Origin: Pedosphaera parvula Ellin514
GTDB lineage: Bacteria; Verrucomicrobiota; Verrucomicrobiia; Limisphaerales; JADJPG01
Direction of reading: 5' to 3'
Assembly (NCBI GenBank): GCA_943332515.1
Contig: CALQPR010000001.1
Span: 43,598-107,597, forward strand
DNA length: 64,000 nt
Part shown: positions 1-64,000 of the stretch, in pieces
How the letters are laid out: the number at the start of each line of letters is the position of its first letter
How positions within the stretch are numbered: the first letter of the stretch is position 1
Made by a program: the position numbers and the translations under genes
The notes under the pieces: model-generated
The model's input: the letters and a program-made list of their open reading frames with translations, nothing else
What the model was told of the DNA's origin: nothing
Databases searched by the model: none

Positions 1-1
1 T

Positions 2-1072
2 CAGGCGCGCGTCGCGCTCGGTGGACCGGATCGGCTTGTGAAGATCTTTTCCACGAGGACGGGCGAAGTGGAGCACAAGATCAAGAAGCACACGGACTGG
101 GTGACGGCGCTCGCCTTCAGCCCGAATGGCGAGATGCTGGCTAGCGGCGACCGCAACGGTGGGCTCACGGTGTGGGACGCGGACAGCGGGCAGGAGTTGT
201 TCACGACGGCTGGTCACAAGAGCGCGGTGACGTCCGTGAGCTGGCGGACGGACTCGAAGCTGGTCGCGTCGTCGAGCGAGGATGGCACGGTGAAGCTGTG
301 GGAATCGAGCGAGGGCAAGCAGTCGAAGACGTGGAACGCGCACGGCAGCGGCGTGCTGTGCGTCGCGTATTCGCGGGACGGGAGGTTCGTCACCTGTGGT
401 CGCGATGGCACGGTGGGGACGTGGAGCGCAGACGGGACGAAGCTGAAGTCGCTGGACTTCGCCGGCGAGGTGGCGCTGCGCTGCGCGTGGTCGGACGATC
501 AGGCACGGGTGATGGCGGGTGATTACGCGGGGAATGTTTTTGTGTGGGATGCGAAGTCGGGGAAGAAGCTCGGTTCGTTGGACGCGAATCCGAAGCTGCT
601 GTCCGAGCGAGTCGCCGACGTGCTGTCGCGCATCGCCGAGATTCAAGCGCGTGGCGACAAGCCTTCGCCATTGCTATCGGATGCTTCGCGGCAACTGGCC
701 GGAGCGGAGTCGGCGGTGGGCAAAGCACGGGCGGACGCGGACAAGGCGCAGATTGAGTTTAACCGGGGCGCAGCAGAGGTGGTGCGGTTGAAGGAGCTCG
801 CTGCGAAGCCGGGTCCGCCAGCGGACGTTGAGGCGCAATTGGCCGCCGCTCGTGTGGCGCGAGAGAAAGCCCGCACGTGGCGAGTAGAGGCAACGAACTC
901 CGTCGAGACATTGGTGCTGAAGCTGTCGGGGACCAAGACGAAGTTTGAGGAGTTGAAGAAGGCGCAGGATTCGGCGGCGGAGCTTGCGTTGGCGCAGGCC
1001 GAGTTGGAGAAGCTGAAGCGCGCGCAGGCGATGGCGCAGAAATTGGCTCCGCGACAGCAAACGAAGCGGTAA
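2..1072 (+). CDS. WD40-repeat protein with C-terminal coiled-coil; 5' end lies outside the window
   Basis: The reading frame is open from nt 2 (QARVALGGPDRLVKIFS...). Repeated WD40 signatures are present (HTDWVTALAFSPNG, GDRNGGLTVWD, SEDGTVKLWE, GRDGTVGTWS). The last ~130 aa are Ala/Glu/Lys-rich and heptad-like. Confidence 0.8.
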   Translation, partial: QARVALGGPDRLVKIFSTRTGEVEHKIKKHTDWVTALAFSPNGEMLASGDRNGGLTVWDADSGQELFTTAGHKSAVTSVSWRTDSKLVASSSEDGTVKLWESSEGKQSKTWNAHGSGVLCVAYSRDGRFVTCGRDGTVGTWSADGTKLKSLDFAGEVALRCAWSDDQARVMAGDYAGNVFVWDAKSGKKLGSLDANPKLLSERVADVLSRIAEIQARGDKPSPLLSDASRQLAGAESAVGKARADADKAQIEFNRGAAEVVRLKELAAKPGPPADVEAQLAAARVAREKARTWRVEATNSVETLVLKLSGTKTKFEELKKAQDSAAELALAQAELEKLKRAQAMAQKLAPRQQTKR

Positions 1073-1108
1073 GCCGGAGGTTGTTCCAGCGTTCAGGGGA
1101 ATTGCAAA

Positions 1109-3451
1109 GTGGAACCGCGCTCCTATGCTGAGGGCGTAATGAAGAAAGCGCCAGCCACTCGACCTGCCAGCTCACCAGCGCCCCATTGTCTGGTGCAGAC
1201 GGTGGCGGAGGCGTTCACGGAAGAGCCGGCGTTGGAGGCGGTGAAGTTCAATCGCGCTCAACATTCCATCTCGGTGGCCACGCTCGGCAGGACGGACAGC
1301 GCCGAGATTGAGAAGGCCATCACGGAACGCATCGGGCAGATCGAGCAGGATGAAACCGGCGCTCGTTGCAAGCTGCTTGATGGCGCGCCGGATTGCTCCA
1401 CCTGTTCCATCGCCACGCCGGCGGATGTGGGTCGTAGCCTGACCGTTCAGCACGACGCCGACGCCACGACCATCGCCCGGGTGACGTGTCCGACCGCGCC
1501 GAAGTTCTGGCGCTGGCGGGATTTGCCTTGGCCGAAGATCGTGCCGCGCGCGGTCACGCTGCCGGATGAAGATGACGAACATGAGCACGAGTGGAAGCTG
1601 CAGTTGGTGGCGGCGATTCTGTGCGGCGCATTCGGGTTGTTAGCGTGGCTGTCGGGCGAGGCGAAGTTTGCGCTGCCGCTCTACATCCTCGCCTATGTCT
1701 CGGGTGCGTGGTTCACCGTGCATGAGATTTGGGAGCTGCTCCAGAAGCGCTCGCTGGACGTTCATTTCCTGATGCTCGCCGTCGCGGTGGGCAGCGCGAG
1801 CATCGGCGCGTGGGGCGAGGGTTCGATGCTGCTCTTCCTCTTCTCGATCTCCGGCGCGCTGGAGCATTACGCGATGGGCCGGACGAGCCGGGAGATTCGT
1901 TCGCTGTTCAAGAACGCGCCAAAGGAGGCGATCGTGCTGGATGCCCAGGGGCACGAGCATCGCGAACCAATCGACAACCTGGAGCCCGGAATGAGATTGC
2001 TCATCAAACCCGGTGAACAATTTCCCGTCGATGCCGAGGTCGTGAAAGGCGCGACGGCGAGTGATGAATCGAACCTCACTGGGGAAGCGACGCCCGTCGA
2101 AAAGAAAATCGGCGACACGGTGCTGGCGGGTACGATGAACCTGTGGGGCGCGGTCGAGACGACGGTGTTGCGCAAGGCGAGCCAGAGCGCGTTGCAGAAG
2201 ATCATTCATCTGATTCGCGAGGCGCAGCATTTGAAAGCGCCGTCGCAGCGGTTCACGGACAAGTTCGGCACGACTTACACCTACGGCATCCTCGCGTTGA
2301 CCACGCTGATGTTTTTCGTGTGGTGGCTCGGATTTGGCGGCGAGCCGTTCAAGTCCACCGCGACGACGAAGAGCGCCTTCTACAAGGCGATGACGCTGCT
2401 GGTCGTGGCGTCGCCGTGCGCGTTGGTGCTGTCGATTCCGTCCGCCGTTCTCGCCGCGATCGCGTGGGGTGCGAAGCGCGGTATTCTTTTTCGTGGCGGT
2501 GCGGCCGTGGAGAATCTGGCGAAGGTCACGGTGGTGGCGATGGACAAGACGGGCACGCTCACGACGGGCGAACTGCGCGTGGAGCAGATCGAGAGCTTCC
2601 CTGCTGGACGCGAGAGTGACGTCGCTCGGCTGGCGTATTCGCTGGAGCGGCTTTCCACGCATCCGCTGGCGCGGGCCATTGCGCGTTACGGCAAGCAGCA
2701 GCAGTTGGCGGTCATGGACATTGGCCATGTCGAATCGATCACGGGTGCCGGACTACAGGCGCCGTTTGGGAATCAGACGGTTCGCCTCGGCAAACGCTCT
2801 TGGCTTTCGGACGGAGCCCGTGCCGCAGTGGTGAACGCTGTGCCACAGACCGAAGCCGGTTTCTCCGAAGCCTGGCTCGCGACAGACGGATTGGTCGGCC
2901 GGATTCTTCTGCGCGACGACATCCGCCCACAAGCGCGTGGTGTGGTGGAGAAGTTGCGCGAGCTTGGATTGCGGAGCGTGGTGCTGACGGGGGATCGCAA
3001 GGCGACGGGTGACAATCTGAAGAGTCAGTTGGATGTCGATGAAGTGCGTTCTGAATTGAAGCCGGAGCAGAAGGTGGAGGCGATCCGGTCCTTCACCAGC
3101 GCGGGTCAGCGGGTTGCGATGATCGGTGACGGCGTGAACGACGCGCCCAGCCTGGCGGTCGCGGACGTGGGCGTGGCGATGGGTGCGCGCGGCTCCGACG
3201 CTGCGCTGGAACAGGCTGAGGTGGTCCTGATGCACGATCGGCTGGAGAATTTCCTGACGGCGTTCCAATTGAGCCAGCGCGCACGACGAGTCATCCGGCA
3301 GAACTTGTTCATCTCGCTGGGAACGGTGGCGGTGCTGGTGGTCTGCGCTTTGTTCGGCACGATTCCCCTCACGCTCGGCGTGGTCGGCCACGAAGGCAGC
3401 ACCGTGATCGTGGTGATGAACAGCCTGCGGCTTCTCCTCTCCCGCTCATAA
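1109..3451 (+). CDS. Heavy-metal translocating P1B-type ATPase, P1B-4-like signature
   Basis: DKTGTLT phosphorylation motif, GDGVNDAP hinge, SPC in the membrane helix (VVASPCALVLS) and HEGSTVIVVMN near the C-terminus. The start may be ATG 1139 (MKKAPATRP) rather than GTG 1109. Confidence 0.9.
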   Translation: MEPRSYAEGVMKKAPATRPASSPAPHCLVQTVAEAFTEEPALEAVKFNRAQHSISVATLGRTDSAEIEKAITERIGQIEQDETGARCKLLDGAPDCSTCSIATPADVGRSLTVQHDADATTIARVTCPTAPKFWRWRDLPWPKIVPRAVTLPDEDDEHEHEWKLQLVAAILCGAFGLLAWLSGEAKFALPLYILAYVSGAWFTVHEIWELLQKRSLDVHFLMLAVAVGSASIGAWGEGSMLLFLFSISGALEHYAMGRTSREIRSLFKNAPKEAIVLDAQGHEHREPIDNLEPGMRLLIKPGEQFPVDAEVVKGATASDESNLTGEATPVEKKIGDTVLAGTMNLWGAVETTVLRKASQSALQKIIHLIREAQHLKAPSQRFTDKFGTTYTYGILALTTLMFFVWWLGFGGEPFKSTATTKSAFYKAMTLLVVASPCALVLSIPSAVLAAIAWGAKRGILFRGGAAVENLAKVTVVAMDKTGTLTTGELRVEQIESFPAGRESDVARLAYSLERLSTHPLARAIARYGKQQQLAVMDIGHVESITGAGLQAPFGNQTVRLGKRSWLSDGARAAVVNAVPQTEAGFSEAWLATDGLVGRILLRDDIRPQARGVVEKLRELGLRSVVLTGDRKATGDNLKSQLDVDEVRSELKPEQKVEAIRSFTSAGQRVAMIGDGVNDAPSLAVADVGVAMGARGSDAALEQAEVVLMHDRLENFLTAFQLSQRARRVIRQNLFISLGTVAVLVVCALFGTIPLTLGVVGHEGSTVIVVMNSLRLLLSRS

Positions 3452-3544
3452 GCCCGCCGCGCTTTCGGAAAAGCAGCTGCGTTTTAACATGCCAGAATCG
3501 AGCACAAGCTTGACTTGCAGCGGCAAACTTTGAACATCGCGCCG

Positions 3545-4564
3545 ATGGCCTCACTCTTCACCATTCACAGCGAAATCCGCTACGAGATTGTTCGGAAAAT
3601 CTACGAGGGCGGAATGGGAATCATTTACGAAGCCGAGCAGCATGGCGCGCGGAACTTCGTGAAGCGACTTGCCATCAAAGTCATTCGCCAGAGCTACGCG
3701 AGCCAGAAGCAGTTCATCGAGAATTTCATCGGCGAGGCAAAACTGGTCGCGGATCTCATCCACACGAACATCGTCCAGACGTATCATCTCGGGGAATCTA
3801 AGGGGATTTACTACATCGCGATGGAGCTGATTCGCGGCGTGAACCTGGAGCAGTTCGCGGATCAGATGCGCGACAAGAACCGGATTCTCCCGGTGGACGT
3901 CGCGGTGTTCATCACGAGCCGTGTCTGTCGCGGGCTGGCCTATGCGCATGCGAAGTGTGACAAGGATGGAAACCTGCTTGGCCTGGTGCATCGCGACGTG
4001 AGCTTCAAGAATATCATGGTCGCCTTTGAAGGAGACGTGAAGCTGACGGACTTCGGCATCGCGAAGGCGCGGGGCTTCCTGATCGACAACGAAGGCGAAG
4101 TGGTCGCGGGCAAGGCGGATTACATGAGCCCGGAGCAGGCGAACTTTCAAATCACCGACAAGCGCTCGGATTTGTTTTCCGTGGGTGTGGTGCTCGAGCA
4201 TCTGTTGCTCGGTCATAATGTTTTCAAGGGGCCGTCCCCTGAGGAGTCGCGCAAGCTGGTGATGAACATGCCGATTCCGGATTTTCGCACGCTCGATGGG
4301 CGTATCGATGACCGGCTCAACGAGATTCTGCACAAGGCGCTCTCGCGGGACTTGAACAAGCGCTACGCGAGCGCGGACGACATGCTGTTCGATCTCGAGC
4401 ATTACATTTATCACTCTGGCTACGGACCGACGAACGAGACCTTGGGCAAGATGATCCGCGAGCTGTTCGGCCACAATACGAAGCTGGCGGGTCAGGATGG
4501 CAGGGGCAGCACGGAGTTGCTCGATAAGACCGCTCGCGCCACTTCCACCATCAAGCGCAAATGA
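3545..4564 (+). CDS. Ser/Thr protein kinase (Hanks type), kinase domain only
   Basis: Gly-loop EGGMGIIYEA, AIKVI lysine, HRDVSFKN catalytic loop, DFGIAKA, SPE. The ORF opens at TTG 3515; ATG 3545 is preferred. The stop overlaps the next gene's start (ATGA at 4561-4564). Confidence 0.85.
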   Translation: MASLFTIHSEIRYEIVRKIYEGGMGIIYEAEQHGARNFVKRLAIKVIRQSYASQKQFIENFIGEAKLVADLIHTNIVQTYHLGESKGIYYIAMELIRGVNLEQFADQMRDKNRILPVDVAVFITSRVCRGLAYAHAKCDKDGNLLGLVHRDVSFKNIMVAFEGDVKLTDFGIAKARGFLIDNEGEVVAGKADYMSPEQANFQITDKRSDLFSVGVVLEHLLLGHNVFKGPSPEESRKLVMNMPIPDFRTLDGRIDDRLNEILHKALSRDLNKRYASADDMLFDLEHYIYHSGYGPTNETLGKMIRELFGHNTKLAGQDGRGSTELLDKTARATSTIKRK

Positions 4565-5451
4565 AGGCGAAATCCTCGGTCGTAAAACTGGGCCTGCTCC
4601 AGACGTCCTGTTCCGCAGATCCCAAGGCGAACCTCGCGAAGACGCTGGCCTTCGCCGAGCGTGCGGCGAAACAAGGTGCGCAAATCATCTGCACCCAGGA
4701 GCTGTTTCGCTCGCAGTATTTTTGTCAGGACGAAGACCACGACAACTTCAAGCTGGCGGAGCCCATTCCAGGGCCGAGCACGGCGGCGTTTCAGAAGCTC
4801 GCGAAGAAACATTCCGTTGTCATCATCGCCTCGCTGTTCGAGAAGCGCGCGTCCGGCGTCTATCACAATACGGCGGCGATCATTGATGCGGACGGCTCGT
4901 TGCTGGGGATGTACCGGAAGATGCACATCCCGGACGACCCGCTGTTCTACGAGAAGTTCTATTTCACTCCGGGCGATCTGGGATTCCGTTCGTGGCGGAC
5001 GCGCTATGGAAAGATCGGCGTGCTGATTTGCTGGGACCAATGGTATCCGGAAGGCGCGCGTCTCACCGCGATGCAGGGCGCGGAGATTCTCTTTTACCCG
5101 ACGGCCATTGGCTGGCATCCGAAGGAAAAGGCCGAGTACGGCACGAATCAACATGGGGCTTGGGAGCTCATCCAGCGCAGCCACGCGGTTGCGAATGGTT
5201 GTTACGTCGCGGCGATCAATCGCATCGGGCTGGAGCAGCCGATTGGTGGCGATGGATTGGAGTTCTGGGGACAGAGCTTTGTGGCCGGCACCTCGGGGCA
5301 GATCCTTTCCAAAGCCAGCGTGAACAAGGAAGAAATTTTGCTGGTGCCCGTTGACCTGAGCAAGGTGGACGTGACGCGCACGCACTGGCCTTTCCTGCGC
5401 GACCGGCGCATCGATGCGTACGGTGGGCTGACGCAGCGATTGATCGACTAA
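4561..5451 (+). CDS. aguB: N-carbamoylputrescine amidase (carbon-nitrogen hydrolase family)
   Basis: Nitrilase-superfamily pattern over the full length: ICTQELF, HNTAAIIDADGSLLGMYRKMHIPDDP, GVLICWDQWYPE, ILFYPTAIGW. Confidence 0.85.
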   Translation: MKAKSSVVKLGLLQTSCSADPKANLAKTLAFAERAAKQGAQIICTQELFRSQYFCQDEDHDNFKLAEPIPGPSTAAFQKLAKKHSVVIIASLFEKRASGVYHNTAAIIDADGSLLGMYRKMHIPDDPLFYEKFYFTPGDLGFRSWRTRYGKIGVLICWDQWYPEGARLTAMQGAEILFYPTAIGWHPKEKAEYGTNQHGAWELIQRSHAVANGCYVAAINRIGLEQPIGGDGLEFWGQSFVAGTSGQILSKASVNKEEILLVPVDLSKVDVTRTHWPFLRDRRIDAYGGLTQRLID

Positions 5452-5473
5452 CCCCAATCGTTTTCCTGCCGCC

Positions 5474-6328
5474 ATGAGCAAATCGACTGCCTGGATCACC
5501 GGTGCGGGAGGTTTGATTGGCAGTCATCTGGTGCGGGCGGCGGCACAGCATGCGCCGGAGTGGAGCGTGGTTTCCGTCACACGGGAGAAGGTCGATCTCT
5601 GCGATGACGCGGCCGTCGCCCGATTGTTTGCAAGTGAGCGTCCGCAACTGATCCTTCACTGCGCGGCCATCAGCAGGGTGGGCGATTGCCAGGCGAATCC
5701 TGAGCTCGCTGAGGCGGTGAACGTCCACGCGACGCGCCATCTTTGCGAGCTGGGAGCGGAGATTCCGCTCGTGTTCTTCTCGACGGATCTCGTCTTCGAT
5801 GGCTTGAAGGGTGGCTACGTGGAGGCGGACCCGGTGAATCCCATCAATGTTTACGCGGAGAGCAAAGTCCGCGCGGAGGAGTCGGTTCTGAAGAACCCAC
5901 GGCACGTCGTCGTCCGCACTTCTTTGAACGCCGGTGTCTCGCCCACTGGAAACCGGAGCTTCACCGAGGACATGCTTCGCGCGTGGGAACGTGGTCAAAC
6001 CCTCAGCTTGTTCAAAGACGAGTTCCGAAATCCAATCCATGCGAGTGTCACTGCCCGCGTGGTTTGGGAGCTGGTGAGATTGAATCAGCCGGGGCTTTAC
6101 CATCTCGCTGGCGCAGAGCGGCTGTCGCGATGGGAGGTCGGCCAGCTCGTCGCCACGCGCTGGCCTCATGCCCAGGCGCGAATGAATCCGGGTTCGCTTC
6201 GTGATTATCAGGGGCCGAGACGTTCTCCAGACACCTCGCTCAATTGCGCGAAGCTTCAGTCGGTGCTCTCGTTTCCGCTTCCCGGCCTGCGCGACTGGCT
6301 GGAGCAAAACCCTCAAGAGCCTGTTTGA
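5474..6328 (+). CDS. RmlD-type NAD(P)-dependent sugar reductase (dTDP-4-dehydrorhamnose reductase-like SDR)
   Basis: N-terminal TGAGGLIGSHL Rossmann motif; STDLVFDG ... NVYAESKVRAE (YxxxK) is typical of the RmlD substrate-binding domain. Confidence 0.75.
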   Translation: MSKSTAWITGAGGLIGSHLVRAAAQHAPEWSVVSVTREKVDLCDDAAVARLFASERPQLILHCAAISRVGDCQANPELAEAVNVHATRHLCELGAEIPLVFFSTDLVFDGLKGGYVEADPVNPINVYAESKVRAEESVLKNPRHVVVRTSLNAGVSPTGNRSFTEDMLRAWERGQTLSLFKDEFRNPIHASVTARVVWELVRLNQPGLYHLAGAERLSRWEVGQLVATRWPHAQARMNPGSLRDYQGPRRSPDTSLNCAKLQSVLSFPLPGLRDWLEQNPQEPV

Positions 6329-6347
6329 ACTCGCGCTGTCGCCTTCG

Positions 6348-7166
6348 TCAGGCGCCGAGGATTTGCTTAAGTCGTCCGAGGAACGCGAGTTCGTGCTGCT
6401 TCGGTTGCGCAGCATCGTGACGACGCTGGTCGCGTCCGCCTCCGTGGAGCTCTTCCACCCGTTCGTTGAAGAACAGCTTTGGATTCGAGGCCAGGCTGAT
6501 CTCGTGGCGGAGGACTTGTTCCCAATGTGGAATGCGCGCGATGAGATCGGCGGTGTCGGCGGGCTCGTAGGTTTCGACAAGCTTCAGGAGGCTGATTCCG
6601 TCTTCCAGCTTTTCCTGCGCAGCGCTGGTGGATGACTCGATGAAGCGGTGCAGAATCTTGCAGCGCGGCTCGCTCTCCCAAATCGTGCGGCGCGCGATTG
6701 CCTTGAACATCGGATGGTTGTCCGGCGGGATGCGGCTGGCGATGAGTTCGAGAAGGGCAGGAGAGATCGTCGCTCCCAGCCGGAGGCGGTTCACGAATCG
6801 TTCGATGGTGACGTCGCGCAACGGCACGGTGTGCGATTGCCCATCCTCGGTGATCAAGGAGGCGCGCGTCGGCCGGGTGGCGAGCGCCGCAATCAAGACA
6901 GGCCATTCGGTCGCCGGCACAGAGTCACCGCCGATCAGTTCCGCAAAGACCGTCTGGTCGCGCAGCACGGGAGTGAAGGCCGGCGAAAGGATGAGATCGA
7001 TTTCGTAATCTTCGAGCTTGGGCAGTTCTTCGACGAGGAACGCGCCAATGGCATCGCGCTCCGTGCCGTAGGTGCCGCTGATGTGTTTAGTGACTTGCGC
7101 GGGCAAGGGGCGGGCACGTTCCAGTTCGGCGGCGAGCGCGGTGATCAGTTGAGCGTGGTCCGTCAT
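6348..7166 (-). CDS. Hypothetical protein (272 aa), no motif recognised
   Basis: Long ORF with protein-like composition, convergent with the reductase gene and divergent from slyX. The antisense ORFs look like shadows. Confidence 0.6.
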   Translation of the reverse strand: MTDHAQLITALAAELERARPLPAQVTKHISGTYGTERDAIGAFLVEELPKLEDYEIDLILSPAFTPVLRDQTVFAELIGGDSVPATEWPVLIAALATRPTRASLITEDGQSHTVPLRDVTIERFVNRLRLGATISPALLELIASRIPPDNHPMFKAIARRTIWESEPRCKILHRFIESSTSAAQEKLEDGISLLKLVETYEPADTADLIARIPHWEQVLRHEISLASNPKLFFNERVEELHGGGRDQRRHDAAQPKQHELAFLGRLKQILGA

Positions 7167-7284
7167 GGCGTGGTCATGGAGCGTTTATCGTGAATTGAGA
7201 CCAGCCGCGCAAGGAGGGATTCTGGGATTGCTCGTAGGACTGGCAACGGCTCTCATCTTGGCGACCGCAGATTTTACCAAACTC

Positions 7285-7497
7285 ATGGATCACGAACTGT
7301 CAGAACGCCTGGAACGCCTCGAATCGCACATCGCTCACCTCGAGCGACAGTATGAGGAGTTGAACCAGGTGATCATCGATCAGGCGAAGGTGATTCGGAA
7401 ACTCCAAGCCCATCAGCAGCGTCTGGCGGAATCCATTGAGACCTCGGAGATGGAGCGCATCAAGGCAACGAACTCCAAGCCGCCGCATTACCAGTGA
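7285..7497 (+). CDS. slyX: SlyX family protein
   Basis: MDHELSERLERLESHIAHLERQYEELNQVI... coiled coil ending in PPHYQ, as in enterobacterial SlyX (ends PPPHY). The ORF opens at 7165, but that 40-aa extension is not SlyX-like. Confidence 0.7.
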   Translation: MDHELSERLERLESHIAHLERQYEELNQVIIDQAKVIRKLQAHQQRLAESIETSEMERIKATNSKPPHYQ

Positions 7498-7509
7498 ACG
7501 GCGACCGCC

Positions 7510-7959
7510 CTACTTGGTGCGGACCTGCTCCTCGTTCGCGCGCTGGCGCATCGGCATGATGGAGCATGCCTCCTTGCAGCCGAACACGCGGCTGAGCAGG
7601 TAACGGTTCCGGCTGATCCATTGGTAGAACTTTTCGGCGATCCAGATCACGCCGGGGAACCAGAGGATGAGCGCGAGCGGAATTGCCAGCGGCATGCGCA
7701 TCCCGATGAACCGGATGCAGCGCGCCCCACGGTGAATGCGTCCGTCTTTCGCCACACAATGAATCGCCTCCAGCAACGCCTCGCGCGTGATGGTGGGAGC
7801 GACCTCCGCCGCGCGCGGGTTCGAGATCGGCAGCAGGCTGACCGTGTTGAACCAGTCGAGCCACGAGACCACGCGCATCTGGAACGAGCACAGGGAGCAT
7901 TGGTCGTCGTAGAGAACGATGTTGGTGGCTTGGTTCTGGTTCATGTCGAGCTCGCTCAA
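7510..7959 (-). CDS. DCC-family thiol-disulfide oxidoreductase (DUF393)
   Basis: N-terminal VLYDDQCSLCSFQMRVV CxxC motif and the length expected for the DCC1-like family. Confidence 0.75.
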   Translation of the reverse strand: MSELDMNQNQATNIVLYDDQCSLCSFQMRVVSWLDWFNTVSLLPISNPRAAEVAPTITREALLEAIHCVAKDGRIHRGARCIRFIGMRMPLAIPLALILWFPGVIWIAEKFYQWISRNRYLLSRVFGCKEACSIMPMRQRANEEQVRTK

Positions 7960-8180
7960 TATGGAGGGCGTTCACACCAAAGGCAACAGTGGGCCATCCG
8001 CCAGGTGTGATCAAAAGTGGCGGGCAGGAGAGGAAAGGTGGGACTTGTCTCGCTGCGACGAGTAGCGCCGCGTCCAGTGGTGCTACGAACTTGACGCTGC
8101 CCGGCGCAATCCACCGCTTCACCACCCGCTGAACGCGGGTGGAATTGTCGCAGCGCGACAATTGCCACCTGCCCGCCCGC

Positions 8181-8218
8181 GAAAACAAAACGGCGCGACG
8201 AGCTGATCCCGTCGCGCC
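8181..8218 (-). terminator. Rho-independent terminator downstream of mdh
   Basis: On the minus strand: GGCGCGACG-ggatcagct-CGTCGCGCC (9-bp GC stem) followed by GTTTTGTTTTC. It starts 23 nt after the mdh stop. Confidence 0.7.
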
Positions 8219-8240
8219 GTGGAGATTCGAGGTTGAAGCC

Positions 8241-9236
8241 TTACTTCGGCAGCATGTCCGCCACGAGCGCTTTCTCTTCCTTCAGCTCGTTCTCGGTCGC
8301 GGTGATCTTCGCGCGGCTGAATTCATTCACCGGCAGCCCCTGCACGATTTCCCACTTCTTGCCGTCGGTGCGAATCGGGAAGCTGAACATCAGGCCCTTC
8401 TCGATGCCGTAGCTGCCGTCCGAGCAGACCGCCACGCTGAACCAGTCGCCCGCAGGCGTCGGCGTCGTGAGCCGGCGGACGGTGTCCACCACCGCGTTGG
8501 CCGCGCTGGCCGCCGAGCTCAGTCCGCGCGCCTCGATGATGGCCGCGCCGCGCTTCTGCACCGTGGAGATGAAATCCTTCTCCAGCCATTCGCGATGGCC
8601 GATGACATCTGTCGCGGGACGGTTCTGGATCTTCGTGTTGAAAAAGTCCGGATACATCGTCGAGCTGTGATTGCCCCAGATGCACAGGTTCGTGATCGAT
8701 TCGACCGGCGCTCCGGCCTTCTTGGCGAGCTGCGTGCGGGCGCGGTTCTCATCCAGCGCCGTCATCGCGAAGAACTGCTCGCGCGGCACACCGGCGGCGC
8801 TGTTCATGGCGATGAGCGAATTCGTGTTGCACGGATTGCCGACGACAAGCGTGCGGACATCCTTCGCGGCGTTGCGCGCGATCGCCGCGCCCTGGCCGGT
8901 GAAAATCTTGCCGTTGGCGGCGAGCAGATCCTTGCGCTCCATGCCCGGACCGCGAGGACGGGCACCGACGAGCAATGCCCAGTTCACGCCCTTGAAGCCC
9001 TCGTTCAAATCGCTCGTGGGCACACAGCCCTTGAGCAGCGGGAACGCGCAATCTTCCAGCTCCATGATCACGCCGCCGAGCGCCTTCAGGGCTTTCTCGT
9101 CGGGGATTTCGATGAGGTGCAGGATGACGGGCTGGTTCGGGCCGAACATGGCGCCGGACGCGATGCGGAAGAGCAGGGAGTAGCCAATCTGGCCGGCGGC
9201 GCCGGTCACGGCGACGCGAATGGGTGTTGTATTCAT
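8241..9236 (-). CDS. mdh: Malate dehydrogenase (LDH-like type 2 family)
   Basis: [28 protein letters not shown]..., [20 protein letters not shown]. Full-length match to the NAD-MDH pattern. Confidence 0.95.
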
Positions 9237-9337
9237 AGTCGTTAAAAAGCGGGGCGACTATACGAGCGCGGTTTTGAGCGAGGCAATGCTGAAAGTTGGA
9301 AGCCGCGGGCTGCACGCCCGTCGTCTGTGGCTCGCGG

Positions 9338-9365
9338 TAAAACGTGAAGCGTAAAACGTAAGCGC
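9338..9365. repeat. Heptamer-periodic array (TAAAACG-like), copy i
   Basis: TAAAACG TGAAGCG TAAAACG TAAGCGC read head to tail on the + strand, about 100 nt upstream of the mdh start. Confidence 0.6.
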
Positions 9366-9524
9366 CGCACCGGCCTGTCGATGCGGTGTTTCCTTTTGAC
9401 GAACGTGCGGACCGATGTTTCCATCAGACCCGTGAACAGGAAGCAAAACCCGCTGAAACCCGCGCGTGGCCAAAGTCCAATCACGCCGCAATCCCGTGGC
9501 TCACTTGACTGCCAGGCGGTCAAG

Positions 9525-9941
9525 ATGCGCACGACATGTTCCAAGCATTTGTTTTTTGCGTTGGCGGCGATACCAATCGGCGCAGCTAGTGGGTTTGCTT
9601 GTGCAGCAGTCGTTTTTTCAGTCTGCCGATTACTTGATTGGTTCTCCAGACCGAGCACTCCCTTGGAAGACATCGGGCTTACTTGGTATCATGTGATTGG
9701 GGTTGCCGTTTATCATGGCGCATCCATAGGCGCGGCGTTTTTACCGGGCGCATATTTACTTTTTTTACGACACATTAGAGAAGGTCAAGTGAGGCGAGTT
9801 CTCTCATGGCTCTTTTTCGGTGTTTTAGTCGCTGGCGTTTTAGCATCGCCGTTGCGAGATTTCTTCTCGCTTGTTGCCGCAGCGGTTGGATTTTGGATAG
9901 CTGTGTGTTATGCACGACGAAAGACATTGGTAGCCTCCTGA
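9525..9941 (+). CDS. Hypothetical small membrane protein in an AT-richer patch
   Basis: Three or four hydrophobic segments (FFALAAIPIGAASGFACAAVVF; VIGVAVYHGASIGAAFLPGAYLLF; WLFFGVLVAGVLA; LVAAAVGFWIAVCY). Composition is visibly AT-richer than the flanks. Start and reality are uncertain. Confidence 0.45.
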   Translation: MRTTCSKHLFFALAAIPIGAASGFACAAVVFSVCRLLDWFSRPSTPLEDIGLTWYHVIGVAVYHGASIGAAFLPGAYLLFLRHIREGQVRRVLSWLFFGVLVAGVLASPLRDFFSLVAAAVGFWIAVCYARRKTLVAS

Positions 9942-10190
9942 ATAACAGAGCACATAAGTTATTGGTTTGGAACGAGGGCCATGTTCAATGCCTTCGCTTG
10001 GTTTTGCAGGTTCTTTAACCGCCGCGCGGTGCTGGCTTCGGTGATCGCAAAGGCTTTCTTCCCATCGTAGGGCTGCTCGCTCACCCGTTCCTCGCGCTCT
10101 GGTTGCCATCCACACGTCCCGTGCGCCGAGTCACTTGGTCATGGTGTCGAGGTGGTGTAGCATCTCTCCATGTAAACACCGGGACAATAT

Positions 10191-10613
10191 GAGATTTCCA
10201 CCGACCGCAGCCGTCTGGACCTCGCGCTGATTCACGATTATCTAGGTTCGTCGTATTGGGCGCAGGGCATTCCGCGAGCGGTGGTGGAGCGGTCCATCCA
10301 GCACTCGCTTTGTTTCGCCGCATACCTGGATGGGCGGCAGATTGGCTTCGCCCGGGTGGTGACGGACTACGCCACCTTCGCGTATGTGGCGGATGTGTTC
10401 GTGGTGCCGGAGCATCGTGGTCGTGGGATTTCGAAGCTGCTCCTGCGCGCCATTCTGGAGCACCCGGAGTTGCAGGGGCTCAGGCGGTTCTTGCTGGCGA
10501 CGCATGATGCTCATGGACTCTATGCGCAGTTCGGGTTTCAGCCGCTGGCGCATCCCGAGCATTTCATGACGGTTCACAAGCCGGATGTGTATCGCGGCGA
10601 AAATCACGGATGA
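10191..10613 (+). CDS. GNAT family N-acetyltransferase, start codon unresolved
   Basis: QIGFARVVTDYATFAYVADVFVVPEHRGRGISKLLL acetyl-CoA motif. Family-like N-terminal sequence (EISTDRSRLDLALIHDYLGSSYWAQG) extends upstream of the first canonical in-frame start (GTG 10281). See the corresponding finding. Confidence 0.8.
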   Translation, partial: EISTDRSRLDLALIHDYLGSSYWAQGIPRAVVERSIQHSLCFAAYLDGRQIGFARVVTDYATFAYVADVFVVPEHRGRGISKLLLRAILEHPELQGLRRFLLATHDAHGLYAQFGFQPLAHPEHFMTVHKPDVYRGENHG

Positions 10614-10658
10614 GCCGACGCTCTGGCATGTGAGGGCGGGGCATGCCTTGGCGCGGAA

Positions 10659-12029
10659 TTACTGAGGCGCGGCGATAAAGTGGAGGAGGGTGTTGCTGGT
10701 TCCCGTGTCCCAAACGCGGACTTCTCCATCGTAGCTGCCGCTGGCGAGACGCTTGGTTCCGTCGTGGTAGGCGAGCGCGTAGATGGTGTCGCGGTGGCCG
10801 GTGTAGGTGCGGACGAGTTCCACTTTCTTCTCCAACAATCGATGCTGGCGGACGTGGCGATCCGCACTGGCGCTGAAGAGGTGTTCGCCCTGCGCGATGA
10901 GGCGCAGGATGTCGCCCTCGAATCCGCGGGCTTCGAAAAGTTTGCGCGCGTCCCTGGTGGACCACGCGTGAATCTCACGATCGCGTCCGGCGCTGAGGAC
11001 GCTCTTGCTGTCCGCGCTGAAGGCGACGGCGAAGACGGGTGCGCCGTGGCCATCGTAGGTTTCTTCCAGCTCGCCGGTCTGCGCATCGAAGTAGCGTGCG
11101 GTCTTGTCGCGGCTGGCGGAAGCGAAGTGTTTGCCATCGGGCGCGAAGGCGAGGGACATGACCCAGTCGGCGTGTTGTTCGAGGCGGTAGAGTTCCTTGC
11201 CGGTGGCGACTTCGAAGAGGCGGATGGTGTTGTCCGCGCCGCCAGCGAGGAGGCGCTGGCCGTCCGGGCTGAAGGCGAGCGTGAGGAAGAGATCGTTGGC
11301 GGTGGCGAGAGCGCGAAGGGTCGCGCCGGTGTGCGGGTGGACGAGTTTGATCTCGCCGGAACGTCCGGGGTTGCCGCCGCAGAGGGCGAGGAGCTGGCCA
11401 TCGGGAGCGTAGGCGAGGGATTGGATTTGTTGGGGGACGTTTGCGATGCGGCGGAGCAGGGTGCCGCTGGTGGGGTTCCAGATCGTGACTTCGTGATAAC
11501 CGCTGGCGGCGAGCTCCGCGCCGTCCGGATGGAACGCGAGCGCGAGGATGGGCACGGGGCGGGCGTAGCGCACCGGTGCATCCGGATGACGAGCGGGTGC
11601 GCTGAGTGTGGAGAGGAGCGCCTTCGGATCTGAACCGTCGAAGCGGGCGCCTTGCGTGATCCAGCGGGCGATGAGCTGAACTTGAGCGGGCGGAAGCGGA
11701 TCGTCTTTCTGCGGCATGCGATCATCAGGATCGGTCGCGACGAGGAGTTGGTGAAGCTTGCTCTTCGCGGCGTCGCCAGGGACGACGGGTGTGTCCTTGC
11801 TTTCGCCGGGCTTCAGGAGTTCCGCGAAGGTGTGGAGTCGATAGCCGCCCTTGGCTTTCTCGGTGTTGTGGCAGGTGACGCACTTGGCCTGGAGCAGCGG
11901 CGCGATGTCTTTGCTGAAGCTGACGGCGTCGGGCGTGGCGGGAGTCTCGGCGGCGTGGAGCGTGACGAGAATGTGGATGCTCGCAGCCATCAAGATTGCC
12001 TGGATCGCGATGAGACGCGGCGCATTCAA
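10659..12029 (-). CDS. PSCyt1 (Planctomycete cytochrome c) domain + WD40 beta-propeller protein
   Basis: Signal-like N-terminus, FSKDIAPLLQAKCVTCHN...KGGYRLHTF...ARWITQGA (PSCyt1), then WD40-like blades (GGADNTIRLFE, SRDKTARYFD, SYDGEVRVWD). Start TTG 12029 or ATG 11990. The 727-aa ORF in the track is over-extended across the divergent gene. Confidence 0.85.
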   Translation of the reverse strand: MNAPRLIAIQAILMAASIHILVTLHAAETPATPDAVSFSKDIAPLLQAKCVTCHNTEKAKGGYRLHTFAELLKPGESKDTPVVPGDAAKSKLHQLLVATDPDDRMPQKDDPLPPAQVQLIARWITQGARFDGSDPKALLSTLSAPARHPDAPVRYARPVPILALAFHPDGAELAASGYHEVTIWNPTSGTLLRRIANVPQQIQSLAYAPDGQLLALCGGNPGRSGEIKLVHPHTGATLRALATANDLFLTLAFSPDGQRLLAGGADNTIRLFEVATGKELYRLEQHADWVMSLAFAPDGKHFASASRDKTARYFDAQTGELEETYDGHGAPVFAVAFSADSKSVLSAGRDREIHAWSTRDARKLFEARGFEGDILRLIAQGEHLFSASADRHVRQHRLLEKKVELVRTYTGHRDTIYALAYHDGTKRLASGSYDGEVRVWDTGTSNTLLHFIAAPQ

Positions 12030-12036
12030 GCAGTGC

Positions 12037-12113
12037 CCCCGGAGCGCCGAACTCCTGTTCGGCGCGCTCAATTCTCCGGCATCAACGCGCCGATTTGGAA
12101 ATCGGCGCTCCAG
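12037..12113 (+). repeat. REP-like double-hairpin element, copy A
   Basis: GCGCCGAAC-tcct-GTTCGGCGC and GCGCCGAT-ttggaa-ATCGGCGC hairpins about 30 nt apart. 68 of 76 hand-aligned positions are identical to the reverse complement of 15145-15223. Confidence 0.8.
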
Positions 12114-12182
12114 CCCCGTCGGACGGTTGCGGCGTGAAATTGAGGTTTGACGAGGCATTGTCCGACGCTGACGATTCGCACC

Positions 12183-12959
12183 ATGAAAACATTCATTGCC
12201 GCAGTGCTTCTCGCTGCGTTGACTGGCTTCGCGCACGGGGAGATCAAACTCGAGACCATCGAATACAAGCAAGGTGAGGTGACCTGCGAAGGCGTGGTGG
12301 CGTATGACACGACGGTGCAGGGGAAGCGTCCGGGCGTGTTGATCGTTCATCAGTGGAAGGGGCTGACGGCTTACGAACGGAAACGTGCCGAGATGCTGGC
12401 GGGGTTGGGCTATGCCGTGCTGTGCGCGGACATCTACGGCAAAGGCGTGCGCGCGGATAATCCGAAGGACGCCGCCGCGCTGGCGGGAAAGTATAAAGGC
12501 GACCGGGCATTGCTGCGGGCGCGGGTGAATGCGGCGTTGGAGCAGTTGAAAAAGCTCTCGATGGTGGACACGAAGCGGACGGCGGCGATGGGTTATTGCT
12601 TTGGCGGCACCACGGTGCTCGAACTGGCGCGCAGCGGCGCGGACGTCGCGGCGGTGGTGAGTTTTCACGGTGGCTTGAATACTCCGAACGCGGCGGACGC
12701 GAAGTCGATCAAGGGCAGGGTGCTGGCCTTGCATGGGGCTGACGATCCATTTGTGCCAGCGACGGAGGTGTCGGCGTTTGAAGAGGAGATGCGCAAGGCG
12801 AACGTCGATTGGCAACTGGTCTCCTACGGTGGCGCGGTGCATAGCTTCACGGATTGGAATGCGGGCGGGGATAATTCCAAGGGCGCGGCTTACAACGAGA
12901 AGGCAGACAAGCGTTCGTGGGAGGCGATGAAGGTATTTTTCGCCGAGGTCTTGAAATAA
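12183..12959 (+). CDS. Dienelactone hydrolase family protein (secreted)
   Basis: Signal peptide MKTFIAAVLLAALTGFAHG; VLIVHQWKGL, GYCFGG nucleophile elbow, HGADDPFVP, AVHSF. Confidence 0.85.
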   Translation: MKTFIAAVLLAALTGFAHGEIKLETIEYKQGEVTCEGVVAYDTTVQGKRPGVLIVHQWKGLTAYERKRAEMLAGLGYAVLCADIYGKGVRADNPKDAAALAGKYKGDRALLRARVNAALEQLKKLSMVDTKRTAAMGYCFGGTTVLELARSGADVAAVVSFHGGLNTPNAADAKSIKGRVLALHGADDPFVPATEVSAFEEEMRKANVDWQLVSYGGAVHSFTDWNAGGDNSKGAAYNEKADKRSWEAMKVFFAEVLK

Positions 12960-12963
12960 CGAT

Positions 12964-14040
12964 ATGACTCGAAGTGTTTCGTCACTGGCGCGGTTGGCTG
13001 GTCCATTTGCGCTCCTGTGTGTGCTGGTCTTGACCGGCTGCCAGAGCGTGCCGCGGCCGGGGACGGCGGCTCCGCGTCGAGGGGACGAGATTGTGGTGGC
13101 GGGGCAGTTCTTTCACACGGGCACGCCGGTGGTGTTGTGGCTGGACGCAGGTGGCTACGACGCGTATCGCGTGGAGCGGAGGTTCAGCGCGTTCGACGAA
13201 TCGTCCTGGGAGACATCCAAAGTCGTGGTGAAGGATCTGTCGTCGCCGAATCGCTACGGCCTGCGCAAGGGCGGGCTGACGGAGGATGAGATTGAGCGCG
13301 TGCGCGGCGGCGGCTGGGACTTGCCGTTGTTGCAGGAAAAGGTGGACCAGTTCGTCGTCCATTTCGACGTGACGGGCACGAGCCGGCAGTGCTTCAAGGT
13401 GCTGCATGACCATCGTTGTCTGAGTGTTCACTTCATGCTCGATCTGGATGGGACGATTTATCAGACGCTGGATTTGAAGGAGCGCGCGTGGCACGCGACG
13501 ACGTCGAACACGCGCTCGGTGGGAATCGAGATCGCGAACATCGGCGCGTATGGATCGCCGGATGCCGCGCCGTTGGAGGAGTGGTATCAGCCGGACGGCA
13601 ACGGGCTCGCGCGCATTGTGGTGCCGGAGCGTTATGGCGCGACGGGCATTCGGACGCCTGACTTTGTCGGCCGGCCGGCGCGACCTGAGCCGGTCAAGGG
13701 AGCCGTGCAAGGGCGCGAGCTGTATCAATACGACCTGACGCCGCAGCAGTATGAAGCTTTGGCGAAACTCACCGCTGCGCTCTGCAAAGTGTTCCCGAAG
13801 TTGAGGTGTGATTTCCCGAGGGACGCGAATGGCAAGCTGGTGGCCGGCAAGTTGCCGGATGAAGAGCTGGAGCGTTATCAGGGTGTGCTCGGACATTTTC
13901 ACATCCAGACGAACAAGGTCGATCCGGGTCCGGCGTTCCAATGGGAGAAGGTCATCGGTGGCGCTCGCGAATGGATGTCACGCGGCGCGCCCGTCACGCA
14001 GGAGAAGCCGGCGGAACGGATGATCAGGAAGCGTCCGTAA
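12964..14040 (+). CDS. N-acetylmuramoyl-L-alanine amidase (Amidase_2/PGRP domain) lipoprotein
   Basis: Lipobox LTGC; VVHFDVTG...SVHFMLDLDGTIYQTLDLKERAWHA...SVGIEIAN is typical of AmpD/PGRP-type amidases. Confidence 0.8.
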   Translation: MTRSVSSLARLAGPFALLCVLVLTGCQSVPRPGTAAPRRGDEIVVAGQFFHTGTPVVLWLDAGGYDAYRVERRFSAFDESSWETSKVVVKDLSSPNRYGLRKGGLTEDEIERVRGGGWDLPLLQEKVDQFVVHFDVTGTSRQCFKVLHDHRCLSVHFMLDLDGTIYQTLDLKERAWHATTSNTRSVGIEIANIGAYGSPDAAPLEEWYQPDGNGLARIVVPERYGATGIRTPDFVGRPARPEPVKGAVQGRELYQYDLTPQQYEALAKLTAALCKVFPKLRCDFPRDANGKLVAGKLPDEELERYQGVLGHFHIQTNKVDPGPAFQWEKVIGGAREWMSRGAPVTQEKPAERMIRKRP

Positions 14041-14052
14041 GCTCAGAGTGTT

Positions 14053-15129
14053 GTGATGAAGTTTACGTTTACGATTCTGCGGCGCGAAATCACGGTCGCT
14101 GTTCTGTTGGCGCTCATTACGATGTTCCATGGCGCGTCGCTCATGGCGGCGGATTCTGCCACGAAGCGTGACGCGGTGGTGGTGGACGAGAAGACTGAGA
14201 CAGTGATCAAGGGCGCGTTGAAATGGCTCGTGTCGAAGCAGGTTGCCAACGGCGCGTGGGGTTCATCGGGCGAGGAGCAGCGTTACGCGGTGGCGATGAC
14301 GGCTTACACGCTGATGGCTTTTCAGGCGGCGGGTCAATTGCCGGGCGAAGGAGAGTTCGGCAAGAACGTGACGTTGGGCATGCAATATCTGCTCGACCAG
14401 ATTTCGCCGGAGGGACTCATCGGCAATCGCAACGGTGGTCAATACATGTACAGCCACGGCATCGCGGCGATTGCCTTGGGAGAACTTTACGGACAGACGA
14501 AGTCGCCGGTGATGCGTCCGAAGCTGGAGAAGATGATCCGCATCATCATCGCCTCGCAGAATCCGGAAGGCGGCTGGAGATATCGTCCGGTGCCGGCGGA
14601 TGCGGACGTTTCGGTGACGGTGCTGCAGGTGGTCGCTTTGCGCGCGGCGAAGAACGGCGGGATCGATGTTCCGCAGAAGACGATCGATAACGCCGTGAAG
14701 TATGTGAAGGCGTGCCAGCATCCGCCCAGCGGTGGCTTCGCCTATCAGCCTGGCCGCGACCCGGGCTTCGCGCGCACGGCGGCGGCGATCTACTCGCTGC
14801 AAGTGTGCGGGCTGTACGATGACCCGATGGTGCGCGGTGGCTCGGAGTATCTGGTGAAGAACAACGCGAAGAACGACCAGTGGTTCACATACGGAAATTT
14901 CTACGCGGCGCCCGCGCAGTATATGATTGGCGGCGAGACGTGGGCGAAATGGTATGCGCAGGTTCGCGAAGTGTTGCTGAAGAATGTGACTCCGTTGCAG
15001 GGCGGGTTTTATTACTGGGAGCCGAAGCTCGATGCGGGCATGGGCGGGGTCGGGCCGACTTACAGCACTGCCGTCTATACGATGATCCTGGCGATGCCGT
15101 ATCACTATATTCCGCTCTATCAGCGGTGA
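14053..15129 (+). CDS. Prenyltransferase/squalene-oxidase repeat protein (terpenoid-cyclase-like fold), secreted
   Basis: Signal-like N-terminus; repeated QxxxGxW-type motifs (KQVANGAWGS, QNPEGGWRYRP, QHPPSGGFAYQP). Confidence 0.75.
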   Translation: MMKFTFTILRREITVAVLLALITMFHGASLMAADSATKRDAVVVDEKTETVIKGALKWLVSKQVANGAWGSSGEEQRYAVAMTAYTLMAFQAAGQLPGEGEFGKNVTLGMQYLLDQISPEGLIGNRNGGQYMYSHGIAAIALGELYGQTKSPVMRPKLEKMIRIIIASQNPEGGWRYRPVPADADVSVTVLQVVALRAAKNGGIDVPQKTIDNAVKYVKACQHPPSGGFAYQPGRDPGFARTAAAIYSLQVCGLYDDPMVRGGSEYLVKNNAKNDQWFTYGNFYAAPAQYMIGGETWAKWYAQVREVLLKNVTPLQGGFYYWEPKLDAGMGGVGPTYSTAVYTMILAMPYHYIPLYQR

Positions 15130-15144
15130 GTGTTGTCAGACGCA

Positions 15145-15223
15145 ATTGGAGCGCTGATTTCCAAATCGGCGCGGTGGTGCCGGAGAGTTTACTGCGCCGA
15201 ACTGGAGTTCGGCGCTCCGGGGA
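15145..15223 (-). repeat. REP-like double-hairpin element, copy B (inverted relative to copy A)
   Basis: Same two hairpins as copy A, in the convergent gap between the prenyltransferase-like gene and fdhD. Confidence 0.8.
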
Positions 15224-15231
15224 CAGAGGCA

Positions 15232-16134
15232 TTAAACCGTCTTGGACTCGAATCGCGAACTGTTGCGAACGGAGCGGGTCGGCATCTTGATGCGTTCGGG
15301 ATGGGAGTAGATGTTCAAACGATCGCCGCGGACGAAGCCAAGCAACGTCTGGCCGCTTTCCACGGCAAATTGAACGGCGAGGCTGGAGGGCGCAGACACG
15401 GCGGCGACAATGGGCAACCGCGCGGCCAGAGCCTTTTGCATGATCTCGAAGGAGGCTCTTCCGCTGACGACGAGCACGTGTTTATCAAGCGGCAGCAGGT
15501 CGTTCAACAGCGCGTAGCCGAGAACTTTATCGACGGCGTTGTGGCGTCCGACGTCCTCGCGCAGCACCAGGAGTTTCCCGCTCGCAGTGAAGAGCCCTGC
15601 GGCGTGCAGCCCGCCGGTGGAATCGAAGGCGGACTGACCTTTGCGTAATTCCTCCGGCAGGCTGGCGATCCGGTTGACGGGAATCTTCACGGAGGATTTC
15701 ACGCGCTTGAAATGGCGGTGAACGGACTCGATGGAAGCCTTGCCGCACAGGCCGCAGCTCGACGACGCGAAGACGTGGCGGGTGAGTTGGGAGAAGTCCA
15801 CGGTGACGCCGGCCGCGAGGAAGACATCGAGGACGTTGCCGGAAAGATTGCGGATGTAAGGGACGATCTTGAGGATCTCTCGCGGAGACTTAATCAGTCC
15901 TTCGCTCAGGAGGAAGCCGGCGGCGAGCTCATGATCGTGGCCTGGCGTGCGCATCGTGACGACGACGGATTGCGTATCGACCTGGATCTCGAGCGGTTCC
16001 TCGACGGCGAGTTCATCCTTCACCCTCGCTGGCGTGGTGTCGTCCTGCCAGCGCAGGACGTATCGAGATTCAGTCGCAGCTTTTTCCTTCATGCGTTCGG
16101 CGAACGATAGCTTCGGCGTGCCATTGAGCGCCAA
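15232..16134 (-). CDS. fdhD: Formate dehydrogenase accessory sulfurtransferase FdhD
   Basis: SSCGLCGKASIE active-site cysteine loop, GGLHAAGLF, VGRHNAVDKV. An alternative start at ATG 16092 overlaps the upstream ORF's stop (ATGA). Confidence 0.9.
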   Translation of the reverse strand: MALNGTPKLSFAERMKEKAATESRYVLRWQDDTTPARVKDELAVEEPLEIQVDTQSVVVTMRTPGHDHELAAGFLLSEGLIKSPREILKIVPYIRNLSGNVLDVFLAAGVTVDFSQLTRHVFASSSCGLCGKASIESVHRHFKRVKSSVKIPVNRIASLPEELRKGQSAFDSTGGLHAAGLFTASGKLLVLREDVGRHNAVDKVLGYALLNDLLPLDKHVLVVSGRASFEIMQKALAARLPIVAAVSAPSSLAVQFAVESGQTLLGFVRGDRLNIYSHPERIKMPTRSVRNSSRFESKTV

Positions 16135-16997
16135 TCGAAACTGGAGTGTGGATGAAAAAGAAAAGCCCGCATGCAGACGAGCTGCATGCGGGTGCTGATG
16201 ACGGCTCCGGCAACTTCGTTCCAGATGCCAGTCGAGAGATTGGCGCTGCCTTCGAGGTGAAACTCAGCTTCTGAGCCGGGCGACGTGAAGTTGATCTGCA
16301 CCTGGTTGCCGGGGAGCAATTGCACGGAGCTGACCCGGGCGTCGGACGTGACCACGCGAACGTTGTCGAAGATGACGAAGTTATTGGTCGAGCCGACGGA
16401 GTCAGCCTGATCGTTGTGGCCGATCATGATGTTGCCGCTGGTGAAGCCGGAGGGATTCGGGAAGGAATACACCACGCTGTTGTTGACCTTGAGCGGCGCG
16501 GTGGTGGACTCGGTGCGCGTGAAAGTGAGGGTCGCGGTATCCGGGCCGGATTCACTGGAGAAGTCGTCTGTCGCCACGACGCTGACTTCCGGGAGTTGGA
16601 CTACATCCAGGAGGAACTTGCCATCGGAACCAGTGGTCGCGATGGTTTCTCCGCCGGGAGACCAGACGCGCATCAGTTCGGTTCCCGAGCTGATCGCATA
16701 CAGGTTGCCCGCGGCGTCCCAGGAGACATCCCGTCCAAGGGTGAGCGAAGCGGCGAAGGTGGCGACGAGTTCGCGGCGCGCGAGGTTCGGGATGCCGTTC
16801 GTCAGCGGTATGATCCACGTCTGGTTGTCATCGCGAATGACGGCGAGCCTCTTGCCGTCAGGGGAAACCTTGATGGCGCGGGAAGTCCGGAGGATATAGG
16901 TCGCGGTAGCATTGTTGGAGATGGAGCGCGATTCAACGAGTGAGTTGAACACCGTGGTCGAGCCATCGCCGGTTTCATTGGTGGCGATCACGGCCAC
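16089..16997 (-). CDS. Hypothetical protein, probably an internal fragment of a larger secreted beta-propeller/LamG-like protein
   Basis: Protein-like sequence (VSPDGKRLAVIRDD, DAAGNLYAISSG, NFVIFDNVRVV) with no signal peptide. GTG start 28 nt after def. The ORF tail is the translation of a terminator hairpin. Confidence 0.45.
   Translation of the reverse strand: MAVIATNETGDGSTTVFNSLVESRSISNNATATYILRTSRAIKVSPDGKRLAVIRDDNQTWIIPLTNGIPNLARRELVATFAASLTLGRDVSWDAAGNLYAISSGTELMRVWSPGGETIATTGSDGKFLLDVVQLPEVSVVATDDFSSESGPDTATLTFTRTESTTAPLKVNNSVVYSFPNPSGFTSGNIMIGHNDQADSVGSTNNFVIFDNVRVVTSDARVSSVQLLPGNQVQINFTSPGSEAEFHLEGSANLSTGIWNEVAGAVISTRMQLVCMRAFLFHPHSSFDWRSMARRSYRSPNA
16155..16192 (-). terminator. 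Strong rho-independent terminator hairpin
   Basis: On the minus strand: CCCGCATGCAG-ctcgt-CTGCATGCGGG (11-bp perfect stem) followed by CTTTTCTTTTTC. It lies inside the last ~35 codons of ORF 16089-16997. Confidence 0.7.
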
Positions 16998-17025
16998 GCC
17001 GACCTGGGTGCCGGTAGTACGGCGG

Positions 17026-17592
17026 CTACTTCAGCAGGCTGGCTTTCGTCTCGGCCTGAAGGTCGTCCAGCTCCGGCTTGAGCGCCTGCTTGGCCTTGGT
17101 CGGCATCCGGTCAATGAAGAGGATGCCGTTGAGATGATCCGTCTCGTGCTGGATGGCGCGGGCTAGCAGGCCGCCGGCTTTGAACTGGATGGGCTTGCCC
17201 TTGGCGTCGAGCGCGCTGACTTCCACAAACTCCGGGCGCGTAACGTCCTCGTAGATCTCCGGGAAGCTCAGGCAGCCTTCCGGCCCGGCCACGCTGGTGC
17301 CGTAGCCTTTGACTTCCGGATTGATGAGCACGAGCGGCATGAACGCCGCAACATCGGCGGGCTGGCCGTTGAGTTCGAGAGTGGAGGGCCGCTCTTTGAC
17401 TTCCCGCACGTCGATGACGGTGAGTTGTAGCGCGTGTGCGACCTGTTGGGCGGCGAGGCCGACGCCTTCCGCGTCATACATCGTCTCGATCATGTCCTTG
17501 ATGAGCTTCGTGACGGCGGGCGTGATCTCCGCAATGCGCTCGCCTTTCTTGCGAAGCACTGGATGGCCGTAGTGAACGATGGGCAGAACCAT
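17026..17592 (-). CDS. def: Peptide deformylase
   Basis: GVGLAAQQV, EGCLSFP and HETDHLNG: all three PDF motifs are present. Confidence 0.95.
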   Translation of the reverse strand: MVLPIVHYGHPVLRKKGERIAEITPAVTKLIKDMIETMYDAEGVGLAAQQVAHALQLTVIDVREVKERPSTLELNGQPADVAAFMPLVLINPEVKGYGTSVAGPEGCLSFPEIYEDVTRPEFVEVSALDAKGKPIQFKAGGLLARAIQHETDHLNGILFIDRMPTKAKQALKPELDDLQAETKASLLK

Positions 17593-17615
17593 GGGCGGGA
17601 ATTGAAGTGATGGAT

Positions 17616-18764
17616 TTACAGGTTGGGAGTCGTCGCTGTACAGCGTCTGGGCCAGTGGCGCAACATTTCGGCGAGGTCACAGATGTCCGGGCTTTTCGCC
17701 GTGCGGACGTAGAAGCCGCTGCATGTCGTGCCGGTCAGGACAGCGCCAGCGTTGTCGAGGCCGAGCAGCTTGCCGAGGCAGAAGCCGGAGTTGAAATGAT
17801 CGCCGGCACCGGTCGTGATGAGCGGCTTTTCCACGAACGGCCCGTCCACGATGGAGGGCGTTCCGTTGCTGACCGCGAGCGCGAATGTGACTGGGTGGAC
17901 GACCAGTGTGTCCACCGGGCAACGCTTTTGAATCTCGACGGCCAGGGCCGCGAGACCGTCGCGGGAGCGGTTGCTGGTATCCAGGCCGAGCACCTTGCCA
18001 ATCTCGTAGGCTTCCTTCTCGTTCAAGCCGAGGATGACTTCGAAGTAACGGTCGAAGCGCACGATGATTTCAAGGGCGCGCGCGATGTCCTGCTCCGTGC
18101 GCTTCTCGGGGTCGGCAAGGTCGAAGAAAATCTTCCGGCGCGGGAACGGCGGCGTGGGGCAGAACTCCTGGAGCAAGGATTCCCAGAGGTCGCTCATGTA
18201 GGGAATCATCGTCCAGTTCACGAAGCCCACGAAATCTGCGGTTGAGAAATTATCGATGAACTTGTTGCGTCCGTAGCGGAGCTGGATGTTCTCCCAGGTG
18301 ACTTCGTTGAGCGAGGTGGTCTTGGTGAGCATCAGCTTGCCGTCCTCAAATTCCAGGGCATCCGTGTGGCCCGCCTCAGCGATGCTGTGGACTTCCGCGC
18401 GCTGGGCGAACTCCGCGAAGACCGGGTGAAGATGTGGGTAACCCAGCGCGCCGACATAGGTCACCTTCACGCCAAGTCGCGCAAGGGCGTTGGCCATGAT
18501 GGGGCCGTTGCCGCCGAGCTTGGTGCGCTCGGGGACCAGTTCGATGTTCGTGCTCTTGCCTGCCGCACCAGCGAGGCGTTCTGCCAGCGCGCTGATCGTG
18601 GGGAGCCGGCTGAAGCTTGCGGCGTTGTCGCGCTTGTCCACGACGTGGATGATCTCATCGACGAAGCCATCCATGCCGACGAAGGCGCGGAGGCAGCTGG
18701 CGCGCTCGATGCCGGCGAGAAGTTTGGCGGCGGTTTGTTCGCGGAATTCTTCGGGGTTCAACAT
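17616..18764 (-). CDS. PfkB/ribokinase-superfamily sugar kinase-like protein
   Basis: C-terminal TTGAGDHFNSGF (GAGD anion-hole motif), KLGGNGPIMANAL near the N-terminus, ~380 aa. Confidence 0.7.
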   Translation of the reverse strand: MLNPEEFREQTAAKLLAGIERASCLRAFVGMDGFVDEIIHVVDKRDNAASFSRLPTISALAERLAGAAGKSTNIELVPERTKLGGNGPIMANALARLGVKVTYVGALGYPHLHPVFAEFAQRAEVHSIAEAGHTDALEFEDGKLMLTKTTSLNEVTWENIQLRYGRNKFIDNFSTADFVGFVNWTMIPYMSDLWESLLQEFCPTPPFPRRKIFFDLADPEKRTEQDIARALEIIVRFDRYFEVILGLNEKEAYEIGKVLGLDTSNRSRDGLAALAVEIQKRCPVDTLVVHPVTFALAVSNGTPSIVDGPFVEKPLITTGAGDHFNSGFCLGKLLGLDNAGAVLTGTTCSGFYVRTAKSPDICDLAEMLRHWPRRCTATTPNL

Positions 18765-18865
18765 GGGAAATGATTTGTCCGTAAATCGATTCAGATTTGT
18801 CAGTGAGCCGGGACGACATCAAGGTGTCGGTCTGACTTGGCCTGCTGGGGCGATTCAATCCAGAT

Positions 18866-19813
18866 TCAATCCACCGAGACGCCCAGAATCTGCATGATGC
18901 GTTCGAGTTCGTTGTCGCTGTAAAAGCGGATGTCCAGTGCGCCTTTCCCGGCGCGATAACGTAGTTGAACCTTCGTCCCGAGACGTTCGCGCAGCTTGTT
19001 CTCCAAGTTTGTCACATGGACGTCGCGCATGACTGGAACGGCCGCTCCATTGCGAGTGTGCGCCGTGACTTCCACGGCCGGTTGTTGCAGGCGCGTGACG
19101 AGCTCCTCGGTCTGCCGGACGTTGAGTCCTTCCTTGATGATGCGTTCCGCAGCGAGCTGTTGTTCCGCCGGAATGCTCAGGCCGAGAATGACCTTGGCGT
19201 GGCCGACGGAGAGGCGGCTGTCTCGCACGTAGGTTTGCAGGTCGGCGGGAAGCTTGAGCAGGCGGAGGGCGTTCGCCACGACGGTCCGGCTCTTGCCAAC
19301 CTTCACGGCGACGTCTTCCTGCCGCATCTGGTAAGTGCTGATGAGCTCGGAATAGCCCAGCGCTTCTTCGATGGGGTTGAGGTTCTCTCGCTGGAGATTC
19401 TCGATGAGCGCCAGCTCCAGGACTTCACGATCATCGGCTTCGCGCAGGATGACGGGGACTTCGGTCAGGCTCGCAAGTTGCGCTGCGCGCCAGCGGCGTT
19501 CGCCGGCGATGAGTTCGAAGTGTTCGCCCTTCTTGCGGACGATGAGCGGCTGGATGATGCCTTGTTCCCTGATGGAATCGGCGAGTTCCCGGAGTGATTC
19601 CTGGGTGAAATCCTTGCGCGGCTGGAACGGGCACGGCTGCACGCGATCCATGGGGACGCGCTGCACCCGCTCCCGGTCATCCACCGGCGGAGCGGCGGTG
19701 ACGGTTGCGATTGTAGTCGCAGGGTACGCGGTGGAAGGGAGCACTGGTTTTGCGGATGGAGAAGTCCCGCCGAGCAACGCCCCCAGCCCGCGACCCAAAG
19801 CTGGTTTTGCCAT
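18866..19813 (-). CDS. parB: ParB/Spo0J chromosome-partitioning protein
   Basis: MAKPALGRGLGALL start, QPRKDF, IQPLIVRK...ELIAGERRWRAA (ParB box), HTH region VAVKVGKSRTVVANALRLLKLP. The ORF opens at 19882, but ATG 19813 matches the family N-terminus. Confidence 0.9.
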   Translation of the reverse strand: MAKPALGRGLGALLGGTSPSAKPVLPSTAYPATTIATVTAAPPVDDRERVQRVPMDRVQPCPFQPRKDFTQESLRELADSIREQGIIQPLIVRKKGEHFELIAGERRWRAAQLASLTEVPVILREADDREVLELALIENLQRENLNPIEEALGYSELISTYQMRQEDVAVKVGKSRTVVANALRLLKLPADLQTYVRDSRLSVGHAKVILGLSIPAEQQLAAERIIKEGLNVRQTEELVTRLQQPAVEVTAHTRNGAAVPVMRDVHVTNLENKLRERLGTKVQLRYRAGKGALDIRFYSDNELERIMQILGVSVD

Positions 19814-19862
19814 TCGTGAACAGTGGAGAACGGGGGTGGGGATGTCAACGCAGCGATGGGCG

Positions 19863-19900
19863 TGACGCGACGTAAAACGCAACTCGTAATGCGTAACGGC
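19863..19900. repeat. Heptamer-periodic array (TAAAACG-like), copy ii
   Basis: TGACGCG acg TAAAACG CAACTCG TAATGCG TAACGGC on the + strand, 50-90 nt upstream of the parB start. Confidence 0.5.
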
Positions 19901-19921
19901 TGTGGGGTGGTCGCGCGGTTC

Positions 19922-20680
19922 CTACTTTCGCTCGTGCTTGAGGAACCACTCGAAGAGTTTCTCGTTCGCGTAGGTATCGGTCCACGAATCGTGCTGCGCT
20001 TCGGGATAGACGGTAAGTTCGACTTCCTTCACGCCGGCCTTTTTCAAGGCGGCGACCATGCGCTCGGATTCTTCGAGCTTCACGACGGGATCTTTCGCGC
20101 CGTGAAATGCCCAGATGCCAAGTGATTTCAGCGCGGCGGATTTCGCGCGGCTGCTGAGGAGGACGTTGATGGTCTCGCCGCCGCCGCAGATCGGCGCGAT
20201 GGCCGCGAAGCGTTCGGGATACTTCACGCCGAGGCTCCACGAGCCGTAGCCGCCCATGCTCAGGCCGGTGAGATAGACGCGGTTGGTATCCACCTTGTGC
20301 TTCTTGATCACTCGATCGAGAAGGGAGAGAAGCGTTTCGTCGGACCAGGTCTGGTCGGTGGGACATTGCGGCGAGACGAGGATGAACGGAAAGTCGGGAC
20401 GGGTCTTCACGAGCTTCGGCGGGCCGTGGACGGCGACTTTCTTCAAATCGCTGCCGCGCTCGCCGGCACCGTGCAGGAACAGCATGAGCGGCCAGCGCTT
20501 GTCGCCTTTGGCTTCGTAGCCTTTGGGCAGGAAGAGGAGATAGTCTGTGCCGATGGTCCGGGTGATTTTCTTTTTGAAAGTTTGAGGCGTTTGCATGAGG
20601 TCTTCGGTGCTGCTTTGTGCGGCGGCGAACGAGAGGGACAGGAGCAGGGCGCATCCCGTCGCGAGAAGTCTGGTGTGCAT
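19922..20680 (-). CDS. Alpha/beta hydrolase (phospholipase/carboxylesterase-type, secreted)
   Basis: Signal peptide MHTRLLATGCALLLSLSFAAAQS; LFLHGAGERG, GLSMGGYGSW nucleophile elbow, FHGAKDPVV. The ORF opens at 20716. Confidence 0.8.
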   Translation of the reverse strand: MHTRLLATGCALLLSLSFAAAQSSTEDLMQTPQTFKKKITRTIGTDYLLFLPKGYEAKGDKRWPLMLFLHGAGERGSDLKKVAVHGPPKLVKTRPDFPFILVSPQCPTDQTWSDETLLSLLDRVIKKHKVDTNRVYLTGLSMGGYGSWSLGVKYPERFAAIAPICGGGETINVLLSSRAKSAALKSLGIWAFHGAKDPVVKLEESERMVAALKKAGVKEVELTVYPEAQHDSWTDTYANEKLFEWFLKHERK

Positions 20681-20730
20681 GACGGGAGTTGTTCCAGTTT
20701 TGAGGACGAGTGGCAAGCGGGAGTTGAGTG

Positions 20731-20761
20731 AAAAGAAAAAGCGCCGGGAAATACCCGGCGC
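20731..20761 (-). terminator. Rho-independent terminator downstream of the Gfo/Idh/MocA gene
   Basis: On the minus strand: GCGCCGGG-tattt-CCCGGCGC followed by TTTTTCTTTT. Confidence 0.7.
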
Positions 20762-20800
20762 TGTGTCAGAAATGGTGCGGTTCCGCCCGGTTCAGGCGGA

Positions 20801-22192
20801 TCAGTATTCGCGATCGTTTTTCAGACCGGGCATCGGGACGGGATACTTGCCGTCCTTGTCCGAGAGCACCGGCGGCGGGGAATCCATCGTCCACTTGTCG
20901 ATGCCAGGCGCGTATTCGTGGGGATGATTCAGCATGTCGTCGTAGGTGATTTCCTGCCCGGTGTGCGCTGCCATGCGGCCCATCGAAGTGACGACGCTGG
21001 CCTGCACGCCGAAGGGAACTTCGTTGTAAGGCTTGTCGTTGCGGATGGCGTCCATCAAGTCGTTCCACTCGTTGAGATACGGATCGTTCTCAGCTGCGGG
21101 GATGTTGGATTGCCAGGTCATGCTGGAGCGACTAGGCAACTGGCCCTTATGGATGCTGGAGGGGCCGCCGTAGTCGCCGTTCTTGGCGGCGATGGCCATG
21201 CCCTTGGAGCCGTGGACGTGGCTGAAATACATCGGGTGCGCGCCGGTGTTGCAGCGGCCGTCCATGTAGAACTTGGAGCCGTCTTCAAACGTGTATTCGA
21301 CCGCGTAGGAATCGAAGTTCTGGTCCACCCACAGATCGCCGTCGGGGCTGTTGCGGTAGTGGCGTCCGCCGAGCGCCTGCGCCTTGACCGGCCACGCATT
21401 TTTCATCCAGCACAGATGATCGATGTGGTGGATGTAGAAGTCGCTGTAGCAACCACCGCTCGCCCAGATGAAGCTGTGGAAGCGGGAGATCTGCCAGAGC
21501 AGTTCGCTCGGTGTTCCCGGCCATTTCTTGGAGAAGGCGGACGCGACCGGACCGTGCATCCGATAGCCGCGCATGAGCAGGACGTCGCCGATTTCGCCAT
21601 CCTCCACCCGCTTGTGCAGTTCCTGGAGATGCCGCGCGTGACGTGACATGAGGCCGACGCCGACTTTCAGATTCTTCGCCTTCGCCTGCTCGGCGAGATC
21701 CAACATGCGCCGGCTCGTGGGACCGTCGGCGGTGACGGGCTTTTCCATGAAGACGTTCAGCCCCTTTTCGATCGCGTATTTGAAGTGGACCCAGCGGAAG
21801 GCCAGCGGCGTGGTGAAGATGGCGACGTCGCCCTTCTTCATGGAATCCATCGCCTGCTTGTAGCCATCGAAGCCGATGAAGCGTTTGTCCTTCGGCACAT
21901 CGACGAGATCGCCGAACTTACCTTTGAGCGTGTCGTAGCTCGTGTTCATCCGGTTCTCGAAGACGTCCACCATGGCCGTCAACGTCACCGGACCTTTCTT
22001 GGTGGTGAGCGCATTGCCCGCCGCGCCGGTGCCGCGACCGCCGCAACCGATCAGCGCGATCTGGATGGTGTTGTTTTCCGCAGCATGCACGTGCGGGATG
22101 GCCACGCCGGCCAGCGCCGAGACGGCTGCGATTTTGCCGGATGTCTTGATGAAGGCACGGCGGGTGGTGAGTTGTATGTTGTCTTCGTTCAT
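20801..22192 (-). CDS. Gfo/Idh/MocA family oxidoreductase with Tat signal
   Basis: TTRRAFIKTSGKIAAVSALAG twin-arginine leader; IALIGCGGRGTGAA Rossmann motif; EKP motif (FMEKPV). Confidence 0.9.
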   Translation of the reverse strand: MNEDNIQLTTRRAFIKTSGKIAAVSALAGVAIPHVHAAENNTIQIALIGCGGRGTGAAGNALTTKKGPVTLTAMVDVFENRMNTSYDTLKGKFGDLVDVPKDKRFIGFDGYKQAMDSMKKGDVAIFTTPLAFRWVHFKYAIEKGLNVFMEKPVTADGPTSRRMLDLAEQAKAKNLKVGVGLMSRHARHLQELHKRVEDGEIGDVLLMRGYRMHGPVASAFSKKWPGTPSELLWQISRFHSFIWASGGCYSDFYIHHIDHLCWMKNAWPVKAQALGGRHYRNSPDGDLWVDQNFDSYAVEYTFEDGSKFYMDGRCNTGAHPMYFSHVHGSKGMAIAAKNGDYGGPSSIHKGQLPSRSSMTWQSNIPAAENDPYLNEWNDLMDAIRNDKPYNEVPFGVQASVVTSMGRMAAHTGQEITYDDMLNHPHEYAPGIDKWTMDSPPPVLSDKDGKYPVPMPGLKNDREY

Positions 22193-22330
22193 AAAGGATT
22201 AGTTCGGATATCTAGCTGACGGAGGGACGGCGGTGTCAATTCAAGAAGTCTCCCGCGCAAAAATAATCACGCAAGCGGGGACGCGTGACACCTCCTCCCG
22301 ACTCCATCCAACATCCGACTCCGTCAGAAT

Positions 22331-23161
22331 CTATTTTGGGCGAAAGCCCTTCGGTAAATTACTTGTCGGCGGCTCTTCGCTCTGGGCGTCAACCGCTGGC
22401 TCCGGTTCGGGTGCGACGGCGAAGGTAGCTTCCACCGGCGGTGGCAGGCCCAGTCGTTCACGGGCTTTCTTTGCCGCTGCGGTGTGACCGTATTGCTCCG
22501 CGATCCGATGCAACAAAGCGGACGCCTGCTCCGTCTTGTTCAGTTTGCCGGAGTAAAGATTCGCCAGGTGAATGGCCGCCCATCCCCAGCGTTCATCCGG
22601 CAGCTTCTTCTTCAGGATTTCCTCATACTCCAAAGCTGCGGCCAGGTAATTCCCTAAGTCACTCTCGTAAATCTCGGCGATCCGCAGCGCGACATATTGC
22701 TCGCGGGGATGGCGGTTGAGGTATTCACGCATCAAGCCGACAGCTCCCAGAAAATCGCCCTTCGCCCAGACATGTTCGGCTTCCTCATACTCCGGGTCTT
22801 TCATGCCCTTGAGGTCGTCGTTGAAAATGAATTCGTTGACCCGGTTGGCGAAAAACCTGGAGACATCATAGCCGATCATTACCGCCAGACCGATCAGAGT
22901 GAAGAACATCGTGATGCCGTAGGCAGTCATGCGCCCGACACGGAGCTTTCGCGCGGTCACTTCCTCTCTAGGATCGGCGGCCACCTGCGCCACCTGATTC
23001 GTCACCCCGGCCTCAGCAGGGGGAAGATTGGTGGACGCAACGTTCTTCAATGGGGGCGTGACCGTATCCTTGCTATGATAGGTCGCATACAACCCGGCGG
23101 CGCATGAAGCCATGCACACCACCAGCACTACGTATAAAAACAGTTTGACCTTAGGATTCAT
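22331..23161 (-). CDS. Membrane-anchored TPR-like repeat protein (hypothetical)
   Basis: Two hydrophobic helices, then helical-repeat sequence (YVALRIAEIYESDLGNYLAAALEYEEIL...AAIHLANLY) and a Pro/Glu-rich tail. Confidence 0.65.
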   Translation of the reverse strand: MNPKVKLFLYVVLVVCMASCAAGLYATYHSKDTVTPPLKNVASTNLPPAEAGVTNQVAQVAADPREEVTARKLRVGRMTAYGITMFFTLIGLAVMIGYDVSRFFANRVNEFIFNDDLKGMKDPEYEEAEHVWAKGDFLGAVGLMREYLNRHPREQYVALRIAEIYESDLGNYLAAALEYEEILKKKLPDERWGWAAIHLANLYSGKLNKTEQASALLHRIAEQYGHTAAAKKARERLGLPPPVEATFAVAPEPEPAVDAQSEEPPTSNLPKGFRPK

Positions 23162-23335
23162 CGAACAAGCGGCTACGAATTAAACAGCAACTGCGCCCGG
23201 ACAAAAGTAATTTCGCGTCCCGCCAAACGCCAGCCAGACGAGCTCTCGCTTCCCAGCAAGAGCCGGGAGCCACCTCACTTTCGGTCCGGTCTGGGCGATC
23301 CTTGAGCAGCTATTCTCGGCCGGCCTGGATGGTTG

Positions 23336-23398
23336 CCACGTTTCACGTTTTATGTTTTACGCGTGAAACGTAATTCGAAAAACGTAACGGGTGACGGC
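23336..23398. repeat. Heptamer-periodic array (TAAAACG-like), copy iii; head-to-head inverted pair
   Basis: The left arm read on the minus strand gives TAAAACA TAAAACG TGAAACG. The right arm on the + strand gives TGAAACG TAATTCG AAAAACG TAACGGG TGACGGC. CGTTTCACG and CGTGAAACG form a 9-bp complement. Confidence 0.6.
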
Positions 23399-23416
23399 TT
23401 TTGTCTCCTGATCAGG

Positions 23417-24613
23417 CTAGGCGCATTGCCCCGCAGCGTGTCCGGAAGCCCAGGCCCATTGGAAATTGTAGCCGCCGAGCCATCCCGTGACGTCCACGAC
23501 TTCGCCCACGAAATAAAGCCCCGGCACACGACGCGATTCCATCGTCTTCGACGAAAGCTCATTGGTATCCACGCCGCCCACTGTCACTTCCGCCTTGCTG
23601 TAGCCTTCCGTGTCGGCTGGCGTGATCTCCCAACGTTGAAGCCGCCCGGCGATCGCTGCGAGTTCCTCGCCCGAATAGCGGTGCATTGGCTTGGATTCCG
23701 CAAAGCGCTCGCACCACGCCTGCGTGAAGCGCGCGGGTAGATGCTGCGCGAGCACGGTCTTCAATTCCTTCCCGGACTGGCGTTGCGCGAGCAGAAGCGC
23801 GGTGGCGTCGAGCTCCGGCAGCAGGTTGGCGACGAAAGATTCTCCGGCATCGAAGTAATTGGAGATTTGCAGAATTGCGGGGCCGCTCAAGCCTCGGTGG
23901 GTGAAGAGAAGATTCTCGCGGAAGACGGCGTCGTTCGCGCTGACTTCCACATCCAGCGAGATGCCGCTCAGCTCCGCAAACGCCTGTCGTTCGACCGGAG
24001 TAAACATCACAGGCACCAGTCCTGGCCTTGTCGTCGTGACCTTTACCTCGAACTGCCGCGCGAGACGATAGCCAAAGTCCGTGGCGCCAATCTTCGGGAA
24101 AGACAGACCGCCCGTCGCGACCACGAGCGATGCCGAGCTGAACACGCCGTGATTGGTGGCGACGCGAAAGGCGCCGGGCTTCGTGACCTCCGCGACACGG
24201 CAGTTGAGCTGCAACGTCACGCCTGCCCAGTCGCATTCGCGTTGCAGCAGTTCGACGATCTCGCGCGAGCTGATGTCGCAGAAGAGCTGGCCGAGTTTCT
24301 TCTCGTGATGGGCGATGCCATGCCGCTCGACCAGCGCGATGAAGGCCGCCGGGGTGTAGCGGGCGAGCGCGGATTTGTGGAAGTGCGGGTTGCCGGAGAG
24401 GTAATTCTCGGGAGCGGCGTTGATGTTGGTGAAATTGCAACGACCGCCGCCTGAGATAAGGATCTTTTTACCAGGACGTTCATTGTGTTCGATGACGAGG
24501 ACAGAGCGTCCGCGTTTGCCCGCCTCGATGGCGCACATCAATCCTGCCGCGCCAGCACCCAGGATGATGACGTCGTAATTTGCCGGCGCGGTGGAACTGT
24601 GGGTATCGATCAC
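23417..24613 (-). CDS. HI0933/YhiN (BaiN/RdsA) family NAD(P)/FAD-dependent oxidoreductase
   Basis: YDVIILGAGAAGLMCA dinucleotide motif followed by GKKILISGGGRCNFTN. C-terminal GLYFVGEVVDVTGWLGGYNFQWAW is typical of the family. Confidence 0.9.
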   Translation of the reverse strand: MIDTHSSTAPANYDVIILGAGAAGLMCAIEAGKRGRSVLVIEHNERPGKKILISGGGRCNFTNINAAPENYLSGNPHFHKSALARYTPAAFIALVERHGIAHHEKKLGQLFCDISSREIVELLQRECDWAGVTLQLNCRVAEVTKPGAFRVATNHGVFSSASLVVATGGLSFPKIGATDFGYRLARQFEVKVTTTRPGLVPVMFTPVERQAFAELSGISLDVEVSANDAVFRENLLFTHRGLSGPAILQISNYFDAGESFVANLLPELDATALLLAQRQSGKELKTVLAQHLPARFTQAWCERFAESKPMHRYSGEELAAIAGRLQRWEITPADTEGYSKAEVTVGGVDTNELSSKTMESRRVPGLYFVGEVVDVTGWLGGYNFQWAWASGHAAGQCA

Positions 24614-24917
24614 AATTCGTTTGTGGTGTGTGAGTCTGAACTGGTCGTCGGGTTGCGCTGACTGCGCGCGTGGCTACGGATGGCGAGTATCTTCAACATC
24701 AGGCCGAAAGTATGAAAGCGAGCCGCCGCCGCGTGCAAGACTGCAATGGACAATGCTCCACTTGACGCTGTGTTTCATTGTGGTTGAGGAGGGAGCTTTC
24801 CGCCGCCGTGCTCATCAAGTTGGCAGACACATGGGTCCACACGGCTCATTGCCGGGGCGGCAAGGTCTTCGCCACGATGCAAAGCAGGATAAAAAATCTC
24901 AACGCCAAGGAAAGATG

Positions 24918-24945
24918 TTGAATTCAACACGCATGTAATTATTAT
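24918..24945 (+). promoter_or_regulatory. Candidate sigma70-type promoter for tRNA-Pro
   Basis: TTGAAT-N16-TATTAT in an AT-rich stretch about 38 nt upstream of the tRNA 5' end. Sequence-only prediction. Confidence 0.4.
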
Positions 24946-24983
24946 CCGCATTCTGCTTGGCTCGCGCTAAGCGGAACTTCGGT

Positions 24984-25061
<78 letters not shown>

Positions 25062-25105
25062 TTATTTATTGGGCTTTTCGATAAAAGGTTGGTTTTCCTA
25101 ACACA

Positions 25106-25651
25106 ATGGGACACATGAGCAAGAAGCGCATGTCGTTTCCCATGGAGGTCCAGACGGGCTCGGTCATCGTCAAAATCTACCGCGTTCGCAATAAGGCTTG
25201 CCGCGTCACTGCCAAAGACAACTCCACCGAGGAAAAGGTGCGGTTCAGCTTCATGGTGTCGTTCTTTGCCGATGGCAAACGGCGTCAGAAGATGTTCGCC
25301 GATTTCGGGCAGGCTCATGCCGAGGCGGCGTCTACAGCGGGCAAGCTGGCCGCCGGTCAACAGGACGCCGTCGAGATGAGCAACAAGGAGAGTTCCATTT
25401 ACGCCCATGCCACCGAGGCGGTGAAGCCGACGGGTGTGCCGCTGGATCTCGCCGCCAAGGAATACGCGGAGGCCCGCGAGCGGACTCTCACGCATGTGTT
25501 TTGCGGGAAGTGCCGGGGATCGGTGGGGATGGTTCGGTTCACGGGCGAGGAGGAAAACGGCGACGTGATTCTGAAGGGTTCGTGCGCCGTGTGCGGGCAG
25601 GAAGTGGTGCGGGTGGTGGAGATTTCGGAGCGGGATTTGTCGGGCAACTGA
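25106..25651 (+). CDS. Tyrosine-integrase N-terminal (arm-type) domain remnant fused to a CxxC...CxxC zinc ribbon; catalytic domain absent
   Basis: GSVIVKIYRVRNK...FSFMVSFFADGKRRQKMFADFGQAHAEA...LKPTGVPLDLAAKEYAEA resembles the N-terminus of PVC/Acidobacteria phage-type integrases. The ORF ends after CGKC...CAVC, with no R-H-R-Y catalytic region. It starts 45 nt after the tRNA. Confidence 0.55.
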   Translation: MGHMSKKRMSFPMEVQTGSVIVKIYRVRNKACRVTAKDNSTEEKVRFSFMVSFFADGKRRQKMFADFGQAHAEAASTAGKLAAGQQDAVEMSNKESSIYAHATEAVKPTGVPLDLAAKEYAEARERTLTHVFCGKCRGSVGMVRFTGEEENGDVILKGSCAVCGQEVVRVVEISERDLSGN

Positions 25652-25782
25652 AGCGACGGGTGCAGACACGAATTCCACGAAGCGGCCACGGATGAACGCA
25701 GATGAGCTGGACGGGACGGAGCGTCCCTTCTCGTCGGCAGTGCGCGTCCTCGAGTGGGGCCGGCAAAAAACCAGCGCGAGCG

Positions 25783-26718
25783 CTATCGAGTGCTGGTCGG
25801 TCGGATCACTGGTGGCGGTGACTGTCCCAGCCACTCGGACATGGGACGGGTGGTGCCGCATCGAAGGCAGGTGGTCAGCGGAAATTGTTGATGACATTGC
25901 GGGCATTCGGCACCGGTAACGAAGGTGTCGAAGCGCGTCTGGCAAAGGTTGCAGGCCCAGAATGGTCCAATCAATGGCGGTGCCTGGCACGCGGGACAGC
26001 GGGCTCCGGCGTGAGCGGGAGCTTTCTCCAGGTTGCGCAGCAGCCGGGCGTGCTGAAGAGCCCTCCAGCAATTGACACCCATGAAGAGGGCGATCACGCC
26101 GAACCAGAGTGAGCCGGCATAGATCCCAAGGCCGGCGAGAGTCGCCGCGCCGGCCAGACCGATCACGGTGACGATGATGAGACTGCGCGCGGGTCCAATG
26201 ACAAACCACAGCAGAGATCGCAAAATCTGTCCGCCATCGAGCGGGTAGACCGGGAGCAGGTTGAAGGCGAGCAGTCCGCCGTTGACGTAGACCAGCGCCC
26301 ACAGGAAATGGCGCAGGTTCGGAAGGGTGGTTTCCAAGCCAATGCCATCGGCGGTCAAGGCGAGGCCGAGCGCAATCGGGAGGAGGATGACATTGACGAG
26401 CGGTCCGGCCGCGATGGACCACAGCGTGGCGCCGGGACGTGGAGGCGGGGCGACATAGGCCACACCACCGAGGGGCCAGAGGACAATCGTGTCGGCCTGA
26501 CCACCGGTCTGGCGACAGGCGAGGGCGTGGCCAAATTCGTGGAGGAGGACGATGACAAACAAGGCCACGTATTCCGCAACATTCCAAAATGGGGAGGAGT
26601 ATTGGGCACCCCGGATGTTGAACTCGATGAGCGCGACGACGAACCATGACCAATGCAGATAGACCTGGATTCCGGAAAACCGGAACAGGCGAACGGCCCC
26701 TTTTTGAGTCGGCAACAC
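25783..26718 (-). CDS. M50 family (site-2 protease-like) membrane metalloprotease with C-terminal double zinc ribbon
   Basis: HEFGHAL (HExxH), NLLPVYPLDGG, multiple TM helices. The tail has CPAC/CNLC/CPQC/CLRC. GTG 26718 is chosen as the start; the 555-aa ORF in the track runs antisense into the DUF72 gene. Confidence 0.8.
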   Translation of the reverse strand: MLPTQKGAVRLFRFSGIQVYLHWSWFVVALIEFNIRGAQYSSPFWNVAEYVALFVIVLLHEFGHALACRQTGGQADTIVLWPLGGVAYVAPPPRPGATLWSIAAGPLVNVILLPIALGLALTADGIGLETTLPNLRHFLWALVYVNGGLLAFNLLPVYPLDGGQILRSLLWFVIGPARSLIIVTVIGLAGAATLAGLGIYAGSLWFGVIALFMGVNCWRALQHARLLRNLEKAPAHAGARCPACQAPPLIGPFWACNLCQTRFDTFVTGAECPQCHQQFPLTTCLRCGTTRPMSEWLGQSPPPVIRPTSTR

Positions 26719-26820
26719 GCAACGACCTTGCGCAAACGTCCGGAATAAACCAAGTGCATTGCACGACGATCGACCGGAGGCAGCCTTGCGCGGGATTCGG
26801 AAATCTGGATACGCTGGGGC

Positions 26821-27762
26821 ATGGCATTTGACCGGCAGGGGCTGGCGCAGCGGGTGCAGGAACTGGCGTCCAAGGGCGTGTTCATCGGGACATCCTCCTG
26901 GAAATACGAGGGCTGGCGCGGCCAGCTCTACGACGAGGCGCGCTATGTGTATCGCGGCAAGTTCGCGCGCACGCGGTTCGAGCGGCTGTGCCTGGCGGAG
27001 TATGCGGAGGTGTTCAAGACCGTATGCGTGGATGCGGCCTACTATGCCTTTCCGCGCCGAGAGTATCTGGAAGGCCTGGCCGATCAGGTGCCGGAGGATT
27101 TCCGTTTCGGGTTCAAGGTCACGGACGAAATCACCACGAGGAAGTTTCCCAACCTCGAACGCTTCGGCGCGAAGGCGGGCCAGACGAACCGTGATTTTCT
27201 GAACGCGGATATGTTCGCCACGGCGTTCCTCAAACCGTGCGAATTCATCCGGCCCAAGATCGGCGTGCTGATGTTCGAGTTCTCGCGCTTCTACCCGAGC
27301 GACTACGAACATGGGCGGGAGTTCGTGGCAGACCTCGACGCGTTTCTGGGCAAGCTGCCGAAAGGCTGGCCCTACGCGGTGGAAATGCGGAACAAGCACT
27401 GGCTGGCGCCGGAATATTTTGAGTGTCTCGCCAGGCACGGTGTCACGCATGTGTTCAACTCGTGGGAGGCGATGCCGCCGGTGCCGGACCAGATGGCGTT
27501 GACGGGCAGTCGTCCGAATCCGGAACTGGTGGCTGCGCGGTTTCTGCTCAAGCCGGGCCGCAAGTATGAGGATGCGGTGAAGAACTTTCAGCCCTACGAC
27601 CAGACGAAGGAGATTTTTCTGGAGGCCCGCGCCGCCGGGCGCGCGTTGATTCAGGAAGGCGAACGCTACGAGCCGCGGCGCAAGACCTACCTCTACGTAA
27701 ACAACCGGCTGGAAGGAAACGCGCTGGCGACGATTGCGGCGATGGTTGAGTTGGTGGCGTAA
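26821..27762 (+). CDS. DUF72 (UPF0759) family protein
   Basis: FIGTSSWKYEGWRGQLY..., FKTVCVDAAYYAFP and FRFGFKV are typical DUF72 blocks. Confidence 0.8.
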   Translation: MAFDRQGLAQRVQELASKGVFIGTSSWKYEGWRGQLYDEARYVYRGKFARTRFERLCLAEYAEVFKTVCVDAAYYAFPRREYLEGLADQVPEDFRFGFKVTDEITTRKFPNLERFGAKAGQTNRDFLNADMFATAFLKPCEFIRPKIGVLMFEFSRFYPSDYEHGREFVADLDAFLGKLPKGWPYAVEMRNKHWLAPEYFECLARHGVTHVFNSWEAMPPVPDQMALTGSRPNPELVAARFLLKPGRKYEDAVKNFQPYDQTKEIFLEARAAGRALIQEGERYEPRRKTYLYVNNRLEGNALATIAAMVELVA

Positions 27763-28049
27763 TGAGCGACACGAATTTCACGGATCAGGACGGATGCGGG
27801 AGGGGGAACAGCAACTTCGGATCGAGAACAACAGCCTCTAAAACCGGAGACCCCAACATTTGCGGCAGGGATGAAGCCCTCCTGGAAAACAGTTGCTCGC
27901 AAGGATTTGGTTTCCCACATAGGCAACGGAAGCATCGAAGGGATCGAAAACGCCCTCCCGCTCAGTCGCGCGCTTTTTCGTGCTGGTTCCAAACATCAGC
28001 TTGGCAATGGCCGGAAGACACCGAACCGAACCCAGCAACGCCGTTGGCA

Positions 28050-28463
28050 TTACCGGGCGCCCAGCGCGTAGTGGAAGAGATAGGCCTGCTCATCCCAGCG
28101 GTGATCGGGACTCGCGTCGCACTGGATGGGATGGCCCACGGAACCGATCGGATAGGGGCGCTGGTTGAGAAAGCAGGTGGGAAGCTGGTTTGGAATCCTG
28201 GTGGGCAGCTTTCGGGTGGCCCACATCGGGGTCACCTGATGCATGGAGGCCAGGAGCTCAGTGCCAGAAGGAATGTCGTCGGGAGCCTTGTGATTCACCG
28301 TGGCCCACTGGCGTTTGGCTGATTCGATCCACATCTGGTTAAAGGTGCAGGAATTCATGCTCATCGTGCTTCGAGCCCGGACATAATTCGGGATCGCGAT
28401 GGCGGCCCGAGGGGAGACACGCATTTCACGAAGAGTGACGAATGCGGGAAGCGGAGCGAACAA
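28050..28463 (-). CDS. Hypothetical protein resembling the C-terminal module of PVC prepilin-like proteins, without the N-terminal pilin helix
   Basis: C-x2-N-x3-I-x2-AK-x2-WA (CTFNQMWIESAKRQWA) and ...PIGSVGHPIQC pattern. AT-richer region; weak support. Confidence 0.35.
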   Translation of the reverse strand: MFAPLPAFVTLREMRVSPRAAIAIPNYVRARSTMSMNSCTFNQMWIESAKRQWATVNHKAPDDIPSGTELLASMHQVTPMWATRKLPTRIPNQLPTCFLNQRPYPIGSVGHPIQCDASPDHRWDEQAYLFHYALGAR

Positions 28464-28592
28464 TAAGAAGACCCCGTTACGACCGGCACGTTTCAGGATC
28501 GTCCGCGCAAAAACTGAATTTCATGGTTCCGGCAGCGTCGACCAGAGACTAAACCCATCGTAACCACTGCAAACCTGCGATTCCATTTTGCC

Positions 28593-29942
28593 ATGAAAAC
28601 CGTTTTTAGCCGCCGCAGTTTCCTCTCCAAATCGGCGAAGGCCGGGGCCGGACTTCTGATTCTCCGCAACAGCAAGCTGGCCTTTGCCTACGAGGCGAAC
28701 AGCAAACTGAACATTGCCGGAATCGGGGTTGGTGGCCAGGGCCGGGGCAGTCTTGATGCGTTTCATCGCATGGGAAACAATCTGGTCGCGTTCTGCGACG
28801 TGGATGCCAAGCGGGCGGGCGACATCTACCAGAAACATCCGGCGGCAAAGCGCTACCAGGATTTCCGCAAGATGTTCGATGAGATGGAAAAGGGGATCGA
28901 CGCCGTGCTGGTCGCGACACCGGACCACACGCACGCCGTCGCCGCGGTGGCGGCCATGAAGCTGGGCAAACACGTCTATTGTGAAAAGCCGCTGACGCGC
29001 ACGGTCCACGAAGCGCGGGTCATGCGGGAGACCGCTGCGCGACACAAGGTGGTCACGCAGATGGGCAACCAGGGTTCCGCCGAGCGACGCCTCCGCCGGG
29101 CCGTCGAACTGGTGTGGGGAGGTGTCATCGGTGAGGTCCGTGAGGCCCACGTCTGGTTTGATGGCGGAAACGGCCCGATGAAGCGCCCGACCGAGACCCC
29201 GCCGGTTCCGGACGGATTGAGCTGGGATCTGTGGCTGGGCCCGGCTGAGAGCCGTCCTTACAACCCCGCCTACGTGCCCGCGAGCTGGCGCGCGTGGCGC
29301 GCATTTGGCAGCGGCATCGTCGGGGATTTTGCCTGCCACACCGCCAACATCATGTTCCGCGCGCTGCATTTGGAACAGCTCTGGCAGAAGTCGATGAATC
29401 CCGGAGCGAGCAAGGTGGTGATCCGGCTCCAGGCCTGGCCCTCCGAAGTCGATCTGGAAGGCTATCCGAGTTCGATGAAAGTGGTGATGGAGCTGCCTGC
29501 GCGCGGGACTTTGCCGCCGGTGAAATTGACATTGTATGCGAAGGAAAAACCGCCTGAAGATTTGATGCTCGGTTACAAGCGGGGCGGCTGGGGAGATTTG
29601 CTGGTTGGATCGAAAGGATCGATTTATTCCGACAATCCGTGGAATGCCCAATACGTCATGCTGCCGGAGAAACAGTTTGAAGACTTCAAGGGCGGGCCGC
29701 CGGAATCGCTGCCGCGCGTTCAGAGCCACCAATGGGAATGGATCGAAGCGTGCAAAGGCAACGGGAAGACCTTCTCGAGTTTTGACATGGGCGGCCCGCT
29801 CACGGAACTGGCCCAGCTCGCCAACCTGGCGACGCTGGTGGAAGGCGCGATTGAATACGACACACTCAGCGGCAAAATCCTGAACTCAAAGCCCGCCAGC
29901 CATCTGCTCCATCGCGAATACCGCAAGGGCTGGTCGCTCTGA
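28593..29942 (+). CDS. Gfo/Idh/MocA family oxidoreductase with Tat signal
   Basis: SRRSFLSKSAKAGAGLLIL leader; IAGIGVGGQGRG Rossmann motif; YCEKPL. Confidence 0.9.
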   Translation: MKTVFSRRSFLSKSAKAGAGLLILRNSKLAFAYEANSKLNIAGIGVGGQGRGSLDAFHRMGNNLVAFCDVDAKRAGDIYQKHPAAKRYQDFRKMFDEMEKGIDAVLVATPDHTHAVAAVAAMKLGKHVYCEKPLTRTVHEARVMRETAARHKVVTQMGNQGSAERRLRRAVELVWGGVIGEVREAHVWFDGGNGPMKRPTETPPVPDGLSWDLWLGPAESRPYNPAYVPASWRAWRAFGSGIVGDFACHTANIMFRALHLEQLWQKSMNPGASKVVIRLQAWPSEVDLEGYPSSMKVVMELPARGTLPPVKLTLYAKEKPPEDLMLGYKRGGWGDLLVGSKGSIYSDNPWNAQYVMLPEKQFEDFKGGPPESLPRVQSHQWEWIEACKGNGKTFSSFDMGGPLTELAQLANLATLVEGAIEYDTLSGKILNSKPASHLLHREYRKGWSL

Positions 29943-30020
29943 ACGGCTCGAAGCAAATCGCCTTTGAAGCAGCGGGTGAAGACACGCATTGCGCGACGGA
30001 GCACGAAGGGCTGCCAAGGG

Positions 30021-30338
30021 TCAGTGGGTGCGGCAGGCCGGGCAGAGGAAGCGGGTCCCGTCGAAGTAGGTGTCGCGGACGGGGAGTTCTCGACCGCAGG
30101 GATCGCAGGACTCACTGACCTCGCGCGGCTCCAGGGGGACGGCGACCCAGACCACGCCGAGATCCCGCTGGGCTTGTTCCAACTGCCGGGCCACTTGATC
30201 GCCGTGATAATCGAAAACGTGCGCCATAGCTCGATCGGCGGTGAGCGCCCATTTTCCTCCCGAGCTGGAGAGGTAGTGCCCGTGGCAGTCGCGGATAAAG
30301 ACCCGGATGATGTCGGAGGCGCTCACCCCGTCAGGCAA
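30021..30338 (-). CDS. Hypothetical small protein with C-terminal zinc ribbon
   Basis: 105-aa ORF ending in CDPC-x19-CPAC. No other motif recognised. Confidence 0.5.
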   Translation of the reverse strand: MPDGVSASDIIRVFIRDCHGHYLSSSGGKWALTADRAMAHVFDYHGDQVARQLEQAQRDLGVVWVAVPLEPREVSESCDPCGRELPVRDTYFDGTRFLCPACRTH

Positions 30339-30645
30339 TCATCCGGGAGCGGGTTGCGCAATCGATTTCCGGGATTAAGCGGCAGGCGGGAGACACCCAG
30401 TGCACGTGCCTCGAGGTTCGCCGCCGGAGTGTCCTTCCGACTCGGAAGGACTGTCGCCCTCATTTCGCCCTGTTCCACGCGCTCCAGTATGTGAGTGACG
30501 CCGCTCGTGCGCAGAACAATCTGAACCCATTTGATGAATCGCTTTGGATGATGTTTTGAGAAGCCGAAAACGCCAGGATAAGGACTTGTCTCAGCGGAAA
30601 GACTTGAGGGATCAGGGCCTCTTGAAGCTTGTCGTTCCAGCCGTC

Positions 30646-32448
30646 TCACCAGCCGATCTTCCGTCCTTTGTTCTGCTCTTCGAGCCACTTCATCAACGGC
30701 TCGAAATACGCGATCATCGCCGAGCCATCCATCTGACGGCTGCCGGTGAAGGCTTCAAGCGCATCTGGCCAGGGCTTTGACGAACCCATCGCCAGCATCT
30801 TGTTCAAGCGTTCGCCCACCGCCTTGTTGCCGTAGAAGGAGCAGCGGTGCAGCGGACCTTTCCAGCCGGACTGTTCGGCGGCGGCCTTGTAGAATTGGAA
30901 CTGGAGGAGGCGCGCGAGGAAGTAGCGGGCGTAAGGCGTGTTGCCGGGAATGTGATACTTCGCACCGGGATCAAAGGCCGTCGCCGGACGATCCGCCGGC
31001 GGCACGATTCCCTGATAGCGCAGACGCAGCGCGGTCCAGTCCGCCTGATAATCGCCGGGCTTCGTCGCGCCGCTGAAGACGCCCCAGCGCCATTTGTCCA
31101 TCAGCAGGCCGAAGGGCAGGAACGCCACCTTGTCCATCGCCTGCCGCAACAGCAAGCCGATGTCCTTGTCTGCGCTCGGCACCTTAGACGCATCGAGCAG
31201 TCCGACCTGCACCAGATACTCGGGCGTGATCGACAGCGCGATGAAGTCCCCGATCGCTTCGTGGAATCCGTCGTGCGCTCCGCTCAGGTAGAGGAACGGC
31301 TGCTGGTTGTAGGCGCGCTGATAGTAGTTGTGGCCCAGCTCGTGATGAATCACCACGAAGTCGTCGCCGTTGACCTTGATGCACATCTTGATTCGGAGGT
31401 CGTCCTTGTTGTCGATGTCCCATGCGGACGCATGGCAGACGACTTCGCGGTCGCGCGGCTTGGTGAATTGCGACCGTTCATAAAACGTGGCGGGCAACGC
31501 CGGCAAACCAAGGGAGGTGTAGAAACCCTCGCCCGCCTTCACCATCTTGATGGGATCGTAGCCCTTCGCCGCGAGCAACGCCGTGACATCGTAGCCGACA
31601 TCCCCCACGCCCTTGGGCGCGACGAGGTCGTAGATGTTGCCCCATTCCTGAGCCCACATGTTGCCGAGCAAGTCAGCGCGGATCGGTCCGGTCGCTGACT
31701 GCACCTTCGCGCCGTAATGCTCGTGCAGCTTCGCCCGCACGTAGCAATGGAGCTGGTCGTAGAGCGGCTTCACCTGCATCCACAGGCGATCCATCTCGCG
31801 GGCAAATTCATCGGCGGACATGTCATAGCCCGACCGCCACATCGCGCCCACGTCGCCGTAGCCGAGATCCTTCGCGCCTTCATTGGCGATGCTCGCCAGC
31901 CGCGCATAATCGTCGCGCATCGGTGCGCCGACATTGTTGTGCCAGCTCGTCCACATCTCCTTGAGCTTCTCGGGGTCGCGTCCTGAGCCCATCATTTCCT
32001 CGATGTCAGAGCCATTGATCGGCTTGCCATCGAGCGTGCCCTTGCCCTTGCCGTATTGGGACTGGAGCCGCGTGGCGATGGTGCTGAGCTCGGCGGCGGC
32101 GCCCGGCTTTTCCGGAGCGGGCAACACGATCCCTTGCTTCAAGAAATTGAGCTTCCTCCGCACGTCGAAGGACAGCCCCTTCACGCCGTCGAACTTCGCC
32201 GCGCCCTTGGCGAGCCGGACGCTTCGCTCCGTCCCGCGAGCGCCGAACTCCGCCGCGAGCGCATCGGTATCGTCGGTGAGATAGGTGCTGTTGATCCATT
32301 CCGCGCGACTGGCCAGCACCGCGTGAGCGGCCAGTTCCTTTTCGGCCTGGGTGATGAAGGCATCGGCATCCGTCGCCGTTTGGGCGAAGGCCGGGACGGA
32401 CAACATCAGCATGACCGCAAGCGCAACGCGCAATATCGAGTTCCTCAT
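30646..32448 (-). CDS. Peptidase M2 family peptidyl-dipeptidase (bacterial angiotensin-converting-enzyme homolog), secreted
   Basis: HHELGHNYYQ (HExxH) and HEAIGDF downstream glutamate motif; signal peptide; ~600 aa as in bacterial ACE homologs. Confidence 0.9.
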   Translation of the reverse strand: MRNSILRVALAVMLMLSVPAFAQTATDADAFITQAEKELAAHAVLASRAEWINSTYLTDDTDALAAEFGARGTERSVRLAKGAAKFDGVKGLSFDVRRKLNFLKQGIVLPAPEKPGAAAELSTIATRLQSQYGKGKGTLDGKPINGSDIEEMMGSGRDPEKLKEMWTSWHNNVGAPMRDDYARLASIANEGAKDLGYGDVGAMWRSGYDMSADEFAREMDRLWMQVKPLYDQLHCYVRAKLHEHYGAKVQSATGPIRADLLGNMWAQEWGNIYDLVAPKGVGDVGYDVTALLAAKGYDPIKMVKAGEGFYTSLGLPALPATFYERSQFTKPRDREVVCHASAWDIDNKDDLRIKMCIKVNGDDFVVIHHELGHNYYQRAYNQQPFLYLSGAHDGFHEAIGDFIALSITPEYLVQVGLLDASKVPSADKDIGLLLRQAMDKVAFLPFGLLMDKWRWGVFSGATKPGDYQADWTALRLRYQGIVPPADRPATAFDPGAKYHIPGNTPYARYFLARLLQFQFYKAAAEQSGWKGPLHRCSFYGNKAVGERLNKMLAMGSSKPWPDALEAFTGSRQMDGSAMIAYFEPLMKWLEEQNKGRKIGW

Positions 32449-32608
32449 GCGCCGACCCTAGCCGTGCCAAATCGCCGCGGTCAAGATGGCGGATATCGCA
32501 TTGCCGTCCGCAACGCAAACGGAGGCGCATCGCCAGTGTCAGGGTTGCGTGTAATCGCAATGCCGATTCCTGATTTACTCTGACGCCGCGCTTCCTAGAC
32601 TTGCCTGC

Positions 32609-33712
32609 ATGATTACCGGCAAAGCTTCCGTGCTCGAACAGTTCAAGGCGCCGCTCCAGCTGCGTCAGTATCCGATTCCAGCCAAGCCGGAGCCGGGCGC
32701 GGCGCTCGTGCGCACGATCATGGCGGGGATTTGCGGGACGGACGTGCATCTGTGGAAGGGCGAGCTGCCCATCACGCTGCCGGTGATTCTCGGGCACGAG
32801 ACGGTCGGGCGGATCGAGCAGCTCGGTGAAGGCTTGGAGAAGGACTGGACCGGACAGCCGCTCAAGGTTGGTGACCGCGTGACTTGGACTTCCTCGACCT
32901 CGTGCGGGGAATGTTATTACTGCCGCGAGAAGCATCAGCCGACGCGTTGTGCCCAGCGTCGCGCCTACGGCATCGGTTATCGCTGCGATCAAGCGCCGCA
33001 TTTCCTTGGCGGCTATGCGGAATATCATTACCTCCAGCCGCGCGTGAACATTTTCAAGATCGCGGACGACCTTCCGACGGAAGCAGTGGTGGGCGCCGGC
33101 TGTGCGTTGAACACCGCCATTCACGGCGTGGAACGCACGGGCATCGCATGGCGCGACAACGTCGTGGTGCAAGGCGCGGGTCCGGTCGGCATCGCGGCGC
33201 TCGCCGTGGCCAAGAGCGCGGGCGCGGGACAGGTGATCGTGCTCGGTGCGCCAAAGCATCGTCTCGAAATGGCGAAGCGTTTCGGAGCCGATCATGTCAT
33301 CGACATCGAGGAAGTGAAGACGCCGGCGGATCGCATTGCGGCCGTGCGCGCGCTCACCGGTGGCTATGGCGCAGACGTGGTGTTGGAATGCGTCGGCTCG
33401 CCCACCGCCATCGGCGAAGGCATGGAGATGTGTCGTGACGGCGGCAAATATCTCGTGCTCGGTCACTATTGCGACGCCGGTCCGGTTTCGTGGAATCCAC
33501 ACGTCGTCACCCGCAAGCAGCTCACGGTCATCGGCTCCTGGTCCTACGAGCCACGGCATCTGCGCATGGCGCTGGAGTTCATGCGCGCGACGCAGCAGCA
33601 GTTTCCCTTCGCCGAGATGGTCACGCACCGCTTCACGTTGGAACAAGCGAACGAAGCGCTGGCGACGACGGCGAGTTGGAAGGCAGCCAAGAGCGTGCTC
33701 GTGCCGGGCTGA
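32609..33712 (+). CDS. Zinc-dependent alcohol dehydrogenase family (MDR) oxidoreductase
   Basis: GICGTDVHLWKGE and GHETVG catalytic-zinc motifs; structural-zinc cysteines (CGECYYC...C); VQGAGPVGIAA Rossmann motif. Confidence 0.9.
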   Translation: MITGKASVLEQFKAPLQLRQYPIPAKPEPGAALVRTIMAGICGTDVHLWKGELPITLPVILGHETVGRIEQLGEGLEKDWTGQPLKVGDRVTWTSSTSCGECYYCREKHQPTRCAQRRAYGIGYRCDQAPHFLGGYAEYHYLQPRVNIFKIADDLPTEAVVGAGCALNTAIHGVERTGIAWRDNVVVQGAGPVGIAALAVAKSAGAGQVIVLGAPKHRLEMAKRFGADHVIDIEEVKTPADRIAAVRALTGGYGADVVLECVGSPTAIGEGMEMCRDGGKYLVLGHYCDAGPVSWNPHVVTRKQLTVIGSWSYEPRHLRMALEFMRATQQQFPFAEMVTHRFTLEQANEALATTASWKAAKSVLVPG

Positions 33713-33714
33713 GT

Positions 33715-34215
33715 ATGTTTGTTCTCGAATCACCACGGCTGACGTTTCGTCATCTGGCTCCGGGTGATTTGGGCGACCTCGCTGCGCTGCACGCCGATTC
33801 GGAGGTCATGCGCTTTCTGGGTGGAGTCAGGACGCGTGATGCGAGTTGGGAGAGCTTGCAGCGCATTCGCCGCAGCTACGTCGGGAATCGCTTCGGGCTC
33901 TACGCCTCGGCGTTTAAGGCGGATGGCCGGTTCATCGGGCGCTGCGGGTTCATCCGCTGGAACATTGAGGGCATTTCTGAAATCGAAGTTGCCTACGCCC
34001 TGGCTCGCGACTATTGGGGCAGGGGACTGGCGACCGAGGCGGCTCGAGCGCTCGTTCGTTACGGCTTTGGTCAGCTCAAGGCACGCAGATTGATTTCGCT
34101 CATCCATCCGGAGAACGAACGTTCCATTCGCGTGGCAGAAAAGGCCGGACTGAAGTTTGAACGTGAAGCGGTGGTGAACGGGATTCGCATCCATCTCCAC
34201 GCCGCCAGCGCCTAG
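33715..34215 (+). CDS. GNAT family N-acetyltransferase (RimJ/RimL-like)
   Basis: LESPRLTFRHLAPGD start, EVAYALARDYWGRGLATEAARALVRYGF, ENERSIRVAEKAGLKFE. Confidence 0.85.
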   Translation: MFVLESPRLTFRHLAPGDLGDLAALHADSEVMRFLGGVRTRDASWESLQRIRRSYVGNRFGLYASAFKADGRFIGRCGFIRWNIEGISEIEVAYALARDYWGRGLATEAARALVRYGFGQLKARRLISLIHPENERSIRVAEKAGLKFEREAVVNGIRIHLHAASA

Positions 34216-34357
34216 TTAGCGATAGGGGAATAGAAGTAATTCTCCGCCGCGCCACGGTCCGTATTTGTCCTACCCTCCCAGGCATCCTTCGCCCGTGATT
34301 TCGATTTTACATCGAGTGCGCCCGTGTATCCTTGGCCCCCCGGCTTGACTCCAGATT

Positions 34358-35014
34358 ATGCAGACCAAAGTCATCGAACTGCGCCAGTTGCTCGCGGAAC
34401 GCTTTACGAACGCGCGCCGGACGGGTGTTTCCAGCCTTGCCGACGTGGTGCCGTCGGGCGTCGCGACGTTGGATGGCTTGCTCGATGGCGGCTTGCCTCG
34501 CGGCGGTTTCACGGAACTCGTCGCTGAAGGTCACGGCTCCGGCAGCGCGCAGTTCCTGCATCTCTGGCTCCAACGCGTCGCGGCGGACGGCCAATTCCTC
34601 GCGCTGATCGATGGTGCGGACAGCTTCGATGCGACGACGGAAGCGCCCGAAGTTCTCGCGCGCCTGCTCTGGGTGCGTTGCCGCAAGGCCGACGAAGCGC
34701 TTCAAGCCGCCGACATCATTCTGCGCGACCGCAACTTCCCGCTCGTCGCGCTCGATCTGCGGATGAATCCGCCCGCGCAGCTGCGGAAGATTTCCTCCGC
34801 AGTCTGGCATCGCTTCAAGCGGCTCCTTGAACAATCTCAAGCCACGGTCGTGGTCGTGACGTCTCAGCCGTTGGTCAGCGGAGCGAGTTGCCGCGTGCGC
34901 GTGGAGGCCGGGCTCGGGCTGGAAGCGTTGAAGGAATCGCGGCTGGAGAAGCGCCTGCGGTTCACGTTGCTGCGCCAGGCGGGTTTGGAAACGGGCGCAG
35001 CTCAGGCCGGATGA
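34358..35014 (+). CDS. imuA: ImuA (RecA/SulA-like component of the ImuA-ImuB-DnaE2 mutasome)
   Basis: SGVATLDGLLDGGLPRGGFTELV..., LALIDGADSFD, LLWVRC. Sits directly upstream of imuB with a 3-nt gap. Confidence 0.8.
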   Translation: MQTKVIELRQLLAERFTNARRTGVSSLADVVPSGVATLDGLLDGGLPRGGFTELVAEGHGSGSAQFLHLWLQRVAADGQFLALIDGADSFDATTEAPEVLARLLWVRCRKADEALQAADIILRDRNFPLVALDLRMNPPAQLRKISSAVWHRFKRLLEQSQATVVVVTSQPLVSGASCRVRVEAGLGLEALKESRLEKRLRFTLLRQAGLETGAAQAG

Positions 35015-35017
35015 ACC

Positions 35018-36490
35018 ATGTTCGCCGTCGTTCACATCCCGCGTTTCGCGTTGCAAGCTGCGCTGCGGCATCAGCCGGAACTGTGGCCGAAGCCGGTCGC
35101 TCTCATCGACCCGGATCAAACCACGCCGCGCGTGGTCGAGGTGAACGATGTCGCGCTGAAGTCCGGCATCGCGCTCGGCCAGACCGCGACGCAGGCGCTC
35201 GCCCGCTGTCGTGACGTCATTATTCGTCATCGTTCGCTGAAGCAGGAAGCGGCGTCCACGCAGGCCGTGCTGCAATCCGCCGACAGTTTTTCGCCCCACA
35301 TCGAGGCCACCGCGCCCGGTGTCTGCACGCTCGATCTGCGTGGGCTCACAGTCTTGAAGAACGCGGATGCAGCGAAGGTCGCGGCGTGGGCGGCGCGGCT
35401 GCGCGAATCGATCGTTCGGCTGAACCTGCGTCCGCGCGTGGGCATCGGGCCGACGCCGAACGTCGCACGACACGCGGCGCGCTGGACGGAGACGGTCGAA
35501 ATCGTCGGCGACGCGCGCGCGTTCATCGCGACGCTGCCGGTCGCGGCGCTGGAGCCGTCGAGCGACGTGGAGTTGATCCTGCACAAGTGGGGCATTCGCA
35601 CGGTGGGCGAACTGATCGCGCTCGGGCAGGAAGCGCTGGCGGATCGGTTGGGGCTGGAGGCGTTCGCGCTTTTCGCTGCTGCATCGGATAATTCCGTGCG
35701 CCTGCTCAAGCTCGTGCGACCGGAGGAACGCTTCGAGGAGTCGTTCGACTTCGAGCAACCCGTCGAGACGATGGAGCCGCTGTTGTTCCTGTTGAGACGG
35801 TTCGTGGATCAGATCGGGCAACGACTGGAAACCACCGGTTTCGTGGCGGAGTTGGTGACGTTGCGGCTGCGGTTGGACTCCGGCGAAGTCATCGAGCGCC
35901 GACTGCGCGTGCCACAGCCGACGCGCGAAGCGAACGTGCTGTTCCGCATGTTGCAGACGCATCTGGAGTCGCTGCGCACGGAGTCGTCCATCGTGATGGT
36001 GGCGTTGACGGCGGAGCCGACGCGACCGCAGCAAAAGCAGTTCGGCCTGTTCGAAGTGGCGTTGCGCGATCCGCAGCAGTTCCAGGAAACGCTCGCGCGA
36101 CTGAGCGCGCTGGTCGGCGCGGAACGCGTCGGCACGCCGGTGGTGGAGGACACGCATCGGCCGGACGCCTTCAAGCTGGTGCCGCCGGATTTCGAGAACG
36201 CGCCAGTGCCGGTGAAGGCTGCGAATCTTCTGGCGACGACACCGATCCGGCGCTTGCGTCCGGCGCTCGCGGCTCAGGTGGAAGGCGAGAAAACGCCGGT
36301 GGAGCTTCAGTGTTCCATCGCGAACGGGAAGCTGAAGATCGCGGTCGGGCCGTGGCGCAGTTCCGGTCAATGGTGGGAGGCGGGCAAGGTGTGGTCGCGC
36401 GATGAGTGGGACGTGGCGACGCGCGACGGCAAGGTGCTGCGTTTGGTGAAACGTCCGGATGGCTGGTTCGTGGAAGGGATGTTGGACTAG
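35018..36490 (+). CDS. imuB: ImuB (catalytically inactive Y-family polymerase-like protein)
   Basis: MFAVVHIPRFALQAALRHQPELW... N-terminus typical of ImuB; ~490 aa; located in the imuA/dnaE2 context. Confidence 0.85.
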   Translation: MFAVVHIPRFALQAALRHQPELWPKPVALIDPDQTTPRVVEVNDVALKSGIALGQTATQALARCRDVIIRHRSLKQEAASTQAVLQSADSFSPHIEATAPGVCTLDLRGLTVLKNADAAKVAAWAARLRESIVRLNLRPRVGIGPTPNVARHAARWTETVEIVGDARAFIATLPVAALEPSSDVELILHKWGIRTVGELIALGQEALADRLGLEAFALFAAASDNSVRLLKLVRPEERFEESFDFEQPVETMEPLLFLLRRFVDQIGQRLETTGFVAELVTLRLRLDSGEVIERRLRVPQPTREANVLFRMLQTHLESLRTESSIVMVALTAEPTRPQQKQFGLFEVALRDPQQFQETLARLSALVGAERVGTPVVEDTHRPDAFKLVPPDFENAPVPVKAANLLATTPIRRLRPALAAQVEGEKTPVELQCSIANGKLKIAVGPWRSSGQWWEAGKVWSRDEWDVATRDGKVLRLVKRPDGWFVEGMLD

Positions 36491-36503
36491 AACAGAGCTT
36501 TGA

Positions 36504-36622
36504 AACCACGGATGAACACGAATGGACACGGATATGAATGAAGAAATATGTGCGTGGGACATTTCTGAAAGCCAAACCAGTAAGTCTGCCGAATCTGTGT
36601 TCATCCGTGTCCATCCGTGGTT
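36504..36622. repeat. Large imperfect palindrome built from GGATG[A/G]ACAC decamers
   Basis: The 30-nt arm 36504-36533 pairs with 36593-36622, the last 30 nt of the 32-nt right-arm string 36591-36622 (26 Watson-Crick, 2 G-T and 2 A-C pairs by hand alignment) around a ~57-nt AT-richer loop. Confidence 0.75.
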
Positions 36623-36640
36623 AAGAAATTCCTCAAAGTG

Positions 36641-37420
36641 ATGAAAAAGCAGCTCGTCATGTTCGCGCCGAAGAAGCCGCTGGTGGAGCGGTTCGGCGCG
36701 GAGTTCTTCCGGCAGGTTCCAGAACGGCCCGGCGTTTACCTCCTGTGCGGCGCTGGTGCGGGCGTGCTCTACGTCGGCAAGGCGAAGAATTTGCGCCAAC
36801 GTCTCGGCGGTTATCGGTCGGCGAATCTCGATGTCGTTCCGCGCAAGCTCCGCCGTCTGCTCTGTGCGGTGGAACGGATTCTCTGGGATGAATGCGTGGA
36901 TGAATCCGCCGCTCTGGAGCGCGAGCGTGAATTGCTGCTCACACTGCAACCGCGCTTCAACACCGTCGGCGTCCGTCCGGCGCGACGAGAATTGATCGGC
37001 TGGCGTGCAGCGAACGACGCGGTGGCGGTGGGCTGCGGTCAGTTGGTGAATGATTGGCCGGGGCGATTCGGTCCGACTGTGGGCGCGACGAGGGTTCACG
37101 CCGCGTTGCTACGGCTGCTGTGGTGGACGCTGCATCCGGCGGCGCATTGGGCGGAGATGCCGCGCGCGTTGCGGGCGGGACGATGTGCTCGCGAGTGGAG
37201 CTTTGCATCGGCGGAGGCGAACGAAGCCGGTGAACGCCTGCGCCTGTTCTTCCGTGGCGAATCGCCGGAGCTGGTGGAGTGGTTTGTGTGGAGCGCGGCG
37301 CGGCGCCCGGCGTTCGAGCGTGAATGGATCGCGCAGGACGCTGGCTGGTTGCTGGAGTTTTACGAGAAGGCGTGTGTGGAACCGGTGGAGGAGGGCGATG
37401 TCGCAATCGAGCTACATTGA
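36641..37420 (+). CDS. UvrC/Cho-type GIY-YIG nuclease domain protein with an uncharacterised C-terminal domain
   Basis: PGVYLLCGAGAGVLYVGKAKNLRQRLGGY...ERELLLTLQPRFN matches the UvrC N-terminal GIY-YIG signature. The remaining ~160 aa are unassigned. The 3' end overlaps dnaE2 by 23 nt. The ORF opens at GTG 36617. Confidence 0.75.
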   Translation: MKKQLVMFAPKKPLVERFGAEFFRQVPERPGVYLLCGAGAGVLYVGKAKNLRQRLGGYRSANLDVVPRKLRRLLCAVERILWDECVDESAALERERELLLTLQPRFNTVGVRPARRELIGWRAANDAVAVGCGQLVNDWPGRFGPTVGATRVHAALLRLLWWTLHPAAHWAEMPRALRAGRCAREWSFASAEANEAGERLRLFFRGESPELVEWFVWSAARRPAFEREWIAQDAGWLLEFYEKACVEPVEEGDVAIELH

Positions 37421-40400
37421 ACTTCACGCACGAAGCGCCTTCAGCTTTTTGCGCGGCGGCTCGCTGCCGGAGCAATTGGCGCAGCAGGCGGCGGCGTTGG
37501 AGCTCCCGGCGCTGGCGGTGTGCGATCGAATGGGCGTCTATGGCGCGCCGCGATTGACGAGCACGGCGAAGGAGACGGGCATCCGTCCGATCATCGGGTC
37601 CGAGCTGGTGATGGAAGACGGCTCGGTGCTGCCCGTGCTCGTCGAGTCGCGCACCGGTTACCAGAACCTCTGCGCGCTGCTGACGCAGGCACATCTGCGC
37701 GCGCCGAAGGGCGAGGGCGTGGTGCGCTGGGAGGAATTGCCGGAGTTCACGGAAGGGCTGGTGGCGTTGACCGGCGATGATGAAGGGCCGTTGGTCCGAA
37801 GCCTTCTGCAAACCGGCGCGCTGCCAGAACCGGGCGCGTGTGTGCAGCGATTGGTGCGAACGTTCGGCGAGCGGAATGTGTTCGTGGAAATCCAGCGGCA
37901 TCTGCAACGCGGGGAGGAACGCATCAACGATCGACTGATGGATTTGGCGCATGCACATCGGTTGCCGCTGCTGGCGACGAACGGCGTGATGCACACGACG
38001 CCGGTGGGGCGTCAGATCGCGGACGTGTTCACCTGCCTGCGGCATCACACGACGCTCGATGGCGCGGGGCGGTTGCTGTCGCTGAATCGCGAGCGGCATC
38101 TCAAGCGCGGCGACGAGATGGTGGCGTTGTTCGCGGATCTGCCGGAGGCGATTCTCAACACGCAACGGCTCGGGGAGCGGCTGAGCTTCACGCTGGCGGA
38201 TCTGGGCTATGAGTTCCCGAAGTTCCCGGTGGGCGCGGGCGAAACGATGGAGGGCGTGTTGCGCGAGTTGACGCTGCGCGGGGCGCGCGGACGTTACGCG
38301 GGCGAGATTCCGGAAAAGGTTCGCCTGCTGCTGGAGAAGGAGCTGACGCTAATCAACAAGCTCGGATTCGCCGGATACTTTCTCATCGTGGCGGACCTCG
38401 TCCGGTTCTGTCGCGAGAACGATATTCTCGCGCAAGGTCGCGGCAGCGCGGCGAACAGCGCGGTGTGTTTCTGCCTCGGCATCACGGCGGTGGACCCGCT
38501 GAAGTTCAACGTGCTGTTCGAGCGGTTTCTCAGCGAGAGCCGCAAGGGCTGGCCGGATATCGACATCGATTTGCCGAGCGGCGAACGGCGCGAGCGGGTG
38601 ATCCAAGAAGTGTATCGGCGCTACGGTCCGCATGGCGCGGCGATGACCGGCGCGGTGATTACGTATCGCGGGCGCAGCGCGGCGCGGGAGCTGGGCAAGG
38701 TGCTCGGGTTTCCCGTGGATGTGCTGGAGCGGTTCTCCAGCTTGTTTGCCAACGGCGATTTTCCGCACACGCTCGATTTGCTGGCGCAGATGGAGCAGGC
38801 GGGTCTGGCGCGGACGCATCCGCGCGCAGTGGTGTTTGCGGAGCTGTATCAACAGATGCGCCGGCTGCCGCGACATCTCGGGCAGCATTCGGGCGGGATG
38901 ATTATTTGTCAGGGCGCGCTCAATCGCGTGGTCCCGCTGGAGAATGCCGCGATGCCCGGGCGCGTGGTGGCGCAGTGGGACAAGGACGATTGCGAGGAGC
39001 TTGGCATTATCAAGGTGGACTTGCTTGGGCTGGGGATGATGGCGGCGTTGCAGGATATGGTGACGCTGACGACCCAACGCGGGCGCGCGGTGGATCTGGC
39101 GCAGTTGCCGGAGAACGATCCGGAGACGTTCGCTCTGATGCAGCGGGCGGATACGATCGGCGTGTTCCAGATCGAGAGCCGCGCGCAGATGGCGACGTTG
39201 CCGCGCATGAAGCCGGTTTGCTTCTACGACGTGGTTGTGGAGGTGGCGATTATCCGGCCCGGGCCCATCGTCGGCGATCTGGCGCATCCGTATCTGCGCC
39301 GGCGCAACGGCGAGGAGGAGGTGACTTACTACGCGCCGCAACTGAAGCCGGTGCTGGAGCGCACCCTGGGCGTGCCGCTGTTTCAGGAGCAGATGCTGGA
39401 GATGGCGATGGTGATGGCCAGGTTCTCAGGCGATGAAGCGGAGGATCTGCGTCGCGCAATGAGCTTTCATCGGTCGGAGGAGCGGATGCGTCACGCGGAG
39501 GAACGGTTGCGCGCGGCGATGGATCGGGCGGGCGTGAAGCCGGAGATCGTGGAGAAGATCGTGGGCGCGGTCAGCTCGTTCGCGCTCTACGGCTTTCCGG
39601 AATCGCACGCGATCAGCTTCGCGCATCTGGCGTATGCGAGCGCGTATCTGAAGACGCATCGCGCGCCGGAGTTTTACTGCGCGCTGCTGAACAACCAGCC
39701 AATGGGGTTCTATTCGCCCGCGACGCTGGTGAAGGACGCGAAGCGGCACGGCGTCAATGTGCGCCCGGTGTGCATCGCGCGTTCGGACTGGTTCACGAAC
39801 ATCGAGCCGGACGGCGCGCTGCGGCTGGGTTTTCGCCAAGTGCAGGGGCTGAATCATGGGCGTGCCGAGGGTCTGTTGGCGGCGCGACAGCAGAAGCCGT
39901 TTACCTCGATGGATGATTTGCGGCAGCGGACCAAGCTAGCGAAGGAAGAGCTGCGGACGCTGGCGGAGATCGGTGCGTTGAACGGCCTGAGCGAACATCG
40001 GCGGGCGGCGTTGTGGGAGGCGGAGCGGACGGTCAGGGCGGGGGATCTGTTTTCGGAGTCCGGGGGTCACGATCAAAGCTCCAAACCCCAAGATCCAAGC
40101 ACCAGCGGGATGCGAAAGGCGGGACACGCATCGCCGTTGCCGAGGATGGATGCGTTTGAGCGGACGTTCGCGGATTATTCTGGGCTGCGGCTGACGACGG
40201 GACCGCATCCGATGGCGCTGGTGCGTGAACGATTGGCGGACGTGTGGCGCGCGGGTGATTTGAAGCAGGCGAAGAACGGCGACTACGTGCGCGTGGCGGG
40301 ACAGGTGATCTGTCGTCAACGACCGGGCACGGCGAAGGGTGTTTGTTTCGTTAGCCTCGAGGACGAGACGGGCATCTGCAATGTGATCGTGGCGCCGGGC

Positions 40401-40559
40401 TTGTTCGAGGCGGAGCGGCTGAAGATTACGACCGAGCGGTTTCTCTTGATGGAAGGGCTGGTGCAGAGCCGGCACGGGACGATTCACATCCAGGCGCGGC
40501 GGGTGGAGGCGCTCGTTTATGCGGGGCTGGATGAAGTCGAGTCACACGACTTCCATTGA
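37398..40559 (+). CDS. dnaE2: Error-prone DNA polymerase III alpha-type subunit DnaE2 (ImuC)
   Basis: YIELHARSAFSFLRGGS PHP-domain start, polymerase core blocks (GRGSAANSAVCFCLGIT, PDIDIDL, GGMII), C-terminal OB fold; ~1050 aa. The ORF in the track is over-extended upstream to 37050. Confidence 0.92.
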   Translation: MSQSSYIELHARSAFSFLRGGSLPEQLAQQAAALELPALAVCDRMGVYGAPRLTSTAKETGIRPIIGSELVMEDGSVLPVLVESRTGYQNLCALLTQAHLRAPKGEGVVRWEELPEFTEGLVALTGDDEGPLVRSLLQTGALPEPGACVQRLVRTFGERNVFVEIQRHLQRGEERINDRLMDLAHAHRLPLLATNGVMHTTPVGRQIADVFTCLRHHTTLDGAGRLLSLNRERHLKRGDEMVALFADLPEAILNTQRLGERLSFTLADLGYEFPKFPVGAGETMEGVLRELTLRGARGRYAGEIPEKVRLLLEKELTLINKLGFAGYFLIVADLVRFCRENDILAQGRGSAANSAVCFCLGITAVDPLKFNVLFERFLSESRKGWPDIDIDLPSGERRERVIQEVYRRYGPHGAAMTGAVITYRGRSAARELGKVLGFPVDVLERFSSLFANGDFPHTLDLLAQMEQAGLARTHPRAVVFAELYQQMRRLPRHLGQHSGGMIICQGALNRVVPLENAAMPGRVVAQWDKDDCEELGIIKVDLLGLGMMAALQDMVTLTTQRGRAVDLAQLPENDPETFALMQRADTIGVFQIESRAQMATLPRMKPVCFYDVVVEVAIIRPGPIVGDLAHPYLRRRNGEEEVTYYAPQLKPVLERTLGVPLFQEQMLEMAMVMARFSGDEAEDLRRAMSFHRSEERMRHAEERLRAAMDRAGVKPEIVEKIVGAVSSFALYGFPESHAISFAHLAYASAYLKTHRAPEFYCALLNNQPMGFYSPATLVKDAKRHGVNVRPVCIARSDWFTNIEPDGALRLGFRQVQGLNHGRAEGLLAARQQKPFTSMDDLRQRTKLAKEELRTLAEIGALNGLSEHRRAALWEAERTVRAGDLFSESGGHDQSSKPQDPSTSGMRKAGHASPLPRMDAFERTFADYSGLRLTTGPHPMALVRERLADVWRAGDLKQAKNGDYVRVAGQVICRQRPGTAKGVCFVSLEDETGICNVIVAPGLFEAERLKITTERFLLMEGLVQSRHGTIHIQARRVEALVYAGLDEVESHDFH

Positions 40560-40567
40560 TCTCAAAT

Positions 40568-40741
40568 CCAGCTGTTGAATTGGCCGCGAAAGAACGCATA
40601 GAGCACAAAGAGAAGATTTTTATGCACGGACGCAGGCAGAGGCGCAGTTCCCCCAGCGGGTGAGGCCGAAGGCTGGAATCGTTTTGACTCCAACTTCATT
40701 TCTTTAGGTTCTCTGCGTCCTTTCGCGGCTATTCCAACTGC
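40568..40741. repeat. Imperfect ~40-nt inverted repeat flanking a ~90-nt spacer
   Basis: Core GCCGCGAAAGAACGCATAGAG (40583-40603) against the reverse complement of 40708-40728 (GCCGCGAAAGGACGCAGAGAA), with 18 of the first 20 aligned positions identical. Located in the convergent gap between dnaE2 and the response regulator. Confidence 0.6.
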
Positions 40742-40763
40742 TCTTTTTAGGCTGAAGGCGGAG

Positions 40764-41459
40764 CTACGGCATGGAGGTCATGCCGCGGGAGATGGCGTAT
40801 TTGGTCAGGCCGGCCACGGTGTGAATCTCCAGCTTGCGCATGATGCGCTCGCGGTGCGTCTCGATGGTGCGCACGCCGATGCCGAGCCGGTCGGCGATTT
40901 GTTTGTTGAGGAGACCTTCGGCGATGAGGGAGAGCACTTCACGCTCGCGATCGGTGAGATGTTGCTGAGGCGGGGCGTCGGACGGACGCCGTGAGCTGTC
41001 GGTCATTTCCTGGACGAGGACTTTGGAAACGGACGGGCTGAAATAGACTTCGCCGTTATGGACGGCTTTGATGGCAGCGACGAGTTCCGCCGGAGCGCTG
41101 TCCTTGAGCATGTAGCCGCGTGCGCCGGAGCGAACGACTTGGGCGATGTATTCCTTGCTCTCGTGCATGCTGAGGATGAGGATTTTCGCGTTGGGCACCT
41201 GCTTGCGGAGATGCCCGATGGCTTCGAGGCCGTTCATGTGAGGCATCGAGATGTCCATGACGATGACATCGGGCAACGTGAGCTTGGCTTTGCGCAGGGC
41301 TTCCTGTCCGTTGGCGGCGTCGCCGACGACTTCCAGTTCCGGCTGCGCGCAAAGGTGGGATTTGATTCCGTCGAGAACGATCGGGTGATCGTCCACGAGC
41401 AGGAGACGAATTTTGCTGGGCTTATCCTTTTTCACCGGTTTTGTGTTTTGAGTTTTCAA
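40764..41459 (-). CDS. NarL/FixJ-family response regulator (REC + LuxR-type HTH)
   Basis: IRLLLVDDHPIV, DVIVMDISMP, KILILS; C-terminal LTDREREVLSLIAEGLLNKQIADRLGIGVRTIETHR. Confidence 0.92.
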   Translation of the reverse strand: MKTQNTKPVKKDKPSKIRLLLVDDHPIVLDGIKSHLCAQPELEVVGDAANGQEALRKAKLTLPDVIVMDISMPHMNGLEAIGHLRKQVPNAKILILSMHESKEYIAQVVRSGARGYMLKDSAPAELVAAIKAVHNGEVYFSPSVSKVLVQEMTDSSRRPSDAPPQQHLTDREREVLSLIAEGLLNKQIADRLGIGVRTIETHRERIMRKLEIHTVAGLTKYAISRGMTSMP

Positions 41460-42900
41460 TGGTTTTCAGCGGCATCTCGACCGTGATTTCGGTGCCTGAT
41501 CCAGGCGTGGAGCGGAGCTGACAATGACCGCCAAGCAGCGCGGCGCGCTCGCGCATATCGACGAGGCCCATCCCGCCGGGCTTGCTGCGGCGGGTGCGTG
41601 GAGCGAGCGGATCGAAGCCGCACCCGTTGTCGGCGATGGCGGCGCAAAGCTTGGACGCCTGTCGCGCGAGGCGCAGCGACACCTTCGTGGCGCGCGAATG
41701 CTTTTCGATGTTGCTGAGCGCCTCTTGGAAGATGCGATAGAGGTTGAGCTCGATGTCGCTCGGAATCGTTTGCGGCAGGCGGTTGATGGTGAGGTCGATG
41801 GTGACCCCGGTGCGCTCGCCGAATTCGCTGCACAAGCTGCGGAGTGCGGGAGCAAGACCGAGATCGTCAAGTTCGCTCGGGCGGAGATTGCGGGAGATCC
41901 GGCGGACTTCGCCGATGGCTTTTTCGAGGTGCGCCTTGGCTTTGAGAGTGTCGCGCCAGGTGGCTTCGTCGCTGGAGGCGAGTTTTTCCTCGATGGCCTG
42001 GAGGCGAAATTTCACGGAGGAAAGAATCTGGATCACGCTGTCGTGGAGCTCGCGCGCGACGCGGCGGCGCTCGGCTTCCTGCGCTTCGCGGATGAGCGTG
42101 GGTAGGCGGCGCAGGGTTTCCTCGGATTCCTTGCGGCGGGTGATGTCGCGCGAAATGATGACCGCGCGCTGGGGCAGGTCGTGCTCGTCGAAGATCCAGT
42201 TCCCGATGGATTCGAAGGTGCGATAACTCCCGTCTTCGTGATGGACGCGAATCTCGGCGTGCCGGCTCTCGCGGTGCTGGAGGGATTGCTCCCAGGCCTG
42301 GGCGAGCGCAGGGCGGTCATCGGGATGGACGAGTTCGATGAACTGTGTGCCGGGCATTTCCTCCGGTTGATAGCCGAGGCTCGTGCGGTGCGAAGGGCTG
42401 GCGTAGAGGAAGCAGCCATCCACGTCCACGAGGCTGATCAAGTCGAGTGTGTTCTCCGCGATGAGACGGTATTGTTCCTCGCTGCGGCGCAGGGCGGCTT
42501 CGGCCTCAAGGCTGGCGCGTTCCATCGCCTTCTTTTGCAGCGCGTTTTTGATCGAGGTCGGAAGGCGCTTGAGGCTGGCCTTGAGGATGTAATCATCCGC
42601 GCCTTCGTGAATGCATTCCACGGCGACTTCTTCTGAGCGCGTGCCGGTGACGAGGATGAACGGGATGTCGTGGTTGTGTTTGCGCAGCAACTGCAACGCG
42701 GCCAGTGCGTCGAACGAGGGAAGGCTGAAGTCGGAGAGGATGATGTCGGGTCTTGGACCTTGGAGCTCGGCAAGGAAGGCTTCGCGAGTGCAGATGCGGC
42801 GGGTGCGGAAGCGGAGGCCAGCTTCGCGCAACTCTGCTTCGATAAACTCGGCGTCTTGAATGACGTCCTCAATGATGAGTATGTCGAGTTCCTTCTTCAT
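41422..42900 (-). CDS. Hybrid sensor histidine kinase: N-terminal REC + PAS + HisKA_3/HATPase_c
   Basis: ILIIEDVIQDAEF...DIILSDFSLP (receiver), a PAS-like segment, ERRRVARELHDSVIQ (H-box of NarX-type kinases), and GCGFD...GGMGL (G boxes). Overlaps the response regulator gene by 38 nt. Confidence 0.88.
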   Translation of the reverse strand: MKKELDILIIEDVIQDAEFIEAELREAGLRFRTRRICTREAFLAELQGPRPDIILSDFSLPSFDALAALQLLRKHNHDIPFILVTGTRSEEVAVECIHEGADDYILKASLKRLPTSIKNALQKKAMERASLEAEAALRRSEEQYRLIAENTLDLISLVDVDGCFLYASPSHRTSLGYQPEEMPGTQFIELVHPDDRPALAQAWEQSLQHRESRHAEIRVHHEDGSYRTFESIGNWIFDEHDLPQRAVIISRDITRRKESEETLRRLPTLIREAQEAERRRVARELHDSVIQILSSVKFRLQAIEEKLASSDEATWRDTLKAKAHLEKAIGEVRRISRNLRPSELDDLGLAPALRSLCSEFGERTGVTIDLTINRLPQTIPSDIELNLYRIFQEALSNIEKHSRATKVSLRLARQASKLCAAIADNGCGFDPLAPRTRRSKPGGMGLVDMRERAALLGGHCQLRSTPGSGTEITVEMPLKTIENSKHKTGEKG

Positions 42901-43506
42901 TCATCCGGAAGCGGGTCTTCGTCACCGTGAGCAATGGCTGTGTCTAACAGCGGCAGTGCTCGTGGTCGAGGGAAATTCCCGGAGGAGGGTTGCATGTTGA
43001 GATAGGCGGTTCCGGTTTCCCACTCGTCGCTGATGATAGATGCCGCGAATCATTTCCGGTGCGTTGTGATGAAAGCGATCCGGAATGAAGAACGCTCTGG
43101 CCAAAGACGCTGCCGCCACGCCGAAGCTCATCGACATTGAGCGCGCCGTAGTTCACGCGTCGGTCGGCAAGCTGCGGGCGGTCGGCGAGTCGGCGCAACC
43201 GCTGGAGCGAGTAGTGTTCGCGGTAGAGCTGGCGCTGGCGGGGTTGTCGCCGAGGTGCGCGACGAGGGCGTTGCTTTTCGGGTGGCTGAGGAGGCCATTG
43301 GCCACGGTCTGCATGGAGAACGCGACGGCGGCGGCGAGGCCGTCGCGGATGCGGGAGCCGGAGTCCACGAAGTCCCGCTCGGCCTGCGGGGAAAGGTTCG
43401 AGAGTGCCGTTCTCCCGCCAAATCGCATCGCGCTGCGGCCAGTCCTCGGCGGCAGCCGGAAGAGCAGGGGACATGCTTAGTGCGATTGCTCGTGGGGTTT
43501 GTGCTT

Positions 43507-44310
43507 TTAGCTCGCGCAGGAAGAAGTTCCCCCTGCACGACGATCTGTTGGGGGGGGGCATCGCCGCGGACGGCGACCAGCGGGGTGAATGGCGACGATT
43601 CCGCGAGCAGAACATTCGCCAGCAGCTTTCTCGCAAGAACGCAATCGACGATCGCCGTCGTCGCAGCCCACGCCTTCCTCGTTCTGAAAATAGATGCGGC
43701 CGTCGGCGAACACCGGGGACGCCGAGAAGCCTACACCCAAGCGCTCGTTCCAATGCACCTTGCCGGTCTTTGCATCGGCGCAGGTCGCGATGCCAGCGTC
43801 GGACACGAAGTAGAGTTCCGTACTTGATTGCAGTCTGCCGCGACAACACGTCGGCATCCAGATTCAGACATGCCGTGCCCAGGTGTCCGAAGTGGACGTG
43901 GATCCGGCCATCGCGCACCAGCGGAGTGGGACTTGCATAACCGTTCTTGCGATGGAGGCTCGACCATCCTGCGGGCTGAATACGTTCGTGCTCCAGAGCA
44001 GCTTCCCGTCCCGCGAATCCAGGCATATTGCGGTCAACTTCAGCTCCTTCGCACCCTCGGTAGGCTTCGCGGTAGTGAGATACAGGCGGCCGTCAACGAG
44101 CACAGGCGAAGACCATCCGCTCCCCGAAATCGCCGTCTTCCACGCCACGTTTTCCGTCACGCTCCAGCGAATCGGCACGTTCTTCCCCGGTGAATGTCCC
44201 TGTCCGGTCGGCCCGCGAAACTCCGGCCAGTCGTGCGCACCCAGGGCGAACACCATGAGGTTTGCCAGTGCGGCAAGCCCGATCCTTCTGGGTGTGGAAT
44301 TCATGGGCAC
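43507..44310 (-). pseudogene. Disrupted PQQ-like beta-propeller (BamB-type repeat) gene
   Basis: Family-like segments lie in different frames. DWPEFRGPTGQGHS...GWSSPVLVDGRLYLTT...CLDSRDGKLLW is in one frame, NGYASPTPLVRDGRIHVHFGHLGTACL in a second, and ELYFVSDAGIATCADAKTGKVHWNERLG..ASPVFADGRIYFQNEEG in a third. The middle blades are missing. Confidence 0.7.
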
Positions 44311-44349
44311 TGCAATTATCCTCTCGAAGCATCGGTGCCAAGGGTGTTG

Positions 44350-45672
44350 TCAGCGCGCGTGACGGATTTTATCGAGCAATACCGCGCCGAGAATCACAAG
44401 GCCGAGCACGACCTTTTGCGTGTAGCTCTCGACGTTGGTGAGGTTCATGCCGTTTTGGATCACGGCGATGGTGAAGGCGCCGGTGAGCGTGCCGAGCATC
44501 TTGCCTTCGCCTCCGCTGAGGCTGGTGCCGCCGACGACGACGGCCGCGATGACGTAAAGCTCATACATGTTGCCGTAGGTCGCGGAGCCGCTCTTGAGCT
44601 GCGAGGCCATAATCACGCCGCCAAGTCCGGCGAGGAGCGCGCTCGCAATGTAGGCAAACATCAGCACGCGCTTCACCGGCACGCCGGAGAGGCGCGCGGC
44701 CTCGCCGTTGCCGCCGACGGCGTAGAGATAGCGGCCCAGCTTCATACGCGACATGAGCACGTGCGCCAGGGCGTAGAGGACGAGCATGAGCACGACCGCG
44801 TTGGGCAGGCTCATCAGGTCCGCGCCGCGGCCGAGCCAGACGAAGGAATCGGGGATTTGGTAAATGGACTGGCCTTTGGCCAGGATGTAGGCGAGTCCGC
44901 TGCCGACGAGCATCATGGCGAGCGTGACGATGAACGGCGGAATGGCGAACCGCGTGATCATCGCTCCAGAAAATGCGCCGATGATTCCGCAGAGGGTGAT
45001 GGCCGCGACGCAGGCGAGCAGCATTCCTCCGAAGGACGCATTCACGCCACCGGCAAAATCGCGGATGAAGCCCGCCGTCAGCACCGCCGACAGCGCGAGC
45101 AGGCTGCCGACCGAAAGGTCGATGCCGCCGGTGATGATGACCATCGTCATTCCGATGGCGACGATGGCGATTACGGCGATCTGGTTGGCGATGTTCAGCA
45201 TGTTCTCGGATTTCAGAAAATTCGGCCACCGATAGCTGCGCGGCGTGATGACGCGAGGCTCACCAAGCGCAGGGAAGTCCGTCTTCAAGTCGGAGAAGAG
45301 GAGCCATGCCCCGGTGACTTGAGTGCAGGCGATGGCGTCAAGCTTGCCGCCGGCCGCGTTGATTTTCGCCAGGGCTTCCCGCGCCTCCTTGGGCTGGCCT
45401 TTCACGGTCGCGAGGACTTGCCCGCCGGAAGCAGCGAGCTCCCGCTCGATGCTTGCCGCAAACGCCGTGTCGCCGGGCTGGTCGCTGGCGGCGACGAGCA
45501 CGCGTGGTGTCTTGCCGAACTGCTGCTGAATCGCGCTGATGACTTGCTTCGCCGCCGCTTCGCCCGTGGGCGACTGCTCGCTGTAGGTCGCCACGCTGAA
45601 GAACGCGCAGAGCAACAGGAGCACGAAGATCATTCCGTAGTCGGAGAGGAATCGGGAGAGCGAGTGTTTCAT
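44350..45672 (-). CDS. Sugar ABC transporter permease (RbsC/AraH type) with an extra N-terminal TM helix and a ~120-aa soluble insert
   Basis: IAIVAIGMTMVIITGGIDLSVGS and multi-TM core as in RbsC. Preceded by TM1 (MIFVLLLLCAFFSVATY) and a non-membrane segment. ATG 45672; the ORF opens at 45732. Confidence 0.85.
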   Translation of the reverse strand: MKHSLSRFLSDYGMIFVLLLLCAFFSVATYSEQSPTGEAAAKQVISAIQQQFGKTPRVLVAASDQPGDTAFAASIERELAASGGQVLATVKGQPKEAREALAKINAAGGKLDAIACTQVTGAWLLFSDLKTDFPALGEPRVITPRSYRWPNFLKSENMLNIANQIAVIAIVAIGMTMVIITGGIDLSVGSLLALSAVLTAGFIRDFAGGVNASFGGMLLACVAAITLCGIIGAFSGAMITRFAIPPFIVTLAMMLVGSGLAYILAKGQSIYQIPDSFVWLGRGADLMSLPNAVVLMLVLYALAHVLMSRMKLGRYLYAVGGNGEAARLSGVPVKRVLMFAYIASALLAGLGGVIMASQLKSGSATYGNMYELYVIAAVVVGGTSLSGGEGKMLGTLTGAFTIAVIQNGMNLTNVESYTQKVVLGLVILGAVLLDKIRHAR

Positions 45673-45676
45673 GGCG

Positions 45677-47167
45677 TCAGGCGACCGCGAGTTGCATGAT
45701 CTGCTCCTGTGTCGCGTGGCGGGCGTCGGCAATCTCGCCGGTCACGCGACCTTCATGCATGACCAGGATGCGGTCAGCCATGCCAAGTACCTCGGGCAGT
45801 TCAGAGCTGATCATGACGATGGCTTTTCCGGCGGCGGCGAGCTCGTTCAGCAGTAGATAAATTTCATACTTCGCGCCGACGTCGATGCCGCGTGTCGGCT
45901 CGTCGAAAATCAGCACGTCACAATTTCGCGCGAGCCATTTTGCCAGCACGACTTTTTGCTGGTTGCCGCCGGAGAGATTGCCGGCGCGTTGCTCCTGATT
46001 CGGGACTTTGATCCTGAGCTGGTCCACGTAGCGGGCGAAGTGCGTTCGTTCCTGGCCGAGTTGCACGAAGCCCCGGCGGGAAAGCCAGGTGAGATTCGGC
46101 AGACCAAAGTTTTCGCGAACCGAATGCCCGAGCACGAGTCCCTGCAATTTGCGATCCTCGGTCAGGAGACCGATCCCAGCTGCAATCGCATCCTGTGGAG
46201 AGCGGAGGGCGAGGACGTTGCCATCAAGCCGGATTTCGCCCGCCTCGCGCGGATCGGCTCCGAAGATGAGCCGGGCTGTTTCCGTGCGGCCCGCGCCAAC
46301 AAGACCGGTGAGCGCGAGGATTTCGCCGCGGCGCACGGCGAACGAGACATCGCGCACCGCGCGGCCGCGACGCAGGCCGGAGACTTCGAGCCGCGGCGCG
46401 CCAAGCGTAACGGTCCGTGCGGGAAATTCGTCCTTCAGTTCGCGGCCGACCATCAGCTCGATCATCTGGTTTCGCGTGATCTGAGCAACGGGCCGTTCGC
46501 CCACGTTCCTGCCGTCGCGTAGCACAGTCACGCGGTCGGCGACGGTGAAAACCTCATCGAGGCGATGGCTGATGTAGATGATGCCGATGCCGTGGCGTTT
46601 CAGTTCGCGGATGATTTCGAAGAGCCGCTCCACTTCGTGTGAAGTCAGCGCCGCGCTCGGCTCATCCATGACGATGATGCGCGCATCGAAGGCGAGCGCC
46701 TTGGCGATTTCGACGAGCTGCTGCTGCGCCGTGGTGAGCCGCCGGCAGGGAACGTCCAGGTCGATCTCCACGCCAAGACGCTTGAAAAGTGCAGCGGTGC
46801 GTTCGCGCTCCTGCTTCCGCGCCACGAACCCGGCTCGCGTCACCTCCTGGCCGAGGAAGATGTTCTCCACCGCGGTGAGACCGGGGACGAGATTAAACTC
46901 CTGATAGATCACCGCCACGCCCGCGTTGCGCGAATCCTGAGGGGAATCGAAGGGCGTCACTTGCCCGTCGATGGAGATCGTGCCTTCATCCGCGCGATGC
47001 GCGCCACCGAGCACTTTCATGAGCGTGCTCTTGCCCGCGCCGTTCTCCCCGAGCAACGCCAGCACTTCGCCCGGGCGCAGGCTGAGATCCACGCCGCGCA
47101 ACGCCTGCACGCCGGGGAATGACTTCACGATGCCGCGCATCTCTAGGAGCGGCAAGGTGTCGCTCAT
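45677..47167 (-). CDS. Sugar ABC transporter ATP-binding protein, tandem ABC domains (RbsA/MglA type)
   Basis: GENGAGKST Walker A, LSGGNQQKV signature, second domain with GLVGAGRTE. ATG 47167 forms an ATGA overlap with the upstream gene. The ORF in the track is over-extended to 47476. Confidence 0.92.
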   Translation of the reverse strand: MSDTLPLLEMRGIVKSFPGVQALRGVDLSLRPGEVLALLGENGAGKSTLMKVLGGAHRADEGTISIDGQVTPFDSPQDSRNAGVAVIYQEFNLVPGLTAVENIFLGQEVTRAGFVARKQERERTAALFKRLGVEIDLDVPCRRLTTAQQQLVEIAKALAFDARIIVMDEPSAALTSHEVERLFEIIRELKRHGIGIIYISHRLDEVFTVADRVTVLRDGRNVGERPVAQITRNQMIELMVGRELKDEFPARTVTLGAPRLEVSGLRRGRAVRDVSFAVRRGEILALTGLVGAGRTETARLIFGADPREAGEIRLDGNVLALRSPQDAIAAGIGLLTEDRKLQGLVLGHSVRENFGLPNLTWLSRRGFVQLGQERTHFARYVDQLRIKVPNQEQRAGNLSGGNQQKVVLAKWLARNCDVLIFDEPTRGIDVGAKYEIYLLLNELAAAGKAIVMISSELPEVLGMADRILVMHEGRVTGEIADARHATQEQIMQLAVA

Positions 47168-48015
47168 ACGCCCATCGCGGCTTCGAGGGCCTTGCGCATC
47201 ACCGCCGCATCCGGAGTGATGCCGGTCCAGTATTGCACGCCGACGATGCCCTGGTTCACGAGCATGCCGAGACCGTCGATGGCGCGGCATCCGCGCGCCG
47301 CGGCGTCGTCGAGGAAGCGCGTGCGGACCGGACTGAAGACCACGTCGGCCACGACCATGCCGGGCTTCATCGAACTCAAGTCGAGCGCCAGCCGCGCCTC
47401 CGGGGCGTAGATGCCGATCGATGTGCCGTTGATGACGATGTCCGTGCCGGCGGGCACGGCGTAGTCTCCGCTCCACACGACGAGTTCGGCATCGAGCTTC
47501 AGCTTGTCGCGCAAGAGTGCGACTAGTTCCGCGCCTCGCAGCTTGGAGCGGTTGACGATGGTGATTCGCTTGGTTCCCGCGAGACCGAGTTCCACGGCGA
47601 TGGCGCGCGCTGCACCTCCAGCTCCGAAGAGCACCACGGATTTCCCTTTCGGATCGATCTCCGTCTCCAGGGATTTCAGGAATCCCTTCCCATCAGTGTT
47701 CTCGCCGATGAACTTCTCGCCACGCCGGACGACGCAATTCACCGCGCCCATGACTGCGGCGGACTCGCCCAGGTCGTCGAGGTGCGGAATCACGGTGACC
47801 TTGTGGGGCAGGCTGCAATTGAAACCACGGAAGCCCATCGCCTTTGCCCCGCGCACGGCCGCGCTGAGATCCGCGGGTGTGACCTCCATGTTGATGTAGC
47901 GCCAGTGCAACCCGTGGTGCGCAAAGGCGGCCTCGATCATGGCCACGGTGGGATTGCCCGCCGCGCCTTCAGACATGGAGCCGACGAGTTCGTGGAGAAA
48001 GTTTTCTGTGCTCAT
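47164..48015 (-). CDS. Shikimate/quinate dehydrogenase family protein
   Basis: GFNCSLPHK, AVNCVV, NTDGKGF, GAGGAARAIA: the AroE/YdiB family blocks. Confidence 0.8.
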   Translation of the reverse strand: MSTENFLHELVGSMSEGAAGNPTVAMIEAAFAHHGLHWRYINMEVTPADLSAAVRGAKAMGFRGFNCSLPHKVTVIPHLDDLGESAAVMGAVNCVVRRGEKFIGENTDGKGFLKSLETEIDPKGKSVVLFGAGGAARAIAVELGLAGTKRITIVNRSKLRGAELVALLRDKLKLDAELVVWSGDYAVPAGTDIVINGTSIGIYAPEARLALDLSSMKPGMVVADVVFSPVRTRFLDDAAARGCRAIDGLGMLVNQGIVGVQYWTGITPDAAVMRKALEAAMGV

Positions 48016-48018
48016 AGG

Positions 48019-48993
48019 TTACTTCAGCTCGGGGTCCTTCATCGCGTCGGCCTTGCGGTAGAGGCTCGTTGGGATGAGCATCTGCGGCGGCAATGTTTCG
48101 CCCTTGGAGTGGCGGATGATGGCGTCGACAATCTGGACGCCCATCTTGTCGGGGAATTGAATCGGGTCGGCGTAAATCTTGCCGTCCTTGATCGCCTGCT
48201 TGCCCTCGGGCTGGCCGTCGAATCCGATGATCAACACCTGCGTCCTGCCGGCCTTTTCGAGCGCGGCCCGGGCCCCGAGTGCGGCGGGATCGTTGATGGC
48301 GAAGATGCCGCGCAGATCCGAGTGCGCCTGCAACGCATCCTCGGCGGCCTTGTAGCCCATGTCCTTCGCGCCGCCGCTCTCCAGCTCTGTGACGATGGAG
48401 ATCTTCGCCTTGCCGCCCGCGTTGTGCGCGTTGATGACTTCGGTGAAGCCCTTCACGCGAAGCTGGCACGACTCGGCCTGCTTGAAGTGGAGCACGGCAA
48501 TCTTGCCGCCCGCCTCACCGAGCGCCTCGATCATCGCGCGCCCCGCTTCCTTGCCGCCGCCGTAATTGTCGGTGGCGATCTGGGTCACGATCTTCACGCC
48601 GGGTTCGTTGCACGGAATGTCCACGGTGAAGACGGGGATGCCGGCTGCGTTCGCCTCCTGAATCACCGGGATGATCGACTTGGAATCGCACGGACTCAAG
48701 ACGATCGCGCTCACCTTCTTGACGATGAAATCCTTGATCTGGTTTCCCTGCTTCGCGACGTCCTTGTCACCGCTGACCACAATCGCCTCGTAGCCGCGCT
48801 TCCGGCCTTCTGCGGTAATGTTGTCGCCGATGACTTTGAAGAACGGGTTGTCGAGCGTGAGCAGCGAGACGCCGATGGTGCCTTGCGCCTTGGCGGCAGT
48901 CGGCTGTGAAGTTGCCGTGGTCGCAGGTTTGTCGCCGCACCCGGTCAGGAGCGCGAGCGTGCTGACGAGGAGGGCAAGCAGAGTTGGTTTCAT
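48019..48993 (-). CDS. Sugar ABC transporter periplasmic substrate-binding lipoprotein (RbsB-like, type I PBP)
   Basis: Lipobox LLTGC; IGVSLLTLDNPFF, FTVDI, VIGFDG blocks. Confidence 0.88.
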   Translation of the reverse strand: MKPTLLALLVSTLALLTGCGDKPATTATSQPTAAKAQGTIGVSLLTLDNPFFKVIGDNITAEGRKRGYEAIVVSGDKDVAKQGNQIKDFIVKKVSAIVLSPCDSKSIIPVIQEANAAGIPVFTVDIPCNEPGVKIVTQIATDNYGGGKEAGRAMIEALGEAGGKIAVLHFKQAESCQLRVKGFTEVINAHNAGGKAKISIVTELESGGAKDMGYKAAEDALQAHSDLRGIFAINDPAALGARAALEKAGRTQVLIIGFDGQPEGKQAIKDGKIYADPIQFPDKMGVQIVDAIIRHSKGETLPPQMLIPTSLYRKADAMKDPELK

Positions 48994-49027
48994 AACAGGT
49001 TTGTCGAAGCGTGGTTGATGGTCGATT

Positions 49028-50260
49028 TTACAGTTTCCCGGTCTTCAAAAACTCGTGGCGCACCGGCGCGGTGACGCGCTGGCCCGTGGTGGAGACGAAC
49101 GTGACCTGGCCCGGTGTGAATTCGAGCGTCCGCACATTCTCGAAGCCGGCCGGAATCTTCGCCACGCCCTGGATGTAGTTCACCGAGGCTGGCTTGTTGG
49201 CGGTTAACTCGACGGCGGTGGCCACGCCTTCTTTGGCCAGCAAATTCTCGCGCGACGAGGCGGCGAGTCCGTCGGCGAAAAAGGCGGTGACATCCTCCAG
49301 GCCGAGGCAGTTGTTGCGGCCATTCCACGGATGGCCGTGGCGCCCGTGATTTTCCATCCAGAACACCGTGCTGTTCAGCACGGCGGGATCTTTCAGCGCG
49401 AACCAGAGGTAACCGGCCTCCGCGAATGTCGCGGTCGTCCAGGCCGGGCCGCCGGTCTTCTCCCACGGCTCGTTGGCGAGCTGGATGAGATCCGCATAGC
49501 CGTAGCGTCCGGGCAGACGCGTGAGGTCGGCATCGGCTGCGCCTTTCCAGGAGGAGGGAACTTGCGCCAAATCGGTCCACTTCGCGCCGGGCAGCAGCGC
49601 TTGATACTCCCGCTGCTTCGGATCGCTGAACAACGACGGACACGTCATGCCGAAACGGAACGCGCTCGTCGCGATGCGGACTGCGCCCTCCTTCTCCGGC
49701 ATCGCCAGCGTGGCGTGATGCCCGAGCGGGACGCGTCCGGCGAAGCCCTCGATGGTGTGCCGTGAATAGACCACGTTCTGTCCGTCGATCAGCGAGAGCT
49801 CCTTCGTCACGCGCCCTTTGCGGACTTTCGTATCGATGGCCGTGGTGAGCGTCGTCACGTCGCCAGCTTTCTTGGTCCCGACAAACTTCCACGCATCGCC
49901 GACGATCTCTCCGTGCGGCGGATGCTTCTCGCCCGAGACGGCTTCGGAATTTCCGCCGAAGGGCAGGCAGAAGAAATCTCCCCGCAGCGTGACCAGCACT
50001 GGCGCGGGCATCTTCGACGGCTTTTCGTCCTGCCACGGAGTGATGTGATAAGGCCGCACGGGCTGGGCGCTGTCGCGGAAGAAGGTGACGGGGGCCATGT
50101 GGCCGCCGAGTTTGGTCACCGCGACTTCCACTTGTTTGGTGGCGACGACGTAGCTGGGCTGCGAGTGGATGGTGCGCAGCTTCGCGGCATCTGCACCCGA
50201 GGCCACTGCGGTGGCGGTGATAAGCGTTCCGGTCATAACGATGGAGAGCGGGAGGTTCAT
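49028..50260 (-). CDS. Secreted hypothetical protein (410 aa), first gene of the ABC transporter cluster
   Basis: Signal-like N-terminus and a long clean ORF. No catalytic motif recognised with confidence; a possible mutarotase-like beta-sandwich is only a guess. Confidence 0.6.
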   Translation of the reverse strand: MNLPLSIVMTGTLITATAVASGADAAKLRTIHSQPSYVVATKQVEVAVTKLGGHMAPVTFFRDSAQPVRPYHITPWQDEKPSKMPAPVLVTLRGDFFCLPFGGNSEAVSGEKHPPHGEIVGDAWKFVGTKKAGDVTTLTTAIDTKVRKGRVTKELSLIDGQNVVYSRHTIEGFAGRVPLGHHATLAMPEKEGAVRIATSAFRFGMTCPSLFSDPKQREYQALLPGAKWTDLAQVPSSWKGAADADLTRLPGRYGYADLIQLANEPWEKTGGPAWTTATFAEAGYLWFALKDPAVLNSTVFWMENHGRHGHPWNGRNNCLGLEDVTAFFADGLAASSRENLLAKEGVATAVELTANKPASVNYIQGVAKIPAGFENVRTLEFTPGQVTFVSTTGQRVTAPVRHEFLKTGKL

Positions 50261-50278
50261 AAGAGCGAATTGAGATGG

Positions 50279-51718
50279 TTAGGCGATGACGTCGTGGACG
50301 ACATGACCGAACACGTCCGTGAGCCGGTAATCCCTTCCGGAAAAGCGATAGGTGAGCTTCTCGTGATCCAGTCCCATGAGGTGCAGGATGGTCGCGTTCA
50401 TGTCGTGGACGTGGACGCGGTTCTCGACGGCGGAGAGGCCGAACTCATCGCTGGCTCCGTAGCTGAATCCCTTCTTCACCCCGCCACCGGCCATCCAGAC
50501 GGTGTAGCCGTAGTGGTCGTGGTCGCGGCCTTTGGCGCCTTCGGACGTGGGGGCGCGGCCGAATTCTCCACCCCAGACCACGAGGGTTTCGTCGAGCAGG
50601 CCACGGCCTTTGAGATCGGTGAGGAGAGCGGCGATGCCCTGGTCGCAGGCTTTGGCGAGCGCGGCGTGGCCGTTCACGATGTTTTCATGGCCGGTGTCCC
50701 AGGCGATGTCGTAACCGTCGATGGAAAGGGAGAGCTGCACGACGCGCACACCTTCTTCGATCAGGCGGCGGGAGATGAGGCAGCCTTTGGCGAATTCACT
50801 GTCGCCGTAAAGCTTTCGGGTCTCCTCAGATTCCTTGGAAACATCGAACACCTCGGGCACGGAGAACTGCATGCGGAAGGCCATTTCCATCGCCTGAATG
50901 CCGGCCTCGAGGTCTTGATCCTGTTCGAGGCGCGCGAGCTGCATCTGGTTGATCTTCGCGAGCAGATCAAGTTGTTCGCGCTGCTGCTGGCGGGAGAGTC
51001 CGGCGCTTTTCAGATTGCCGATCACTGCGTCGGGCTTCATGTGCTGAATGTTGACGTAGGCACCGGCGTAGGCACCGGGCAGGAAGGCGTTACCCCAGTT
51101 GGCCCCCTTGCCACGCGGTTCCGCACGCGGGGACATGGCCACGAAGCCCGGCAGATTTTGGGTTTCCGCGCCGAGCCCGTAAGTGAGCCATGAGCCCAGA
51201 CTCGGGCGGTTCGGCTGGAGCGCGCCGAGATTGGTCATGAGGATGCCGCCCGCGTGCTCCGGGATGTCGGTGTGCATGGAGTGGATGAAGCTGATGTCAT
51301 CCACGCATTGGGCGACTTGGGGGAAAATGTCGCTCACCCATTTCCCGCACTGGCCATATTGCTTGAATCCAAACGGCGACGGCATGAGGCCCATCTTGGT
51401 GTTCCGTAGGGATTTTTTATCCACACTGGCCGGGCGTTCGCCGGCGTGTTTGGCCAGCATGGGCTTGTAGTCGAACGTATCGATCTGGGACGGACCACCC
51501 GGCATGAAGAGCTGGATGAGCCGCTTGGCGCGCGGAGCAAAGTGCGGCATTTTCGGCGCGAGCGGCGAGCCAACCCCGGCGGCACTGGCCTTGTCGCCAA
51601 ACATCGCCGCAAGACCGATGGCTCCGATGCCCGCACCCATCCTGTAGAGCGCCTCGCGGCGGGTGAGCTGCCGCTGCATGGCGCGGCGATAGTCGAGTTC
51701 GTGCTGGAGGAATTTCAT
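50279..51718 (-). CDS. DUF1501 (sulfatase-fold) protein with Tat signal
   Basis: TRREALYRMGAGIGAIGLAA leader; SMHTDIPEH, WGGEFGRAP, GRDHDHYGYT blocks. The start overlaps the upstream stop (TAATG). Confidence 0.9.
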   Translation of the reverse strand: MKFLQHELDYRRAMQRQLTRREALYRMGAGIGAIGLAAMFGDKASAAGVGSPLAPKMPHFAPRAKRLIQLFMPGGPSQIDTFDYKPMLAKHAGERPASVDKKSLRNTKMGLMPSPFGFKQYGQCGKWVSDIFPQVAQCVDDISFIHSMHTDIPEHAGGILMTNLGALQPNRPSLGSWLTYGLGAETQNLPGFVAMSPRAEPRGKGANWGNAFLPGAYAGAYVNIQHMKPDAVIGNLKSAGLSRQQQREQLDLLAKINQMQLARLEQDQDLEAGIQAMEMAFRMQFSVPEVFDVSKESEETRKLYGDSEFAKGCLISRRLIEEGVRVVQLSLSIDGYDIAWDTGHENIVNGHAALAKACDQGIAALLTDLKGRGLLDETLVVWGGEFGRAPTSEGAKGRDHDHYGYTVWMAGGGVKKGFSYGASDEFGLSAVENRVHVHDMNATILHLMGLDHEKLTYRFSGRDYRLTDVFGHVVHDVIA

Positions 51719-54096
51719 TACTGGATTTGGATGAGTTCGTGGGCACTGAGGAGCATTTGGGCGTAACGGTGCCAACGTTCCGGTGCCGGGTTCTTGCCCA
51801 GCCATTCGCTGGCGAGCTGAAGCTCAGCGGGCTCGGGAGGACGGGAGTAGAGCCGCTTGTAGGTGTCGCGAAGCTGATGCGCAAGGGGTCCTGACAAGCC
51901 GCGCATCCAGTCGCCCAACACCTGGGCCCGGCCGGTCATGAACGGGCTGTTCATCATGAAAAGGTATTGCTGCGGCACGGTGCTGGTGACGCGCTTCTCG
52001 GCGGACGAGACGGCGGCGGGCGCATCGAACAGGCGCAGGAAGCGGTCGGCAGGATAGATGTCTCCTGTGCGACTGGTGCTGGCATAGACCGTCCGGCGTT
52101 TGCTCTCCCAGATCTGATTGGCGGACGGGCCGCCAATGGTTCGATCCAGTTCTCCGGTGACCGCCAGCAGCGAGTCGCGCCAGACTTCGACTTCGAGCTT
52201 TCGCGGGTTCATCCGCCAGAGAAGCCGGTTGTCGCCGTCGCGGGTGAACTTCGCCTTGTCAAAATGGCTGCTCATCTGCCAGGTGGACGAGAGCAAGATC
52301 TGGCGGTGAAGGCGCTTCATCGACCAGCCATGCTCGATGAAGTCGGCCGCGAGCCAGTCCAGCAGTTCCGGGTGCGTGGGCTTTTCGCCGAGCACACCGA
52401 AGTTGCTCGGCGTTCGCACCAGCGCTTCGCCGAAGTGCCAGCCCCACACGCGATTGACGATGACGCGAGCAGTGAGCGGGTTGTCGGAAGCGACGACCGA
52501 GCGCGCAAGTTCCAACCGGCCGCTGCCCTTCGTGTAGGGCGCCGCTTCTTTGCCGGCGACAATTTCCAGAAACCGCCGCGGCGCCATTTCGCCCGGTTTG
52601 CGGAGATCGCCGCGCAGCGCGACAGGCATGTCGACGCTGCCGGAGTCCTTCAGTCCATGCAGGGTCGCATACATCGGCGGTGCGGACTTCTTCCGCCGCT
52701 CGAGTTCGCCGCGCAGTTCGGCCAGAGACTTCTTCGCCTCTTCATCGAGCGTTTTCTCCACTTCCGGCCTCTTGAGGTTCAGCCGTTTCGTTGCCGCGTG
52801 GAGCCACTCGTCGATCTGCTTCTCCTGATCCTTGATCGCCTGCTGGCCGACTTTGAACGCATCGACTTCAGCCGGTGGAACGACCGGAAAATTCTCCCTC
52901 TTGGTGTTCCGGAATACGCCGGCGATGGCGTAGTAGTCCTTGGTCGTAATGGGGTCGAATTTGTGATCGTGGCAGCGCGCACAGGCGACGGTGAGTCCCA
53001 GGAGACCTCGGGAAAACGTGTCGACGCGATCGGCGAGCGTCTCGGCCTCGGCTTGGGCCTGAGCCTCGGGATCACCGCCATCGCCCACGTAGGTCGGACC
53101 GACGGCGAAAAATCCCGTGCCGGCAGGGTCAGGCTTTTCTGCCAGAAGATCCCCGGCGATCTGCTCGGTGAGAAATCTGTCGTAGGGAAGGTCAGCATTG
53201 AAGGAGCGCACCACCCAGTCGCGATAGCGCCACGTGTTGGGCAGGGGCTGGTCACCAAAGCCGCCATCAGCCTCGCTGTAGCGGGCCACGTCCAGCCAGT
53301 GGCGCGCCCAGCGTTCGCCGTAGTGTTCGGAGGCCAGGAGCGAGTCTACGACTTTCGCGAAGGCGTCCGAACGTCGATCGTTCAGGAACGCCGCGACCTG
53401 CTCGGGCGTGGGCGGCAGACCAATTAAATCCAGATATGCCCGGCGGATCAGCGTGCGCTTCTCGGCTGCGGGATTCGGCGTCACGCCCGCCGCCTCGAGC
53501 CGCGCGAGCACGAAACGGTCAATGTCTCCCTTCACCCAACTGGCACGCCTGACCTTGGGTGGTTTCGCTGCGACGATGGGGCGGAAAGACCAGTGTTCGC
53601 GCCGGAACTTTTCCCAGTCGTAAGCCTCCGCCTTGGTGGATTTCTCTGGCCTGCCCGCGGCCGCGTCCGAACCCGGCCACGGAGCGCCCATCTCCACCCA
53701 CTTCGTCAGCGCGGCGATGTCGGCGTCGGCAAGCTTCTGCTTCGGCGGCATTGCGGTGTCGGGATCGCCGTAGTTCACGGCCTGGCTCAGCAGGCTCTTC
53801 GCGGGATTTCTTGGGACAATGGCCGGCCCGCTGTCGCCGCCTTTCAAGACCCCCGCGCGGCTGTCGAGACGCAGCCCGGCCTTGACCTTGGTCGCTTCCG
53901 CCGAGTGGCACGAGTAGCAGTGCGTGGCCAGCACCGGCCGGACTTTGTTCTCGAAGAATTCGATCTGCTCCGATGTGAAGGTGTCATCCTTTGCACCCAA
54001 GTTTGTCGCGGCGAGCATGAGCAACATGAACACAACCGCCCACGCCCCGGTCGGGATCGAGGCAGGCACGGACTTCATGGGCCGAGGTGCTGACAT
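51718..54096 (-). CDS. PSCyt2 + DUF1549 + DUF1553 (PSD) protein
   Basis: FFENKVRPVLATHCYSCHS; RRAYLDLIGLPPT; CARCHDHKFDPI; C-terminal DUF1553 blocks. Confidence 0.9.
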   Translation of the reverse strand: MSAPRPMKSVPASIPTGAWAVVFMLLMLAATNLGAKDDTFTSEQIEFFENKVRPVLATHCYSCHSAEATKVKAGLRLDSRAGVLKGGDSGPAIVPRNPAKSLLSQAVNYGDPDTAMPPKQKLADADIAALTKWVEMGAPWPGSDAAAGRPEKSTKAEAYDWEKFRREHWSFRPIVAAKPPKVRRASWVKGDIDRFVLARLEAAGVTPNPAAEKRTLIRRAYLDLIGLPPTPEQVAAFLNDRRSDAFAKVVDSLLASEHYGERWARHWLDVARYSEADGGFGDQPLPNTWRYRDWVVRSFNADLPYDRFLTEQIAGDLLAEKPDPAGTGFFAVGPTYVGDGGDPEAQAQAEAETLADRVDTFSRGLLGLTVACARCHDHKFDPITTKDYYAIAGVFRNTKRENFPVVPPAEVDAFKVGQQAIKDQEKQIDEWLHAATKRLNLKRPEVEKTLDEEAKKSLAELRGELERRKKSAPPMYATLHGLKDSGSVDMPVALRGDLRKPGEMAPRRFLEIVAGKEAAPYTKGSGRLELARSVVASDNPLTARVIVNRVWGWHFGEALVRTPSNFGVLGEKPTHPELLDWLAADFIEHGWSMKRLHRQILLSSTWQMSSHFDKAKFTRDGDNRLLWRMNPRKLEVEVWRDSLLAVTGELDRTIGGPSANQIWESKRRTVYASTSRTGDIYPADRFLRLFDAPAAVSSAEKRVTSTVPQQYLFMMNSPFMTGRAQVLGDWMRGLSGPLAHQLRDTYKRLYSRPPEPAELQLASEWLGKNPAPERWHRYAQMLLSAHELIQIQ

Positions 54097-54205
54097 TGAT
54101 TACCACCTGAAGTGACAATCCTTCGGGTGAAAGACTGATTGTTGAGCGCCTTTGTTAAAGCTTTCAAGCCGCGATAACGCCATCTGCCGTGGATTGACCC
54201 GGACT

Positions 54206-55108
54206 CTACTTCCGAAATTCTAGTAGAGCAGCATCAGCCTCGCCCTCGACCACGCGACGTCGCGCTTTTGTTGCCGGAGTGGCGGCGGGATCAGTGACCG
54301 GTGGCACGGGATCGCGGAGGCACCAGAGAATGCCGTTGAGCAGGAGGCGGCGGAAGGCGGGCAGTTTGAAGTCATCCTCGTTTCCCAATGAAGTGTAGAA
54401 CACGCGACGATCCTGCGCGGTATTCACCCACGCCACGGGTTCCATGATCCCCAGCCCTTCCACCTGTCCTTGTAGAAGCGGGACCACGGTCGGGGCGAGA
54501 CGACGGTTCTTGTAGAGGTGCGAAGTCACGCGAAACGGGGTCGAAGCCACCCCAGTGAGCACGGCGTGGGAGGCGTTGGACCGAACGGTTTCGATAAGGC
54601 TATGTGGGGCGGCCGGCGGCTTGTTGTTGTAATGGCCTTCGTAGTGGCCGCCCAGAACCTCCAGATCAAAACCGTTCCACGCCGCGAACTCCGGGCTGGC
54701 GGGTGTAGCCTCAAAAGCATGACTGGCCGTGCGAATCCCAACGATCGGTTTTCCTGCGGCCACATGCGCACGCAGCAGTTCCATCATGGCCTTGGGCGGC
54801 GTGCGCCGGCGGACGCTCACGACCACGAGATCCGCATCGCGAATTGTCTCGAAGTTCTGGAAGTCCGAATCGCCATCCTTGGGAGACGCGAGAACCGGCG
54901 ACACCTGGTAACCGCGCGGCACAAGTTCGACCCGGGCGAACTCTGGCAACGTTTCCCAGGTGGAGTATTCGTTCTCGCCGATGATCATCACGATGCTCTT
55001 CTGGACTTTGCTTCCGGACCGAACGGGCTCTGCCGCGAGACAGGTCTGCGCGGAAACAAGGAGCCCAGCGACGAAAGCGAGGAGCCGTCGCAGAAGTATC
55101 GTTCTCAT
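54206..55108 (-). CDS. ThuA (trehalose-utilisation-like) domain protein, secreted
   Basis: Signal peptide; VMIIGENEY...DADLVVVSVRR...GKPIVGIRTASHAF...FYTSLGNEDDF; LLNGILWCL. Confidence 0.75.
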   Translation of the reverse strand: MRTILLRRLLAFVAGLLVSAQTCLAAEPVRSGSKVQKSIVMIIGENEYSTWETLPEFARVELVPRGYQVSPVLASPKDGDSDFQNFETIRDADLVVVSVRRRTPPKAMMELLRAHVAAGKPIVGIRTASHAFEATPASPEFAAWNGFDLEVLGGHYEGHYNNKPPAAPHSLIETVRSNASHAVLTGVASTPFRVTSHLYKNRRLAPTVVPLLQGQVEGLGIMEPVAWVNTAQDRRVFYTSLGNEDDFKLPAFRRLLLNGILWCLRDPVPPVTDPAATPATKARRRVVEGEADAALLEFRK

Positions 55109-55151
55109 GGAGTGCTTGAATCTAAACACCGCCCGGTTGGTCGGCGAGGTT

Positions 55152-56741
55152 TCACTTTCTGACGAGGAATCCGGCGTTGGCCCAGTCGGCGAAGTCCTCG
55201 CGGGATCCGTTGCCGGCATCCATCGCAACAAGGCTGATCAACTTCGCGCCCTCGGGGATCGGCACGTCAAACCGCCACGCTGGCGAGAGAATGCGCATCA
55301 CCGGACTGGCCGCCGCTTCCTTCCCGTCAATGAATACCTTGAAGATCACGCTCGGGTGCATGGCGAGGTTCGACCCGTTGCTGATGGTGACCAGGTTTTC
55401 ATCCGCGCCGGCCAGCGCGACGAAGCGTTGGTACTCCGGCTTGCGCTCATACATCAGCGCACATGGCGCATGGACGCCCATGCCCACGTCGTAGGTCTTC
55501 CGATTGACCTTCAATGGCTGGCCCAGGTTCGCCTTGTCCTTTTGCGGCGGCTTCGTGTTGCCGGAATACCGGACGTTGCCCCCGTAGGTGTGACCGAAGC
55601 CGACGTTGCGCACTGGCTTCAAATCGCCGATGGCGATGTCCGGCGCCGGTGGCATGGGGATCATGCGCGCGAACGATCCTTCCGACTCCAGGCAAACCGC
55701 CCGCCCGTCGCGGAACGCCGCCACGCGCAAGTGCGTGGTGTCGGCGAACACTAGCGGCTTGGTGTAGAGAGTCGAGCCGGGCGACGGCTTGGAACCATCC
55801 AGCGTGTAGCGAATCTCCGCGCCGGGATTGAGTGGAGCCGTCAGCGTGACCGTGATGGGTTGCTCGAACAGATGCGGGCGCATCGGCGTGCCCCACGGCG
55901 CGATGCGCACCGGGTCCACCACCCAATTGGGGTCCCACTTCCCGAGCCTCGTCAGCTCCTGTTGGAAATGGATCGTGGGCGCGAGATGCTTCTCGAAATG
56001 TTCCACCACCTGTTCGGTGTTGAGGTCGGGCGTGAAGTTGCGCGACGGCTCATAGCCCGGATGCGCATCGGTCATGTCCCGCGCGAGCACGCAGTTGAGA
56101 CCCGCCGCCTTCATTGCCTTCAAACCCATCGGCTTGCCCAGCAGGCAAACCTGCGTGTGGAACCCAACGAAGATGAGATGCGTTAGCCCGTACTTCTGAC
56201 AGATGGCGTAAACCTCGGCCTGCGTGTCCGGCATCAGGTCGTCATCGCCGATCACCAACCCCGGGTGCATGCCGTCCCAGCCGAAATTCCCTGCGCACCG
56301 TTCGCGGCCGCAGGCGCAACCGCCGGCATCCGGCACCGGCGGGCACGTTACGTCCACCACTTTGGGCACTGTCACCTTCGGCAAGGCGAAGATCGCCTCG
56401 CGCTGCGGGTAGCCGACATAGTTGTCCACCACGTCGCTCGGGCACAGCATGACCGTCATCCCGAGCGCGCGGGCGGCCTCAAGTGCCTTGTTCATCCGCG
56501 GCACGAACGCATCCACGCGCATCGTCGCCGTCTTGCACCAATGAAAGTTCCAGACATCCACGGCGATGACCCCGACCCGTTTCGGATCGACCTCCTCCTT
56601 CTGAAGGGTGATCGCACCCGTCACCGGATCGCGGCGCTGCAGTTCTAAGGTCAGGCTCTGCGCGGGAGCGGGAAGGAGGATGCCGGCAAGCGCCAGGTAA
56701 GCGGCTAAACGGCGGAAGACGACTAGGGCGGTGTTTTTCAT
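55152..56741 (-). CDS. Secreted fusion: isochorismatase-like cysteine hydrolase + CHB_HEX_C (chitobiase C-terminal-like) + NPCBM carbohydrate-binding module
   Basis: GVIAVDVWNFHWC...THLIFVGFHTQVCLL...ARDMTDA; IRYTLDGSKPSPGSTLYTKPL; KTYDVGMGVHAPCALMY...FVALAGADE...EDFADWANAGF. Confidence 0.75.
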   Translation of the reverse strand: MKNTALVVFRRLAAYLALAGILLPAPAQSLTLELQRRDPVTGAITLQKEEVDPKRVGVIAVDVWNFHWCKTATMRVDAFVPRMNKALEAARALGMTVMLCPSDVVDNYVGYPQREAIFALPKVTVPKVVDVTCPPVPDAGGCACGRERCAGNFGWDGMHPGLVIGDDDLMPDTQAEVYAICQKYGLTHLIFVGFHTQVCLLGKPMGLKAMKAAGLNCVLARDMTDAHPGYEPSRNFTPDLNTEQVVEHFEKHLAPTIHFQQELTRLGKWDPNWVVDPVRIAPWGTPMRPHLFEQPITVTLTAPLNPGAEIRYTLDGSKPSPGSTLYTKPLVFADTTHLRVAAFRDGRAVCLESEGSFARMIPMPPAPDIAIGDLKPVRNVGFGHTYGGNVRYSGNTKPPQKDKANLGQPLKVNRKTYDVGMGVHAPCALMYERKPEYQRFVALAGADENLVTISNGSNLAMHPSVIFKVFIDGKEAAASPVMRILSPAWRFDVPIPEGAKLISLVAMDAGNGSREDFADWANAGFLVRK

Positions 56742-56773
56742 TTGGATTGATGGATGTTAGGCTGGCGAATCCG

Positions 56774-58000
56774 CTATCGCGGGGCGGCGTCTGTTTTCCT
56801 CGGCGGGTCGCGGAAGAAGAGCAGGAACACCACGAGCACCGCGCCCGCGCCCAGCGCGGGCATCCGCCAGATGCCGGCCCAATCGTGAGCCAGGCGTCCG
56901 ATGGGTTCCGCCAGCGTGTGTGCGGCCAATACTTTACCGGCAAGCAGCGAGCCGACGAAGGCGCCGAGGCCCCACAGGATGAACGCGATAAAGCCCTGCG
57001 CCGCGCCGCGCATCCGCTCGTTGGCCTCCTCATCCACATAGAGCTGCCCGGCGATGAAGAGAAAGTCGTAGCACACGCCGTGGAGCAGGATCGCCGTGTA
57101 GATGAGCAACACCGTCATGCCGCCACTGCCCGCGCTGCCCGCCAGCGCAAAGTAGCGCGCCACCCACGCGAGGATGCCGAGGAAGATGGTGAGCTTGTAA
57201 CCGAAGCGCTTCAAGAACACCGGCAGGAGAAAGAGGAAGATAACGTCCGAGACCTGCGCCAACGACATCTTCGCCGCCATGCTTTCCCACTTCAGCTCCG
57301 TGAGATAGATGCCCATCATCACGAAGTAAAAGTAAAGCGGGATGCAGATGAGAAACATGCACGCAATGAAGATCGCGAATGACGGCTTGCGCAGCAGCGC
57401 GAGAGCATCGAGGCCCAGCACTTCGCTCCACTTTAGGTTTGCGCCTGTTTTCTTCGGAGGTGTGTGCGGCAGCGTGAGGGAAAAGAGGCCGAACAGAATC
57501 GAGATGCCGCCCGCCAGGTAGAATTGGAAGCCCGACTGCTCGCCCTTGAGCAGCGAGAGCGTCACTCCCCCCGCGATCCAGCCCACTGCCGCGAGCGTCT
57601 TCACCCGCGGGAAATCCGTCTTCGCATCCGCGAGGTGATGAAGCGAGAGCGAGTTGCCGAGCGCCAGCGTCGGCACATACAGGGCGCAGTAGAGGATCAG
57701 CACCGGGAAAAAGCTTCCGAATTCGCGCAAGCCCGGCAGCAAGCACAACACGCCTCCTCCCGCGATCCCGAGCACCGCAAGGAGCTTCTCCGAGGCAAAG
57801 AAGCGATCCGCGATCAACCCAACAAAGAAGGGCGAGATCATTGCTCCCCAGGCAAACGCGCCATAGGCGAGGCCAATCTGTGCCCCCTCGAACTTCAACG
57901 TATTCGCAAGGTAAGTACCCATGCTCACATACCAGGAACCCCAGATGAAGTACTGGAGGAACATGAACATGGAGAGTTTGATCTTGAGAGCGGTTTGCAT
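56774..58000 (-). CDS. MFS transporter, nucleoside:H+ symporter (NupG/XapB-like) family
   Basis: KLSMFMFLQYFIWGSWYVSMGTYL start typical of the Nuc_H_symport family; 12 predicted TM helices. ATG 58000; the ORF in the track is over-extended. Confidence 0.8.
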   Translation of the reverse strand: MQTALKIKLSMFMFLQYFIWGSWYVSMGTYLANTLKFEGAQIGLAYGAFAWGAMISPFFVGLIADRFFASEKLLAVLGIAGGGVLCLLPGLREFGSFFPVLILYCALYVPTLALGNSLSLHHLADAKTDFPRVKTLAAVGWIAGGVTLSLLKGEQSGFQFYLAGGISILFGLFSLTLPHTPPKKTGANLKWSEVLGLDALALLRKPSFAIFIACMFLICIPLYFYFVMMGIYLTELKWESMAAKMSLAQVSDVIFLFLLPVFLKRFGYKLTIFLGILAWVARYFALAGSAGSGGMTVLLIYTAILLHGVCYDFLFIAGQLYVDEEANERMRGAAQGFIAFILWGLGAFVGSLLAGKVLAAHTLAEPIGRLAHDWAGIWRMPALGAGAVLVVFLLFFRDPPRKTDAAPR

Positions 58001-58107
58001 AGTGGGTGAAAGGCGATAGGCGGCATCCTTGCGAGGATCGCCTCGAGCGGGAAGGAAATTGTGCAAGACGTCGAGAATTGCGCTCACACCGCAGCGGCCA
58101 GGCTGGA

Positions 58108-60384
58108 TCATTTGGCCGAGAGTACTTCGTCCGGCAGCATTCGTTCGCGCCAGATATTTAAGTGATGCGGGATCGTGCTGGTGGCCGTCACGTCCCACAA
58201 CGACGTCTTCATCTGCCGCAACGCGAGCACGGAGAGCACCTCGCCCGAAATCCAACCCGTCTCCATGCTGTAGAGGCTCCAGCCGATGTCGGCATCGCTG
58301 CCCCAATATTCCCAGCGGCGATAGTCGAACCCGCGGAACCATCCGCCATCGAGCTGAGGCTGATCCTCGCTCTTCACCTGCACCCGGCAGAGAAACCGCA
58401 CGATCTTGTCAGCGGCGTCGCGATAGAGGGCCTCGCCGGTGGCCGCGGCGGCTTCGTGCAGGCCGAGGAGGGCAAAGTTCACGGTGTAGAGCAGGTCCGT
58501 GTTCGGATCGCCATTGGCTTGAACAAGCGTGGTCTCCCCTGTGCCATACGCGTCGTTGCTGGCGGGGCCGTGTTTGATCTTAGTGAGAATGGCGCCGCAG
58601 GGATCGAGATCGCCCGTGAGATCGGTCGCCACGCGTCGCAGCCATTCGCGGTGCTCCGGTTTATCGTCAAGTCGCACCAGCCAGGCGAGCGCCAGCAGCA
58701 TGCGGGCCCGCTCCTGGTTGAACTGATCGTTCGTCGCCGTCCAGCCTTGCGGATACACCTCCATCATCCGCCGGATGCCCTTGGCGGCGCGTTCCCGGAA
58801 AAGCGGAAGTCCGGTCGCCTTTGCGGCCCAGAGAAAACATGCCTGCATGTAGGCCTGGTAGTGAGGCGACAGGTCTTCGGAAGATCCCTTAAAGTGCCGT
58901 TCCCAACCGCCACCGGCGAGTGCCGGCAAATCGATATGCGGAACGGCGAAGCCCTTGCGCCCGGTCAGCCGCATCATCGCGAGAAGCTGCTGCGCCAGCC
59001 GTTCGTCGAAGCGATCAGTGCGCAGTGCCGTCGCGGTTCGCAGCAGGCCGAGCCAGGCCCGCGCGTTGTCATCGCCCCACAGCTGGTGATACCCGTGCGC
59101 ACCGCCGAAGTAGCGCGGCACATCATTCCAGCCTGCCAGGCCGAAAGCCGCATGTTTTGGATCGGCGAAGGCGCCGTTGTAGAGCACCGATTTGCCCGTC
59201 AGCCAGTCGCCGAGATTTGATCCGATGCGGCTGAATTCCGGGTGCTTCAAAACGGAACCGGCCAGGGCCAGGGCTCCGGCCGATTCACTGACATTGTCCG
59301 CCCGGCGCCACCACAGGACCGACTGCGATCCATCGTAATAGATCTTCGAACGAAATCCTTCCAACAGGCCAAGACTGCCGTCACCCGTCGCGGCGTCTCG
59401 AACCCCAGGTCCCGCGCGATGTCCATCGGGCCAGTCCGCGGTGGGCGGGCCCTGATTCGACGGTCGATCGTAACGCGCCTGCCACGACGGATGGACCAGC
59501 AGTCCAGACTTGCGATACCACTCGGCCCCGCGCTGCAGCGCCCGTCGTTCGACACCCGCCGGCAGCTCGGCCTCCCGGGCGAACGATGGCTGGACGGTCG
59601 GCGTCCAGCGCAGCGTCGGAACCACGGCGTCCGGTTGCACCCATTTCAGGATCATTCGCCACACCGGTTCCCAGGCATCCAACGGCGCATAGCGAGCGGT
59701 CACGAACTGGCTGAGTTTGGTGGTCGCCACCAACACTCCGCCGGCGGGATGTTCGAAAAGGATCGGGTGGACGTTGGTTTTCGGGAGCCCGTAGAGCGCG
59801 TCGTCGTAGCCGGCTACTCGGGCGACCACGAGATGCGGTTGGCTGGTGTCGACCGGCAGGTAGTGGCAGTCGTGGATCATTAGGATGCGCATCTTCTTCA
59901 GCGCGTCGCCAAAGGCGTCGCTGGCCACGACGGTTCGTTCTAGGATGTTGCCCCAATGTCCGGTCTTCAGGGTCTGGGGCGCGCCGAGCTTCAGCGCCGG
60001 AACGAACGACGGGTATTCCACGTAGAGCCGGAGCTTCTTGTCGCGGGCCTGTTCAAACAACTCCGGAGCCAGGCGGGTGGTCTGCTGCGGATACGAGTCC
60101 GCCAGCACCAGCACCCCGGAGCCCGCCGGTGCATGCGCTACGGCGGTTGCGGCATCGTTGAATCGTTCGACCTTGGCCCCGGCAGCCTGCAGCACGCGGA
60201 CGATATCGTTGTCGGCCCGGGCGACGATGCGCCAGGAACCGTCGGCGCCGTACGCCGGAATCATGATGAATCCCGACAGCCACAGGAGGACCGAGCAGGC
60301 CGCGCCGCGCAGCGCGAAAAGGGCGCTCTTGCTCGCCAACCTCGCGGTGCATTGATAGAATTGAGACAGGGTTTGGCTGACCAT
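58108..60384 (-). CDS. Large hypothetical protein (758 aa), probably secreted
   Basis: Hydrophobic N-terminus and a long clean ORF. The C-terminal half is Trp/Gly-rich (GGWFRGFDYRRWEYWGSDADIGWS), reminiscent of alpha/alpha-toroid glycosidase-like folds. This is a guess only. Confidence 0.6.
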   Translation of the reverse strand: MVSQTLSQFYQCTARLASKSALFALRGAACSVLLWLSGFIMIPAYGADGSWRIVARADNDIVRVLQAAGAKVERFNDAATAVAHAPAGSGVLVLADSYPQQTTRLAPELFEQARDKKLRLYVEYPSFVPALKLGAPQTLKTGHWGNILERTVVASDAFGDALKKMRILMIHDCHYLPVDTSQPHLVVARVAGYDDALYGLPKTNVHPILFEHPAGGVLVATTKLSQFVTARYAPLDAWEPVWRMILKWVQPDAVVPTLRWTPTVQPSFAREAELPAGVERRALQRGAEWYRKSGLLVHPSWQARYDRPSNQGPPTADWPDGHRAGPGVRDAATGDGSLGLLEGFRSKIYYDGSQSVLWWRRADNVSESAGALALAGSVLKHPEFSRIGSNLGDWLTGKSVLYNGAFADPKHAAFGLAGWNDVPRYFGGAHGYHQLWGDDNARAWLGLLRTATALRTDRFDERLAQQLLAMMRLTGRKGFAVPHIDLPALAGGGWERHFKGSSEDLSPHYQAYMQACFLWAAKATGLPLFRERAAKGIRRMMEVYPQGWTATNDQFNQERARMLLALAWLVRLDDKPEHREWLRRVATDLTGDLDPCGAILTKIKHGPASNDAYGTGETTLVQANGDPNTDLLYTVNFALLGLHEAAAATGEALYRDAADKIVRFLCRVQVKSEDQPQLDGGWFRGFDYRRWEYWGSDADIGWSLYSMETGWISGEVLSVLALRQMKTSLWDVTATSTIPHHLNIWRERMLPDEVLSAK

Positions 60385-60440
60385 ATTGCGAATGTTCGTT
60401 TGCTTGTTCGCTCCACAAGTCGGGAGCGGCGCCGGGATCG

Positions 60441-61937
60441 CTAGGAAATAATCCCGCGGATCGGATCGCCGTAGTCGATCTCGAGACGCGTGCGTCCGGG
60501 TATGGTGAGTTTCCTCGGCTCCAGACCCAGTTGGTGGAGGATGGTGGCGTGGAGGTCAGTGATGTAATGGCGGTCCTCCACGGCGTGGAATCCGAGTTCG
60601 TCGGTGGCCCCGTGGGCGATGCCGCCACGGATGCCGCCGCCCGCGAGCCAGACGGAGAACCCGTAGGGATGATGATCCCGGCCGTCGCTGCCCTGGGCGC
60701 CCGGCGTGCGGCCGAACTCCGTCCCCCAGACGACCAGCGTTTCATCGAGCAGCCCGCGCTGTTTGAGATCCTTGAGCAAGCCGGCGATGGGTCGATCCAC
60801 CTGGCCACAGAGTTTGGTGTGATTATTGCGCAGGTCGCCGTGGGCGTCCCATTCACCAGCACCACCGTCTCCGCCATGAAAAATCTGGATGAATCGAACA
60901 CCCCGTTCCACCAGGCGTCGTGCGGCGAGGCATTGCTGGCCAAACGATTTGGTGGCGGATTGGTCGAGGCCGTAAAGGCGTCGAGTGCCTTCCGATTCCT
61001 CGTTGAACGCCACGACTTCCGGCACCGCCATCTGCATGCGGAACGCCAGTTCGTAAGACTTGATGCGCGCGGCGAGGGCGGCGTCCTCCGGATATTCGAT
61101 GGCCGCGATCCGATTGAGGCGTTCCATCAAGGCGAACTCGGACCGCTGTTCCTCAGCGAAGACGTCCGCGCCAGGACCCGCGTACGGCAACGGCCGTTTC
61201 GGGTCGATCGCGAGCTGGACGCCCTGATGTTCAGGTCCGAGGTAATTCGCGCCATGCGCTCCAACACCGCCGCAGCAGTCCGCGACCGGCCGGCCCATTA
61301 CCACAAACTGCGGGAGGTTCTCATTGAGTGTCCCGAGGCCGTAGTGGACCCAGGAACCGATGGTCGGGAACTGACCTTCGAGAACATGACGGCCCGTGTG
61401 GAATTGCATCTGGGCACCGTGATTGTTGTCGGTGGTCCACATCGAACGTACCACCGCGATGTCGTCGATGCAGTCGCCCACGTGCGGCCACCAGTCGCTG
61501 ACCTCCAGTCCACTGCGTCCGCGCTTTCGATAGCCGACCTGCATGGGGAGAATTTTTGGATGCACCTTGTGCAATCCCGCCACCAACTCACGCAGGTTCT
61601 TCTTAAGATACGGGGAATCCAGCGTCCCCTTGTAGGGCGTTTCCGCGATGGTCTTGCCCTCATAACGGTTCAGCTCGGGCTTGGGATCGAAACTCTCCAT
61701 CTGGCTCGTGCCGCCCTGCATGAACAGCCAGATGACACTCTTGGCGCGTGGGGCAAAGTGCGGCCGCTTGGAAAGCATCTCGCTCAACGCATCAGCGGCG
61801 GCCACTTGGACGTTCCCTTCCCGAGCCAGCATCGTGCCGAGAACCATGCCGGTCATTCCCATCCCGCAATCCGCAAGGAACGACCGCCGGGTTCCAGGCT
61901 TTGTCCACTGCGCGTGGTTCTTGGGTCGCATGCTCAT
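60441..61937 (-). CDS. DUF1501 (sulfatase-fold) protein with Tat signal
   Basis: TRRSFLADCGMGMTGMVLG leader; SMWTDNNHG, WGTEFGRTPG, GRDHHPYGFS. ATGA overlap with the upstream gene. Confidence 0.9.
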   Translation of the reverse strand: MSMRPKNHAQWTKPGTRRSFLADCGMGMTGMVLGTMLAREGNVQVAAADALSEMLSKRPHFAPRAKSVIWLFMQGGTSQMESFDPKPELNRYEGKTIAETPYKGTLDSPYLKKNLRELVAGLHKVHPKILPMQVGYRKRGRSGLEVSDWWPHVGDCIDDIAVVRSMWTTDNNHGAQMQFHTGRHVLEGQFPTIGSWVHYGLGTLNENLPQFVVMGRPVADCCGGVGAHGANYLGPEHQGVQLAIDPKRPLPYAGPGADVFAEEQRSEFALMERLNRIAAIEYPEDAALAARIKSYELAFRMQMAVPEVVAFNEESEGTRRLYGLDQSATKSFGQQCLAARRLVERGVRFIQIFHGGDGGAGEWDAHGDLRNNHTKLCGQVDRPIAGLLKDLKQRGLLDETLVVWGTEFGRTPGAQGSDGRDHHPYGFSVWLAGGGIRGGIAHGATDELGFHAVEDRHYITDLHATILHQLGLEPRKLTIPGRTRLEIDYGDPIRGIIS

Positions 61938-64000
61938 CGGATGCTAACAAAATCGTTATGGTTGAAGAGGACGAGGATCAGGTTCTCTTTGGCTCGAGCC
62001 CGCGGCTCTTTGGCCGGTGGCACTTGTGACGAGTCGCCCACGGTCGCCGGCGACAGCTTCGACGGATCGGCCAGCATCGAGGCTTGTTCTTCGAGGAACT
62101 CACGGCACGCCGCGGTTTCCTCCGACGTGGGCGTTCGGTTCAGGATGGCTGTGAACGCCGCGTTGATGAACGGCGCGTCGGCGTCGTCGTCGCTGAGCGA
62201 CGCACGGATAGATTGCGCGAGCCGCCGGGATTGAGTCTTGATCAGCACGCTGTTGGCCAGGGCCAGGGCTTGTTGCGGGACGATGCTTTCGTCGCGCCGA
62301 TAGCACTCGCTGATCCCAGGACCGTCGAACGTGCGGGTGAATTCCATGAGCTTTTCCTTCGCGTGCCGGAAATAAATGCTGCGTCGGGACAAGGACTCGC
62401 CCGTTCCTTGATCCAACTCCGGGCCGCCCATGGTCCAGTCCAACCCGCCGGCGACATGGAGGACGCTATCGCGCACCACCTCGGCTTCCGCCCGCCGCAC
62501 GTTCATCCGCCAAAGCTGGACGTTGTCGCGATCGTTCGCCTGATTCTGAGCCATCATTGCACCTCCGGACGATTTCATGCGATAGGCAGCCGACGTGACG
62601 ATGAGCCGGTGCATGGCTTTCATGCTCCATCCTTGCCGCACGAATTCCGCGGCCAGCCAGTCCAATAGCTCCGGGTGGGTGGGTGACTTTCCCGCCTTCC
62701 CGAAATCAAAAACCGTCGGGACCAGCGGGCTGCCCAGATGTCGCATCCAGAGATGGTTCATCGCGACGCGGGCGGTCAACGGATTGTCCGGACTGGCGAT
62801 CCAGCGCGCCAGCGCGAGACGACGGCCGGTGGACGATTTCGGATAAACCGGGCCCAGGGTGGCATAAGACGACGAGACTGGTTCGAGCACGGCACGTCGG
62901 GCGGAAGTGAGGGTTTCCTGAGCTGCAGTCACCTTTTTCTCGGCCTCCGCCAAGGCCTTCTGCGCCTTCGCATCGACCTTTGACTCCGCCTTGGGTTCGG
63001 CCTTCGAAGCGGTTTTCGAATCAGCTTTCGCATCGGGCTTCGGATCAGACTTCGGCTCCGCCTTAAGTTCGGCCTCCTTCTGGCGGGCGCGCAACGTCTG
63101 CAGCGCACCGGCGGCCTCGGCCAGCGCCAACTCCGCCGCGGCGACGTTGGCTTGCCGTTCGGCGCCGGCTGCCGCCCGGGCCGCGGACCCATGGTCGCCT
63201 GGAACCACGGCATGCTTCACCCGCTCGGCGACGATGCGTTGCCGGAGCGAATCCTGTTGGGACCGCGCAAGCGCCGACCGGCGACTCGCGATCTCCGCCG
63301 TGACCCAAAACGACTCCACGTCGTTGGTGGACGCGAGCGCGGCTGTCCACGCCGCATCCGCCTTCTTCTCCGCCGCCAGCACGGCGTCGTCACTCCGAGC
63401 CAACGCATCCTTCACCGCCGCCTCACTCAACGCTGGATAGTAACTTTCCAACGGCAAGGCCACGGCCGCGATCTCGGGAGATTTGTTCACCAGAAAATCA
63501 GGGAGACGCGGGAGGACAGACTGATTGGTCTCAGGCCGGGCTTCGTCACCACGGGTGAAGACATGGGTTGGCTCGGCCAATCGCGCGTCGAAGGCCTGCA
63601 CCAGACTGTTGGTTTTGGCATCGCCCGCAAGGGTCAAGAGATTGGTCCGGACTTCGTGCGGTTCGAAAAACGCCCGCATCCGGTAGAAGTCCAGCTGCGA
63701 AAGCGGATCCGATTTGTGATCATGACACTTGGCGCAATTCAAGGTCAGCCCGAGGAAAGCCTTGCCGGTATGTTCCACCGTTGCCTCCAGCCAGACGTTG
63801 CGATTGTAGCGAAACCAGTTTCGAACGAGGAACCCCGTGGCCCGGAGCGTGTCGGCATCCAGCGGGGCAATCTCATCCGCCGCGAGCATCTCGACAATCA
63901 TGCGGTCGTACGGCTTGTCGGCATTTACCGATTCGATGATCCAATCGCGCCAGCGCCAAATGTGGGGCTGGCTTTCCCGGACCTCGGCGCCGTGCCCCGC
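61934..64000 (-). CDS. DUF1549 + DUF1553 (PSD) protein, 5' end outside the window
   Basis: The frame is open to nt 64000 (…HIWRWRDWIIESVNADKPYDRMIVEMLAADE); CAKCHDHKSDPL; C-terminal DUF1553 blocks. Contains a Lys/Ala/Asp/Pro low-complexity insert. Confidence 0.88.
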   Translation of the reverse strand, partial: AGHGAEVRESQPHIWRWRDWIIESVNADKPYDRMIVEMLAADEIAPLDADTLRATGFLVRNWFRYNRNVWLEATVEHTGKAFLGLTLNCAKCHDHKSDPLSQLDFYRMRAFFEPHEVRTNLLTLAGDAKTNSLVQAFDARLAEPTHVFTRGDEARPETNQSVLPRLPDFLVNKSPEIAAVALPLESYYPALSEAAVKDALARSDDAVLAAEKKADAAWTAALASTNDVESFWVTAEIASRRSALARSQQDSLRQRIVAERVKHAVVPGDHGSAARAAAGAERQANVAAAELALAEAAGALQTLRARQKEAELKAEPKSDPKPDAKADSKTASKAEPKAESKVDAKAQKALAEAEKKVTAAQETLTSARRAVLEPVSSSYATLGPVYPKSSTGRRLALARWIASPDNPLTARVAMNHLWMRHLGSPLVPTVFDFGKAGKSPTHPELLDWLAAEFVRQGWSMKAMHRLIVTSAAYRMKSSGGAMMAQNQANDRDNVQLWRMNVRRAEAEVVRDSVLHVAGGLDWTMGGPELDQGTGESLSRRSIYFRHAKEKLMEFTRTFDGPGISECYRRDESIVPQQALALANSVLIKTQSRRLAQSIRASLSDDDADAPFINAAFTAILNRTPTSEETAACREFLEEQASMLADPSKLSPATVGDSSQVPPAKEPRARAKENLILVLFNHNDFVSIR

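Follow-up and report, generated by a model that had tools for sequence, protein, structure and literature searches.

Mutasome cassettes of Verrucomicrobiota with a UvrC-derived GIY-YIG endonuclease gene between imuB and dnaE2

The canonical ImuABC cassettes of Caulobacter, Pseudomonas, Myxococcus and the mycobacteria encode imuA, imuB and dnaE2 in this order and with tight spacing, and their ImuB carries a β-clamp-binding-type motif. Among excision nucleases, E. coli Cho (YdjQ) is a 295-residue, SOS-induced second 3'-incision enzyme of nucleotide excision repair (NER), in which a UvrC-type GIY-YIG domain is joined to a C-terminal extension; its gene stands alone under LexA control, outside any polymerase operon. 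The two activities have been brought together conceptually for Caulobacter MmcB, an SOS-induced PD-(D/E)XK nuclease hypothesized to partner translesion synthesis (TLS) polymerases in crosslink repair, that is, a dedicated damage-inducible endonuclease creating substrates for these polymerases (PMC9578287). In non-replicating Caulobacter, the substrate of DnaE2 is the NER-generated gap (PMC8102061).

The window, by which we mean the whole 64-kb stretch of DNA analyzed here, holds the three canonical genes in the same order, and its ImuB shares the clamp-binding-type motif; it differs in possessing a fourth gene between imuB and dnaE2 (Table 1). Three published surveys do not describe such a gene: neither "GIY" nor "UvrC" occurs in PMC6511836 or PMC12926913, and PMC3765255 mentions neither in the context of imuB. 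Unlike MmcB, which has an unrelated fold and is encoded outside the polymerase operon, the product of the fourth gene is a GIY-YIG protein.

Table 1 Features of the mutasome cassette in window coordinates
Feature	Position	Strand	Description
Degenerate motif copy GGTCCGTATTTGTCC	34256-34270	+	~90 nt before the imuA ATG; candidate operator
imuA	34358-35014	+	218 aa, RecA-like accessory protein
imuB	35018-36490	+	490 aa, Y-family-fold protein; Pfam IMS and IMS_C
ImuB QFGLF	36038-36052	+	residues 341-345; β-clamp-type motif
Inverted-repeat insertion, MITE/REP-like	36491-36640	+	~150 nt; separates imuB from the nuclease gene
UvrC-derived (Cho-like) GIY-YIG endonuclease gene	36641-37420	+	259 aa; PF01541
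QLVMF peptide	36650-36664	+	residues 4-8; β-clamp-binding-type, within Q-L-x-L-F-P-P-x-R-P-L
GIY-YIG catalytic domain	36728-36961	+	residues 30-107; Y33, Y44, K47, R54, E95, N107
Family-specific C-terminal α/β domain	36974-37390	+	residues 112-250
dnaE2 (imuC)	37398-40559	+	1053 aa, error-prone C-family polymerase

The open reading frame (ORF) table places the four genes head to tail on one strand, with a 3 nt gap between imuA and imuB, a 150 nt gap between imuB and the nuclease gene, and a 23 nt overlap (37398-37420) in which the dnaE2 ATG falls within the nuclease gene. DnaE2 matches the "error-prone DNA polymerase" model NF004225 at 1199 bits (cut-off 939) and contains the Pfam domains PHP, DNA_pol3_alpha, finger, HHH_6 and OB. 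ImuA matches NF033429 at E 1.6e-12, which is below the curated cut-off, and is 52-60% identical to the product of the gene preceding imuB in five other loci (L084, L085, L089, L103, L104). A DnaE2-type polymerase, a Y-family ImuB and a RecA-like ImuA are thus encoded in tightly spaced, co-oriented genes, and the ORF table, Pfam and NCBIfam bear out the preliminary description of an imuA-imuB-dnaE2 cassette with an extra GIY-YIG gene before dnaE2, as well as the 23 nt overlap it had reported at 37398. A GTG at 36617 was considered as the nuclease start and rejected, since homologues back the ATG at 36641; the protein of a relative at 85% identity (locus L092) opens with MEKQLVMF at the imuB stop.

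The nuclease scores 30.3 bits on Pfam PF01541, where 22.6 is the cut-off, and the UvrC/Cho signatures previously read from its sequence, PGVYLL, LYVGKAKNLRQRLGGY and ERELLLTLQPRFN, are all found in the ORF. Homologues number 304. The six catalytic residues are unchanged across 31 sequences and align, in order, with Y19, Y29, K32, R39, E76 and N88 of Thermotoga maritima UvrC. For the catalytic domain, no structure or sequence matches better than the N-terminal half of UvrC: the nuclease profile finds 1yd6 and 1ycz, two structures of the N-terminal domain of UvrC, at 2.8e-13, and Foldseek superimposes the nuclease model on 1yd6 with a TM-score of 0.83 and an rmsd of 1.1–1.2 Å. Judged by these alignments, the 259-residue ORF is a UvrC-derived endonuclease with an intact active site, for which activity is predicted. 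The protein is not itself a UvrC; its score against TIGR00194 is 47.2 bits (cut-off 285.45), and Pfam detected neither UvrC_RNaseH_dom nor HHH in it, both of which are present in a control UvrC (L034). Across 18 UvrCs, four linker cysteines (C161, C178, C186 and C190) show little or no variation, and the nuclease-family columns aligned to this linker hold no conserved cysteine.

The closest NCBIfam match, at 5.2e-21, is to actinobacterial DnaQ-GIY-YIG fusions (PRK07883/NF005906, "DEDD exonuclease domain-containing protein"). This match scores 74.6 bits (cut-off 495) and joins nuclease residues 7-217 to profile positions 193-409 of 563, that is, to the GIY-YIG module plus the stretch after it; the DEDD 3'-5' exonuclease domain was not found in the nuclease, the match beginning only at profile position 193. 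In architecture the protein resembles Cho, which is similarly short, likewise lacks the RNase H-like 5'-incision domain and the HhH2 domain of UvrC, and, like the present family, is associated with the DNA damage response. In a neighbor-joining tree, the family falls with E. coli Cho and further short UvrC-like proteins, apart from UvrC. The alignment to Cho covers the GIY-YIG domain only (84 columns, 35% identity by hhalign), and the score against the Cho model NF007833 is 23.5 bits, under its cut-off of 367.

This likeness opens a tentative reading in which the protein is an independent backup NER nuclease, a Cho analogue that handles bulky lesions together with UvrAB and UvrC and has neither a physical nor a mechanistic link to ImuB-DnaE2, its place in the operon serving damage-inducible transcription only. 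The Cho-like architecture, which retains only the N-terminal half of UvrC, and the placement in the tree both speak for it, as does the annotation of one family member (P0039) as "nucleotide excision repair endonuclease" by one source.

The preliminary description had found nothing recognizable in the ~160 residues after the catalytic domain. This holds insofar as there is no solved homologue: the region is confidently folded in the AF2 model (pLDDT 91.7, pTM 0.84), for which no fold match was found among PDB structures, and the domain alone has no NCBIfam match. The region is nevertheless a conserved, family-specific domain, for which 403 clusters at 50% identity were counted; the best 150 matches to it are all proteins of at most 346 residues. 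Its tail is weakly UVR-like. The last two helices bear an F-x-G...F-E-x-x-W-x-x-x-D signature, and the whole-nuclease profile is co-linear with UvrC over 221 columns (E 3.5e-24), in an alignment that places an FLxG...FE...D segment where UvrC has its UvrB-binding (UVR) module; once the GIY domain is left out, the match between the tail and the UvrC UVR region is marginal (P = 0.0047-0.009). The Pfam UVR model is silent at E ≤ 0.01 even for the control UvrC (L034).

At the other end of the protein we noticed a feature new for this family, an invariant or nearly invariant N-terminal peptide of the form Qxx[LM][FLW], whose sequence conforms to the Q-L-x-L-F or QLxLxL type of β-clamp-binding pattern and which is putatively clamp-binding. 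Its glutamine is kept in 108 of 108 family sequences, and the strict motif occurs in 90 of 110 family members versus none of 61 UvrCs; Qxx[LM]F was likewise not found at the N-terminus of E. coli Cho. Residues 1–6 have a pLDDT below 50 in the AF2 model, in keeping with a flexible tail. All 16 ImuB relatives examined carry Q[FLY]xLF at the position of the ImuB motif. A peptide shared in kind with ImuB and absent from Cho and UvrC is not what a backup NER nuclease would lead one to expect. It would suit a processing nuclease, tethered to the clamp and active on primer termini or flaps, which would trim strands that are stalled, mismatched or displaced on behalf of a non-proofreading DnaE2 and would make no lesion incision in a UvrB complex. 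For such an enzyme one could also cite the C-terminal domain, which has no convincing UvrB-binding homology, and the PHP metal ligands of DnaE2, which on direct reading look degenerate (ELHARS vs HxHxHS, CDR vs DH). We consider this role unlikely, given that the best PDB and NCBIfam matches make the catalytic domain specifically UvrC-type, that GIY-YIG enzymes are endonucleases and not exonucleases, and that no domain for recognizing flaps or junctions was detected.

Surveying synteny, we found 17 independent loci, spanning 44-88% identity, in which imuB and dnaE2 enclose the nuclease gene, and it is thus not specific to one strain. At these junctions the genes usually overlap or stand less than 15 nt apart. 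The spacing from imuB is mostly -4 to +13 nt, and in most of these loci the end of the nuclease gene runs 1–23 nt into dnaE2; L082, L092 and L093 share the identical 23 nt overlap. The dN/dS of the nuclease gene is 0.13-0.15, equal to that of DnaE2 and ImuB. Conserved position, overlapping junctions, purifying selection and invariant catalytic residues agree with the earlier view of the gene as an integral cassette member and not a passenger. From the position in 17 loci, the junction overlaps, the DnaE2- and ImuB-like selection and the invariant catalytic residues, we predict that the nuclease gene is co-transcribed with imuA-imuB-dnaE2, and its translation is probably coupled to that of dnaE2. 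By these comparisons, the nuclease gene is now a fixed fourth gene of the predicted imuA-imuB-dnaE2 operon in one Verrucomicrobiota lineage. The nuclease-bearing cassette is common to many related uncultured Verrucomicrobia.

The gene is missing from some related cassettes. The four ImuB relatives in which its absence was checked (56-63% identity) all lie in canonical imuA-imuB-dnaE2 loci devoid of the nuclease gene, and these interleave with nuclease-bearing cassettes in the ImuB tree; the mutasome thus does not require the nuclease, a point that also sits well with a backup NER role. This patchy presence, the frequency of GIY-YIG domains among homing endonucleases and a palindrome immediately upstream of the ORF in the window could together indicate a selfish or recently domesticated homing-type endonuclease, the palindrome being a remnant of its mobility. 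The palindrome is present as the preliminary description had reported; its arms, of 30 nt each (36504-36533 and 36593-36622), are 87% complementary, and the RNA hairpin of the element has a predicted energy of -52.5 kcal/mol (z = -6.5), with no Rfam family match. Its proposed tie to a selfish insertion was not supported: the element is missing from most nuclease-bearing cassettes, L092 included, where the junction reads TGATG and the imuB stop overlaps the nuclease start, and the same terminal repeats surround a 308 nt spacer in L081. By its sequence and distribution, the palindrome belongs to a small inverted-repeat insertion of its own, independent of the nuclease gene; as this hairpin now lies between imuB and the nuclease gene, coupling to imuB is lost in the window. 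Moreover, the nuclease gene co-diverges with its neighbors over 44-88% identity under purifying selection, PADLOC gave no matches, and Pfam returned PF01541 only, with no homing-type (I-TevI-like) DNA-binding modules. We reject an identity as a homing GIY-YIG endonuclease on the Pfam result, the synteny and the selection, and regard a selfish origin as very improbable and already largely refuted.

Overall, family genes neighbor error-prone polymerase sets in 19 of 26 informative loci, in two unrelated architectures. In the second architecture, seen in two other metagenome-assembled genomes (L005 and L006), lexA and a PolY::DnaE fusion gene point away from the family gene; the shared spacer holds LexA-like TGTnn-N4-nnACA palindromes, and in L006 a further gene, for an XPD/DinG-like helicase, overlaps the family gene at its stop. 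Seven loci carry the gene alone in housekeeping contexts (L002, L003, L087, L097, L100, L102 and L111), which indicates that the protein is able to work without being encoded beside the mutasome. These stand-alone members favor backup NER; shared regulation alone, on the other hand, explains neither the recurrence beside polymerase sets of two architectures nor the tight, conserved stop/start overlaps with dnaE2.

Building on the observed gene order, conservation, selection, intact active site and motif conservation, we propose, with a probability of roughly one half, that a Cho-like, clamp-tethered single-incision nuclease supplies substrates to ImuB-DnaE2. Like Cho, the enzyme would keep only the 3'-incision (GIY-YIG) half of UvrC, to which its own C-terminal domain and the clamp-type peptide have been added. 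As to clamp binding, UvrB dependence, substrate and hand-off to DnaE2, we infer the following course. The operon would be induced after DNA damage; the clamp motif, possibly together with a UVR-like contact to UvrB, would bring the nuclease to damaged DNA, where it would cut one strand and leave a 3'-OH. Since 3' incision alone leaves the lesion in place, a partner for the 5' cut or exonucleolytic removal is assumed. The resulting nick or excision gap would often lie opposite a second lesion or an unhooked crosslink, for which the proposal requires translesion synthesis, and clamp-bound ImuB-DnaE2, a product of the same mRNA, would fill it. The arrangement suggests a coupling, in these bacteria, between damage incision and the mutagenic filling of gaps. 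A bolder version, which we hold doubtful, makes the nuclease a fourth subunit or obligate partner of ImuABC that shares the β-clamp with ImuB in tool-belt fashion and cuts for DnaE2, its incision creating the primer terminus or gap for synthesis. If true, one operon would encode a self-contained "cut-and-copy" mutagenic repair machine, and damage-induced mutagenesis would begin with a programmed incision and not with replication stalling.

Regulation was explored upstream of imuA. The published Verrucomicrobia LexA box, TGTTC-N4-GAACA, was not found near imuA, in agreement with the earlier inspection; one-mismatch matches occur three times in the 64 kb, at chance level and distant from imuA. 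In place of this box, relatives carry a conserved motif upstream of imuA, GGACnGCCnTTGTCC (GGAC-N7-GTCC). Searched with a pattern of 13 specified bases in 110 fetched loci, exact copies occur only upstream of imuA (L084, L085/86, L109, L110), and near-matches lie at the equivalent relative position in L104, L107, L108, L089, L103 and L082. The degenerate window copy has three mismatches and is not significant alone; its position relative to imuA supports homology, and the motif is a candidate operator.

The gene order, the overlap between the nuclease and dnaE2 genes, the intergenic palindrome and the GIY-YIG identity reported in the preliminary description were all borne out by the ORF table, Pfam and NCBIfam searches and a repeat scan, with the GIY-YIG profile match of the 259-residue ORF exceeding the gathering score. 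The four genes are co-oriented, the last 23 nt of the nuclease gene are shared with the start of dnaE2, and the 150-nt spacer between imuB and the nuclease gene holds an inverted repeat with 30-nt arms. PADLOC revealed no relation to defence systems in the window, and a single tRNA was the only Rfam match over its whole length. By inspection, the PHP metal ligands at the DnaE2 N-terminus look degenerate, reading ELHARS and CDR; active PHP domains carry HxHxHS and DH at the metal-ligand positions. Judged from these ligands, the window DnaE2 probably lacks intrinsic proofreading.

Features of the nuclease-bearing cassette in the window and of related loci (L numbers, fetched loci of relatives)
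Locus	Feature	Position	Strand	Evidence or remark
Window	imuA	34358-35014	+	NF033429 match 1.6e-12, under its cut-off (NCBIfam)
Window	imuB	35018-36490	+	IMS, IMS_C (Pfam)
Window	nuclease gene, 259 aa	36641-37420	+	GIY-YIG, 30.3 bits vs gathering score 22.6 (Pfam)
Window	dnaE2	37398-40559	+	NF004225 'error-prone DNA polymerase', 1199 bits, above cut-off 939 (NCBIfam)
Window	DnaE2 N-terminus, PHP ligands	37398-37560
Window	inverted-repeat insertion, 150 nt	36491-36640		arms 36504-36533, 36593-36622
L081	inverted-repeat insertion, 308 nt	865-1172
Window	solitary arm-like copy of the element	25686-25706
Window	tRNA	24984-25058		Rfam
Window	GGAC-N7-GTCC, degenerate	34256-34270
Window	GGAC-N7-GTCC, near-perfect	53814-53828		inside 792-aa ORF
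L084	GGAC-N7-GTCC, exact	5642-5656
L085	GGAC-N7-GTCC, exact	5463-5477
L109	GGAC-N7-GTCC, exact	4208-4222
L110	GGAC-N7-GTCC, exact	4190-4204
L006	1523-aa polymerase fusion	640-5211	-	IMS, IMS_C; PHP, DNA_pol3_alpha, finger, HHH_6
L006	lexA	5254-5877	-
L006	palindrome, lexA-nuclease spacer	5880-5893		TGTAT-N4-ATACA
L006	helicase, 814 aa	6831-9275	+	DEAD_2, HBB, Helicase_C_2
L005	polymerase ORF	3291-5261	-	IMS, IMS_C, PHP
L082	cassette without imuA upstream of imuB	6094-6307
L101	115-aa ORF	1329-1676		resembles ImuB C-terminus
L101	nuclease-family gene	1689-2462
L107	surroundings of nuclease-free cassette	143-964, 9626-10255

The nuclease gene is not a passenger in the cassette, as had been argued from the overlap. 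A synteny survey of imuB-dnaE2 junctions, limited to loci for which DNA or a gene table was available, found the gene in this junction at 17 independent loci rather than in one strain: the window, L001, L081, L082, L084, L085, L089, the contigs of protein match P0080, L092-L096 and L103-L106 (match P0099, checked in the same way, is a stand-alone gene). Across these loci the nuclease is 44-88% identical to that of the window, and ImuA, ImuB and DnaE2 diverge in parallel. At most junctions the nuclease start lies -4 to +13 nt from the imuB stop and its 3' end runs 1-23 nt into dnaE2, the 23-nt overlap of the window recurring in L082, L092 and L093. The nuclease dN/dS of 0.13-0.15 (window versus L092 and L081) resembles the values for DnaE2 (0.14-0.15) and the ImuB C-terminus (0.16). 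The L082 cassette, whose nuclease is 57% identical, has no imuA ahead of imuB, where a gene of opposite orientation is found instead. In L101, nothing but a 115-aa ORF similar to the ImuB C-terminus (final 60 residues, 36% identity) precedes the nuclease-family gene, and the 480 nt left after it hold no dnaE2; the locus may represent either a cassette in decay or an independent pair of ImuB C-terminus and nuclease.

The palindrome had been called consistent with an alternative, a domesticated or selfish GIY-YIG insertion, a link that comparison of the junctions does not support. In L092, with a nuclease 85% identical to that of the window, the imuB TGA overlaps the nuclease ATG as TGATG and the element is absent, while the same inverted repeats, AACCACGGATGAACAC...GTGTCCATCCGTGGTT, bound the insertions that lie precisely between imuB and the nuclease gene in the window and in L081. 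The palindrome is thus a small, independently inserted inverted-repeat (MITE/REP-like) element, unrelated to the origin of the nuclease gene. Its RNA is predicted to fold into a stable hairpin (-52.5 kcal/mol, z = -6.5) without a match in Rfam, and the element may now affect how strongly one half of the operon is expressed relative to the other. A solitary arm-like copy lies elsewhere in the window.

The only PDB matches of a 31-member family profile were the UvrC N-terminal domain structures 1yd6 (2.8e-13) and 1ycz, and the AlphaFold model of the nuclease (mean pLDDT 89) matches 1yd6 at a TM-score of 0.83 and an rmsd of 1.1-1.2 Å. Residues Y33, Y44, K47, R54, E95 and N107, invariant in the alignment of the 31 members, align with Thermotoga maritima UvrC Y19, Y29, K32, R39, E76 and N88, which we take to be the UvrC catalytic residues (Truglio et al. 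2005). Because all six are invariant, the nuclease is expected to be catalytically active. It scores far under the cut-offs of the curated Cho and UvrC models of NCBIfam, and Escherichia coli Cho can be aligned with it over the GIY-YIG domain alone; by sequence it is Cho-like in design, yet outside both curated families.

The C-terminal 150 residues are conserved over their full length within the family and, modelled alone, adopt a confident fold (pLDDT 91.7, pTM 0.84). A fold search with this domain found no structural neighbour in the PDB, and the whole model found a partner for the GIY-YIG domain only. Since the LYVGKAKNL pattern is common to the family and UvrC, the metagenome scan used the C-terminal alignment; an HMM of this domain alone retrieved 403 clusters at 50% identity, 154 of them at E <= 1e-10, and the best 150 matches are all of at most 346 aa, the domain spanning roughly residues 110-260. 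The region is therefore a family-specific domain and no fragment of a larger known protein. The earlier statement that the remaining ~160 residues match nothing holds for the PDB, Pfam and NCBIfam; it does not hold for the family, which shares the domain throughout, or for the tail, which is weakly UVR-like. Compared at full length with the N-terminal halves of 18 UvrCs, the family profile was co-linear along 221 columns (E 3.5e-24, probability 99.6%), setting the family's F-x-G...F-E-x-x-W-x-x-x-D opposite the FLxG...FE..A...RD of the UVR (UvrB-binding) segment, whereas the conserved UvrC cysteines have no counterpart. With the GIY-YIG domain removed only the tail still aligned to UvrC, weakly (P = 0.009), and the same comparison with 114 family and 61 UvrC sequences gave a marginal P = 0.0047. 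Given this marginal match, an assignment as the UvrC linker/UVR region was lowered to a weak resemblance; with the tail alone aligning weakly and NCBIfam and Pfam blank, docking of UvrB is no more than possible.

Ahead of the catalytic domain, the flexible N-terminal tail (pLDDT < 50) carries Q-L-x-L-F-P-P-x-R-P-L (MKKQLVMFAPKK in the window). The glutamine is present in 108 of 108 family sequences, and 109 of 110 have L, M or F at position +3, the same fraction having F, L or W at +4; 90 of the 110 family members have the strict form Q[LIVMF]x[LMF][FLW], against none of 61 UvrC N-termini, and E. coli Cho, unlike the family, lacks such a motif. QL[SD]LF is a form of the bacterial beta-clamp-binding pentapeptide, and Hda bears QLSLPL at a similar N-terminal placement. 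From its form, the peptide is a candidate beta-clamp-binding motif. A Q[FLY]x-LF motif lies at or near residue 341 of ImuB in the window and 15 relatives, presumably the site of the essential clamp motif of mycobacterial ImuB.

Taken together, a model of incision-coupled translesion synthesis can be proposed. The nuclease would be induced together with the ImuABC mutasome, recruited through the clamp with a possible contribution from UvrB, and would nick damaged DNA to leave a 3'-OH; clamp-bound ImuB-DnaE2 would then fill the resulting nick or excision gap, which would need translesion synthesis if a further lesion or an unhooked crosslink lay in the template strand. [quoted passage not shown] Speculatively, an ImuA of the mycobacterial type, for which a preprint describes helicase and 5'-exonuclease activity (10.64898/2026.08.14.744951), could widen the nick.

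UvrC/Cho-type nucleases and ImuABC cassettes are each known as a kind; the novelty here lies in the fixed combination of the two, in a nuclease of this type bearing a clamp-type motif, and in its C-terminal domain. Surveys of the gene neighbourhoods of Y-family and C-family polymerases (PMC6511836, PMC12926913 and PMC3765255) mention no gene of GIY-YIG or UvrC-like type in such operons, and full-text literature searches for Cho, GIY-YIG or UvrC with dnaE2 or imuB, and for clamp-binding motifs in GIY-YIG nucleases, returned nothing relevant. The subject bears on how ImuABC mutasomes gain access to DNA: by joining a UvrC-type nuclease genetically with ImuB and DnaE2, this operon serves as a natural experiment, in agreement with the Caulobacter gap work, and lends itself to direct tests of whether translesion synthesis and mutagenesis are coupled to incision. 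The Cho-like nuclease family to which the gene belongs, ~400 clusters at 50% identity whose C-terminal domain is new, had no earlier description in the literature searched.

An error-prone polymerase set stands beside the nuclease gene in 19 of 26 informative loci, four further loci being too short or ambiguous to be included; stand-alone copies in housekeeping surroundings number seven (L002, L003, L087, L097, L100, L102, L111). Four of four ImuB relatives (56-63% identity), picked because their contigs were unmatched to nuclease-bearing contigs, have a canonical imuA-imuB-dnaE2 with no intervening gene. The stand-alone copies and these nuclease-free cassettes keep alive the main rival explanation, in which the protein is a backup NER nuclease of Cho type and has only its promoter in common with the mutasome; we regard this as less likely than the model above. 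Cassettes with and without the nuclease interleave in a rough ImuB neighbour-joining tree (clean split in 0 of 100 bootstraps); in the nuclease neighbour-joining tree, cassette copies form one group, with stand-alone L097 and L100 nested inside it, apart from the remaining stand-alone and lexA-linked copies. One old capture followed by several losses is the simplest reading of these trees, which are too weak to be sure.

A motif scan confirmed the noted absence of the published Verrucomicrobia LexA box, TGTTC-N4-GAACA, near imuA, and sigma-70 and terminator scans upstream of imuA and between the genes yielded nothing useful. Cassettes with and without the nuclease gene carry GGACnGCCnTTGTCC (GGAC-N7-GTCC) 80-160 nt upstream of imuA, the exact form occurring in ~1 Mb of fetched loci only at this position, in four independent loci, and a degenerate copy occupying the homologous position in the window. 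It is a candidate operator of a damage regulator, possibly other than LexA. A near-perfect match inside a window ORF was set aside as chance.

In L005 and L006, contigs of Verrucomicrobia metagenome-assembled genomes (L006 from subdivision 3), the nuclease-family gene is divergent from lexA. The spacers hold perfect palindromes, TGTATGAATATACA in L006 and, ~17 nt upstream of the nuclease start in L005, TGTCTATTTAGACA (TGTCT-N4-AGACA); both share the 5-4-5 geometry of the reported LexA box but differ in the inner bases. Directly downstream of lexA, L006 encodes a Y-family polymerase fused to a DnaE-type C-family polymerase, a fusion of which the survey PMC12926913 makes no mention; the equivalent region of L005 is split into several ORFs, one of which was scanned, and the splits may be sequencing frameshifts. 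An XPD/DinG-like helicase with a weak N-terminal PD-(D/E)XK match overlaps the L006 nuclease stop, and nuclease and helicase would form a gene pair opposite lexA and the polymerase fusion. Repair functions also seem to cluster in L107, where a nuclease-free imuA-imuB-dnaE2 cassette has the NHEJ genes for Ku and LigD at one end and, at its other end, a gene of the uracil-DNA glycosylase family.
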